DNA of 64,000 nucleotides from Basidiobolus meristosporus CBS 931.73 (taxonomy: Eukaryota; Fungi; Basidiobolomycota). The stretch lies in assembly GCA_002104905.1 (NCBI GenBank), contig MCFE01000503.1:1-64000 (forward strand), given 5' to 3'. Numbering within the stretch: the stretch's first letter is position 1; every line of letters starts with the position of its first letter. The notes under the pieces are model-generated. The model did not search any database and was not told the DNA's origin. It was given only the letters and a program-made list of their open reading frames with translations. This document shows, piece after piece, positions 1 through 64,000 of this stretch. The position numbers and the translations under genes were made by a program.

Positions 1-428
1 CCACTTCACAATGATAAAGTGAGTAGTGATGGTGTTTTGCTGTTTTTACTGCCAAATGAGGGAATAACCTGGTACCATGGGAGAGTGCCACATGGTGCCA
101 GCCAGTTTATAGTGCTGAATTGATCTGGCACTCTGTGGCACTATCTGGAACTATAACTTCTACCATTATGCCAGTAGAAGGACACAGTTACTGGTAATCT
201 TACTCAATCTTACATGTATGGCTTAAAATAGTGCTCTTTGTGCTTTATTTACTCTTCATTAGGTGCCAGAAACATTTTTCTCAGTGAATGACTTCTTGCA
301 TGAATATACAATGCATTAAATAGTATCTTGACTATTTAATTTATTATGCTGTTTTCTCCTGTATAGGACTCTCCTGTGTACTTACTGACCAACATACTAA
401 ATCTCTTTAGATATTCAAATGTATGCTC

Positions 429-808
429 TGTGGGTTACTACTGACTGTACCTGGTAGTTGGAAGAGCTTGTAGGTTACATCAGTACCACTTTGCTCAGAA
501 TAGCTTCTAATAGAAGGCAGTAAAATAATAAAGACTTGTATTCAATATGTCCAAAGAAAAACCCTTCTCACAATCTTAACTCAATCAGATATATAGATAT
601 CTCACTGGGAGGGGCTTATGTGATAGACAGTGTGTCAGAAGCTAAGGGTGGGAGCACCTTCCTGTAATGGTAAGTGTCTCAGCTAGGTAAGGGCAGGATT
701 AGGAGGAAGGAAGTGAAAGGGAATCATATGGAGGATACTGGGGGGACTTTAGGCAGCACCTTGGGGAAGCTCTTGGGCAAAGAGTGGGTACTACATTTAG
801 TATTTACA
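429..808 (-). repeat. Solo LTR, family D (~380 bp)
   Basis: Reverse complement aligns along its length with 27236-27612. Termini TGTAAATAC...AACCCACA. Flanks TGCTC (424-428) and TGCAC (809-813) fit a 5-bp TSD with one mismatch. Confidence 0.6.
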
Positions 809-1475
809 TGCACCACTCTCAATCTGAAATGATTAAATATCTCATTATATGGCTTCTGCTTCCTGCTAAGCACACTATTTCTTGGCTTTCTATAAGCTCT
901 AATACATCCTAATCTCTGACAATCCTCTTATATATTATCCAAGTCTGCCATGCATTTCTCCCTTTGGTTAAATTCCAGATGATCCTCTACCAAGAGTGCT
1001 TTATAATGCCTACTTTTAGCAAGTGGCATACTAAACCAGAAATGTACCCCTCAATGTCTGAGAGTGCTCAAAGCTTCACACAGCATGGCTTCTTTTTGCC
1101 AGAATACAAGTGCTGCTGCCCTCTTGAAGGCCTGCTAATTTTCACCGGGAAGGTATTTAAATACTCCTGCTGTGAAGCCTGTTGCAAAACACTATGGGAT
1201 AGTGAAGTCTATTGGAGCTTCTGAGCCTATTATTTCAAGCTTGTTGTGAGTTGTTGACACCCTCAGCAAGGTGGTTCTATATTGCTGGTAGCTGGGGATG
1301 AAAGCTTCTATGACTTTTGTTACCATCAATGCTGCAATGAAACCTTGTAGGACAATAGTTCTTGTAATAGCAGAGAAGCTTAACAAGGGAACTCCCTGAG
1401 TAGATTGGGGCAGATGGTCCACAATACTTATTGTATCCTAGAGAAAAGTGTAATAAAACTTCTGAATGGCTTAAC

Positions 1476-1685
1476 TGTTGTAAGACTCCTGGAAATATTG
1501 GAAGTGATTGGGAGAACAAGTAAATTAGGTGGTTTTCACTTATGATTTATTGAATGTAAAAGTAATATTTATACTTTACATGGTCTTGGCATAATAAACA
1601 CATAGAATAGACTTAGAAAGATCCCAAGAACAAATTTGCAAAGTTTGGGGCTGTTTGAATAACTTTGAGAATTTCATGTTCTAAG
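1476..1685 (-). repeat. Left part of an older copia-A 3' LTR, split by the 1686-6364 insertion
   Basis: Starts TGTTGTAAGAC like other A LTRs and follows the LTR consensus to ...CATGTTCTAAG. Resumes at 6365 with CTAAGTACCTGGTATT. Confidence 0.85.
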
Positions 1686-2043
1686 TGTTGTAAGAGTCTT
1701 GGAGATATTGGAAGTGATTGGGAGGACAGGTAGATTGTGTGGTTTTCACTTAATGATTTATTGAATGTAAAAGTAGTATTTACACTTTTACCTGGTCTTG
1801 GCATTAAAAGCACATAGAATAGGTTAAGGAAGGTCCCAACAACATGTGTGCAAAGTTTGGGGCTGTTTGGACAACTTTGAGAATTTTGATGTTCTGGGTA
1901 TCTGGTATTTGGTGAAAATATTCCAAATAATCCTGACAAGGAATTTGGTCATTATTCTCTAGGATTTGAAGGTAATGATATAAGTGACTAAGTTAGGTGA
2001 ATATTTGGGTGGAAATACAAATTTTTACAACACCCCCACTCAG

Positions 2044-5000
2044 CTAAATGTTCATACTGACTAATCCTAATTTTGACCTAAGATATTCAAACTTGTCTCT
2101 AGCTAGTGGTTTGGTAAATATGTCTTCAATCATTTCATCTATAGCACAGTAAACTAAGCTAACTAAGTTATTCTCTATAGCTTCATGTATAAAATGATGT
2201 CTAAAATCTATGTGCTTGGTTCTAGCATGAAAAGTTGGATTTCTACCTAATTGTATTCATCCCTGATTATCTTGAAATAAAGTAATAAGCGTTTTTTTGA
2301 CATAGGCCACAATCTGTAAGAAGCTTTCTTAACCACATTGCTTCTTTTGTAGCTTCACAGGCTGCCATGTACTCTGCCTCTGTGGTAGAAAGTGCCACGG
2401 TTGGTTGCTTTCTTGAATTCCATGAAATTGCTCCTTTACAGTAAAGAAAGGTGTATCCAGTGGTGGATCTTCCGACTTCCAAATTTTGTTCCCAATCAGC
2501 ATCAGAGTATCTTGCAAGATCCTGTTCTGAATCCTTATAAGTGCATCTTAAGCAGATATCAGCAGTTCCTTTTAGGTATCTACAAATCCGCTTAACTGCT
2601 GCAATATGATCAGATCCAGAGTATTGATTATGTTGACTGACAACTCCCACTGAATATGAGATATCTGGATGTGTTCCAAGCATGATATACATCAGACTGC
2701 TGATCATAGACTGATAAGGAAAGTCAGGGCTTTCAGACGGCACCAAGCTCTCTTGATTTGGCTGAGTTTTGACCAAATTAAGATTTGTCTCCTTTGGGGT
2801 AGCTGCCAGTTAACAGTCTTCCATTTGGTACTTCTTTAGCATATCTTGAATATACTTGGATTGGCTTAGGGTAATAGTCTGGGTACTTCTGTCTATGGAG
2901 AACCTAATCCCTAAGTAGTAACTGAGTTCTCCTAGATTGGACATCTTGAACTCCTTAGATAGGCTGGATTTAGTCTCTTCCAATGTTTCTAGGTTATTGG
3001 TGGCTATAATAAGTTCATCCACATATAGAGCTAATAACTCTGGATTTGCTCTATCTGGCTTAAGGTATATACTCTGGTCAGCATTACTCCTTTTGAAGCT
3101 CAAAGATTCCAAATAAGAATCTATCTTGCAATTCCACGCACTTGGTGATTGTTTGAGACCATATAGTGACTTTTTAAGCTTGCAGACCAAATGGGGTTTA
3201 TCTTGGTCAACAAACCCATCAGGCTGGTCCATATTCACATCCTGATCAAGTTCTCCATTCAAAAATGCAGTCTTTACATCCATTTGATGAATAAAAAACT
3301 TATATTTGGCTGCAATAGCCAATATTAATCTGATGGAATTAAACTTGGCTACTGGTGCAAAGGTCTCAGTATAATCAGGTCCTTTTGTTTGAGAGTATCC
3401 TTTGGCTACAAGTCTTGCTTTGTATCTTACAATTGTGCCATCAGCTTTGTATTTTGTCTTGAAGACCCATCTGCATCCAATTGATTTTTGGTTGATTGGT
3501 AATTTGACTAAGTCCCAAGTTTGATTTTCCATCAGTGCCTGATATTCCTCAGTCATTGCAGATCTCCAAAACTTTGTCTGAGGGCTATTTAGGGCCTCTT
3601 TTACTGTCTGGGGCTCATCAATATGGACTGAATAGGCATAGGCTAAGTTTGTACCCTCATTGATATAGTAATTTGGACTATTTCTTGTCCAATTGGATCT
3701 CTAGGCACTTGATACTGAAATGATCACTTCTGGGATATTCCTGGGCACTGATTCTGGCTGAACCATGGTTGTAGAATCCTCTGGAGTGAAAAATTCTCAT
3801 TGTTTTGCTCTGATTCAATCTTGACAATTGGTGGACTTGAGATCAAATTTTTGTCATCATCTGATGCCATTTTTCGTGAAAATCTTGAATTTTCATCAAA
3901 CAACACATCCCTGGACTGGATTAGCTTCTATGCTTTGGTATTGTAGAGTCTATATGCCTTACTCTCATTGCAGTAGCCCAAATATATGCATTTTACACTT
4001 TTTGGCTCAAATTTTGACTGATTTCCGGCCAGTTTTTTAGCATATGCTGTACACCCAAATATTCTTAGATGTTCTGCACTTGGTCTGTATCCATACCATG
4101 CATCAAATGGAGTGGAATCACAAAGTATTCCTCTATAACTCCTATTTTTAAGGTATACAGCAGTGGCAACTGATTCCACCAAAAAATCATAGCATAATTT
4201 TTGATCATGGATCATAGATCTTTCCAAATCCATTATTGATCAGTTAGCATGTTCTGCTGCTCCATTTTGCTGTGGAGAGTATGGTACAGTAGTCCTTTGC
4301 TTTATCCTATGAATTTTGCAGAAGCGGATGAACAATTTTGAGGTATATTCTCCACCATTGTCAGAGCATATTTTCTTGATTTTTTCACCAGTTTCTCTCT
4401 CTACCATGGCTTTAAGCTCCCTGAGCTTAGACAGAGCTTCTTCCTTTCTCTCCATGAAGTAGACCCATGTGTATCTTGCATAATCATCAATAAAAGTGCT
4501 TACATACTTCATCCTGCCTAAGGATAAATTTTACAAAGGTCCACACAGATCTGAGTGAAATATATCGAATTTTTTCTTAGTTTTGATTAACCCAGAGCTC
4601 TTGAACAGTTGTCTGGCTTGTTTCCCATATATGCAGGCTTCACAGTGCTCCAAATTAGCTGGGGGATCAACTTTTACTCCAGAAATTAGCTGATCTTTGA
4701 TCATTTTGCGCAAATAATCAAAATTGATGTGTCCAAATCTCCTGTACCAAAGCATTAGTGTTTCTTCATTTAAGTTACTTATATTAGCTTCCAAATATGA
4801 TGGAATATAAGTCAACTTGTATAGATTCTGATCTCTGATGCCCAAAGCAATATGGGCACCATTTTGATCAGTGATCCTGCATCCAGAATTGTCAAAACTG
4901 AAACTGAGCCCTTCTGCTGTGGCCTTGCTTAGAGATAGTAGGTTCTTGGCTATTTTTGGTACATAGAGTACTTCTTTAAAGGTCAGTGTATGGCTTCCTT

Positions 5001-6011
5001 CACTGCTTCTAAGGTTTACTTGGATAGTTCCTTCTCCCACTGCATCAAGTGTTCAATTGTCACCCATGAGAACCTTCTTAATTGGAATTTCTTGATATTG
5101 GGCAAAAAGTTCTTTTTGGTGTGTAAAGTGTTGAGAAGCTCCAGAGTCAATATACCACGTCTGAGAATCCTTGTTTGTGGTCATATTTAGTGCAAATATG
5201 AATAGTCTATCTTCAGTTATTGCAGCATTTCCATATTCAGGCTTCTTTTGCTGATAATCTCACTTTTTGAGACACTGGTCTGATATGTGTCCTTTCCTTT
5301 TGCAGTAGTTGTAAAACAGGTTGCTGTTGCCTTTGTAGGGTCTTGGGTACTGGCTTTGTTGGCTATCATTGCTTATTAAAGCATTTTCTTGTTCCTTCTT
5401 ATTGGTTGATTTTCTTATTTCTTCATCCAGGAGCCTTCCATTTACATAATTTAAGGCCAAATCTTCAGTTCTGGACTCTAGGGCTGATACAAGGCCCTGA
5501 AACTTGTCTGTCAGGATATTCAGGATGGTAACTATCACATCCTCATCAGTAGTTGGTACACCAACAGATTCCATCTCATCTACCAGCAGGGTAATTCTGT
5601 AAATTAGATTATTATTTCTTCTCCTTGCAGCATCTTTGTAGTAAAGAGTTTTCATCTCAGATTCATTTTTGTAGCAGCTGAACATGACTGGTAGGCGTCT
5701 TCTAATGCCTTCCAGGCATTCTTTGCCGTTTTTGCTCTTGAACATTGAATTAGAAATTTGTCCTTAACATTAAGGCAAATGCAGTTAAAGGCACTTAGTT
5801 CTTTCTTCTGATACTTTAAGGCTTCCTCTACCATGTTTATGGGGGGGCATTCTTCTCCCATGACAATATCCCAGAGGCCTCTTTCTTGCAGCAGCATCTT
5901 CATCTTCACCTTCCACACTTGGTAGTTAGATCCATCCAACTTTTCAGTAGAGGGAAAAATACCAGTAATAGCTGTAGTAGACATTGCAGAGAGTGACAGC
6001 TTGGGGCTCAT
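2044..6011 (-). pseudogene. Disrupted gag-pol polyprotein of copia A1
   Basis: ORF-track fragments: LDGSNYQVWK (gag), CNYCKRKGH zinc knuckle, RRFGH...CEAC (IN zinc finger), SDNGGEY (IN core), KARLVAKGYSQ and QMDVKTAFLNG, LYVD (RT), YSDADW and TEAEY (RNase H). Broken by stops and frameshifts. Copy A2 (ORF 20632-21822) shows gag-PR-IN in one continuous frame. Confidence 0.9.
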
Positions 6012-6015
6012 AACC
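6003..6015 (-). promoter_or_regulatory. Primer-binding site GGTTATGAGCCCC, complementary to the anticodon arm of initiator tRNA-Met (half-tRNA primer type)
   Basis: Directly abuts the 5' LTR. Intact at 45531-45543 and 53784-53796, degenerate at 22236-22248 and 39589-39601. Complement GGGCUCAUAACC is the conserved fungal tRNAiMet anticodon stem-loop. Confidence 0.85.
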
Positions 6016-6364
6016 TGTTGTTAGAGTCTTGGAGATATTGGAAGTGATTGGGAGGACAAGTAGATTGTGTGGTTTTCACATAATGAATTATTGAATGTAA
6101 AAGTAGTATTGATACTTTTACCTGGTCTTGGCATTAAAAACACATAGAATAGGCTAAGGAAGGGCCCAAGAACATGTGTGCAAAGTTTGGGGCTGTTTGG
6201 ACAACTTTGAGAATTTTGATGTTCTGGGTACCTGGTATTTTGGTGAAAATATTCTAAGTAAATCCCAACAAGGAGTTTGGTCAGTAATCTCTAGGATATA
6301 AAAGTAATTATCTAAGCAAATAAGTTAGGTGAATATTTAGGTGGAAATACAAATTTTTGCAACA

Positions 6365-6778
6365 CTAAGTACCTGGTATTTTGGTGAAAATATTACAAAT
6401 AAATCACAACAAGGATTTTGGTCAGAGTTGTCCAGGATTTGGAGGTAGTGATCCAAGTGACTATGTTAGGGGAATATTCAGTTGGAATTACCACTTTTTA
6501 CAAAACCTCCACTCAATCTAAATTAACCAAGTTATTCTCTATAGCTTCATGTATGAAACTGGTCTAATATATATGTGCTTAGTTCTAGCATGAAAGGTTG
6601 GATTCCTACCCAATTGTATACATCCTTAGTTATGTTGAAATAAAGTAATAGCCATTTTTTGGCACAAGTCTAAATCTTTAAGAAGCTTCCTTAGCCACAT
6701 GGCTTCTTTTGTAGCTTCACAGGCTACCATATACTATGACTCTGTGGTAGAAAGTGCTACAGTTGGTTGCTTTCCCCT
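6365..6778 (-). mobile_element. Remainder of the older copia-A copy: right part of split LTR (to ~6505), PPT and RNase H tail
   Basis: Continues the LTR consensus from the CTAAG TSD to TTACAAAA, then CCTCCACTCA (PPT) and sequence homologous to 2140-2410. Confidence 0.85.
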
Positions 6779-6779
6779 A

Positions 6780-9700
6780 TAAAAAAATTTGGCCCCTCAA
6801 GTGAATCCAATCCAGATCAGCTGTCAGGATCCCATTTGGAGACCATCATAATACTAGCAGCTTAGAATTAATGACCCTCTTAACAATCTTATAATGGGAT
6901 CACAATGGCATTTAGCTAGTTTTACTGCCAACAATGATCAAAAATTTGACAGGGTCTGATCTGCGCTCTAGCAAGAAATGCACAAAATTATTGTAGTCTT
7001 AATGAACTTGGCAACTATTTTAAATGGATCTAACTGGCCAGTACATCCAGTTGCCTTATATGGCAAAAGCATGATGGTGTTTTGATGGACTCATTGCAGG
7101 TCTCTAATAGCATTATTGTGGCAGTATTGTGGCCTACAGCTTGTTGTGTAAAATGCTACCATACCAATTTACCAAATGATATTTCCTTTTTCTACCTCCT
7201 CTTGTGCAATCCATATATTCCACTGTAGAATCACCCCTCTTTATTTGCTTACCCACTACTACCTTGGGTATTCCACATATACTTTGAATAAAAAAAACTA
7301 TGGCCTCCTGCTTACCAACCCCTACAAATGCACACACCTACTACAATTGCCATACTTCTATTACCTCAACTTTACAGCTTTTTAGTGTTATAATTGCAAA
7401 GTTGCCATTTACCTTCTACTGCTGGTAACATATACATCTTGCAAAACACATGCTTGGTTGCTACCACTTCTGCCATGAATACCTCTTGAATATCTGCAAA
7501 GAGCTTGTTGGTATTTAGCCAATAAATTCCTTCTCCCTGCAGGATTCTAGTCCCCCTTATAGGTGCACTCTGGCTCTTATTTGTGTGAATTTTGTATTGA
7601 ATGGTGTAGAAGCTGGCTTGTTACCAAGAGAAGCCTGGCATACTTTGATTGAGCTTTCCTAACAAAATTAGTTGCTTACTGCATGCAGCCCGACTTTGCT
7701 TAATTGATTACCCACCCATTGGGGTGTCTAAGCTTCTTAACACCATAGGCATAGGTGTCTCCATTTGCACATCTATCTGCAATGTTTTCCAACTGTTCCA
7801 GGCTGTCCTCCATGTATTGCCACATCACATGCATCATGGACTTGAAGGTAATGTTCTTGATGAGATTGGAATACGGTAGTGCCTGCAACTTGACTTATCT
7901 TCCTATCTCCCCACTCATCTGCTCCATAGGAAACTTCTAAAAGGTGAAGCAAGGCTCCATATTCACCACACACCAAGCAAGATGGAGTAGGGAATAGATA
8001 CAACAGCAGCAGAGATCTATACATTCAGCATTATGTTTGCAGTTTAGCTGCTCAAATTGTGTTACAAACTCCTTATACAACAGCTGAAGATGGGTCAAGT
8101 TGGCATTGGTGATCTGCTTCAGGATAAATATTCCTACAAAGTCCACATATGATTCCCAATGCTTCCAATGTACTCTTGGTAGGAGTGGCTTCAGTATGCC
8201 ACTTGAATAAATACATATCCAGCTCATCCAGTCTTTGCAATTGTATTGTTGCATATGCATGTGAATATTGATTAGAGCCCATGAGAAGTACTTAGGGTAG
8301 CAGTAACTCTGTAATATCTTGGCAATTCTTTCAAATTTCCAGTATCTTGAGGTACTCATTTAGCTTGAGACGCCCCATGTACAACTTAGTCATCAGTATA
8401 GAGAAAATTTAAAAAAGCAAATACAATGCTCCCAGTGGAAAGATCTTGCTCCAATAAATACCCTCTATCTGAAGTATATCTGGTTTCTGATAGATTCAAT
8501 ATTATGGCAGATGACTTATAGCTTGCCAACTTTGCTGCAGTTACATGCTGACTTCTGTACATTCTCTCCGTGGGAAGATGATGTGCTTAGTGTTGGTGTT
8601 TGGGTAATAATAATATGTGTGATTTATGGAGTAGATTGCCTGGATCTCACACATTCAACAGCAATATTGTCCATTATGCCCAGAAAAACCTGCTACCATG
8701 CTGATGGCTGTGGTATCTCCAATGCAGATGGTAATATGCGCTTTAACATGACTGCCATTTACTGTTATCCCACTGGAGAGCATACAAAATTCATTCAGCA
8801 ATGGATACAGTTAGCTATCCAGCTTGGTTGGTGATATAGGCTCAGATGCCTGTGAGACTACAATCAGAATTTTGCTCTGATACCGTAAGATAGGCAGCAG
8901 ATTCAGGTTGATGAGAATCAGTGGCCAGCAGGATTTGCTAGTAGAGTACTTGCTTAATAAGAATCTATCAAGTGCTAAAGCAAAGGCATGGTCATACATA
9001 CCTTCTAAGTAGCCCTTGCTTCTTAGCTGTTTGTAATGCTTGCCATCAAAACCATCTGATATGTTTGCACATGACTGATACTGTGTGCTGTACTTTATAA
9101 TATTGCAATACCTGTTGGACTGCTTGAGCTTCTTTAGATGGGGTATTACTGGAATATATCCAAAGTGTGAGCAATGTTTCCCCTCATTGGCTCTGGATTC
9201 CTGACAATTTGGACACATTTCAATGGGGGCACTTTGGGATGTGAATGCCATGCAACTGTTAATGCATGCTGGATTCAGGACAGTATTTGGGTCATAGGTT
9301 GCCAGCTGCATGATGGTTGTCCACTTGTACCATGGACATGGTAAGTTGCATCCCAGAATGATTTTAGTAACTAGCAGTAGTAAATTCTCAATGCCCCCAT
9401 TGCTGATATTAGTGGAAACATGCCACTTCTCTAGCTGCAACATTACATTATTCACCAGTAGATGGATTACTGGGCTCATTTGGCTTCATAAAGTATCCTT
9501 GGCATTTGTTTCAACAGGTACTCTCCTATTGCATATTGGGACTTGACCAGACTCATGCATGGTACTGTTGTTAGGGGAGATAGGCAAATATTCCATCAAT
9601 GAGCCTTCTTTGTCAGAGCTATCACTCTGAGTGCCATATTCAGAAGGCTGAGGTGAGCCTAAAGGCATCACAAACTCACCTGACTGGGTTTGTGCAAGGT

Positions 9701-9950
9701 AATAAAGATGGCCAGGTGTCAATATAGTGGTATCAACTGGCCAGCAAGATAATGTGGGCACTGCAGTGACTGATGAATGGTCAAATATGACTTGTGTGGC
9801 AAATCACTGGGCATGATCCTTATAATACTTCCTATGCTGCCTGCATGATTCATGGCTGAGAGGCTTGCTATAATAGCTACATGGTTCTTTTTCTCTTCTC
9901 TTATGGTGTTGAATCAGTGTAGTCTTGTCCACAGGGCAAACAGTTTGGCC
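6780..9950 (-). pseudogene. Decayed CACTA/En-Spm (Tnp2 / Transposase_21-like) transposase region
   Basis: Translated remnants: HAFALALD..., SCWPLILINLNLLPILRY, LDS, GFSGHNGQYCC.MC, W..W...YSSGILKPLLP..HWKHW, FV..FEQL, SLLHL, FPME. These match the En/Spm transposase layout. No CACTA terminal repeats found. Confidence 0.75.
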
Positions 9951-10139
9951 TTCAACAACGTAACGCTAATATTTCACTTTTTGGTCAATACTCATATGAA
10001 TTTGAGACAATCTTGTATTTGAGACATTGCACATAAATGAATGCAAGATTCTATGATGACCCATCATAGTAAGCATTATAAATAAAGTTGTGGTACCATA
10101 TACCCAAATAAATGTATCTCTGTTTCCCCTATGGTGACT

Positions 10140-11500
10140 CACTTTCATATACATGCCACTAAAAAATAAAGCAAAGTCATCTGGTTCTCAACTAAACACT
10201 ACTGCTGATGGCAGCAGAAGAGCGGTTGGAGAACAGCTGGCTGTGACATTCAATGCAACAAGCAGGGCTACATCCAGAAAAGGTGATGTTGACTGTGTGC
10301 TCACTGAAGGTAACAATGCAGACTATGCAGGTCCCCAGTCAAGTAGGCAATAGAGAGCCGCTGTGGAGCCTCAGGCTGACCATTATGCTTGGGCTGATGA
10401 GAGTGTATCAAATACAGTACCTTCAGCTGAAGACCAGCTTGTGGCAGTGATAACATCACCACCACCCATATCAACAAGTATGTAGTCAGCTCATTCCAAA
10501 GCATTAATGAAGCTATTGGGTGCAGTGGCTGATAGGATAGATGTAATGGCCCAGAGAAATCAGGCAACAGTCCAGAAACAGGATTAGCAGATAATCATGT
10601 AGAGCAATCTATACCCCAGGTAGAGAAAGCTGTATCTTTGCTGCAAAGGAGGAACTCAAGTAGCTCAAAGTTGCAGCCAAGAATTGAGACTTTTCCCAAT
10701 CTAACAGCAGAAGAACACCATACAGTCTTTGAAGCACAACAACAGTGCCCAAAAACAAAGCTCACAGTAAACCTATCACAGCATGGGAGGGAGACAATGT
10801 GGTGTTTATGCCAAAGCCTAAACGTCAAAAGATATTGAAGATCTGTAAAGCCATTGAATACAATAATGAAGAGTGGGCTAATATTTAAATGGCCATCAGA
10901 AATCTAGCACACCATCACCTAAAGGCTGGGATTCTATGTAACCATCAGGAACTCAAGGTCAAGCAGAATGTGCTTGAGTTGTTACATAAGTATTATCCTG
11001 GATTCAAGCAGGCAAACAGATTTTGGGCCAGCATTGCTAGGAAAGTATCTTAAGAATAGCAGAAACTATCAAAGGTAGAAGAATAAGGGTGTCATGGCCA
11101 AAAACCGGTTGCTTCATTAAAAGCCCATTACAAGCAGGGCCAAAAGCTCCAAACAAGCATCAAAGAGATATCAGGTAGCTGGAAAGGTGCCAATAAGGGA
11201 CAAGTAGGCAGACACAGATGCACCAGCACAACATTTATTAAGGATAAAGCATAGTAGCAATGATGGACCTGGCAGTGGTAAAAGCCAGTGGCTTTCTCAG
11301 GAGCCCACCACAACTACAGCCAAGAGCTCAGAACAAGCGGTAAAGAAATGTCAAATTCCCAGGAGAGTGCCAGCAAGTGACAAGCAGGCCAAAACAGTTG
11401 TGTTAGAGCAGAATTTATCAAGGAGAAAATGTACTTCAGTACAAGAAACACTCAGACACAGTAGCAGTGAAAGACCTGGCAGTGATAAAGGAAAAGGAAA
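10140..11500 (+). pseudogene. Degenerate repeated coding remnant (ORF-X), divergent from the CACTA transposase
   Basis: 10850-11490 is homologous to the reverse complement of ~30590-31050, including an identical AGTAGCAGTGAAAGACCTGGCAGTGA. Reads NEEWANI*MAIRNLAHHHLK...QNVLELLHKYYPGFKQANRFWA. Product not recognised. Confidence 0.35.
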
Positions 11501-12635
11501 AAATACCTATTCAAGCCTGAGACAGAGAAGCATACAAAAAAACTGCAGTTCTTGCCGATCAATGCTGTAAGCCTGGAACATACTGAATCCCATCATAGCC
11601 AAGAATAATTACCCCCAGGAAAGCAGCTGTTTTCACAAGAGTTGGAAGCGCAGGCATTTGAGCTACACTCCGGCAAGATGGATGAGTTTGCACAGAAAGG
11701 CAAATTTCTACCACAGCCTCCATGTCCTCTATTGTTGACAGAGTGAAGATCCCACTGATAGACAAGGCTACAACATCAAGAACTTAAAAGACCACCACAG
11801 CTGGCTGAAGACCTGGACATGTGGGAACTAGTGAATGAACAGTGGCATAAAGCTGTTGGTTTCTCACCAGAGTCATGGAAACAGAGTATTACAGCAGAAA
11901 TACTTATTGAGTGGTGAATTTTAGTGGAGTTACTTGTTCAGTGTAGAGATGAGCTCAATGTTAGTGTAGGATATAGGGACTTGAATAGGTCAATACAATT
12001 GGTAATTTAGGTTCAACTGAAGCTTCAATGGAAATAAAACAATTTGTACACATAAATAGTAAGAGAAACAGTTGAGTCAGGAAGTAAGGAGTCTGAAAAA
12101 GAGGTTGTAGCCAATCAATGTACACAAATATAGGAGGTGATCAAGTGTCCAGGATTAGAAAGTTAGCAAATTGGCAAGGAACCAATCAAAGCCACTTTAT
12201 ATATTGTTGTGATGAAAATTTTTGACCAAGTTTTTTGCAAAATCTGGAGTGCAATTACTTTTCAAAAGTCTGCACAGGGTGTCCAGACAGGATCAGTATT
12301 GCTTAGTCAGGGGACTTTAAACTTGTGATGGCCTTTTGGTGGGATCATCACAATAATTTCTCATGGGGTTCTTGAATTCCATAAAATTGCTCCTTTACAG
12401 AAAAGAAAGGAGTATCCTATAGTGTATCTTCTGTTGTCCAAATTTTATCCCCAATCAGCCTCAGAGTATCACACAAGATCCTGTTCTGAATCCTTATAAG
12501 TGCATCTTAAGCAGATATCAGCAGTTCCTTTTAGGTATCTAAAGATCTGATCAACTGCTGCAATCTGAACAGTTCCATAGTTCTGACTATGCTGGCTGGC
12601 AGCTGTGATTGAATATGAAATATCTGGACATGTTC

Positions 12636-13865
12636 TGTTGTGTTGTATTATGATTAGTTTGGGGCTTGTTCTACAATTTAGAGGCTAATCAACAATATAT
12701 AACAACTTCCAGTATGCTAATACTGAGATAGTTTATTGGGAGTTTGATATACTGTTAGAAGATATAACTTTCACTAGTTTCCTCAATCTTAGGCTCAAAA
12801 TATACTGTAGGCAGTGTTTATCACTTCTACAGCAGTGTACTGACATTCTGTTGACTAATGGGCTTATTTACTTTTATAGCAACTTTTCCTTATTTGGAAG
12901 TCACATTCCTTTCTGACAAAATATTTCCTAATATGGAAGTTCTGAACTCCCCGTTAACCTAAAGGGGTGTGTCTTAGAAGTGCCTAAAGGGGTCTTTAGA
13001 CCTAAAGGGGTGTCTAAAGGGGTGTCTTTAGGCTGAAGGGGCTTCTTGTAATGGTCTCTAAAGTGGACTTTGCACTAAAGGGGTGCCTAAAGGAGCTTCT
13101 TCAGAGTAATGGGGTTTCTTAAAGGGGTCTCTGAAGGGCTCTTTAGACTAAAGGGGTGTCTTTAGAGTAAAGGGGTTTCTTAGAGGGGACTTTTCCAACA
13201 GAGAAGTGGTAGTTTCTTGTAGAACTTAGATTGGATTCTTGCAAGCTTTGCAGTCTCTTTACTGATGTAGTACTGATCAAAGTCAGAACACTCAACAGTG
13301 CAAGTGATGCAGGGGAAGTCTTATAACCTATAAGCTTGTAATTGTAGTGCGGAGATTCTGGAAAGAGAGGCTCCCCCTTTATTTTTCAGCTGGGGAAGTC
13401 ATATATATGGAAATTTTGAAGGATCAAAGTTTTTGGGCAATTGCGCAAGCAATACACGCAACACAAAGCTAAAATTTCCCAATGGTGCAGATTGGATATA
13501 GGCGCAGCACTTGTGAGAATTTCACTTGATTTGATTGGCTGGCTCAAAAGTTACACACAATCAAAGTCACCATAGTAATCCTAGCAATAAGGCATAGTAT
13601 ATGTAATAATTGGACTCTTTTGGTCATGACTCCTTAAGTACTGCTTCAAATGAGCTGTAATCTGAATCATGTGTTGGCTACTACATGTTTTGTATGACGT
13701 AATATTCTTGGGTGGATTGCTTGTCAGGGTCTGGAGCATTTGTTCTTCAAAGTTGGAAATTCTTGATCTTTCACTTGTGTGTTACAATAGCAAAAGCAAA
13801 ATAAAGAAATGAGTGCAATATTAGTTTAGAGATATTGTAGTTATGAAATACTTTCCATTACCACA
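12636..13865 (+). repeat. Solo LTR, family C (1,230 bp)
   Basis: TGTTGTG...TACCACA ends. 4-bp TSD GTTC (12632-12635, 13866-13869). TATATATA near 13400 and AATAAA near 13800. Second copy at 15173-16354. Confidence 0.85.
12959..13190 (+). repeat. Degenerate G-run minisatellite (core TAAAGGGG) inside LTR-C
   Basis: About a dozen GGG/GGGG runs, mostly preceded by TAAA or GAA. Mirrored as C-runs at ~15840-16035 in the second copy. Confidence 0.85.
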
Positions 13866-14042
13866 GTTCTAAGCATGATATACATAGTACTGCCAGCCAT
13901 AGATTGATAAGTAAATTCAAGGGTTTCAAATGGCACCAAGCTCTCTTGATTTGGTTGAGTTTTGACCAAGTTAAAGTTTGTCTTTATTGGGGCAGCTGAA
14001 GGTTTACAGTCTCCCATTTGTTACTTTTTTAATATATCTTGA

Positions 14043-14717
14043 AATATTGAGGACAGATGTTCACATGGAGACACTTATGCCTTTGGCATTACAAAGCTAT
14101 GCCTCCCCAATGGGTGGGTAATCAGTTAAGTAATGCAAAGTTGGGTTTGGTGCAACAACCAACTAATTGCTATAGGACAACCACACCAATATATGCAGGG
14201 TTTCTTCTGGTCACAAGCTAATTTCTACACTATCCAATAAGGAATGCACAAAAACAGGATCCAGAGCACACCTATAAGGGGAACAAGTGTTCAGCAGGGA
14301 GATGGAACATGTTGATTAGATACTAAGATGTTCTTTGCAGATTTCAGGCTGTACTTATGGCAAAAGTAGAGACAACCAAGCATATATTAACAAGATGTAT
14401 ATTTTACCAGCAATACAAGGTATATGGCAGCTATCAAAGCATCACACAAAAAAGCTATAAAGTTGAGACTACACAAGTGTGTCAATTGCAGCAGATGTAG
14501 ACATAGGTACAGGTTAGGTAAGCTGGAGGCCATAGTTCTTGTTAATTTGAGCTATATGTGGAATACCCAAGGTAGTAGTGGGTAAGCAATTACAGAGGGG
14601 TGACTCTTCACTGGAATATATGAATGGAACAAGGGGTGCTAAAAACAGAAAGCACCACTTGGAAAATTGGTGTGGGAGCATTATACAGGACTAACTGTAG
14701 GCTACTGTACTACCATA
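14043..14717 (+). mobile_element. CACTA fragment (3' part)
   Basis: Reverse complement of ~7130-7790. Confidence 0.7.
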
Positions 14718-16618
14718 ATAAAACCTCTGGGTCTATACTGCTGGCATCCTTGTCAATATGACATTATGGTAACAGCTCCTGCTTCTCTATCTTCAAAGGT
14801 GCCCCAAGTGTCTCCAAAGATCTCTGCACCACCCTGAAAGCATCTTGATGGCAAGTCTGAGGTATAACTGCAGAAGGTAGGTGCAGTAATCAAACAATAA
14901 CCAATAGAGATGTAGGTAGAAGGTATGATTTCTTGATTAGGGATTGACTTCCCTTAAATATCTTTACTGATTACCAGGTTGTTACTAATTACAAGGTTCC
15001 AGAAGATTTCAGGCATCATTTGAATGTTTGATGACTTCACTACAAGCTAAAAGTATACCAAGAAGGTCCTGGAAGGTTGCAAAATGCACAGCCATTAAAC
15101 CAGTCAGGAAACAGTAGTCTGAAACCTATGTAACTGAGAGAAGCTATGTATGGCATTGAAATTGTAGGGATGCATGGTAGTGGAAAGTAATCCCTTACTA
15201 CATATCTCAAAACCAATAATGCACTCATTTCTTTATTTTGCTTTTGTAGCATATAAGTGAAAGATCAAGAATATCCAACTTTGAAGGACAAATGCTCCAG
15301 ACCCTGACAAGCAATCCACCAAAGAATATATATCATGCAGAGAGCTCAGTAGCCAAATCATTTTTCAGATTACACCTCATTTTAAGCAGTACTTAAGGAG
15401 TTATGATCAAAAGAGTCTAATTATCATATACACTAGGGCTCTACTGCTAGGATTACTATGGTGACTTCAATTGCATGTAACTTTTGAACCAACCAGTCAA
15501 ATCATGTGACATTCTCACAGATGCTGCTCCTATGTCTGCTTTGTGCCACTACAAGATTTAAGTTTTGTGTCACATGTATTGCATGCCCAATTGCCCAAAA
15601 ACTTTGATCATTCAGAAGTTTCATATAAATGACTTCCCCAGCCAAAAAATAAAGAGAGCCTCTCTTTCCAGAATCTTCACACTACAATTACAAGCTTAAA
15701 GGTTATAAGACTTCCCCTGCATCACTTGCACTGATGAGTATTCTGACTTTGATCAGTACTACATCAGTAAAGAGACTGCAAAGCTCACACAAATCCAATC
15801 TAAGTTCTACAAGAAAACTCCCACTTTTGTGTTGGAAGATTCCCCTCTAAGAGGCCCCTTTAGAGACCACTTTAAAAGACCCCTTTACTCTAAAGAAGCC
15901 CCTTTTGCACCCCATTAGTGTAAAGCCCTCTTTAGAGACCACTACAAGAAGCCCCTTCACTCTGAAGAAAGTCCTTTAGACACCCCTTTAGGTCTAAAGA
16001 CCCCTTTGATGACTTCTACACCTCACCCCTTTAGTTTAGAGGGGAGTGCAGAGCTTCCATATTGGGAAATATTCTCTCAGAAAGGAAAGTGACTTCAAAA
16101 TAAGAAAATTTACTATGAAGTAAATAAGCCCAATATTCAACAGAGGGTCAGAACACTGCTGTAGAAGTGAGGAACACTGCCTATAGTATGTTTTTAGCCT
16201 AAGGCTGAGGCTATTAGTGAAAATTATATCTTCTATTGGTATATCAAACTCCCTATATCTATTTCATTATTAGCATACTGGAAGTTGTTTTATATTGTTG
16301 ATTAGCCTCTACATTGTAGAACAAGCCCCAAACTAATCATAATACAACAATACAGATGGTAACTCATACCCAGGTCATGTGTCAAGGGTACTGATGTGGG
16401 CACTTGCCTAATGTAGATACTTCTGGTGATCACAAAGCCGTATAACATTTGGGATAAACAATGTTGATAACTAATCATGGTAAACATGATATGGAGATTC
16501 TACATACAATTGCGGCAAAGAATAATGGGATCATACCAACAAGATAAAATATTAATATGTGCCTCATTATAGCTATATTGATAAACTTTTCTGTGAGAGG
16601 TATGAATACCCTGGCACA
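14718..16618 (-). repeat. Truncated LTR-B2, split by LTR-C copy 2
   Basis: ~14718-15172 and 16355-16618 align collinearly with 18490-19231. Ends ...ACCCTGGCACA versus ...ACCCTACCACA. Confidence 0.8.
15173..16354 (-). repeat. Solo LTR, family C, copy 2 (inverted relative to copy 1)
   Basis: Reverse complement of 12636-13865. 4-bp TSD GATG (15169-15172, 16355-16358). Confidence 0.85.
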
Positions 16619-18172
16619 AGAGATACTCTGTAATATCTTGCAAACTCTCTGAAGTTTCTCTGGTATCTTGAAGGGCTTGATTAGCTTGAAATGCTTCATG
16701 TACAGCTTAGTCATTAGTATAGGGATATTGTTGACATGCCAATGCATTGCTCCCACCAGAAAGCTCTTGCTCCAACAGATACCCTCCATTGTAAACATCT
16801 CTGGTCTTGAATTGATTCAAAATTCCAGCTAATGGCTTGAGCTAGCCAATAGTCATTAGTATAGGGATATTGTTGAAAAGCAAATGAATTGCTCCCAGTG
16901 TAAAGCTTTTGCTCCAACAGATACCCTTTATCTTAAGTATCTGTGGTTTACAATTAATTCCATATTCTAGCCAATGATTTATAGCTTGCTAGCTTTACCG
17001 CAATTGCATGTTAACTTTTCTATGTTCTCTCAGTGGGAATATGAAGTGTATAGTGAGGTGTTTGGAAAATAAGCATATGATTGAGATATTAACACTACAT
17101 CTTTCACCAGTGAATGGATTACTGAGCTCACTTAGCTTCATAAGGTAACCTTGACATTTTTTTCCTTGGGTGTGGTCTAACTGCATATTGAGATTTTGGC
17201 AGGCTTATGCAGCATACTGCTCTTAGGAGAGATAAGCTTACAATCCATTGGTGAGCCTTCTTCTTCAGAGCTATCACTCTGTGTGCCATGCACAAAAGGC
17301 TGAGGAGTGCCTAAAGGCCTCACAAACTCACCTGACTCAGTTTGTTCAAGTTGACAGGTATTTCTTTATGCTGTTAAAGATATACAAATTGGCCAACAAT
17401 ATCCCTATGAAACATGATTTGGTCCCACAGGCGGATCCAAATCAGATCAGCTGTCAGGATCCTATTTAGAGACCATCATAATACCAGCAGCTTGGAGTTA
17501 GTGGCACTGATAACAATCTTATGACAGATTCACAACAGTGTTTTGCTAATTTTACAACCAAATAAAGAGATAAAACTTGGCAAGATTAAATTGGTGCTGT
17601 GACAATATTTGTAAGGTATATTTGTAGTCTTTTGGCACTCTATAACTATTTTAAGTGGATCCGGTTGGCCAGAACATCCAATTGCCTTATATTACAAGAA
17701 ACTGGACAGTATTTAAAGGCCTGACAGCAAGACCCACATGGCATTATACCAGCAGAATGACAGCCTACAGCTGGCTCCATATAATGCTATTGTACCATCT
17801 TACCAAGTGATATTTCCTATTTCTACCTCCTCTTGCGCAATTCATATATTCCACTGTAGAATCACCCCTCTTTATTTGCTTACCCACTACTACCTTGGGT
17901 ATTCCACATATACTTTGAATAAAAAAAAACTATGGCCTCCTGCCTACCAACCCCTACAAACGCACACACCTGCCTCAATTGACATACTTCTGTTGCCTAA
18001 ACTTTACAGCTTTTTAGTGTGATACTTGCAAAGTTGCCATATACTGTGTACTGCTGGTAACATATACATCATGCAAACATATGCTTGGCTGTTGCCACTT
18101 CTGACATGAACACTTCCTGAATATCCACAAAGAACTTCTTGGTATTTAGCCAGTATAATGCCTTCTCCCTGC
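16619..18172 (-). mobile_element. Two joined CACTA fragments
   Basis: 16619-17400 matches parts of ~8300-9720; ~17410-18172 matches ~6790-7530. Confidence 0.7.
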
Positions 18173-21100
18173 TCTCTTGATTTGGTTGAGTTTTGACTAA
18201 GTTAAGGTTTGTCTCCATTGGGGTAGCTGCTGGTTTAGAGTCTTCCATTTGGTACTTCTTTAGTATATCTTGAATATACTTGGATTGGCTTAGTGTAATA
18301 GTCTGGGTACTTCTGTTTATGGACAACTTAATCCCTAAGTAGTAACTAAGTTCTCCTAGACCAGACAGCCTGAACTCCTTAGATAGGCTGGATCTAGTCT
18401 CTTCCAATGTTTCTAGGTTATTGGTGGTGTGGTGGTGTAGAGGTACTCCTGGGAGAAGCTACACTACTCAAGGTGTGTGAGGTGTTTGATGGGTGCAATA
18501 ACATCTGGGTCTAAACTGCTGGTGTCTTTGTCAATATGTCTCTATGGTAAAAGCTCCTGCTTCTCTAGCTTCCTAGATGCTCCAAGTGTCTCCAAAGGCC
18601 TCTGTGTGTCTTGTGCACTACCCTGAAAAGCTCCTTGATGGCAGGTCTGAGATTTACTGTTGAAGGCAGGTGCAGTGATCAACTGCTAATCAATAAGGGA
18701 GAAGTGATACTGATAAAAGGGATGATTTATTGAAGAGGGATTGCATTCCCTTAAATACTTTTCCTGATTGCCCAGTGATTACTAATGACAAGGTTCTAGA
18801 AGATTCCAGGTATCAGTGGAATTCTGATGACATCACTGTGAGCTAAAAATATGCCAGGAATGTCCTGGAAGGTTCTAAAAGGCACAGCACATCCAACCAA
18901 TCAGGGATCAGTAGTCTGAAACCTGTGCAACATAGAGATACCATATATGGTATTTAAAAGGTAGGGATGGTTACACAGACCTAGGTCATGTGTAACAGGT
19001 ACTGACATGGGTACTTGCCTAATGTAGATACATATATGGATCACAAAGCTGAAAAACATCTGGGATAACTAATGCTAATAACTAATCAGGGCAAACATCA
19101 TATGGGGATAATACTAATAATATGGGCAAAAAGAAAAATGGGATAATACTGATAAGATAAAATATGGATAAGTACATCATAAAAGCTAGATAAATAAACT
19201 TGTCTGCAGGAGGTATGTTTACCCTACCACAGCGGCTATAATAAGATCATCCACATATAGAGCTAGTAGTACTGAACTTGTACTATCTGGCTTGTAGTAT
19301 ATACTATAGTCAGCATTACTCCTTTTGAAACTCAAAGATTCCAAATCAGAATCTAACTTGCAATTCCAGGCTCTCAGTGATTGTTTGAAACCATATAGTG
19401 ACTTTTTAAGCTTGCAGACCAAATTGGGGTTATCTTGGTCAACAAACCCATCAGGCTGCTCCATATACACGGCCTCATCAAGTTCTCCATTTAAAAATGC
19501 AGTTTTTACATCCATTTGATGAATAAAAAACTTATATTTGGCTGTAATAGCCAATATTAATCTGATGGAATTAAACTTGGCTACCGGTGCAAAGGTCTCA
19601 GTATAGTCAAGTCCTTTTGTTTGAGAGTATCCTTTGGCTACAAGTCTTGCTTTGTATCTTACAATTGTACCATCAGCCTTGTATTTTGTCTTGAAGACCC
19701 ATCTGCATCCAGTTGATTTTTGGTTGATTGGTAATTTGACTAGGTCCTAAGTTTGATTTTCCAACAGTGCCTGGTATTCCTCATTCATTGCAGATCTCCA
19801 AAGCTTTGTCTTAGGGCTATTTAGGGCCTCTGTTACAGTCTGGGGCTCATCAATATGGACTGAATAGGCATAGGCCAAATTTGTACCTTCATTGATATAG
19901 TATTTTGGGCTATTTTTTGTCCAATTGGATCTCCAGGCATTTGATACTGGAATGATTAATTCTGGGATATTCCTGGGCACTGATTCTGGCTAAACCACAG
20001 TTGCAGAGCTGTCTGGAATGAAAAAATTTTCATTGTTTTGCTTTGATTCAATCCTGATGATTGGTGGATTTGGGATCAGATTTTTGTCATCATCTGATGT
20101 CATTTTCTGTGAAAATTTTGAATTTTCTTCAATCAACACATCCCTTGACTTGATTAGCTTCTTTACTTTGGTATTGTAAAGTCTGTATGCTTTACTCTCA
20201 TTGCAGTAGCCCATATATATGCATTTTACACTTTTTGGCTCAAATTTTGACTGATTTCCGGGCAGTTTCTTGGCATATGCTGTACACCCATATATTCTTA
20301 GATGCTCTGCACTTGGTCTGTATCCATACCATGCCTCAAATGGAGTAGAATCACAAAGTACTCTGTTATAACTCCAATTTTTAAGATATACAACAGTGGC
20401 AACGGATTCCGCCCAAAAATCATAGCATAATTTTTGATCATGGATCATAGATCTTGCCATATCAATTATTGATCTGTTAGCATGTTATGCTACTCCATTT
20501 TGCTGTGGGGAGTATGGTACAGTAGTCCTTTGCTTTATCCTATGAATTTTGCAGAAGCGGATGAAGAATTATGAGGTATATTATCCACCATTGTCAGAGC
20601 ATATTTTCTTGATTTTTTTGCCAGCTTTTGTCTACACCTTGGCTTTAAACTCCCTCAACTTGGACAGAACTTCTTCTTTTCTCTCTATGAAGTAGACCCA
20701 TGTGTATCTTGTACAATCATCAGTAAAAGTGATTTCATACTTCATCCAACCTAAGGATAAATTTTGCATAGGTCCATACAGATCTGAGTTAATTAGATCC
20801 AATTTTTTCTTAGTTTTGATTAACCCAGAGCTCTTGAGCAGTTGTCTGGCTTGTTTCCCATATATGCAGACTTCACAGAGCTCCAAATTAGCTGGGGGAT
20901 CAATTTTTACTCCAGAAATTAGCTGAACTTTGATCATTTTGTGCAAATAATCACAACTAATGTGCCCAAATTTCCTGTGCCAAAGCATTGGGGTTTCTTC
21001 AATTAAGTTACTTATATTTGCTTCCAAATATGATGGAATATAAGTCAACTTATATAGGTTCTGATCTCTGATGCCCAAAGCAATATGGGCACCATTTTGA

Positions 21101-22597
21101 TCATTGATCTTGCATCCAGAATTGTCCAAGCTGAGACTGAGTCCTTTTGCAGTGGCCTTACATACAGATAGTAGGTTCTTGGCTATTTCTGGTACATGGG
21201 GTACTTCTTTAAAGGTCAGTGTATGGCTTCCTTTACTGCCTCTTAGATTTACTTGGATAGTTCCTTCTCCCACTGCATCAAGTGTTCTATTTTCACACAT
21301 GAAAACCTTCTTAATTGGAATTTCTTGATATTGGGTAAAAAGTACTTTTTGGTGTGTAAAGTGTTGAGATGCTCCAGAGTCAATATGCCACATCTGAGAA
21401 TCCTTGTTTGCGGTCCTATATAGTGCAGATATGAATAGTCTATCTTCAGTTGTTGCAGTATTTCCATTTTCAGGCTTTTTCTGCTGACTATCTTTCTTTT
21501 TGAAGCACTGGTCTGATGTGAGTCCTTTCCTTTTGGAGTAGTTGCAAAATAGGTTACTGTTGCCTTTGTAGGGTCTTGGGTACCTCCTTTGTTGGTTATC
21601 ATTGCTTATTAAAGCATCTTCTTCTTCCTTCTTATTTGCACTTGATTTTCTTAATTCTTCATCCAGGAGCCATCCATATAGGTAGTTTAGGGTCAAATCT
21701 TTAGTTCTGGACTCTATGGCTGATCCAAGACCCTGAAACCTGTCTGTCAGGCTATTCAGGATGGTAACTATCACATCTCCATTAATAGTTGGTACTCCCA
21801 CAGATTCCATCTCATCTACCAACAGGTTCTGTTGATTAGATTTTTCATTTCTTCTCCTGGCAGCATCTTTGTAGTAAAGAATTTTTGTCTCAAGTACATT
21901 TTCTTAGCAGCTGAACACTACTAGTAGGTGTCTTCTAATGCCTTCCAGGCATTCTTTGATGTCTTTGCTCTTGAGCATCAAATTAGCAATTTGTCCTTAA
22001 CATTAAGGCAAATGCAGTTAAAGGCACCTTGTTCTTTCTTCTGGTTTCTTAAGGCTTCCTCTCCCACATTTTTAGGAGAGCATTCTTCTCCCATGACAAT
22101 ATCCCAGAGACCTCTTTCTTGCAGCAGCATCTTCATCTTCACCTTCCACACTTGGTAGTTAGATCCATCCAACTTTTCAGCAGAGGGAAAAATTCCAGTA
22201 ATAGCAGTAGTAGACATTGCAAAGAGTGACAGCTTGGGGCTCATCACTTGTTGTAAGAGTCTTGGAGATATTGGAAGTGATTGGGAGAAGAAGTATATTA
22301 TGTGGTTTTCACTTAATTATTTATTGAATGTAAAAGTAGTATTTATACTTTTACCTGGTCTTGGCATTACAAACACATAGAACAGGCTAAGGAAAGGCCC
22401 AAGAACATGTGTGCAAAGTTTGGGGCTGTTTGGACAACTTTGAGAATTTTGATGTTCTGGGTACCTGGTATTTTGGTGAAAATATTCCAAGTAAATCCTG
22501 ACAAGGAATTTGGTCAGTATTCTCTAGGATTTGAAGGTAATGATCTAAGTGAATAAGTCAGGTGAATATTTAGGTGAAATTACAAATTTTTAGATCA
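18173..22597 (-). mobile_element. Copia-A copy A2, 3'-truncated, interrupted by LTR-B2
   Basis: 5' LTR 22249-22597, degenerate PBS, gag-PR-IN ORF 20632-21822, IN and RT remnants. RT is lost below ~18173 and there is no 3' LTR. Confidence 0.9.
18428..19231 (-). repeat. Solo LTR, family B2 (804 bp), inserted in the A2 RT
   Basis: TGTGGTGG...CTACCACA ends. 4-bp TSD GTGG/GCGG (one mismatch). The copia RT sequence rejoins across it. Strand is inferred from the TATA-like/AATAAA motif orientation. Confidence 0.8.
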
Positions 22598-23509
22598 TGA
22601 ATATCTTAGGACACTTGCCGGAGTATTCTCTAAGAACCAAGTAATTGGCCATATACCTGGAGTATATCACCAAATCTACCTAGCCAACAAATACCACATT
22701 AAGTAAAAAGCCTATAGGAACTCAAAAATTGACACGGATTATATCATAGAGACAATTGAAACTTTATTCAAGGATGACATCATTACAGAAAGCCATTCTT
22801 CATGGGCCTCCACTGTAGTGAAAGTCCCAAAGAAAGACGGAAAGCAATGTTTTTGCATTGACTGCCAAAAATTAAACTCTGTCCCCCAGAAGGATATGTA
22901 TCCATTGCCACTAATAGACAACCTCTTGGACAGACTAATTGGAGCTAAATATTTTAGCTCTCTTGACTTAATCTTCAGGTATTGGCAAGTAGATGTAGAT
23001 GCAGATGATTGACCCAAAACTGCTTTTATAACATCTTTGGATTATGTAAATGGAACCAACTACACTTTGGCTTGTGCAATGCTCCAGCTACATTCCAAAG
23101 TATGACTGACAAGGTGCTAGGAAATCTACAATGGGAATATGCTCTCATGTATCTGGACAATATCACTATATTCCCTCAATGTATAAGAACATAAACACAA
23201 CATGGAATGTATCCTGATAGTTCTCCTTCAGAACCAGCTCAAACTACATCCCAAGAAGTGCCATTTCCTGTATGCAAAATCGTTGTTCCTGGGCCACAAG
23301 ATCTTGGCAGATGGGAAATATTCATCTACCTCACTCCTAAAAGCCATTCCAGATACACCCACACCAAAGAATATCAGTACAGTGTTGGGATTCCTAGGAG
23401 CACCCAGTACAAATTGATGCAAAAAGGCCAGTGTTTTATGTGGTTGGATTCTCAAAAGGGAGTGTTCAATCTGCTGAAACATTTGCTGATGTCACTACCA
23501 GTGTTATGT

Positions 23510-24581
23510 TGTGGTGGCGTATAGGTCCAAGAGAGAGATACATCCAACACTTTTCAAGTGTTTTTGTGTATAGGGTGTTCACTGGGTGCAATAACCTCTG
23601 GCAAAAGCTTGCTAGGAATACTTAGGTTCTGTCTCTAATCTAGTGTGATGGGGAATAAAGCCACAAGCTTGTCAAGCAAAAACTATTGAGCTACAATCCC
23701 CAACTTAGTTGGTGTCTTAACAAAAGTATGTGCTGGGTTCAGCATCCTTTGAGATGACAATGTACTAAAGCTTCCAAAGTCAAAATAACTCTAAACTCCA
23801 CCAGCAGGGACTTGATAAGAATGGAGCCGTGGTCAATAGTTGCAAAGACAGAAAAGTATCTTTGCCTGTACAACAACAAACTTGGGAAAGAATCAAATAT
23901 AATAAAAGATACCTACTCTGAGTATTCCTCACAAGTAGTGCCTCCAAGGTCAGTTGGCTATCAGCATGGTATCCTGGGAGTTTCATGTGGTCTGGGGTTG
24001 GAAGTTCTGGTAGCAGCAGGTAGCAGTGATCACACTAATCAACAAGTTGGTATATTGATAAAAGGGATGATGATTTATTGTTGAAGAATAGCCTCCCTGA
24101 TATACTTTTCTCACTGGCTAAGTGATTACTAATCATGGTGTTCCAGAAGGTTCTGGATATCAATAGAAATCTTAATGATATCAGAACAGCCTAAGAATGT
24201 TCTACATAGGTGCAGGAAGGTTTTAAGAGGCACAGCACATCCAACCAATCAGGAACCAGTACCCTGAAACCTGTGTAACCTAGGGATACCATATATGGTA
24301 TGAAAATGGTAAGGATGATGACATGGGTTGATCATATGTCATGGGTACTGACACAGGTACTTGGCTAATATAGAAGTACTTTCTGCTAGTAATCTTACAT
24401 AAAGTGAGGGATAACCTACGCAATAAGGTAAGCAGGTGTGATAGTTAAACAGCTTATGGGATAGTACTTATCAGGTAAGACAAATAGGATGAAACTAAAA
24501 TATGTGTAGTAGAGAAATAAGGAAGTAGAAAATATGGGAATGAGCACATCTGTCAGTGGGTGTCACTATCACCTCACTACA
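23510..24581 (-). repeat. Solo LTR, family B (1,072 bp)
   Basis: TGTGGTG...CACTACA ends. TSD ATGT (23506-23509, 24582-24585). Splits G1 at the RT/RNase H junction. Strand is inferred from the motif orientation. Confidence 0.9.
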
Positions 24582-25467
24582 ATGTTTTCCCAATTGGGAT
24601 GCAAGATTTTTTATTAACTGTGATGGAAGTCTCACTAGTATAGGTACTGTACTGGGATAACACCATCAACCCAGCAAATTCCACCCAATTGGTACGTGAG
24701 CTGTTTGCTAAACAAGCACAAGCATCACTACCCTGTTACCAAGATATAATCTCTGGCTATTGTTTACTCAATTAAACAATTCCATACATACATACATAGT
24801 CACCAATTCACAATTGTAATGGACCACAACACATTGGTCTGGTTGATGAAAACTAAAGACTTTACCAGTTGACTAGCACATTGGGCCCTCCAACTACAAG
24901 AATACAACTTCAAAATAATTCATTGCGCTGGCAAGAAACACCAGAATGCAGACTACATCAATTGCTATCCTGATTGCCAAGTATGTGTCAGCAATGACTA
25001 CAAGTATGTAGTTTGCTATAAAAGAAGAGGGAGGTGCCCCAAACATGTTGTTACAAACAAGCAGAAGAGAGACTTTCAAAGGAAATGGTGTCAGTACAAA
25101 GTACAAGAAAACCAATTATGGTTCCTCCAAGGACAGTTCAGAGTCAAGGTACCCCTGATAACTGCCTGCAAAGAAATCATTCAAGAAAGACATATGTCAT
25201 TAGGGCATGCTAACCCCCTAACAACATATAAGATGGTAAGAAAGATATTTTGCTGGAAAAAAATGATGACCTATGTGACAAATATGTTGCAAAGATGCTC
25301 CACCTACAAAAGATTTAACTGAAGTCAGAAGATAGGGACAGCAGCACTAATACCGGTTGACCTACCCTTCCACCAGGTAGGAATTGACTTTGCTGCCCCT
25401 TTATGAAAACAAAGAAAGGAGAACAATACATCATATTTGCTACCAATTATTTTTCAAAGTGAGTAGA

Positions 25468-25996
25468 TGTCATGATCACATGACAGCCATGAACACCCAT
25501 GACAAGTTTTAGCTTCCTAGCTCAATTTCTAAGAGATCCTTTCTGGAACCTTCTACCACCTTCCAGAAAGTTCCTGACCATTCCAAACCATTGTTACACA
25601 ATGGAACACTCCGTGGAAGGTTCCCATTGTATTTTTCATAGTCCAGCACCATATATGGAAATTCCAGGTCACATGACTTAGTCACATGATCAGGTGGCCC
25701 AATCCATTTCCCCATCCTGTCTCAGTACCTTACCATCTATATTACTATGCCCAGTACTGCTGATGTGCCTTACCCCATAACCCCATTAGTATTAGCTAAT
25801 ATCTCTTGGCATCAGTATAGCCAAAAAGTATATATAGTCCTATCTCCCCTTAAGTATTCCTCATTCTGATAAGCACAGGTCTTGAATAAACAGCCTTGCC
25901 TTAGAGATCCACCTTGCCTTGTTGATCCACACCTAAGTCCTTTCTTGGTCCTGCTTTGCCTAGCTCTACTCTCCTGCCTTGTTTCTATTCATAACA
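25468..25996 (+). repeat. Solo LTR, family F (529 bp), in the G1 integrase
   Basis: TGTCATG...CATAACA ends. Perfect 5-bp TSD GTAGA (25463-25467, 25997-26001). Internal TATATATA and AATAAA. Confidence 0.85.
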
Positions 25997-27235
25997 GTAG
26001 AAGCCCAAGCCATTCAAAATAAAGATCAGAAGACAACTGCCCAACTCATTCTAGAACACCTCATCTGCTGGCATGAATATTATCAGATACTCCTGTCCAA
26101 CAATAGTGGCTCCTTTCTGAACAACACCATGGTCCATTTGTTCAAAATGATGGGCATGAAACAGGTCTTCATGGCCATGTATTACCCCCTGACCAATGGC
26201 TTAACCAAGAGGATGAACCAGAAGTGTTGCCACATACTAGAGAAGCTTCACTGGGAGCTTCCTCAGTCATAGGCCAAGCTGCTCCCACTGACACTCCTAG
26301 CAATGCACAGCAATGCTTACAATACCAAATAAAACAACAGGTTTCTCCCCATACAGAGTTCTGAATGGACAAAGGCCTAAGTGGCATGAAGTAGCTGGAT
26401 TGATAATGAAAGGTGTCCCCTTGACAACACATAACAACTATGTAGAAAGGTTGATACACTGTATTGCCCACCTATACATAAAAGTATTCAAAAATGTCAA
26501 CAAGCACCAGCCCCTCCACCCAACAATGAGAAACTAATGGGACAAAAGTGGAAACCAGGCAATAAGGTATGGTACAGCCAAACCTTTCCAGGCCTGAGGT
26601 TTTGCCCACAATTTGCACCCCAAAGGATTGGCCCTTGCACTTTTATTAGTTTGGACCACAGACCAAAGTACACCATCACCCTGAACAATAAGACAATCAG
26701 CAATGTAGCACCAGCCCATCTGAAACCGTTTCATGATGATCCACCAATCATCACTGAAACCAAAGTGTGATCAAACAATTATCAAGGCAAGGATGGAGGA
26801 AGACACAGGATACATATGAAGTTTAGTAGAGGTGATTTTAGTTGATATAGGTACAAATGATATGTGCAAGGAAGTTTGCCCAAAAGGGAGAACAAAAGAA
26901 TGCATATGGAAAGCACCAAAGGAAACAGTTCACCTGAAACTGGTGATACCCCTCCCACCAGTAAGAATCAATCAATCCAACTCTCCCAAGGAACCTACCC
27001 AAAACCCTATGGTTTGTCAATTGTTTGGCTCTGTGGAAAACATCCCTCAAGCAGTGCAAGCCACACCCCACTCTGCTGCCAAATGGTATCAGATACTTGC
27101 CTGCAACCTTCTTGCAAGTGACAACCAGCAATGCTACTATAGTGACTCCCCATGCTCCATAAACAGAATCAAACCTGGAGAAGCAAGTTAGTCAGAGAAC
27201 CTCAAGGGCAAAGCTCCCTTTCAACCACCAAGATA

Positions 27236-27612
27236 TGTGAGTACTAAATGTGGCACCCATTCTTTGCCCACAAGCTCTCTCCAGAGTCTTACCCAAGGTC
27301 CCCCAGTATCCTTCATATAATTCCCCCATATGTCCTCCCTCCCTTTCCTGCCCTTATCTACCTAAAACCCTTACTATAACAGGAAGGTGTTGACACCCCT
27401 ATTTTATAACACATTGTCTATTATCTAAGCCCCCCAAGTGATATATATATATATATCCAATTGAACCAAGTGAGTGAACAAGATTTTTGGATGGAATAAA
27501 CGCAAGTCTTTATTACTTTGCTACCTTCTAATGGAAGCTATTCTGAACCAAGTGCTGCTAACTTGGCCAACAAGCTCTCTCACTCACCAAGTACAGTCAG
27601 TAATAACCCACA
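27236..27612 (+). repeat. LTR family D, copy 2 (possibly the 3' LTR of G1)
   Basis: TGTGAGT...AACCCACA ends, homologous to 429-808. Contains an (AT)n tract at ~27442-27457 and AATAAA. No TSD or clear PPT. Confidence 0.55.
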
Positions 27613-27815
27613 CTGGTGCTTGGGTAATAATAATGTGTGTGAGTTATGGAGCAGATGCCCTGGATCTCACACATTCAACATTAATACCATCCATTGTGCC
27701 TGAAAAAACCTGCTATATTGCTGACAGCTGGGGTATCTCAAATGCAGATAATAATATGCACTTTGACATGACAGCCATTAACTGTTGTTCCACTGGAAAG
27801 CATATAAAGTTCTAA
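27613..27815 (-). mobile_element. CACTA transposase fragment
   Basis: Matches ~8590-8790. Confidence 0.65.
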
Positions 27816-27869
27816 TTGACAGATGCTCCACCACAGGCTATGTATTTCTTTATGCTGGTGCAGCTATTA

Positions 27870-28625
27870 CTTGAAATTGCAAGAAACAACTAACTGTGGC
27901 CCTATCTAAAACTGAAGCAGAATATATGGCTGCATGTCAAGCAACCAAGGAGGTTGTATGGCTACTAAAGTTATTCAAAGACTTAGGTTTTAATTCAGAA
28001 GAAGCAACATATATTTACAAGGATAATCAAAGCTGTATTTCATTAGCTAGAAATCCAACTAATCATGCCAGAACTAATCACATTGATATACAGCATCACT
28101 TTGTGAGGGAAGCTGTAGTAAATAACTTAGTAGTGTTAGTGTACTGCCTAACTAACAAAATGGTGGCAGATATATTGAGAAATCCTCTAGCTAGGCCACA
28201 ATATGAGAATCTCAGGTAGGAATTAGGATTAAGAAATTATTTAGTTGAGGGGGAGTGTTCAAGTATTGGACTATTTGGTATCATTCTGCAGCTAAAAACT
28301 TACTTGGCAATTCTGGACTATTCTTGGTCACTATGGGACTAGTTTACAGCTCTAACTTTGCCACTTTCTTCAGATCTATGATCATATGATTATTCCCCTA
28401 TAGTCAGGATCAAGTTAGCACTAATACTAACTATTATGTACTAACCCAGAAACGGTTACAGAATGCTCCTGAATATTGAGAAACCCTCCTTACTTAGTGT
28501 TACATCTGTATTACTTCTACAAAAGTATAAATACTGAGCTTCTTTATTAGTAAACAACAGTTCAACTATTATCACTATTTCTTGATAAGTCCCTTATATG
28601 CAAATCACTTCTTAAATTGCAACAA
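27870..28625 (+). mobile_element. 3' end of a second copia family: RNase H, PPT and LTR-E (~28256-28625)
   Basis: ALSKTEAEY...YKDNQSCI...HARTNHIDIQHHFVRE...ADIL (ORF 27896-28219). PPT TTGAGGGGGAG then TGTT. TATAAATA at ~28526. Probable end TTGCAACA at 28625. Confidence 0.75.
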
Positions 28626-29740
28626 ATACCTGGGACACATAGTTACTAGCACAGGAGTGACCTTAAACCCCCAGAAGGCTGAAGTCCCCAGAACCTGGAT
28701 CATTCCTTGGAATGGTTTCCTGTTATTGGATATTTGTCAAGTCCTTTGCAAGTGTTGCAGCCCCTTTAACTGATCTTCCCAAGAAAGCCAATACCCACAA
28801 GTGAAACATACCTTGTGGGACTGCCTTTCAGAATGCTCAAGAATGAACTTGCAAAGCTGCCAAGCTTAAGAATCCCAGGCTTCAGAAAAGAGTTTACTCT
28901 GTGCACAGATGCTTTGGATATCCCAATTAGTGGAGTATTGATCCAAGAACATGAGGTTAAGGACTGCCCATTTGCTTTTGAGTTAGAGAAACTGAACTCA
29001 GCAGAACAGAGCTATCTAGTGCATTAAAAGAAGATGCTTGTCATTATACACTGCTCAAAGACATGGAGATGCTACATTCAAGGAGTCAAGTGCACTGTGA
29101 TGACTGATCATGCCTCACTCAAGTATATATTTACTCAGAAGGTACTATCCTGAAGAATGACAAGATGGGGTGAATACATTCAGCAATTTCACTAGCAGAA
29201 TGTCTACTGCCCTGAGAAATACAACAGAGTTGCTGATGCCTTATCAAGATTAGAACAAGATGCACATCTCAACTTGGTACATGATCAGATTGGCCTAGCC
29301 TATTACTAAAGTGCTTGGAGGACCAAGCCATTCTTAATGAGGTGGATGAAGAGATCAAGAATATAATCTGGGATGAAGCCAGCATATTTGTAGTACAGGA
29401 TGAAACACTCTATCAAATTATTGATGGAAGCCCTAGTACCTATTGCCCTTATATCACTTGCCTGGATTCAATACATAATCTACACAATAGATATAGACAT
29501 CTTGGAATTGAAGGAACCTTTAGCCTTGTGAAAGCCAGAGCATGGTAGCCCCAAATGAAACAAGCCATCAAGAAGCTATTGAAAACATGCCTAAATTGCC
29601 AAATCAACCATGGCCAACCACAGAGAATTGCTGAACTATTTCCCTCAAAGCCTGTAAGACCATTGGAAATATGGGTAATTGAGTCTATTGAAAGACTGGT
29701 AAATACCAGGAAATGCAACCATTGGTTCCTAATAGCTTAG
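28626..29740 (+). mobile_element. Decayed Ty3/gypsy pol fragment, family G2 (RT end, RNase H, integrase zinc finger)
   Basis: YLGHIVT, FTLCTDA...GVLIQ, VMTDHASLKY, H..Y.HLG...W..MKQ...CLNCQ. Confidence 0.85.
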
Positions 29741-30179
29741 GTTTGATATAACTTTGCTATAATTTCTGGTGGTCTAAATATGGAAGTAGGTCAGTCCATA
29801 GGAGTGAAAGTATTGTATATACATGTATGTGTGGTGCCACAACCTTATTTGTAGTGCTTAATAAAGTGGGTATCATTAAGTGTTACCTTCATGTAAGTGC
29901 AAGATCTCAAATGCAAACTGTCTTAAATTTAGTTGACTATTGATAAAAAGTGATATGATAGTGGTACCTAGTTGAGTGTTGAGCTGTTTGTCCCATGGTC
30001 AAGACTACTCTGCTACAGCACTATAATAGAAGAGAAAATACGCTGTGACTATTGCAACAAACTTATCAGGCATGAAGTATACTGACAGCAAAGGAGGTAT
30101 CACAAGGATTGCAGCCAGTGATTTGCAGTATAATGATTATTTGAGTATTCATCAGGCCCTACTGAGCCAATAACATCTT

Positions 30180-30506
30180 ACTTGAACCACAGCTGTATTA
30201 TCACCAAGCCCATGCTGACAGTGCTTGCAGTTATCTTGACCTTGAAAGCTTCTGTAAATTGTCATCTGAAAGGGTGCTGATCCCAGTATATACTCTTGTT
30301 GAGATGCTAACTAAGATAGGGATTGTAGCTTTGTACTTTTCCCTTTACTAGCTTGGGGTGTATTCCACTTCACATTAGAGTAAAGACAAAACCCAGGTAT
30401 TCCTAGCAAGCTTTTGCCAGAGGCTGCTGTACCCAGTGAGCACCTCACACACAAGCACTTGAGAGGTGTCAGATGTATCTTTCTCTTGGACTTATACACC
30501 TCCAAA
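30180..30506 (+). repeat. Diverged partial LTR-B
   Basis: Aligns with ~33235-33563. Confidence 0.65.
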
Positions 30507-30589
30507 ACAGCATTAGTTGGTGCAAATTGCAGCTGCTTTCTCACACTTCTGTATTTTAGGCTTGGGTAGACTTTTTTCCCTGCACCTGT

Positions 30590-31050
30590 ACATTTTCACT
30601 GCCAGGTCTTTCACTGCTACTTCTACAAATTGCTTCTTGCATTATACTACATCTTCTGCTCAACTAATGCTGCATTAGTGCTCCACTTTCTGCCTACTAG
30701 TCAGCATTCCACTGGCTGTTTGATGTTTCTTGGCTGCTTGTTAAGGCTTTTGGCTTCATTTTGAATATACTCTTGAAAAGATACTGATTTGCAGCCATGG
30801 CAGCCTTGTACTTTGCCTTTGATAGTGACTAATACTCTCTATATACTTTCTTAGCACACCAATGTAGGCTGAAGAGCTATTAGCTTGTTTGAGCCCAAGA
30901 TAATGCTCCTAAAATAGATCAACGCATTCTGCTTGGCCTTCAAATCCTGCTGGGCTCATTGTCTGCTGGCCTTTAGGTAGTGGCAGGCCAGACTTGGTAT
31001 AGCCTTCTGAACATTAGCCCTGTCTTCATTGACCAGCTCAGTGGCTGCAC
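30590..31050 (-). pseudogene. Second copy of the ORF-X remnant
   Basis: Homologous to 10850-11490 with an internal deletion. Confidence 0.4.
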
Positions 31051-31070
31051 AGACATTGAATGTCTTTTTT

Positions 31071-31999
31071 GGAATAAAGCCACAAGCTTGGCAAGGGAAA
31101 ACTATTGAGCTACAATCCCCAACTCAGTTGGTGTCTTAACAAAAGTATGTGCTGGGTTCAGCATCCTTTGAGATAACATTGTACTAAAGCATCCAAAGTC
31201 ACAACAACTGTAAACTCCACCAACAGGGACTTGATAAGAATGCAGCTGTGGTCAATAGTTACAAAGACAGAAAAGTATCTTTGCCTGTACAAGAACAAAC
31301 TTGGGAAAGAATCAAATATAATAAAATATACCTACTCTGAGTATTCCTCACAAGTAGTGCTTCCAAGGTCAGTTGGCTATCAGCATGGTATCCTGGGAGT
31401 TTCCTGTGGTCTGGGGTTGGAAGTTCTGGTAGCAGCAGGTAGCAGTGATCACACTAATCAACAAGTTGGTATATTGATAAAAGGGATGATGATTTATTGT
31501 TGAATAATAGCCTCCCTGATATACTTTTCTCACTGGCTAAGTGATTACTAAGCATGGTATTCCAGAAGGTTCCAGAAATCAATAGAAATCTTAATGATAT
31601 CAGAACAGCCTAAGAATGTTCTACATAGGTGCAGGAAGGTTTTAAGAGGCACAGCACATCCAACCAATCAGGAATCAGTATTCTGAAACCTGTGTAACAT
31701 AGGGATACCATATAAGGTATGGAAGTGGTAGGGATGGTGACACGGATTGCTCATGTGTCACTGGTACTGGCACAGGTACTTGCCTAATATAGAAGCACAT
31801 ATTGCTAGTAATCTTTCATAAAGTGAGGGGTAACTTATACAATAAGGTAAGCAGGTATGATACTCAACTGGCTTATGGGATAGTACTAAATGGGCAAGAC
31901 AAATGGGATAAAACTAAATAAGTGTAGTAGAGGTGTAGTGAAGTAGAAGATACGGGAATGAGCACACCTGTCAGTGGGTGTTACAGTCACCCCACTACA
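31071..31999 (-). repeat. LTR-B lacking ~140 bp at one end
   Basis: Aligns with 23650-24581 and ends CCCCACTACA. Confidence 0.85.
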
Positions 32000-32491
32000 G
32001 CAGTAATAATGTAATGATGGTCATTTGCTGGTCTTCCACCACTGCTACTGTATATTGTGCATCAACATTGAAAACCTAGCCTATTTTACTCCGTTAGAAA
32101 ATAGACTTGTTTTGTTGGATAGTGCCACATTGAGCATGAGTGCTAAAAGATGCCGTGGTGTGCCAGGGAGGCCAAGTGCAACTATACTTGGTCACAGAGT
32201 GTGAAACCTAGCTCTGCATCTTCATGCAAAGCAACCCTTGTGTTTCACCCATTGTACAGGAGAAAATCCATTTATGACCCTATTTTTTGGATCAATGTTG
32301 TTCATGATAGACTTGTTCCATGCTATTGTGCCAGGGCATGCGGTGCAATCCATGGTCTCTAAGAACAATTGGGTGCAATATTGTAGCTACCAATAGTCAG
32401 GATTGCTCTTGGACAATTTTGCACCATGTGGGACAATCTTGCACACTATGGCACAATCTGACACAACAAGGTTGGCACAAATGAACAGCAC

Positions 32492-33563
32492 CGTAGTGGG
32501 GTCACAGAGACACCCACTGACAGATGTGTTCATTCCTATATTTTTTACTTCACTATTTCTCTACTACATTTATTTTAGTTTTATCCCATTTATCTTACTT
32601 GATCAGTACTATTCAATAAGCTGGCTGACTATCACAGCTGCTTACCTTATTGCATGAGTTATCCCTCACTTGATGTAAGATTACTAGCTGTAAGTGCTTC
32701 TATATTAGGCAAATACCTACACCAGTACCCATGACACATGACCATTCTATGTTGCCACCTCTGCCATTTTTCATACCATATATGGTATCCCTATGTTGCA
32801 CAGGTTTCATAATACTGACTCCTGATTGGTTGGATGTGCTGTGCCTCTAGGAACCTTCTGACACATACTTGGAACATTCTTAGGTCATTCTAATGTCATT
32901 ACAATTTCTATTGATATCCAGAACCTTCTGGAACACCATGATTAGTAATCACTTAGCCAGTGAGAAAAGTATATCAGGGAGGCTATTCTTCAACAATAAA
33001 TCATCATCCCTTTTGTCAATATACCAACTTGTTGATTAGTGTGATTACTGCTACCTGCTGCAACCTGAACTTCCAACCCCAGACCACAGGACACTCCCAG
33101 GAAACCGCACTGACAGCCAACTGACCTTGGAGGCACTACTTGTGAGGAATACTCAGAGTAGGTATCTTTTATTATATTTGATTCTTTCCCAAGTTTGTTC
33201 TTGTACAGGCAAAGATACTTTTCTGTCTTTGTAACTATTGACCGCAGCTGCATTCTCATCAAGTCCCTGTTGGTGGAGTTTACAGTAGTTGTGACTTTGA
33301 AAGCTTTAGTACATTGCTATCTCAAAGGGTGCTGAACCCAGCACATACTTTTGTTAGGATGCCAACTAAGTTGGGCATTGTAGCTCAATAGTTTTCCCTT
33401 GACAAGCTTGTGGCTTTATTCCCCATCACATTAGATTAGAGACAAAACCTAAGTATTCCTAGCAAGCTTTTGCCAGAGGTTTTTGCACCCAGTGAACACC
33501 CCACACACAAAACACTTGAGAAGTGTTGGACATTTCTCTCCTTTGGACCTATACACCACCACA
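32492..33563 (+). repeat. Solo LTR-B (1,072 bp), inverted relative to the other full copies
   Basis: Same length as 23510-24581. TSD GCAC (32488-32491, 33564-33567). Confidence 0.9.
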
Positions 33564-34403
33564 GCACCAACTTGTAATGTTTGCATCATATGCACAATTG
33601 GATAGTGTTATTATGGTAGGTAAAATCTGGTATTTGGATTTGTGTCTTTAATGTAAATGGAAATCAATGTTTATCACGCTATAAACTACACTCACACTAG
33701 CCATTTTGGTTACCATCACTCCATTGAATGGTATCTCAATGGTTAATTGGTCCAAAAGTATACCAAAGCTGTCAGCCCCTAATTGGCTTTTTGACCAATA
33801 CACAAGCTACCTGATTTGCCATCAAGTATCCCATTTGCCCATTAGCAAGTAAATCTCTGATCCTGGTGATTGGACAAGTTGTCATAGCTAGCATGCAACC
33901 AATTGTATTGGTGCAAATCAGATCAAATGGCTGCACTGGTGCCACAGATGATGTATACAAATGCAGGGTGTTTACTTATAGGGGTCCTGTCTAAAGTGTG
34001 AGACAACCTTGATATTACTTACATCAAAAATTGATTGATCACTGATTTGCAATGGCTCAATGCAGATTGCAAAAAAAATGTGTTATTGGAATCATGACAA
34101 ATAATATCAATTCAATGCAATTGCATCAACTTCTCCTAGGCTTTTTTCTCACAGTGATTCACTTTGCACACCTAAACTACTTTGTTGTTGACTATCCTCT
34201 TAGCTACTTGTCTATTTGTAGTCAGTATTTTGCCTCCTAGTTGATGAGTGCAATGCTGCTGCTTACCCACACTTAACTGCTCTGGATGATGCTACTGAGC
34301 CAGCCTGCAGTGCTATGTGCTGATGCATTCTTTTAATTGCCTATGGCTCTGGTGGTGGAGGCACTTCATGTGGGTCATCATCAGTCAGTTCACCAGAAGA
34401 AAC

Positions 34404-34970
34404 TTACTGATGGTAAGGTATAATGGCACACACAGATGCAACTTGATGTGCTGGCATGGCCATTGGCTGAGTTTGATGTAATGCCACTTGTTGACACAAC
34501 TTAGCCTGCTCCAATGGACTTGTGTCTTTGTGAGCAGTTTGGCAAGTTCTGGTTGTTTTGCTCTGAAGCGCATGTGTTGACCTGACATGCATTGACTTGA
34601 TGCAGGGCACTCTTGTGAAGGGTGTTGGCGTAGTTTGGACTGATGTACGCCGGTGCGCTGAAGTTGCAAGGGATGGTAAGGTATCTGGCAAGGCATGCTG
34701 GCGCAATCTAGATGCTGTTGCTTGTGGTCTGTATTCTTCCTCTTGAAGCTCACCTTCTGATCTCTCAAGGTATTCACTTACCTTCTGTCTGATACTTTGG
34801 AACTGTTGCCTGAATGGGTCCTGTGTATGCTGCCCTTGGAAGCCACTTAGCTCTGCTAATATAGCATGTAATACATTGGTCATTTGAGGTAAAAACTCAT
34901 TCAAAATCTCTTTGGTTTGCAAAGTTGAGGCACAATCCAACATGTCTGGCCTGTACTGAGTAAGCTGCAT
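34404..34970 (-). other. Unrecognised 188-codon open frame, probably TE-derived
   Basis: Helical-looking N-terminal part followed by a low-complexity S/T/Q/H/A part. The frame continues upstream through two stops. No family recognised. Confidence 0.25.
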
Positions 34971-35029
34971 GCAAAATTATTACCACATGGTTTCCTCATC
35001 AAATCCCCTCACTCTCAGCTCATTCTTGA

Positions 35030-37300
35030 TTTCAGCACTTGTCTTGTTATATATCTTCCTACAACATCTGCTGGCATCTTGATGTAGAACTCATGCCACA
35101 GCTTTCTACCCAGGTTCTTCCATCTCTGCTGACAGGTCCTATGGTGCAGATGTGTAGGGAGATAGAAAGACAAGTCAAGTTACAGGTATTACTATATCCC
35201 AGTCTCATCTATAATATAACCTTCAAGTCTGTCATGAATTTAATAAGTTGGCACATGGTGGACAGCCAGAAAGAGTTGGAAAATACTGAGGACAAATGTG
35301 CACTAGTAAACACTTATGCCTTTAGCATTCAGAAGCTAAGCTGCCCCAATGAGAGGGTAATCAGTTAGGAAGTGAATGGTTGGGTTGGACACAACAAGTA
35401 ACTAAGCTTTATTAAGACAACTTTACCATAGTATGCCAGGCTTCTCCTGATTACAAGCCAATTTCTGCACCTGTCAATATGGAATTCATACAAACAAGTG
35501 CCAGAGTGCATCTATATGGAGGACTAGAATTCAGTAAGAAGAAAAAATATATTGGCCAAGTACCAAAATGTTTGTAGCAGATATTTAAGATCTAGTCATG
35601 GCAGAAGAGGTGGCAACCAAGCATTTGTTCATAGGAAGTATATGTTACCAACTATGCAAGGTACAAGACACTTTTGCAAGTATCACACTGAAAGGCTGAA
35701 AAGTTGAGGTGATAGAAGTGTGTCAATTGCAGCAAAGGTGCATATATGTAGAGCTTAGTCAGCATGAGGCCATATTTCTTTGCTTCAAGCTATATGTGGG
35801 ATAGCTATTACAGTTGGGCAATGCAAATATCAAAGGGTGATTTTACAGTGGAATACATGAATGGTGCAAGGGGAGGTAGAAGAAGAAACACCATTTGGAA
35901 CATTGCTATAGTAGCATTACACAGGACTAGTTATAGGCTATTGTACTGTCTGATAATGCTAACAGAGGGCTACAACTAGGCCATCAAAACTCTGTCAAGT
36001 TTCTTGCTCTGTATAGCAATTGCTTGGACTGGCTTTAAGTGCCATCAAAAGCTGATTCAAACTCAGTGGTGGTGTATAGGTCCAAGGGAGAGATACGTTC
36101 AACACTTCTCAAGTGTTTTGTGTGTGAGCTGTTCACTGGGTGCAATAACCTCTGGCAAAAGCTTGCAAGGAATACTTAGGTTCTGTCTCTAATCTAGTGT
36201 GATGGGGAATAAAGCCACAAGCTTGTCAAGCAAAAACTATTGAGCTACAATCCCCAACTTAGTTGGCGTCTTAACAAAAGTATGTGCTGGGTTCAGCGTC
36301 CTTTGAGATGACAATGAACTAAAGCTTCCAAAGTCAAAACAACTGTAAGCTCCACCAGCAGGAACTTGATAAGAATGCAGCTGTGGTCACTAGTTACAAA
36401 GACAGAAAAGTATCTTTGCCTGTACAAGAACAAACTTGGGAAAGAATCAAATATAACAAAAGATACCTACTCTGAGTATTCCTCACAAGTAGTGCCTCCA
36501 AGGTCAGTTGGCTGTTAGCACGGTTCCTGGGAGTGTCCTGTGGTCTAGGATTGGAAGTTCAGGTAGCAGCAGGTAGCAGTGATCACACTAATCAACAAGT
36601 TGGTATATTGATAAAAGGGATGATGATTTATTGTTGAGGGATAGCTTCCCTTATATACTTTCTTACTGGCTAAGTGATTACTAATCACGGTGTTCCAGAA
36701 GGTTTTGGATATCAATAGAAATCTTAATGACCACAGAATGACCTAAGAATGTTCTAAGTAGGTGCCAGAAGGTTCTAAGAGGCACAGCACATCCAACCAA
36801 TCAGGAATCAGTATTCTGAAACCTGTGCAATATAGGAATACCATATAAGGTATGGAAATGGTAGGGATGGTGACACGGGTTGATCATGTGTCACGGGTAC
36901 TGGCATGGGTACTTGCCTAATATTGAAGCACTTATAGCTAGTAATCTTACATAAAGTGAGGGGTAACTTATACAATAAGGTAAGCAGGTATGATAGCCAA
37001 CTGGCTTATGGGATAGTACTGAATGGGCAAGACAAATGGGATAAAACTAAAATAAGTGTAGTAAAGATATAGTGAAGTAGTAAATAAGGGAATGAGCACA
37101 TTTGTCAGTGGGTGTCACTGTCACCCCACTACAATGCCATCAAATTTTTACCTTATTTTGCAGGAAAACCAGAAAACACGTCACAGTCCTGTCATATTAT
37201 TATGGAGAGGGTCAGTAATTCTAAGATGTCAGCATTGTAGCATCCTCATCTGGCAATCCTGATAGCTGACCTGGATGGAATCCACTCATGAATTCACATT
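35030..37300 (+). mobile_element. CACTA 3' region, interrupted by LTR-B
   Basis: 35030-36064 and 37134-37300 match the reverse complement of ~6790-7900. Confidence 0.7.
36065..37133 (-). repeat. LTR-B without TSD
   Basis: Aligns end to end with 23510-24581. The first base is altered and flanking CACTA sequence is missing on the left. Confidence 0.85.
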
Positions 37301-37319
37301 ACTTCTCATAAAAGTAGGA

Positions 37320-39115
37320 GAATTTTGGTCAAGGATCATAGATCTTGCCATATCAATTATTAATCTGTTTACACTCCGACACTCCATTTTGCTTTGGTGA
37401 GTATGGTACAGTAGTCTCTAGCTTTATCCAAAGAATATTGCAAATGTAGATTAGTAGTATTAATGTATACTCTCCACCATTATTAGCACACATTTCTTGA
37501 TTGATTCACCAGTTTTGCTCTCTACCAGAGCTTTGAGCTTACTGAACTCAGACAGTACTTGTTCTTTACTTTCCATGTAGATTCACATGTTTCTTATATA
37601 ATTAATAATGCATGTGATTGTTATTTGGTTGATGAGATGGAATCTGAGGACATATCAACCACTAATGAAGATGTGGTAGTTAACCTCCCAAATAGCATGA
37701 CAGGCAAGTTTCTGGGCCTTGTATTAGACCTAAAGCTCAGAACCAAAGATTTGATCATAAATTATTTATTTGGAATGCTCCAGGATGAAGAGTCAAGAAA
37801 GTCAAGTGCTATCAAGAAGGAAAAAGAGAATACCCTCACAAGCAGGTGTAATCAACAAAGAAGGTACACAAGTCTCTTTGACAGCAGCAGCAGCTTTTTT
37901 TGCAACTACTATAAAAAGGATGGACTCACATCAGACCTTTGCTTCAAAAGGAGAGAATGTGAGCAGAAAACCTTGAATATGGAAATGCTGTACCAGCCAA
38001 AGTTAGATTATATTTGCACTAAATGTGACCACAAGTAAGGAATTTTAGACATGGTGTAGTGACTTTTGAGCATCTCAATACCCTATGCATCACAAAGAAC
38101 TTTTCAGCCAGTTTCACAAAATTCTAATGAAGATTTTTGTGGGTGACAATAAAACACTTGATGCAGTTAGAAAAGAATTAATCCAGGTAAGCACCAGGAG
38201 TAGCAAAGGAAGCTATACACCTACCTACAAAGTAGTGCCCTCAGTAACCTAAATTGACAAGAACCTAGTGTAGGTATGCAAGGCTACAGGAGAAGAACTC
38301 AGCTTTAGTTTTGACAATTCTGGATGCAGGATCATAGATCAAAATGGCACCTGTATTGCTTTGAGTATCAGAGCTCAGTGCTTATATAAGTTGACTTATA
38401 ATCCCACATATCTGGAAGATATTATAAGTAACTTAAAGTAGAAATACATATGCATTGGCACAAGAGATTTGGCAACTTCCACTTTGATTATTTGTGCAAA
38501 ATTATCAAAGATTAGCAAACTCCTGGCGTAAAACTGATCCCACAGCAAATTTGCTGCCCTATGAAGCTTGCAATGGGTCAATCACAACCATGAAGAATTA
38601 GATCCAATTCACTTACATATGTGTGGACCAATGCAAAATTTTTCCTTAGGTCAGAAATATAATTTGATCCCTTTGATTAATGTTAATACAAGTTGCAGCT
38701 GGGTTTACTTCATGCAGAGAAGATAAGAAGCTCTATCTAATCACAGGCAGTTTATAGCAATAGTGGAGAGAGAAGCTGGTCAATAAATTAAGAAAATATG
38801 CTCAGACAGTGGTGGAGAATATACCTCAAATCTCTTCATCCACTTTTGCAAAATTCTTTAAATAAAGCAAGAGACTACTGTCCACACTTCCTACAGCAAA
38901 TGGTACACCACAATGTGCAAACAGTGCAAAAAACATATGGCTAAATCCATGGTCAAAGATTATCCTGATTGTTGAGTAGAACCAGATGCTATAGCTATGC
39001 ATTTCTTAAATTGAATTATAGCAGAAGACATTGTGATTCTACTCCACTGAGGTGTAGAACAGATACAGACTAAGTACAGATTATTTAAGAATATCTGGGT
39101 GCACCATTGTGCATC
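37320..39115 (+). mobile_element. Old, heavily decayed copia-A-like copy (gag to IN, + strand, ~37620-39115), preceded by a - strand IN fragment (~37320-37615)
   Basis: YLVDEMESE...EESRKS...FFCNYYKKDG in ORF 37559-38038; DNA similarity to A gag/IN. Confidence 0.7.
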
Positions 39116-39237
39116 AACATTTAAAACTTGGCCAATTATACTTGGTAAGAAAGTCCTGTACCCTACCAGATTTTCCTGACCCAAACATAACTAATCCCAC
39201 TTATGGTTTATTTTATCTCTTCTCAGAATCTATTATT

Positions 39238-42200
39238 TGTGGTAAGATTTTGTAATTATACCTAAATATTCACCTAACTTTGACACTTAGCTCATTACCT
39301 TCAAATCCTGGGGAATACTAGCTAAGTTCCATGTTGGGATTTACTTAGAATACTTTCATCAAAATATCAGGTACCCAGAACATGAAAATTCTCAAGGTTA
39401 TCCAAACAGCCCCAAACTTTGCACACAAGCTCTTGGGCCCTTACGTAGCCTAATCTACATGTTTGTAATGCCCAGATCATGTAAAAGTATAAATTTTACT
39501 TTTACATTCAATAAATCAATTAAGTGAGAAGCACATAATCTACTTGTCCTTCCAAATGACTTCAAATATCTCCAAGACTCATACTGCAGGCTATAAGCCC
39601 CAAGCTGTCACTCTCAGCAATGTCTACTACTGCTATTACTGGAACTTTTCCCTCTGCTGCAAAGTTGGATGGGTCTAACTACCAAGTGTGGAAGGTGAAG
39701 ATTAAGATGCTGCTACAAGAAAGAGGCCTTTGGGATATTGTCATGGGAAGAGAATGCCCTCCTAGAAATGTGGGAGAGGAAGCCTCAAAGCACCAGAAGA
39801 ATGAGCAAAGTGCCTTTAACTGCATTTGCCTTAATGTAAGCAATAAATTGCTAAATCAATGCTCAAATGCAAAAATGGCAAACAATGCCTGGAGGGCATT
39901 GGCAGAGACCTACCAGTCATGTTCAGCTACTAAGAAAATGTATCTTAAACAAAAAAATTACTACAAAGGTGCTGCCAGGAGACAAATGAAAAATTCAAGT
40001 AACAAAATTACCCTGCTGGTGGATGAGATGGAATCTGTGGGCATGCCAACTATTTGTGAGGAAGTGGAAGTAACCATCCTGAGTAGTCTGACAGACAGGT
40101 TTCAGGGCCTTGTGTCAGACCTAGAGTCCAGAACTGAAGATGTGACCTTAAATACATATATGGAAGGTTCCTGGATGAAGAATTTAATGATCAAGCACCT
40201 ATAAGAAGGAACAAGAAAGTGCTTTAATAAGCAGTGATAACCAACAAAGGAGGTATCCAATACCTTACAAAGGCAACAGCAACCTGTTTTGCAACTACTG
40301 CAAAAGGAAAGCACACACATTAGACCGGTGCTTCAAAAAGAGTGATTGTCAGCAGAAATGCTTGAATATGATTTGCTGCAACAACTGAAGATAAACTATT
40401 CATACCTGCACTAAATATGACCACAAACAAGGATTCTCAGATATGGTATATTGATTCTGGAGCATCTCAACACTTCATGCACCAAAAAGAACTCTTTACC
40501 CAATACCCAGAGATTCCAATTATGAAGGTTTTCATGGGTGAAAGTAGAATACTTGATGCAGTGGGAGAGGGAACTATCCAAGTAAACCTTAGAAGCAGTG
40601 AAGGAAGCAATACACAGACCTTCAAAGAAGTACTCTATGTACCAGAAATAGCCAAGAACCTACTATCTGTAAGTAAAGCCATAGCAGAAGGACTCAGTTT
40701 CAGCTTTGACATTTCTGGATGCAAGATCACTAATCAAAATGGTACCCATATTGCTTTGGGTATCAAAGATCAGAATCTACACAAGTTGACTTATATTCCA
40801 TCATATCTGGAAGCCAATATATGCAACTTAAATGAAGAAACCCCAGTGCTTTGGCACCAGAGATTTGGGCACATCAATTTTGATTATTTGCACAAAATTA
40901 TCAAAGATCAGCTAATTTTGGGAGTAAAAGTGGATCCCCCAGCTGATATGGAGCACTTTGAAGCCTGCATATATGGGGTACAAGCCATACAACTGCTCAA
41001 GAGCTCTGGGTTAATCAGAACTATGACAAAATTAGATCTAATTCACTCAGAACTATGTGGACCTATGCAAAATTTATCCTTAGGTTGGATGAAGTATATA
41101 TTCACTTTTATTGATGATTATACTAGATACACATGGGTCTACTTCATGGCGAGAAAGAAAGAAGCTCTGCCTAAGCTCAGGGAGCTTAAAACCATCTTGG
41201 TGAGAGAAACTGGTGAAAAATCAAGAAAATATGCCTTGACACTGGTGGCAAATATACCTCTAAACTCTTCATCCACTTCTGCAAAATTCATGAGATAAAG
41301 CAAGAGACAACTATGCAATACTCCCCACAGCAAAACAGAGTAGCAGAACGTACAAACAGATTAATAATTGATATGGCAAGTTCCATGATCCATAGTCAAA
41401 AATTATCCTATGCTTTTTGAGCAAAATCAGTTGCCAGAGCTGTATACCTTAAAAACAGGAGTTATAACAGAATACTTTGTGATTATACTCCATTTGAAGC
41501 ATGGTATGAATACAGATTAAGTGCAGAATATCTAAGAATACTTGGGTGTACTGTTTATCCTAAGGAACTGCCTAGAAATCAGCAAATATTTGAGCCCATA
41601 AGTGTAAAATGCATATTGTTGGGCTACTGCAATGAGAATAAAGTATATAGACTACACAATACCAAAGCAAAGAAGCTAATCAAGTTCAGAGATGTTTGAT
41701 TGAAGAAAATTCAAAACTTTTACAAAAATGACATCAGATGATGACAAAAATCTGATCTCAAGTCCACCAACTGTTAGAATTGAATCAGAGCATAACAGTA
41801 AAAGTCTTTTCACTCCAGAGGACTCTACAACCATGGTTTAACCTGAATCAGTGTCCAAAAATATCCCAGAAGTGATCATTCCAGTATCAAATGCCTGGAG
41901 ATCCAGCTGGACAAGAAATGGCCCAATTTATTATATCAATGAGGGTACAAACTTAACCTATGCCTATTCAGTACATATTGATGAATCCCAGACTGTAAAA
42001 GAGGCCCTAAATAGCCCCCAGGCAAGGTTTTGGAGATCTGCAATGACTGAGGAACATCAGGCTCTGGTGGAAAATCAAACTTGGGGCTTAGTTAAATTAC
42101 CAATCAACTGAAAATCAATTGGATGCAGATGAGTCTTTAAAACCTAGTATATGGCTGATGGTATAAATGAAAGATACAAAGCAAGACTTGTGGCCAAAGG

Positions 42201-43971
42201 ATACTCTCAGATAAAAGGACTTTAATATACTGAGACCTTTGCACTGGTAGCCAAGTTTAACTACATTAGATTGATATTGGCTATTTCAGCCAAATATAAG
42301 ATTTTTATTCATCATATGGATGTAAGAACAGCAATTTTGAATGAAGAACTTGATGAGAATGTGTATATGGACCAACCTGATGTGTTTGTTGACCAACATA
42401 ACCCCCATTTGGTCTGTAGGTGTGAAAAACCTCTTTATAATCTCAGACTATCACCAAGAGCCTGGAACTGCAAGATAGATTCTTTTTGGAATCTTTGAGC
42501 TTCAAAAGGAGTAATGCTGACTCTGGTATATACTATAAGCCAGAGTGGGCAAATCCAGCTCAATTAGCTCTATATGTGGACAATGCTATTATAGCTACCA
42601 ATAACCTAGCAACATTGGAAGTGACTAAATCCAGCCTATCTAAGGTGTTCTAGATGTGTGATCTAGGAGAACTTGGTTACTACTTAGGGATTAAGTTCTC
42701 CATAGACAGAAGTGCCTAGACTATTACCCTAAGCCAATCCAAGTATATTCAAGATATACTAAAGAAGTACCAAATAGAAGACTGTAAACCAGCATCTACC
42801 TTAATGGAGACAAACCTTAACTTGGTGAAAACTCAACCAAATCAAGAGAGCTTGGTGCCATCTGAAAACCCTGACTTTCCTCATCAATCTATGGTTGACA
42901 GTCTGATGTATATTATGCTTGGAACACGTCCAAATATTGCATATTTGGTGGGAGTTGTCAGCCAACATAATCAGAACTATGGAGCCAATCATATTGCAGC
43001 AGTTGAGCAGATTTTTAGATAACTAAAAGAAACTGCTGATAACTGCTTAAGATACACTTATAAAGATTCAGAACAGGATCTTGTGGGATACTGTGATGCT
43101 GCTTGGGGACAAAATTTGGAAGTCAGAAGATCCACCACAGGATACACCTCATTTTACTGTAAAGGAGCAATTTTGTGGAATTCAAGAAAGCCACCACAGG
43201 ATACACCTCACTTTACTGTAAAGGAGCAATTTTGTGGAATTCAAGAGAGCAACCAACCATAGCACTTTCTACCACAGAGGCAAAGTGTATGGCAGCATTT
43301 GAAGCTACAAAAGAAGCAATGTGGCTAAGAAAGCTTTTTACAGAGTTAGGCCTATGTCAAAAACACCTATTGCGTTATTTCAAGATAATCAAGGACAAAT
43401 ACAATTAGGTAAAAATCCAACTTTACATGCTAGAACCAAGCACATAGATATTAGACATCATTTCATATGTGAAGCTATAGAGAAATACTCAGTTAGCTTA
43501 TGTTACTGTCCTTCAGATGAAATAATAGCAGACATATTTACAAAACCATTAGCTAAAGACAAGCTTGAATATCTTAGGTCAAAATTAGGACTAGTCAGTA
43601 TGAACATTTAGCTGAGTGGGAGTGTTGTAAAAATTTGTATTTCCACCTAAATATTCACTTAACTTAGTCACTTAGATCATTACCTTCAAATCCTAGAAAA
43701 TACTGACCAAATTCCTTGTCGGGATTTACTTAGAATATTTTCACCAAAATACCAGGTACCCAGGACATGAAAATTCTCAAAGTTGTCCAAACAGCCCCAA
43801 ACTTTGCACACATGTTCTTGGGACCTTCCTTAACCTATTCTACGTGTTTGGTATGCCAAGACCAGGTAAAAGTATAAATACTACTTTTACATTCAATAAA
43901 TCATTAAGTGAAAACCTCATAATCTACTTGTTCTCCCAATCACTTCCAATATCTCCAAGACTCTTACAACA
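39238..43971 (+). mobile_element. Full-length copia-A copy A3 (decayed, no TSD)
   Basis: 5' LTR 39238-39588 (diverged), degenerate PBS GGCTATAAGCCCC, gag-PR-IN-RT-RH remnants, PPT GAGTGGGAG, 3' LTR 43623-43971. Flanks TTATT/ATACT do not match. Confidence 0.9.
43132..43249 (+). repeat. 59-bp direct tandem duplication at the RT/RNase H junction of A3
   Basis: CCACCACAGGATACACCTCA...TTCAAGA(A/G)AG twice, with 2 mismatches. Confidence 0.9.
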
Positions 43972-45168
43972 ATACTGAATATAGGATATACTACAAGCCA
44001 TAAAATGCAAGTCTAGCTCTATTGACTCAATATGTGGATGATCTTAATATAGCCACTAATAACTAATATACCTGGAAGAGACTAAATCTGATCTGTCCAA
44101 GGAGTTCAAGATGTCTAATCTAGGAGAACTCAGTGACTACTTAGGAATAAAGCTTGCCATGGATAGAAGTACAAAGACTATCACTCTAAACAAGTCCAAG
44201 TATGCTCAAGATATACTTATGTAGTACTAAATGAAAGACAGATAACTGGCAGCTACCCCAATCAAGACAAATCTTGACTTGGTCAAAGCTGCTGATAGGT
44301 TCTTAAGGTACATCAGTGAGAACTCAGAGCTGGATCTTGTAGGATACTCTGATTCTGACTGGGGACAAAGTTTAGAAAACAGAAGATCCACCACAGAATA
44401 CACCCTTTTGTTACTGTAATTGAGCAATTTCATGAAATCAAGAAATCAACTAATTGTAGCACTTTCCACCACAGAGGCAGGGTATGTGCTAGCCTGTGAA
44501 GCTACAAATGAAGCAATATGCTTAAGATAGCTTCTCAAAGACTTAAGCTTGTGTCAAAAAGTGCTTATTATTTTATTTCAAGATAATCAAGGATTTGTAC
44601 AATTAGGCAGAATTCAGGCTTTTCATGCTAGAAGTAAGCACATGGCTCTCTGACATCATTTCATATGTGAAGCTATGGAGAGCAACTAAGTTACTTAGCT
44701 TACTGCCCAGCAGATGCAATGATTGCAGACATATTTACCAAACCATTAGCTAGAGACAAATATCAATATCTTAGGTCACAATTAGGACTAGTCAGTATGA
44801 TCATTTAGTTGGGTAGGAGTGTTGCAAAGATTTATAGTCCCACCTAAACACTCACCCAACTTAGTCACTTAGATCATTGCCTACAAATCCTAGTGAATAC
44901 TGACCAAATTTCATTTTGGGATTTGCTAGGAATATTTTCACCAAATCACCAGGTACCCAAAACATAAAAATTCTCAAGGTTGTTCAAACTGCCACAAACC
45001 TTTCACGCATGCTTTTAGGACCTTCCTAGACATGTTCTACATGCCTGTGATGCCAGGACTATGTAAAAATATGACTACTACTTTCACATTTAATATACCT
45101 TTAAGTGAAAACCCCATAATAAGCTTATTCTACCAATCACTTCTAGTATGTCAGAAATCCTTACAACA
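43972..45168 (+). mobile_element. Older copia-A 3' fragment (RT-RNase H, PPT, 3' LTR 44820-45168)
   Basis: Homologous to the A RT/RH region with deletions. LTR TGTTGCAA...TTACAACA, 349 bp. Confidence 0.8.
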
Positions 45169-48100
45169 TTTACCAGTATGTTGTTGTAAAAGTTTGTAAT
45201 TACACCTAGATATTCACCTAACTTAGTCACTCAGATCCTTACCCTCAAATCCTAGAGAATACTAACCAAACTCCTTGTTGGGATTTACTTGGAATATTTT
45301 CACAAAAATACCAGGTACCCAGAACATGAAAATTCTCAAAGTTGCCCAAACAGCCCCAAACTTAGCACACATGTTCTTGGGACCTTCCTTAGTCTATTCT
45401 GCATGTTTGTAATGTAAAGACTATGTAAAAGCATAAATACTACTTCTACATTCAATAAATCATTAAGTGAAAACCACATAATCTACTTGTCCTCCTAATC
45501 ACTACCAATATCTCCAAGACTCTTACAACAGGTTATGAGCCCCAAGCTGTCACTTTCTGGAATGTCTACTACTGCTATTACTGGAATTTTCCCTCTACTG
45601 AAAAGTTGGATGGATCTAACTACCAAGTGTGGAAGGTGATGATGAAGATGCTGCTACAAGAAAGAGGCCTTTGAGATATTGTCATGGGAAAAGAATGCCC
45701 TCCTAGAAATGTGGGAGAGGAAGCCTCAGAGTACCAGAAGAAAGAACAAAGAGCCTTTAACTGCATTTGCCATAATGTCAAAGGCAAATTGCTAATTCAA
45801 TGCTCAAGAGCAAAAATGGCAAAGAATCCCTGGAAGGCATTAGAAGACACCTACCAGTTATGTTCAGCTGCTAAGAAAATGTATCTGAGGCAAAAATTCT
45901 TTACTACAAAGATTCTGCCAGGAGAAGAAATGAAAAATCTAATCAACAGAATTAACCTGCTGGTAGATGAAATGGAATCTGTGGGTGTACTAACTACTGA
46001 TGAGGATGTGATGGTTACCATCCTGAATAGCCTGAAAGACAGGTTTCAGGGCCTTGTATCAGCCCTAGAGTCCAGAACTGAAGAATTGACCTTAAGTTGC
46101 ATATATGGAAGGCTCCTGGATGAAGAATTGAAAAAATCAAGTGCCAATAAGAAGGAAGAAGAAAATGCTTTAATAAGCAATGATAACCAACAAAGGAGGT
46201 ACCTAATACCTTACAAAGGCAACAGCAACCTGTTTTGCAACTACTGCAAAAGGAAAGGACACACATCAGACCAGTGTCTCAAAAAGAGTGATAATTAGCA
46301 AAAAAAGCCTGAATATGGAAATGCTGCAACAACTGATGATAGACTATTCAAATCTGCACTAAATATGACCACAATCAAGGACTCTTAGATATGGTATATT
46401 GACTGTGGAGCATCTCAACACTTTTCACATCAAAAAGAACTTTTTGCACAATATCAAGAAATTCCAATCAAGAAGGTTTTCATGGGTGACAATAGAGCAC
46501 TTGATGCAGTGGGAGAAGGAACTATCCAAGTAAACCTAAGAAGCAGTGAAGGAAGCCACACACAGACCTTCAAAGAAGTACTTTATGTACCAGAAATAGC
46601 CAAAACCCACTATCTGTAAGCAAGGCTACAACAGAAGGACTCAGTTTCAGCTTTGACAATTCTGGATGCAAGATCACTGATCAAAATGGTGCCCATATTG
46701 CTTTGGGTATTAGAGATCAGAATCTATACAAGTTGACTTATGTTCCATCATATCTGGAAGCCAATATAAGTAACTTGAATGAAGAAACACCAATGCTTTG
46801 GCATAGGAGATTTGGACACATCAATTTTGATTATTTGCGCAATATGATTAAAGATCAGCAAATATCTGGAGTGAAAGTTGATCCCCCAGCTAATTTGGAG
46901 CCCTGTGAAGCCTGCATATATGGGAAACAAGCCAGACAACTGTTCAAGAGCTCTGGGTTAATCAAAACTAAGAGAAAATTAGATCTAATTCACTCAGATC
47001 TGTGTGGACCTATGCAATAAGTATCCCTAGGTAGGATGAAGTATCTAATCACTTTTATTGATGATTAAACAAGATACACATTAGTCTACTTCATGGCAAG
47101 AAAGGGAGAAGCTCTGTCTAAGCTCAGGGAGTTTAAAGCCATGGTGGAGAGAGGAACTGGTGAGAAAATGAAAAAAATATGCTCTGACAATGGTGGAGAA
47201 TATACCTCAAAACTCTTCATCCACTTCTGCAAAATTCATGGGATAAAGCAAGAGACTACTGTACCACACTCCCCACAGAAAAATGGAGTAGCAGAACGTG
47301 CTAACAGATCAATAACTGATATGGCAAGTTCAATGATCCATGATCAAAAATCAACCTATGATTTTTGGGAAAAATCAGTTGCCACTGCTGTATATCTTAA
47401 AAATAGGAGTTATAGCAGAATACTATGTGATTTGACTTCATTCAGAGCATAGTATGGGTACAGACCAAGTGCAGAACATCTAAGAATATTTGGGTGTACA
47501 GCATATGCCAAGAAACTGCCCTGAAATCAGTCAAAATTTGAGCAAAATAGTGTAAAATGCATATTTTTGGGTTACTGCAATGAGAGTAAAGCAGACAGAC
47601 TCTACAATACCAAAACAAAGAAGCCAATCAAGTCTAGGGATGGGCTGTTTGATGAAGATTCAAAATTTTCACAAAAAATGACATCAGATGATGACAAAAA
47701 TATGATCTCAAGTCCACCAATAGTTGGGATTTAATCAGAGCAAAACAATGATGGGTTCTTCACTCCAGAGGACTCTACAACCATGGTTCAGCCAGAATCA
47801 GTGCCCAGGATTATCCCAGAAGTGATCACTCTGGTATCAAATGCCTGGAGATCAAATTGGACAAGAAATAGCCCAAATTACTATATCAATGAGGGTACAA
47901 CTTAGCCTATACCTATTCAGTCCATATTAATGAGCCCCAGACTGTAAAAGAGGCCCTAAATAGCCCTCAGCCAAAGTTATGGAGATCTGCAATCACTGAG
48001 GAACATCAGGCTCTGATGGAAAATCAAACTTGGGACTTAGTCAAATTACCAATCAGCCAAAAATCAATTGGATGCAGATGGGTCTTCAAGACAAAATACA

Positions 48101-49461
48101 AGTCTGATGGTACAATTGAAAGATACAAAGCAAGACCTGTAGCCAAAGGGTACTCTCAAACAAAAGGACTTGACTATACTGAGACCTTTGCACCGGTAGC
48201 CAAGTTTGATTCCATCATATTAATATTGGCAATTGCAGCTAAATATAAGTTTTTTACTCATCAAATGGATGTAAAAACTGCATTTTTGAATGAAGAACTT
48301 GATCAGGATGTGAATATGGACCAGCCTGATAGGCTGGCTGACTAAGATAACCCCCATATGGTCTGCAAGCTTAAAAAGTCACTATATGGTCTCCAACAAT
48401 CACTGAGAGCCTAGAGTTGCAAGATAGATTCTTATTTGGAATCTTTGAGTTTCAAAAGGAGTAATGCTGACTATAGTATATACTATAAGCCAGAGAGAGC
48501 AAGCCCAGCTATATTAGCTCTATATGTGGATGATCTTGTTATAGCCACCAATAACCTAGAAACATTGGAAGAGACTAGATCCAGCCTGTCTAAGGAGTTC
48601 AAGATGTCCAATCTAGGAGAACTCAGTTACTACTTAGGGATTAGGTTCTCCATAGACAGAAGTGCCCAGACTATTACCCTAAGCCAATCCAAGTATATTC
48701 AAGATATACTAAAGAAATACCAATTGGAAGACTGTAAACTGGAAGCTACCCCAATGGAAACAAACCTTTACTTGGTCAAAACTCAACCAAATCAAGAGAG
48801 ATTGGTGCTATCTGAAAGCCCTGACTTTCCTTATTACTCTATGGTCAGCAGTCTGATGTATATCAAGCTTAGGACATGTCCGGATATCTTATATTCAGTG
48901 GGAGTTGTTAGCCAATTTAATCAGAATGATGGATCTGATCATATTGCAGCAGTTAAGCGGATTTTTAGATACCTAAAGGGAACTGCTGATATCTGCTTAA
49001 GATACACTTATAAGGATTCAGTACAGCATCTTGTGGGATACTCTGATGCTGATTGGGGACAAAATTTAGAAGACAGAAGATCCACCACAGATACACCTTT
49101 CTTTACTGTTAAGGAGCAATTTCATGGAATTCAAGAAAGCAACTAACCATAGCACTTTCTACCATAGAGGCAGAGTATATGGCAGCCTTTGAAGCTACAA
49201 AAGCAGCAATATGCTTAAGAAAGCTTTTTACAGATTTAGGCCTATGTCAAAAAATGCCTGTTACTTTATTTCAACATAATCAAGGATGTATACAACTAGG
49301 TAGAAATCCAACTATTCATGCTAGAACTAAGCACATAGATATTAGACATCTTTACATACATGAAGCTATAGAGAATAACTTAGTTAGCTTAGTTTACTGT
49401 CCTACTGATGAAAAGATTGCAGACATATTTACCAAACCATTAGCTAGAGGCAAGTTTGAAT

Positions 49462-52400
49462 TATTGTAAGAGTCTTGGAGATATTGGAAGCGATTGGGAG
49501 AACAAGTAGATTATGTGGTTTTCACTTTATGATTTATTGAATGTACAAGTAGTATTTATACTTTTACATGGTCTTGGCATTAAAAACACATAGAGTAGGC
49601 TAAGGAAAGTCCCAAGAACATGTGTGCAAAGTTTGAGGCTGTTTGGACAACTTTGAGAATTTTCATGTTCAGGGTACCTGGAATTTTGGTGAAAATAATA
49701 TAAGTAAATCCCAACAAGGAATTTGGTCAGTATTCTCTAGGATTTGAAGGTAATGATCTAAGTGACTAAGTTAGGTGAATATTTAGGTGGAAATACAAAT
49801 TTTTACAACACTCCCACTCAGCTAAATGTTCATACTAACTAGACCTAATTTTGACCTAAGATATTCAAACTTGTCTCTAGCCAATGGTTTAGTAAACATG
49901 TCTGTAATCATTTCATCTGTAGGACAGTAAACTAAGCTAACTAAGTTATTCTCTATAGCTTCACGTATGAAATGATGTCTAATATCTATGTGCTTGGTTT
50001 TAGCATGAAAAGTTGGATTTCTACCTAATTGTATACATCCTTGATTATGTTGAAATAAAGTAATAGGCATTTTTTGACATAGGCCTAAGTCTGTAAAAGG
50101 TTTTCTTAACCACATTGCTTCTTTTGTAGCTTCACAGGCTGCCATATACTCTGCCTCTGTGGTAGAAAGTGCTACGGTTGGTTGCTTTCTTGAATTCCAT
50201 GAAATTGCTCCTTAATAGTAAAGAAAGGTGTATCTGTGGTGGATCTTCTGTCTTCTAAATTTTGTCCCCAATCAGCATCAGAGTATCCCACAAGATGCTG
50301 TACTGAATCCTTATAAGTGTATCTTAAGCAGATATCAGCAGTTCCTTTTAGGTATCTAAAAATCCGCTTAACTGCTGTAATATGATCAGATCCATCATTC
50401 TGATTAAATTGGCTGACAACTTCCACTGAATATGAGATATCTGGACATGTCCTAAGCTTGATATACATCAGACTGCCAACCATAGATTGATTAGGAAAGT
50501 CAGGGCTTTCAGATGGCACTAAGCTCTCTTGATTTGGTTGAGTTTTGACCAAGTAAAGGTTTGTTTCCATTGGGGTAGCTGCTGGTTTACAGTCTTCCAT
50601 TTGATACTTCTTTAGTATATCTTCAATATACTTTAATCGGCTTAGGGTGATAGTCTGGGTACTTCTGTCTATGGAGAACTTAATCCCTAAGTAGTAATTA
50701 AGTTTCCCTAGATTGGACATCTTGAACTCCTTAGATAGGCTGGATTTAGTCTCTTCCAATGTTTCTAGGTTATTGGCAGCTATAATAAGTTCATCCACAT
50801 ATAGAGCTAATAGAACTGGACTTGCTCTACCTGGCTTATAGTATATATTATAGTCAGCATTACTCCTTTTGAAACTCAAAGATTCCAAATAAGAATCTAT
50901 CTTGCAATTCCAGGCTCTTGGTGATTGATTGAGACCATATAGTGACTTTTTAAGCTTGCAGACCAAATGGGGGTTATCTTGGTCAACAAACCCATCAGGC
51001 TGGTCCATATACATGTCCTCATCAAGTTCTCCATTCAAAAATGCAGCTTTTACATCCATTTGATGAGTAAAAAACTTATATTTGGCTGCAATAGCCAATA
51101 TTAATCTGATGGAATTAAACTTCGCTACCAGTACAAAGGTCTCAATATAGTCAAGTCCTTTTGTTTGAGAGTACCCTTTGGCTACAAGTCCTGCTTTGTA
51201 TCTTTCAATTGTACCATCAGACTTGTATTTTGTCTTGAAGACCCATCTGCATCCAATTGATTTTTGGCTGATTGGTAATTTGACTAAGTCCCAAGTTTGA
51301 TTTTCCATCAGGGCCTGATATTCCTCAGTCATTGCAGATCTCCATAACTTTGGCTGAGGGCTATTTAGGGCCTCTTTTACAGTCTGGCGCTCATTAATAT
51401 GGATTGAATAGGCATAGGCTAAGTTTGTACCCTCATTGATATGGTAATTTGGGCTATTTCTTGTCCAATTTGATCTCCAGGCATTTGATACCAGAGTGAT
51501 CACTTCTGGGATATTCCTGGGCACTGATTCTGGCTGAACCATGGTTGTAGAGTCCTCTGGAGTGAAGAACCTATCATTGTTTTGCTCTGATTCAATCCTG
51601 ACAATTGGTGGACTTGAGATCAAATTTATGTCGTCATTTGATGTCATTTTTTGTGAAAATTTTGAATTTTCATCAAACAAGACATCCCTGGACTTGATCA
51701 GCCTCTTTGCTTTGGTATTGTAGAGTTGGTATGCCTTACTCTCATTGCAGTAGCCCAAAAATATGCATTTTACACTTTTTGGCTCAAATTTTGACTGATT
51801 TCCGGCCAGGTTTTTTGGCATATGCTGTACACCCAAATATTCTTAGATGTTCTGCACTTGGTCTGTATCCATACCATGCTTCAAATGGAGTAGAATCACA
51901 AAGTATTCTGTTATAACTCCTAGTTTTAAGGTATACAGCAGTGGCAACTGATTCCGCCCAAAAATCATAGGATGATTTTTGATCATGGATCATAGATCTT
52001 GCCATATCAATTATTGATCTGTTAGCATGTTCTGCTACTCCATTTTGCTGTGGGGAGTGTGGTACAGTAGTATCTTGTATTATCCCATGAATTTTGCAGA
52101 AGTGGATGAAGATTTTTGAGGTATATTCTCCACCATTGTCAGAGCGTATTTTCTTGATTTTTTCACCAGTTTCTCTCTCCATCATGGCTTTAAACTCCCT
52201 GAACTTAGACAGAGCTTCTTTCTTTCTCTCCATGAAGTAGACCCATGTGTATCTTGTATAATAATCATTAAAAGTGATTAAATACTTCATCCCACCTAAG
52301 GATAAATTTTGCATAGGTCCACACAGATTTGAGTGAATTAGATCTAATTTTCTCTTAGTTTTGATTAACCCCAAGCTCTTGAACGGTTGTCTGGCTTGTT

Positions 52401-53957
52401 TCCCGTATATGCAGGCTTCACAGTGCTCCAAATTAGCTTGGGGATCAATTTTCACTCCAGAAATTAGCTGATCTTTGATCATTTTACACAAATAATCAAA
52501 ATTGATGTGTCCAAATCTCCTGTGCCAAATTATTGGTGTTTCTGCATTTAAGTTACTTATATTGGCTTCCAGATATGATGGAATATTAGTCAACTTGTAT
52601 AGATTCTGATCTCTGATGCCCAAAGCAATATGGGCACCATTTTGATCAGTGATCCTGCATCCAGAATTGTCAAAACTGAAACTGAGTCCTTCTGCTGTGG
52701 CCTTGCTTATAGAGAGTAGGTTCTTGGCTATTTCTGGTACATATAGTACTTCTTTAAAGGTCTGTGTATGGCTTCCTTCACTGCTTCTTAGGCTTACTTG
52801 GATAGCTCCTTCTCCCACTGCATCACGTGTTCTATCATCACCTGTGAAAATCTTCTTAATTGGAATTTCTTGATAGTGGGTCAAAAGTTCTTTTTGGTGT
52901 GTAAAGTGTTGAGATGCTCCAGAGTCAATATACCATGTCTGAGAATCCTTGTTTGTAGTTGTATTTAGTGCAGATATGAATAGTCTATCATCAGTTATTG
53001 CAGCACTTCCATATTCAGGCTTCTTTTGCTGATTATCTTCTTTTTGAGACACCGGTCTGATGTGTGTCCATTCCTTTTGCAGTAGTTACAAAACAGATTG
53101 CTGTTGCCTTTGTAAGGTCTTGGGTACCTCCTTTGTTGGTTATCATTGCTTATTAAAGCATTTTCTTCTTCCTTCTTATTGGCACTTGATTTTTTTAATT
53201 CTTCATCCAGGAGCCTTCAATATACTTAATTCAAGGTCAATTCTTCAGTTCTGGACTCTAGGGCTGATACAAGGCCCTGAAACTTGTCTGTCAGGCTATT
53301 CAGGATGGTAACTATCACATCCTCATCAGTAGTTGGTATGCCCACAGATTCCATCTCATCTACCAGCAGGGTAATTCTGTTGATTAGATTTTTCATTTCT
53401 TCTCCTGGCAGCATCTTTGTAGTAAAGAATTTTCTTCTCAGATACATTTTCTTAGCAGCTGATCATGACTGGTAGGTGTCTGCTAATGCCTTCCAGGCAT
53501 TTGCTGCCGTTTTTGCTCTTTAGCATTGAATTAGCAATTTGTCCTTAACATTAAGGCAAATGCAGTTAAAGGCACTTTGTTCTTTCTTCTGGTACTTTAA
53601 GGCTTCCTCTCCCATGTTCTTAGGAGGGCATTCTTCTCTAATGACAATATCCCAAAGGCCTCTTTCTTGTAGAAGCATCTTCATCTTCACCTTCCACACT
53701 TGGTAGTTAAATCCATCCAACTTTTCAGCAGAGGGAAAAATTCTAGTAATAGCAGTAGTAGACATTGCAGAGAGTGACAGCTTGGGGCTCATAACCTGTT
53801 GTAAGAGTCTTAGAGATATTGGAAGTGACTGGGAGGACAAGTAGATTATGTGGTTTTCACTTAATGATTTATTGAATGTAGAAGTAGTATTTATACTTTT
53901 ACATGGTCTTGGCATTATAAACATGTAGAATTGGTTAGGAAGGTCCCAAGAACATGT
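49462..53957 (-). mobile_element. Copia-A copy A5, inserted antisense into the RNase H tail of A4
   Basis: 3' LTR 49462-49810, PPT, long ORFs 50172-51836 and 51784-53052, PBS 53784-53796. 5' LTR truncated to 53797-53957. Left target TGAAT. Confidence 0.9.
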
Positions 53958-54061
53958 AAAAGTATAAATACTACTTCTACATTCAATAAATCATTAAGTG
54001 AAAACCACATAATCTACTTGTCCTCCCAGTCACTTCCAATATCTCCAAGACTCTTACAACA
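53797..54061. repeat. Quasi-palindrome: 109-bp arms (53797-53905, 53953-54061), 47-bp spacer
   Basis: Arms are reverse complements with one mismatch found by eye. The junction carries a CATGT microhomology. Confidence 0.9.
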
Positions 54062-54199
54062 TATGTAACATATCCACAACAGAAAACTTGCAGATTAAAT
54101 CTAAGAAAAGAGCTTTGGAGAGATACTATCATACTTGAGGGCTATGTACTTGGTGACCAGCTTAATAAAGAATCTAGTATTGCTACAAACTTTGCAACA

Positions 54200-54470
54200 C
54201 TTTTAACTGCCAAAGACATCACAGATTGTGCAACTTCTCACCAACTTTTATCAGTTGAGTCACATGTCTTGCTTTTATCATAGAGCCAAGCACATTGCCA
54301 CAAATTACCATTTTTTTAGAGTGGATATAGAGTATAAACAGGTTGGCCTTGCTTGTTGCCATATTTTTGAAGTGATGGCAGATTTGCCTATAAAACACTA
54401 TCAAAGTCCATTTGAATATCCTGAACCACTAATGGGATCAGTTAATACAAATAGAGTCAAATAGAAGTGC
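54200..54470 (+). pseudogene. Highly decayed copia RNase H remnant
   Basis: FYHRAKHIATNYHFFR...MADLPIK resembles the FHARTKHIDIRHHF...ADIFTK motif. Confidence 0.5.
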
Positions 54471-54560
54471 TCTAAGGATTGAGCTTGAGCTGAGAAACTG
54501 CCACTAACTGAGACACTTCAGACATAGCTACTGACATTTATTAATTTTAACCCATGTTCT

Positions 54561-54830
54561 TGTTGTAAGAGTTTTGGACATATTGGAAGTGATTGGGAGG
54601 ACAAGTAGATTATGTGGTTTTCACTTAATGATTTATTGAATGTACAAGTAGTATTTATACTTTTACATGGTCTTGGCATAGCAAACATGTAGAATAGGTT
54701 AAGGAAGGTCCCAAGAACATGTGTGCAAAGTTTGGGGCTGTTTGGACAACTTATCTAATTTCATGTTCTGGGTAAGTAATCTAAGTAAATCCCAACAGGG
54801 AATTTGGCAAGAGTTCCTCAAGACTTGTAG
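54561..54830 (-). repeat. Truncated copia-A LTR, the last clear TE piece before the gene island
   Basis: TGTTGTAAGAG start, follows the LTR consensus with an internal deletion, end missing. Confidence 0.85.
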
Positions 54831-55636
54831 ACAAAAGATACAACAGTCACTTACACTCAATAAATTAAAAAAGTGAAAACCACATAATCTACTCATGCTT
54901 TGATTCACCGAGTCTCTATCGATCATGAAGTAAAGCTGCATATTCCACTTGTTCCACAAACCACTTCTATTAATTCCAAAATTCACATAGCAGGAATATT
55001 GTCATAACACCACCAGATGAATTTCGTAGGGCTGGGGCTTATATATATTCCGTATGGTATTCTGCCGTAACAATCCATATCCACCTGCAAGACCAAACTA
55101 TCTTTCCTAGGGCAATTGGCAAGTTATTGGCAACAATCCGGTGTCCTGCATATTTTACATGGGTAGCAAACAACGTTTACACGCATGAGCAACAACATGA
55201 TTCCATGAACTGGAGGAGCTGAGCATGCACTTTCCCTGTTGGACCTCTAACGGAATCTCCCCCCCCCAATCCACCATGACGTCGCAAGAAAACCGGTAGA
55301 AATTACACGCACTGGATCTTTGGTGGTGGATGCAAATGTCACCAAAACAAATCACATCTGTGGAAATATTCGAAGTTCAGTTCAACTGCATTGCTTTCTC
55401 CTGCTTTCCCAGTCGAAAAATAAAGCTGCGTAACAAAGAAATCGTGTAAAGTCCGCAGCATACTGATTGATCCGATTTCAACAACTACCCAATGCCAGTC
55501 ACGTTAAATACTCCAACGTTTATTGAGAACAACGAAGGCAAAACTAATGGAGCATAATGATATGACGATGAAGCTATCTCGCTACCGAGTAAGGGTCTAG
55601 GTGGTACCTAGTTGGTGGGATGTTTGAGGGGATGAG

Positions 55637-58545
55637 TTAAGGCTGGGCTGGGGAGATGCTTTCGTAGCTCCACAAGCGAGCACGACAATCTCCGGATGCG
55701 GTAGCGAACAGGCCACCCACCGGACTCAAATTGATGGAGATCACTGGTGATCGAAGGGCTGATTAGTGATGCGTCTTACTGTTGGGCGAATGAACCGGTT
55801 GGTTACCTGAATTTTTGTGTCCCTGAAGCATGAACTGAGTGTGTGCGGTGTTCGGATCCCAGAATTGAACCCCGCGATCCTTGGACCCGGATACTATCCA
55901 GTTCCCGCATGGGGAGCATGCCACGGACAAAACGAAGTCCTAACAAAGATCCATTTTCGGTTCAGCAACTCCTCGGCCCATTGGTCAAAAGCCGGGGACA
56001 TACCTTGTGTCCAACGAAAGTGGTCCTGCATGGGTTGGGCTTCTGTCCCATGTTGTTGGCATTCTTACTGCTGAGGATATCCCAGAGTTTGATCGTCTTG
56101 TCCAGAGATCCGGAGATGAGGGACTTGCCTAGAGATGGACATGAGATTGCCGCTCGTCAACAACACACAACACTTCCGTGGGACCAACCGTCTGGTGTGA
56201 ACGCGATAGAATAGACGCTATCCTTGTGGCCCTCGAGTTTCTCCAAGAGCTGTCCGGTCTGAACATCCCACACTCTGACCATCTTATCCAACGATCCTGC
56301 GGCCACTAGACGCCCATCTGGGCTGAACGCAACTGAAGTGACTCCGGCTTCCTTGGGGCCGTTCTCTTCGATCATAAGAGTATATACACACTTGCCGCTA
56401 TCCATGTCCCAGATCCTAGCGGTCCTATCCCCAGATCCCGACACGACCAGACGGCCGTCTCGAGAGAAATCGAGGGAGTAGATGTCCTGCTCGTGGCCTT
56501 GGAAAAGATTGCGGATCCTTCTCCTGGCGATGTCCCAGATCTGAAAGTGTCAAGGTCAAGGTCAGTACGAGCGCTCGTTGTCGATGTATAGGGGACTCCA
56601 CCCACCCGGATCTGCTTGTCCTCAGCCCCGGTGGCCAGGAACTTTCCGTCGGGACTAAAGCAAACCGCTCTGATGTAAAGGTCCCCATCTCTGTTGGCCG
56701 CCTCGTCCTGCAAAACACTGGAAGGACACGTGAGTCACGGGAAATCGCTCGGACGGAAAACTCCAAAGTTACCAAATCTTGCTTCCGTTCTGGACGTCGT
56801 AGATCTGTGCACTTCTGTTACACCCGGTGGCCAGATACTTGCCATCGTTGCTAAAGCGGACGCAGCAGACGACACTAAAGATGCGTGAGCCATGAGAAGG
56901 TAAGGCTTTGAACTCGCGCCGGAGCGATCCGAACTGTACCTGCTATGGTCCAACGTGTGAGCTAGATCGACATTCAGCTGGCGGGGAACTCGGGGGTTGA
57001 AGCTGTGGAGAGGCAACTTTAGGTCGCTGGCGATCTCTGGGCAATCCTAAAGGTGACTTACATGGCAAACCAATCCGACCCTTCACGCTTGAGTCCAGAT
57101 GGGAGATTCTCGAGATCTACGTCGTTGAAGCTGCCATTAGCAGAGCCAGGGCCCTTGGCGGAGGGGGCCCGAACAGGTCCGGCGACAGCAGACTGCTGGG
57201 GTGGGAGACCGCCGTTGCTTGGCTTGCGATTCATGCCTTGGGGACTAGCGCCGGAGTAGGGGGGCCCGTTCTGAGGAGGTCCTTGCTGAGAGTCCGGCTG
57301 CACACCCATCGGTGGTTGAGAAGTAAGCGGCCCTTGGTGTCCCATCTAGTATAAAGAATGAAGGTTAGTCGGCGAATATGATTGCTGAGAATTCCCGTAA
57401 CACCCACCGGATGATTTTGCGGACTACCTTGCATATAACCTACGTATGTGGTAGAAAACACGCAAACGTGTGAGTTTTATTATATATAATATATTAACGA
57501 TTATATAAGCTACCCATCGGAGGCTGGCCGGGTCCTTGTCCCATCATCCCAGGCAACTGGTTGGGCGGTTGGCCTGGCACCGGAGGTGAGGATGTTGGGA
57601 CAGAGCCGTACATGGACGGCTGTTGCATCGGAGGCTGTGACTGTCCAGCCATATGATGCGGAGGAGCATCCGAGTCCCCTCGCAGCCTTTTGTTGGGCGG
57701 CTGGTGGCCACCTTGTGGTGGTGGGCCTTGTTGTGGTGTGCCGGGAGGGCCACCGCTGGAGTAAGCGGATAGCCCTGGAGGACCAGATCCCGGACCTGGA
57801 TATCCTGGATGTTGTGGTTGTGGCTGTTGATTTGGATCCATCATCTGAGGTGGTGCCGCTAGAGAATTGGGACCGTTTTGTGCACCGCTCATGATTCCGC
57901 TAAATAGGTTGGATGGGCCATGGCCGATGTTGGGAGGTGCCGGTTTGTGAGTTTGATGTGGTGTACCGCCGCTTTGAGGGTGGGAACCGCGTGCCTCCAG
58001 CTCGCGACGAAGCCTCAATATCTCCTCTTCGTATCTGGAAACATGGAGAAGTGTAAGTATACCAGCGTAGAGTGGACATAGAACGTAGCATAGAGGTGGG
58101 CAAGCTCTTACTGTTGTTTTATCTTCTGGTGGGTTCTCTCAAGTTCATACAGATTCTGCTGGAAGCCGGTCATCTCGTTTAGCTGTGCAGAAACTAAAAG
58201 GGGTATGAACGTTAGTCGTTCATCTCAAGAATTGACATTCGACGAAGTTGGGTGGCGAGCCCAGAGCCATGGGGAAACAGGGAGGCTTTCAAGCGAGGGA
58301 ACGCTCCACGTGACCTGATAATTCAGTACCAGGATATCGCGTAGTTTAGATGGAACCACCTGTCGACCTGTCCGGCACATAAAAGAAAACTTACTCTTGT
58401 GCTCAAACTCGTCACGTTGCATCTTAAACATGGACACATCTTGATTGACCTGTTCAAACTCGACTTTCAAAGCATCTAGAAGTTCGGGAATTCTACTGCC
58501 GGCCCCGGCAGGAACCATGGGACGATGATTATAGATGTTTGACAT
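55637..58545 (-). CDS. TUP1: General transcriptional corepressor Tup1 (Tup_N coiled coil, P/Q/G-rich linker, WD40 repeats), 12 exons, 687 aa
   Basis: Exons: 58395-58545, 58112-58193, 57514-58034, 57408-57439, 57062-57345, 56940-57002, 56773-56874, 56606-56717, 56189-56540, 56004-56128, 55807-55939, 55637-55743. All introns GT-AG with consistent phases; total 2,064 nt. Motifs: [88 protein letters not shown]. Confidence 0.93.
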
Positions 58546-59033
58546 CTCCGCGACTACTTGCGTAAACTGACTGTCAAATGGGGATGACTCTTGTACTTCG
58601 AAACGCAAATTTGGTTGGGTCGAAGTTGGAAAAAAATAGACGGCCGAGTTTTTCTTTCAAAGATGGGATATCACAGAGATTAAGCAAGCGAGAGGAATCT
58701 TGTGTAGATATATGATCATTCCTTTTAATGAGTGAATTTTCAACCGCCATAGGTTATTAAGGGGGAAAGATCAAGAACCCTCCTCACTTCGCTTGGTATA
58801 TTTTTGGTTTACGCTTTTTATCATATAACCTTGGCCCTTACGAGATTGTCCACAAATTTTCACCGGGATTCCCCATATTTGGAAATCGGGAAAATAATAT
58901 CGGTTGTGGTTTCGGTTGTGGTTTCATTTTGGATTGTACTAGCCCTTCATCAAATATTCTCAGTAAAATAACCACCTGATGCTGGAGTTGTGCGTTGTGC
59001 GTTGTGGGAAATCGATGGTTGCTTAATGGTAGC

Positions 59034-59105
59034 GGCTCAATGGTCTAGTAGTATGATTCCTCGTTCGGGTCGAGGAGGTCCCGGGTTCAATTCCCGGTTG
59101 AGCCC
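59034..59105 (+). tRNA. tRNA-Pro(CGG), 72 nt, no intron
   Basis: Acceptor stem GGCTCAA/TTGAGCC, anticodon stem CCTCG/CGAGG with loop TT-CGG-GT, T-arm CCGGG-TTCAATT-CCCGG. Closely follows the eukaryotic tRNA-Pro pattern. Confidence 0.92.
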
Positions 59106-59115
59106 GAAGATTGAA

Positions 59116-59120
59116 TTTTT
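59116..59120 (+). terminator. Pol III terminator (T5)
   Basis: TTTTT 10 nt after the tRNA 3' end. Confidence 0.6.
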
Positions 59121-59296
59121 GCATCTGCCCGGTGTTAAGGAGCAGGCCTTGCGTCAATCTGAAGACAATGAAAGGGCAAAGCAAAAGACGAGGCAGTGAT
59201 GTATAGGAGGGAGGATGGAAACAGTTCTCCGAGCATGTTTAATGTGAAATTATGTATACATAAGTAGTGTAATTCTGACGATCCAAAAGTTTCCAG

Positions 59297-59847
59297 TTAT
59301 GCGGTGGGCTTGGTTTTCTTGACCTTCTTTCTCTCCTTCTTCTTCAAGGCGTCCATCTGCACCTTCATGATGTTGCCATACGAATCGAGGAATTTCTCGT
59401 AATCGGCCGGTTGTACCTAGAATCAACATACCCAGCTAAATAGTTGAACAGTCGGGGATTCGTGGGGGGAATACTTAAGTACCAGGGTACTGATCTTGGC
59501 ATTTCCACAGCTGGCTCGGACCAGAGTGGAGTATTCGGTCTCGTCGGTCACTTCGACTGTACTTCCCTTCTTTTTGACGTCGTGATCAACTACGAAAACA
59601 GAGCCAGCAATCAATCAACTTAGTGGACGACAAAGATTCCCACGTAAGTAAAAAGGCCTACATCTTTTCATGTTCAAGTACACGGTTCCTGAGGTTTTGG
59701 ACTTTTCAAAGAAACGGGTGACTTGTGTGAGAAACTAGAAAAAGATTAGCACGAGAAAGGAACAAAGTGTGCTCAAAATCCGGAGAGAACTGCAACAACA
59801 AAGGGATGAATGAATAGTGTATATACCGAATCGTTGTCGACAAGCAT
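59297..59847 (-). CDS. SRP14: Signal recognition particle 14-kDa subunit, 4 exons, 106 aa
   Basis: Exons 59827-59847, 59662-59734, 59483-59589, 59297-59416 (321 nt, GT-AG). Protein MLVDNDSFLTQVTRFFEKSKTSGTVYLNMKRF...LVRASCGNAKISTLVQPADYEKFLDSY...MDALKKKERKK is typical of Srp14. Confidence 0.88.
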
Positions 59848-60772
59848 CTTTTTGTGTGGGTCGGTCTCTAATTCTGCTCGAAGCTAGGTAGAAATGAAAT
59901 AATTCCAACGAGAGCAACCTTATCGTGGTGCATCGCCATCAGCTTTTTGTGGCATGAACCTTGATTAACCGGGATAAATACGGATTTAACTTGATTGATT
60001 TTGGACACTTTGAATAGTCTAATCAGCATGGCTATTCAGGTTACATGGATTAGTCGACCTCCTTCAGAACACTCACGGCACATCCACATAACCCAATTGG
60101 TTGTCGTTGATAACAAACACAGAGGTGCTTTGTTTTGATGGACACTTGCCGTATTACTATTTTAATCAACAACACTAAGCATCTATCGAGTCTGGTTAGT
60201 GGCTTCCCAAGCATGAATGTTGTGGATGATTACGACATCATCTAGATACCCCAAATATTCAGGGGACTCGAAGGATAGTAAGTACGTCAATGCTATGGCC
60301 GGTGGAAATCCCCAGGATCAACGATTGTTATTTTACGTAATAAAAACAAGATTGCTACGATGACGGATTTTGAGCGATATTTTTGATGAGCCATGAGCTT
60401 GATATTTACTCCTGGTGATAAAGGTCGAATCAGGGCCGCCCACGCTGATATAAAATTTCTTGGATAGATTTCACCCGCTGGGTCAGATTTGTTTAAACTA
60501 CTCCAAGTGCATATTACGTTGGCTCGAAAGATTATTTCCCCTGCCAACCTTAACAATTTTCGTTAGTAGCCGTGGCGAGCCTGAACGTCACATTTCATTC
60601 TCCAACCTCACCTAGACTACTTTCGAGTTTGACTTAGAAATCAAGGTATTTTATCTTCTTCCCGTTAATCTAGTTGTTGCGTGCTGGCCAGGGCGCTGGT
60701 ATATAAGTAAGTGTCTGGAAACAAACTAATCTTCTTCATCCATCGTTCCTAGTGAATTTTCCTTGTGACAAA

Positions 60773-63700
60773 ATGTCCAACGCGCCTCCCAATAATTTTC
60801 CTCCACCACCAGGTCAAACTCGGTCTCCAAGACCACCTATGTCTGGCCCACCTTCTAATTACCCACCTCCTGGCCAGAGTCAATCTCCAAGACCTCCGAC
60901 GGCTGGCTCTCCACGTCCCCCTATGGGTCAACCCCAACGCTCACCTGTGATGGGTGGAGCAAGGCCACCTATGAACGGGCCACGTCCATCATCTCCTTTT
61001 CCTCCTCAGGCTAAACCGGGCCCTCCATCTGCCTACTCACCAATGCCACCAAACTCCCAACCATATGGTCAAGCTGGATCTCCACCTCCCAATATGAGAC
61101 CCCCTCCTCAAGGGGCAGCTTCCCCATCTTTTAATCATCAAAATCCGGCTGCCAACATGCAACCAAGACCTGGATCTCCTGGTCCGCAAGCTCAGATGGC
61201 CCCAAGACCTATGTCACCACCTCTTCCTCAGGCTCAACAACCTGGCCCTGGTCAGCCAGGTTTGATGCAGAGACAATTTGTCCCACCTGTTAGCGGAAGA
61301 TCTCCTGTGATGCAGGGTGCTCCCGTCCCCTCACCTCGTCCGCCTATGCACAGCCCCAACGCAGTGCCACTGATGAACCCCCAACAGCCCATTCAATCTC
61401 CACAGCTCAACAGTTTTGCGCCTGTCCAGCCTGATGCTGCCGCCCCTCCCGGCTCACCACCGGCTAACGCAAGTAGCCCAGGACAGCGTAGGAGAATGTA
61501 TCCTGAGCAGATAGCAACTGCCTATACTCAAGGCGACGCCAACCAGCAGACCAACTATCCTGGCCCAGCATCTGGCCAATCCGATCCTGTTCCTGGAGCC
61601 CAAGGCTCGCAGTTCTTTGTGCCTGGCCTCCAAGGACAAACCTCCCCAGTGATGGGTTACAGCCAGCCCCAAACTCCTGGATACGCCGGCGGACAGGCCT
61701 ACGGACAGCAGTTCAACAATATGCAGAATCAGTTTAATAGCATGGCACTTGGTGGTCAAAACCAGCTCTTCCACACGCCCCTGATAGGCACCCCACTTAA
61801 TCCAGCCGAATTGGACTTACCGCCTCCCGCCATTAATCTGCCCCAAGGCGCCGCCGTTACCGCATCCCCCAAGACTCTGTGCGATCCCTCTCTTAAGCGT
61901 TGTACCTTCAACGCCATCCCCCAAAACTCCAACATATTGAAGAAAAGCAAGATCCCCTTCGGTTTGATCTTGACCCCATTCAAGCTGGATAAGCAGAACC
62001 CCGATGACATCCCAATCTCTCACGAGATCATCCGTTGCCGTCGTTGCCGTACGTACTTGAATCCGTTCATTCAATTTGTGGATGGTGGTCGTCGTTGGAA
62101 GTGTAACATGTGCTTCTTCACCAACGATGTTCCAAGCACATTCGATTACGACATTCAAAGCCAGCAGCCCATCGATCGTTTCCAGCGACCAGAACTGACC
62201 CATTCGGTGGTCGAATACATCGCCCCTGCCGAGTATATGGTTCGCGCCCCACAGCCTCCCGTTTACCTGTTCTTGATTGACGTGTCGCACACCGCCGTTC
62301 AGTCCGGAATGGTTGCCACCGCTGCCAGAACCATCTTGGAATCTTTAGACCGTATCCCTAACGAGGACAAAAGAGCCAAGATTGGTTTTATCACCTATGA
62401 CAGTGCCCTTCACTTCTACAATCTGAACAGTGAGCTCTCTGAACCCCAGATGCTCGTGGTGTCTGATTTAGAAGATCCATTCATCCCTATGCCCAATGAT
62501 TTGTTGGTGAACCTCAACGAGGGACGTCCCATTGTGGAGTCCTTGCTTTCCCGTCTTGGCGAAATGTTCAAGAGTACCCATAACGTTAGCAGTGTTCTCG
62601 CGCCTGCTCTCCAGGCTGGTCTCAAGCTCATCTCCGCCATCGGTGGAAAGATCATTGTGTTGCAGAACACCTTGCCTACCGATAAGGAGGGTGGTCTAAC
62701 TGCCCGTGAGGATGTGAAGCTTCTCGGAACACCCAAGGAGTCGAACCTCCTACAGCCAGCATCCCAGTTCTACAAGCCATTCGCTGTTGACTGTTCTCGC
62801 GCCCAAGTGTGCGTGGATACTTTCATTTTCGGCACCCAGTATATTGATTTCGCTACCTTGAGCGGTGCCTCTCGCTTCTCCGCCGGTCAGTCATACTTCT
62901 ATCCTGGCTTCAACGCCGGAAAGTCCGAGGATGCCGTCAAGTTTGCCAACGAGTTCTCCGAGTTCCTGTCATGTCCAGCTGGACTTGAAGCTGTTTTGAG
63001 AGTCCGTGCTTCCAAGGGATTGAGAATGACCGCGTATCACGGAAACTTCTTCTTAAGATCGATGGATCTTCTTGCCCTTCCCAACGTCACCCCCAACCAC
63101 ACCTACAGCGTGGAGGTCACCATCGACGAGCCGATCGAAACCTCTGTTGCTTGCTTCCAGACCGCCTTGCTGCATACTAGCTGCAACGGAGAGAGACGCA
63201 TCAGAGTGTTGACTCTAGGCTTGCCGGTGGCCAACAATATCTCCGAAGTCTTCAAATCCGCTGATCAGGTCGCCATTGCCACTCTTTTAGCAAGAAAGGC
63301 TGTGGAGAGATCGTTGAGCACGAAGCTGGAGGATGCTAGAGACGCGTTGATCAACAAATGTATCGACATTCTCGGTATCTACAAGACCGAGCTGACGTCG
63401 GTTGGAACCGGCGCCTCTCCACAGCTTCAAGTATGCCACAACTTGAAGATGCTCCCGTTGTTGGTGCAAGCACTCATCAAGCATGTGTCTCTTCGTGGTG
63501 GTTCCCAGACGCCCAGTGATGTGCGTTCATTCGCCATGAGCCTTGTTAATACTATGCCAGCGGAGCTATTGATGAGATACATCCACCCCAGATTCTACGC
63601 CCTTCATAACATGCCACCTGAGGTCGCGGTCCCCACAGATGATGGCTCCGCCGTCATGATGCCACAGCCGCTGCCATTGAGCAGCGAGAGATTGGAGCGC

Positions 63701-64000
63701 AACGGGTTGTTCTTGTTGGAGAGTGGACAGCACATATTCTTCTGGGTCGCCAAGGAGGTGTCCCCTCAGCTTTGCCAAGAATTGTTCGATGTTCCATCGT
63801 ACGATGCTATCCGACCTGGCCGCACCACCCTTCCCATCCTTGATACTAACTTCTCCTCCCGAGTTCAACTTATCATCTCCAAGATCAGAGAGGCAAACAG
63901 ATATATCTACTACCCACAAGTCTATGTTGTGAAAGAGGAGAGTGACCCGTCCCTACGACTCTGGTTCCTTTCCCACTTGATCGAGGACCGTGCCAACAAT
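60773..64000 (+). CDS. SEC24: COPII coat subunit Sec24, 3'-partial (at least 1,076 codons, no coding intron seen)
   Basis: ATG at 60773, P/Q/G-rich N-terminus, then IIRCRRCRTYLNPF...WKCNMC (zinc finger), PELTHSVVEYIAPAEYM, LFLIDVS (trunk domain), ending LIEDRANN. The frame stays in register at 61742 and at the window end. Confidence 0.93.
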   Translation, partial: MSNAPPNNFPPPPGQTRSPRPPMSGPPSNYPPPGQSQSPRPPTAGSPRPPMGQPQRSPVMGGARPPMNGPRPSSPFPPQAKPGPPSAYSPMPPNSQPYGQAGSPPPNMRPPPQGAASPSFNHQNPAANMQPRPGSPGPQAQMAPRPMSPPLPQAQQPGPGQPGLMQRQFVPPVSGRSPVMQGAPVPSPRPPMHSPNAVPLMNPQQPIQSPQLNSFAPVQPDAAAPPGSPPANASSPGQRRRMYPEQIATAYTQGDANQQTNYPGPASGQSDPVPGAQGSQFFVPGLQGQTSPVMGYSQPQTPGYAGGQAYGQQFNNMQNQFNSMALGGQNQLFHTPLIGTPLNPAELDLPPPAINLPQGAAVTASPKTLCDPSLKRCTFNAIPQNSNILKKSKIPFGLILTPFKLDKQNPDDIPISHEIIRCRRCRTYLNPFIQFVDGGRRWKCNMCFFTNDVPSTFDYDIQSQQPIDRFQRPELTHSVVEYIAPAEYMVRAPQPPVYLFLIDVSHTAVQSGMVATAARTILESLDRIPNEDKRAKIGFITYDSALHFYNLNSELSEPQMLVVSDLEDPFIPMPNDLLVNLNEGRPIVESLLSRLGEMFKSTHNVSSVLAPALQAGLKLISAIGGKIIVLQNTLPTDKEGGLTAREDVKLLGTPKESNLLQPASQFYKPFAVDCSRAQVCVDTFIFGTQYIDFATLSGASRFSAGQSYFYPGFNAGKSEDAVKFANEFSEFLSCPAGLEAVLRVRASKGLRMTAYHGNFFLRSMDLLALPNVTPNHTYSVEVTIDEPIETSVACFQTALLHTSCNGERRIRVLTLGLPVANNISEVFKSADQVAIATLLARKAVERSLSTKLEDARDALINKCIDILGIYKTELTSVGTGASPQLQVCHNLKMLPLLVQALIKHVSLRGGSQTPSDVRSFAMSLVNTMPAELLMRYIHPRFYALHNMPPEVAVPTDDGSAVMMPQPLPLSSERLERNGLFLLESGQHIFFWVAKEVSPQLCQELFDVPSYDAIRPGRTTLPILDTNFSSRVQLIISKIREANRYIYYPQVYVVKEESDPSLRLWFLSHLIEDRANN

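Follow-up and report, generated by a model that had tools for sequence, protein, structure and literature searches.

A near-palindrome of two nested copia elements in Basidiobolus meristosporus and its candidacy as a hairpin-RNA silencer

The genome of Basidiobolus meristosporus CBS 931.73 carries, on contig MCFE01000503.1, an 8.9-kb near-palindrome consisting of two dead copies of one copia family (A4 and A5) which lie head-to-head. The locus raises the question of whether it acts as a natural hairpin-RNA silencer of its own family, as proposed in the original prediction, or whether it is a by-product of ordinary transposon nesting. It was analysed within the window, that is, the whole stretch of 64,000 nt from which it was taken.

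Structure of the nested pair

The two arms of the palindrome (45369-49461 and 49863-53957) are approximately 92% complementary and enclose a loop of 401 nt between their inner ends at 49461 and 49863. In a BLAST search against the window, the left half, belonging to A4 (positions 188-4280), matched 53957-49863 with 92.2% identity over 4,097 nt, while a repeat search of the window found the collinear inverted blocks I1, I2, I3, I6, I8 and I11 to span the arms. The arms differ from one another by 312 substitutions and several indels, and share 52 perfect runs of at least 21 nt, amounting to 1,926 nt in total. A loop of about 0.4 kb and arms of about 4 kb had been anticipated by the original prediction; both exist, but the outer arm ends which it gave (45420 and 53905) were misplaced. 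Its TATGT duplications bounding the unit were read directly on both sides as identical 5-mers (45177-45181 and 54062-54066), a match with a chance probability of about 1/1024, and they represent the TSDs of A4.

The 5′ LTR of A4 (45182-45530, plus strand), identified by LTR alignment and motif scan, is 349 nt in length with the ends TGTTG...CAACA, these ends having been set independently by an alignment of 12 LTRs. Directly adjoining it is the PBS GGTTATGAGCCC (45531-45542, plus strand), which, as in copia and Ty5, we take to pair with the anticodon stem-loop of initiator tRNA-Met. The internal region of A4 (45531-49461, plus strand) comprises gag, protease, integrase and RT, and is broken into at least seven ORF pieces.

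A5 is nested in A4 in antisense orientation, at the extreme 3′ end of pol, in agreement with its predicted position near the 3′ end of A4. Since it inserted almost at that end, the arms span nearly the whole element. The complete 3′ LTR of A5 (49462-49810, minus strand, LTR alignment), with its terminal CA mutated (the plus strand reads TATTG), makes up most of the loop. The remainder is the A5 3′ tail (49811-49862, minus strand) with the final pol codons and the polypurine tract, and the corresponding 52 nt are absent from A4. Here, an ORF (49822-50145) stops 11 nt short of the 3′ LTR and the purine-rich GAGTGGGAG directly precedes it. The internal region of A5 (49863-53796, minus strand), antisense to A4, is in at least six ORF pieces and is followed by a 5′ LTR remnant (53797-53957, minus strand) running from LTR position 349 to 188, the upstream 187 nt of U3 being gone. 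Of the 3′ LTR of A4, LTR positions ~241-349 remain (53953-54061, plus strand; block I17 and LTR alignment). The predicted deletion between the A5 5′ LTR and the A4 3′ LTR is upheld by these kept LTR positions and by the 5-nt CATGT microhomology which the remnants share at the junction (53953-53957, read directly), within a quasi-palindromic CCAAGA[A/C]CATGT motif.

The elements have the features of Ty1/copia, namely direct TG...CA LTRs with a 5-bp TSD, a PBS adjoining the 5′ LTR and a polypurine tract adjoining the 3′ LTR, and a copia-type domain order along A5 in which integrase precedes RT. The Pfam domains of A5 are DUF4219, Retrotran_gag_2, Pol_BBD, gag_pre-integrs, rve, SH3_retrovirus and RVT_2 (1.6e-76). 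The family is very abundant, with 67,618 unitigs from a single run matching 5.4 kb at ≥95% identity, and further nests occur in the window, A1 lying inside the LTR of A0 and A3 inside an older relative, Ax. As the family is both abundant and self-nesting, inverted pairs are to be expected as by-products.

Age, decay and exchange between the arms

Identity is 92.4% between A4 and A5, 92.1% between A5 and A1 and 90.6% between A4 and A1. The pair forming the palindrome is no closer than other pairs, and therefore A4 and A5 are independent insertions and not a duplication. Private changes number 137 in A4 against 89 in A5, an excess which would be expected for the older, host element. In the LTR alignment, the LTRs of one element differ at 14/161 positions in A5, 28/347 in A1 and 8/116 in A4; with an LTR-LTR divergence of 7-9%, both A4 and A5 are old. 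All five copies of the family in the window are broken, with 6-10 ORF pieces each.

The decay of the locus follows that of its surroundings. CpG observed/expected (o/e) values stand at 0.035 (A4 arm), 0.105 (A5 arm) and 0.094 (loop), while that of the whole TE block (55 kb) is 0.06 versus 0.785 for the gene block. There are 36 alignment columns with both TG and CA, whereas the GpC control has 9. In their substitution spectra A4 and A5 resemble A1 and A2, and the CpG and substitution decay of the A4/A5 unit matches that of the unpaired copies A1-A3.

Three patches have been homogenised between the arms, two in the long arms and one being the short LTR palindrome. These segments are closer than the age of the copies predicts and have private states in common. 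The first tract (47727-48176, partner 51148-51598) has 12 mismatches where 34 are expected, a deficit reached in 0/2000 permutations (P < 0.0005), and its shared derived states are found only in the A4 and A5 pair. The second (48891-49140, partner 50184-50433) has 5 mismatches against 19 expected (permutation P = 0.0115), with 8-9 shared derived states per 200 nt. In the short palindrome, the A4 3′ LTR remnant differs from the complementary A5 5′ LTR remnant at 1/109 positions; the arms of this palindrome differ at 2/116, compared with 7-8/116 in other comparisons, and share a private G in addition to a C seen elsewhere only in the A4 5′ LTR. A4 and A5 have 39 derived states in common, against 4-22 for other pairs. 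Among the permutation controls, three of five pairs gave P > 0.1 and A4-A3 gave 0.08 at 250 nt; the pair A5-A3 was significant, but its minimum falls in the LTR. Such patchy similarity could in principle stem instead from recombinant source elements.

These patches also bear on whether the palindrome is an artefact in which an assembler misjoined two separate family copies head-to-head. The family is extremely repetitive, the stretch was found only in runs of one sample, probably the source of the assembly, and among independent DNA contigs (short Logan unitigs) none bridges 49461/49462 or 53953-53957. Against this, the unit is closed over its two junctions by the matching TATGT duplications, the inner junction has the clean form of an integration at an LTR end, and the arms, 92% alike with separate indels, are unlike adapter-skipping palindromes. 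The homogenised patches, with private states in common, require physical proximity in vivo and thus argue that the palindrome exists there. Given the 312 substitutions and indels between the arms, the TSD closure and the conversion tracts, a misjoin is extremely improbable.

The locus is likely to be what ordinary transposon nesting has left behind in a CpG-decayed, heterochromatic cluster of copia elements, a by-product which is presumably methylated and mostly silent. Its formation took the following course. A4 integrated first, duplicating the 5-bp TATGT, and A5 later, antisense, approximately 13 codons before the end of the A4 pol and 52 nt ahead of the A4 3′ LTR. The A5 5′ LTR then faced the A4 3′ LTR, the two forming a palindrome of 349 nt around a spacer of about 55 nt. 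The presumably unstable centre of this palindrome was then lost in a deletion of ~480 bp joined at the CATGT microhomology, which left the A5 LTR from position 188 onwards and the A4 LTR from ~241, without the spacer and the inner LTR parts. Decay in place of about 4% per copy, with the loss of nearly all CpG, followed, accompanied by patchy gene conversion of the two long-arm tracts and the whole short LTR palindrome.

Transcription signals and the silencer question

The original prediction envisaged that the locus acts in the manner of Mu killer, with a transcript from the A4 5′ LTR running through the loop to the AATAAA at 53985, folding into a ~4-kb hairpin that is diced without RdRP into siRNAs silencing family A in trans. 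A silencer of this type would be defined by transcription from a promoter spared from silencing, by siRNAs specific to the locus and by a dominant, heritable silencing of active family members in trans. The structure itself is suited to this, as it is a long inverted duplication of target-transposon sequence with arms 92% complementary over 4.1 kb, including the 52 perfect runs. In predicted folding, 1.3 kb of RNA around the loop forms a single long stem (-833 kcal/mol). An RNA crossing the 401-nt loop would accordingly fold into a long duplex, a Dicer substrate, and at the time of its formation, when its arms would have matched almost perfectly, the hairpin could have triggered silencing of the family. 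In Naumovozyma castellii, 74% of the siRNA reads that map to siRNA-producing loci come from palindromic ones (PMC7528652), and entomophthoralean relatives are reported to possess core RNAi genes (PMC10515909).

The signals for such a transcript are less favourable. In the A4 5′ LTR the TATA box is mutated to CATAAATA (45432, plus strand), as had been noted in the original prediction, and the LTR at 44820, suggested there as an alternative promoter, is in worse condition, neither its TATA (now ATATGACTA) nor its AATAAA (now AATATA) being preserved. The AATAAA of the A4 5′ LTR (45454, plus strand) would probably be skipped, since in these LTRs it follows the TATA box by 15 nt and so should lie ahead of the start site. 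Read-in from the intact 3′ LTR of A3, by contrast, would meet it. A motif scan found no plus-strand AATAAA in the loop. The A4 3′ LTR remnant does carry TATAAATA (53963) and the AATAAA at 53985, but the latter is not the only one on the strand of A4, as had been thought. Downstream of the A4 promoter there is another at 50054-50059 (plus strand, motif scan), 192 nt inside the antisense arm, in addition to eight ATTAAA, and it could end a plus-strand transcript approximately 200 nt into the second arm. The locus also lies deep in the block with a CpG o/e of 0.06, with no gene promoter feeding it from the left flank, while Mu killer needs transcription that escapes transposon silencing (PMC3440606). 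The unpaired copies show the same decay, and the family reached a very high copy number regardless. The locus was found in no RNA run. A silencer of this kind is very unlikely here.

A second route would start in the loop. The A5 3′ LTR has an intact TATAAATA (49553) and AATAAA (49533), both on the minus strand and facing the A4 arm, and any transcript exiting it would enter A4 antisense at 49461. With its TATA intact and aimed into A4, antisense RNA of the family would be possible without an 8-kb read-through. Such RNAs would be short and antisense to the pol 3′ end, and might pair in trans with sense transcripts of other copies or recruit RdRP. In the revised model of Mu killer, too, the long hairpin gives way to short antisense transcripts (0.65-0.74 kb; PMC3440606). 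The A5 5′ LTR remnant similarly retains the predicted leftward TATAAATA (53888, motif scan) and an AATAAA (53868). However, a minus-strand AATAAA at 49265 would cap the read-out RNA of the 3′ LTR at about 250 nt, and this LTR is within the same CpG-depleted block as the rest of the unit. Leftward firing as a source of silencing RNA is therefore a highly doubtful proposition.

A broader form of the idea is that a copia family which seeks heterochromatin, by nesting in itself in antisense orientation, provides RdRP-independent hairpin or antisense seeds of RNAi and CpG methylation against all its copies, the locus being one such seed and perhaps partly active through the loop LTR. This is improbable but, if true, a trigger of the Mu killer type would arise automatically from the self-insertion habit of a family in an early-diverging fungus. 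No feature of the sequence singles the locus out as a silencer that is dedicated to the family or at present acts on it. A hairpin-RNA role may be regarded as possible and unsupported, and most likely the locus would supply at most a minor share of the small RNAs of the family.

Comparison with known systems

As a relic of nesting, the locus is not surprising, and it is of use for annotation and as an entry in a list of candidates. It is also a well-resolved example of a nested insertion creating a long palindrome, of centre deletion in an LTR palindrome and of exchange between arms. The independence of A4 and A5 and the three homogenised patches between the arms are new here. Nested LTR retrotransposons were reportedly described in maize intergenic repeat clusters by SanMiguel et al. 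in 1996. A4/A5 is alike in that an element lies inside a like element, the composite is enclosed by the TSD of the host and the inserted copy is the younger of the two; it differs in that A5 is antisense and near the 3′ end, and in the deletion and arm conversion that followed.

Palindromes are said to undergo centre-break deletion in the mouse (Cunningham et al., in 2003) and reportedly have been studied in yeast (Lobachev et al., in 2002), while the palindromes of the human Y chromosome undergo arm-to-arm gene conversion. Similarly, in A4/A5 a closely spaced inverted repeat (349-nt LTR arms, ~55-nt spacer) seems to have lost its centre with a microhomology join, and its arms have been homogenised. 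It differs in that the mechanism is deduced from the end product, and in that conversion was patchy, the long arms being 92% identical.

If hairpin RNA and silencing of the family were true of this locus, it would rank among the rare natural killer loci that act on LTR retrotransposons and would be the first in a zoopagomycete fungus, tying self-nesting to self-silencing. The palindromic loci of Naumovozyma (Saccharomyces) castellii are likewise fungal inverted repeats, giving hairpin transcripts which feed Dicer (PMC7528652). Those loci have been shown to be transcribed and diced, whereas A4/A5 is a structural candidate in another fungal lineage with a CpG-decay (methylation-type) signature. 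Mu killer of maize resembles A4/A5 in being an inverted transposon duplication with kb-scale arms, which could in principle give a ~4-kb hairpin RNA homologous to its family (PMC3440606). However, it is a natural inverted derivative of MuDR, a DNA transposon, formed by rearrangement beside genes; it is transcribed, with both flanking-gene read-through and internal antisense transcripts, and its dominant silencing of MuDR is genetically proven. A4/A5, by comparison, is an LTR-retrotransposon nest in a CpG-decayed block with a mutated promoter.

Structure and formation of the A4/A5 palindrome

The unit at 45182-54061 comprises two copies of one retrotransposon family (family A), namely A4 on the plus strand and A5 lying antisense inside it. 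The order of Pfam domains along A5 (DUF4219/Retrotran_gag_2, Pol_BBD, gag_pre-integrs, rve, SH3_retrovirus, RVT_2) assigns it to the Ty1/copia class, and the encoded proteins are plainly copia Gag-Pol. A repeat scan of the window gave collinear inverted blocks (I1, I2, I3, I6, I8, and I11) with inner ends at 49461 and 49863 and 401 nt between them, and a BLAST of 45182-49461 against the window returned a single reverse match, pairing element positions 188-4280 with 53957-49863 at 92.2% identity over 4,097 nt. Alignment of the 12 LTR copies of the window gives an LTR length of 349 nt (TGTTG...CAACA) and places the start of the A4 5′ LTR at 45182 and the end of the right-hand LTR fragment at 54061. 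TATGT lies directly outside both ends (45177-45181 and 54062-54066); copia integrases produce 5-bp duplications. The inverted repeat and TATGT bounds of the original prediction were borne out by these three analyses, with small corrections. The primer-binding site GGTTATGAGCCC is found at 45531-45542 and, on the minus strand, at 53785-53796. We take it to pair with the anticodon stem-loop of initiator tRNA-Met and not with a tRNA 3′ end, which would mean priming by a half-tRNA, the mode of Drosophila copia and yeast Ty5.

The internal region of A4 has its last base at 49461 and is followed by the complete 3′ LTR of A5 (49462-49810), which is present as the reverse complement on the plus strand with a mutated terminal dinucleotide, by the last pol codons and polypurine tract of A5 (49811-49862, 52 nt), its ORF stopping 11 nt short of its LTR, and by the A5 interior, which extends from the loop edge to the primer-binding site boundary at 53796. 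This loop-side anatomy shows that A5 integrated antisense 52 nt upstream of the A4 3′ LTR, some 13 codons ahead of the pol stop.

At the right end, a remnant of the A5 5′ LTR (53797-53957, LTR positions 349 back to 188) meets a remnant of the A4 3′ LTR (53953-54061, LTR positions ~241 to 349), both overlapping in CATGT within a quasi-palindromic CCAAGA[A/C]CATGT motif. Approximately 480 bp are missing, these being 187 nt of the A5 LTR, the duplicated target, the 52-nt tail of A4 and ~240 nt of its LTR, and this piece is the centre of the former 349-nt LTR/LTR palindrome with its spacer of ~55 nt. As judged from the end product and from the established instability of palindromes, the centre may have been lost and the ends joined by microhomology. 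The junctions, LTR remnants and TATGT bounds thereby support the structural reading proposed originally, antisense nesting followed by deletion. The right flank (54062-54560) is unique in the window, which offers no empty-site paralogue for comparison.

Age of the two copies and probable sequence exchange between the arms

A4 and A5 are 92.4% identical, with 312 diagnostic substitutions between them, compared to 92.1% identity for A5 and A1 (another family A copy) and 90.6% for A4 and A1. Private substitutions number 137 in A4 and 89 in A5, which fits A4 as the older host copy. A one-step inverted duplication of a single element was rejected, as A4 and A5 are no closer to each other than A5 is to A1, their private changes differ in number and the loop holds an entire LTR whose integration junction is clean. 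The two LTRs of one element differ at 14/161 positions in A5, 28/347 in A1 and 8/116 in A4; this divergence is as large as that between copies, so nearly all arm differences accumulated in place, and a newly formed hairpin would have been close to perfect. All copies in the window are broken, with at least seven ORF pieces in A4 and at least six in A5, and a query of three ORFs of the unit for exact products found none on record.

A feature absent from the original prediction is that the arms appear to have exchanged sequence. The short palindrome 53797-53912/53946-54061 has 2/116 mismatches (1/109 in the truly homologous part), compared to 7-8/116 in other LTR comparisons, and in the LTR alignment its arms share one G absent from every other LTR and one C found elsewhere only in the A4 5′ LTR. 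Within the long arms, tract 47727-48176 (partner 51148-51598) shows 12 mismatches against an expected 34, a value reached by 0/2000 permutations, and tract 48891-49140 (partner 50184-50433) shows 5 against an expected 19 (P = 0.0115). Of five control pairs, A4-A1, A5-A1 and A1-A3 gave P > 0.1 and A4-A3 gave 0.08 at 250 nt; the pair A5-A3 was significant (P 0.004-0.011), but its minimum falls in the LTR. A4 and A5 exclusively share 39 derived states (other pairs, 4-22), and these cluster in exactly these tracts. Gene conversion between the arms is the simplest reading of this pattern. Such homogenisation, which would need the palindrome to be present in the organism, argues that the arrangement exists there and is not an assembly join of two copies.

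The surrounding nested cluster and its CpG decay

The unit sits in a 55-kb cluster of family A and older relatives, with A4 13 bp downstream of the older relative Ax (37626-45168), which has 73-81% identity to A4, is interrupted by the copy A3 (39238-43971, sense) and has lost both TATA and AATAAA from its 3′ LTR (44820-45168). The LTRs of A3 differ at 48/345 positions, far above those of A1, A4, and A5; A3 could thus be a recombinant or be put together from two elements. A1 (LTRs 1686-2032 and 6016-6364, minus strand) is nested in the same orientation in another family A LTR (1476-6503), split at about position 138 (6369-6503 corresponding to LTR 3-137 and 1476-1682 to LTR 140-349), and is a further case of self-nesting, here into an LTR. 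Remnants of more distantly related copia elements, with 69-75% identity to family A pol, occur as short stretches at 27818-28194 and 37320-37619. The transposon block has at its very edge, 500 bp to the right of the unit, the truncated family A LTR A6 (54561-54807, minus strand), which lacks 18 nt internally and is followed by an inverted LTR scrap of 42 nt (54852-54893).

The A4 arm has a CpG o/e ratio of 0.035 and the A5 arm one of 0.105. A sharp composition border at 54800-55000 separates the cluster (1-54800, CpG o/e 0.06, GC 39%) from the gene block (55000-64000, CpG o/e 0.785, GC 50%), with CpG loss restricted to repeats. Where one copy keeps a CG the others mostly have TG or CA, with both found in 36 columns compared to 9 in the GpC control; decay therefore continued after insertion, and the pattern is the mark left by CpG methylation or by a mutation process directed at CpG. 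CpG decay and substitution spectra are common to paired and unpaired copies. RIP-like hypermutation of paired copies was rejected, the transition/transversion ratio being ~2:1 and the A4 and A5 spectra matching those of the unpaired A1 and A2.

Family A is extremely abundant, with 5.4 kb matched at ≥95% identity by 67,618 unitigs from a single DNA run; these are ~85 nt long and show abundance, but they bridge no junction and bear on neither structure nor expression. At the private sites of A5 the majority letter of the unitigs differs from A5. Summed unitig depth over the family (48800-54200, runs X1 and X2) is ~10^6, compared to ~117 for the one exact 373-nt contig extending into the right flank (54036-54200); taking 117 as the single-copy depth would give thousands of copy-equivalents, as an order of magnitude only. 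With a family that nests in itself, about half of such nestings being expected antisense, the locus is unlikely to be unique.

Transcription signals and comparison with known silencing loci

An RNA transcribed across the loop would fold, 1.3 kb centred on the loop giving one continuous stem at -833 kcal/mol, and the arms have 52 perfect runs of at least 21 nt in common. The original prediction had a transcript entering from the A4 5′ LTR or the LTR at 44820 and crossing both arms. While the arms would indeed fold, the latter LTR lacks its signals, and the TATA of A4 reads CATAAATA. Nor is the AATAAA at 53985 the only one left on the A4 strand, as had been claimed, since the antisense arm has another 192 nt in, at 50054; the plus strand also has eight ATTAAA. 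The 3′ LTR of A3 is intact (TATAAATA at 43873), and its read-in transcript would meet the A4 LTR AATAAA at 45454. No gene promoter was found left of the unit in the window. A bacterial promoter and terminator scan, irrelevant for a eukaryote, was below shuffle expectation.

The nearest gene, the first past the CpG border, is Tup1-like (~55.8-58.6 kb, minus strand) and is aimed at the transposon block; its Tup_N domain (58225-58608, minus strand, 2.4e-09) suggests a Tup1/Groucho-type co-repressor. Read-through from it would first meet minus-strand AATAAA at 55519 and 54537 and the signals in the LTRs of A6 (54632) and A5 (53868). A further possible source of RNA, not considered originally, is the complete A5 3′ LTR in the loop, which keeps an intact TATA aimed into A4 (49553, minus strand) and could yield a short family-antisense RNA with no long read-through needed. 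The sequencing runs containing the stretch are DNA runs of one sample only, with no RNA run among them. The transcription logic of a hairpin silencer thus looks weaker than first held, and a dedicated, currently active silencer would, from its context, be quite improbable.

The maize Mu killer locus, the precedent named originally, owes its effect to being transcribed in spite of transposon silencing and is genetically proven (PMC3440606); the A4/A5 unit is a structural candidate. Palindromic loci are an established source of Dicer substrates in the fungus Naumovozyma castellii (PMC7528652), RNAi core genes have been reported in entomophthoralean relatives (PMC10515909), and inverted transposon insertions have been described as dsRNA sources in animals (PMC7084138). 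With such palindromic sources of dsRNA and siRNA in fungi and animals, this kind of locus is already known, and the A4/A5 unit would be a candidate member of it by structure.
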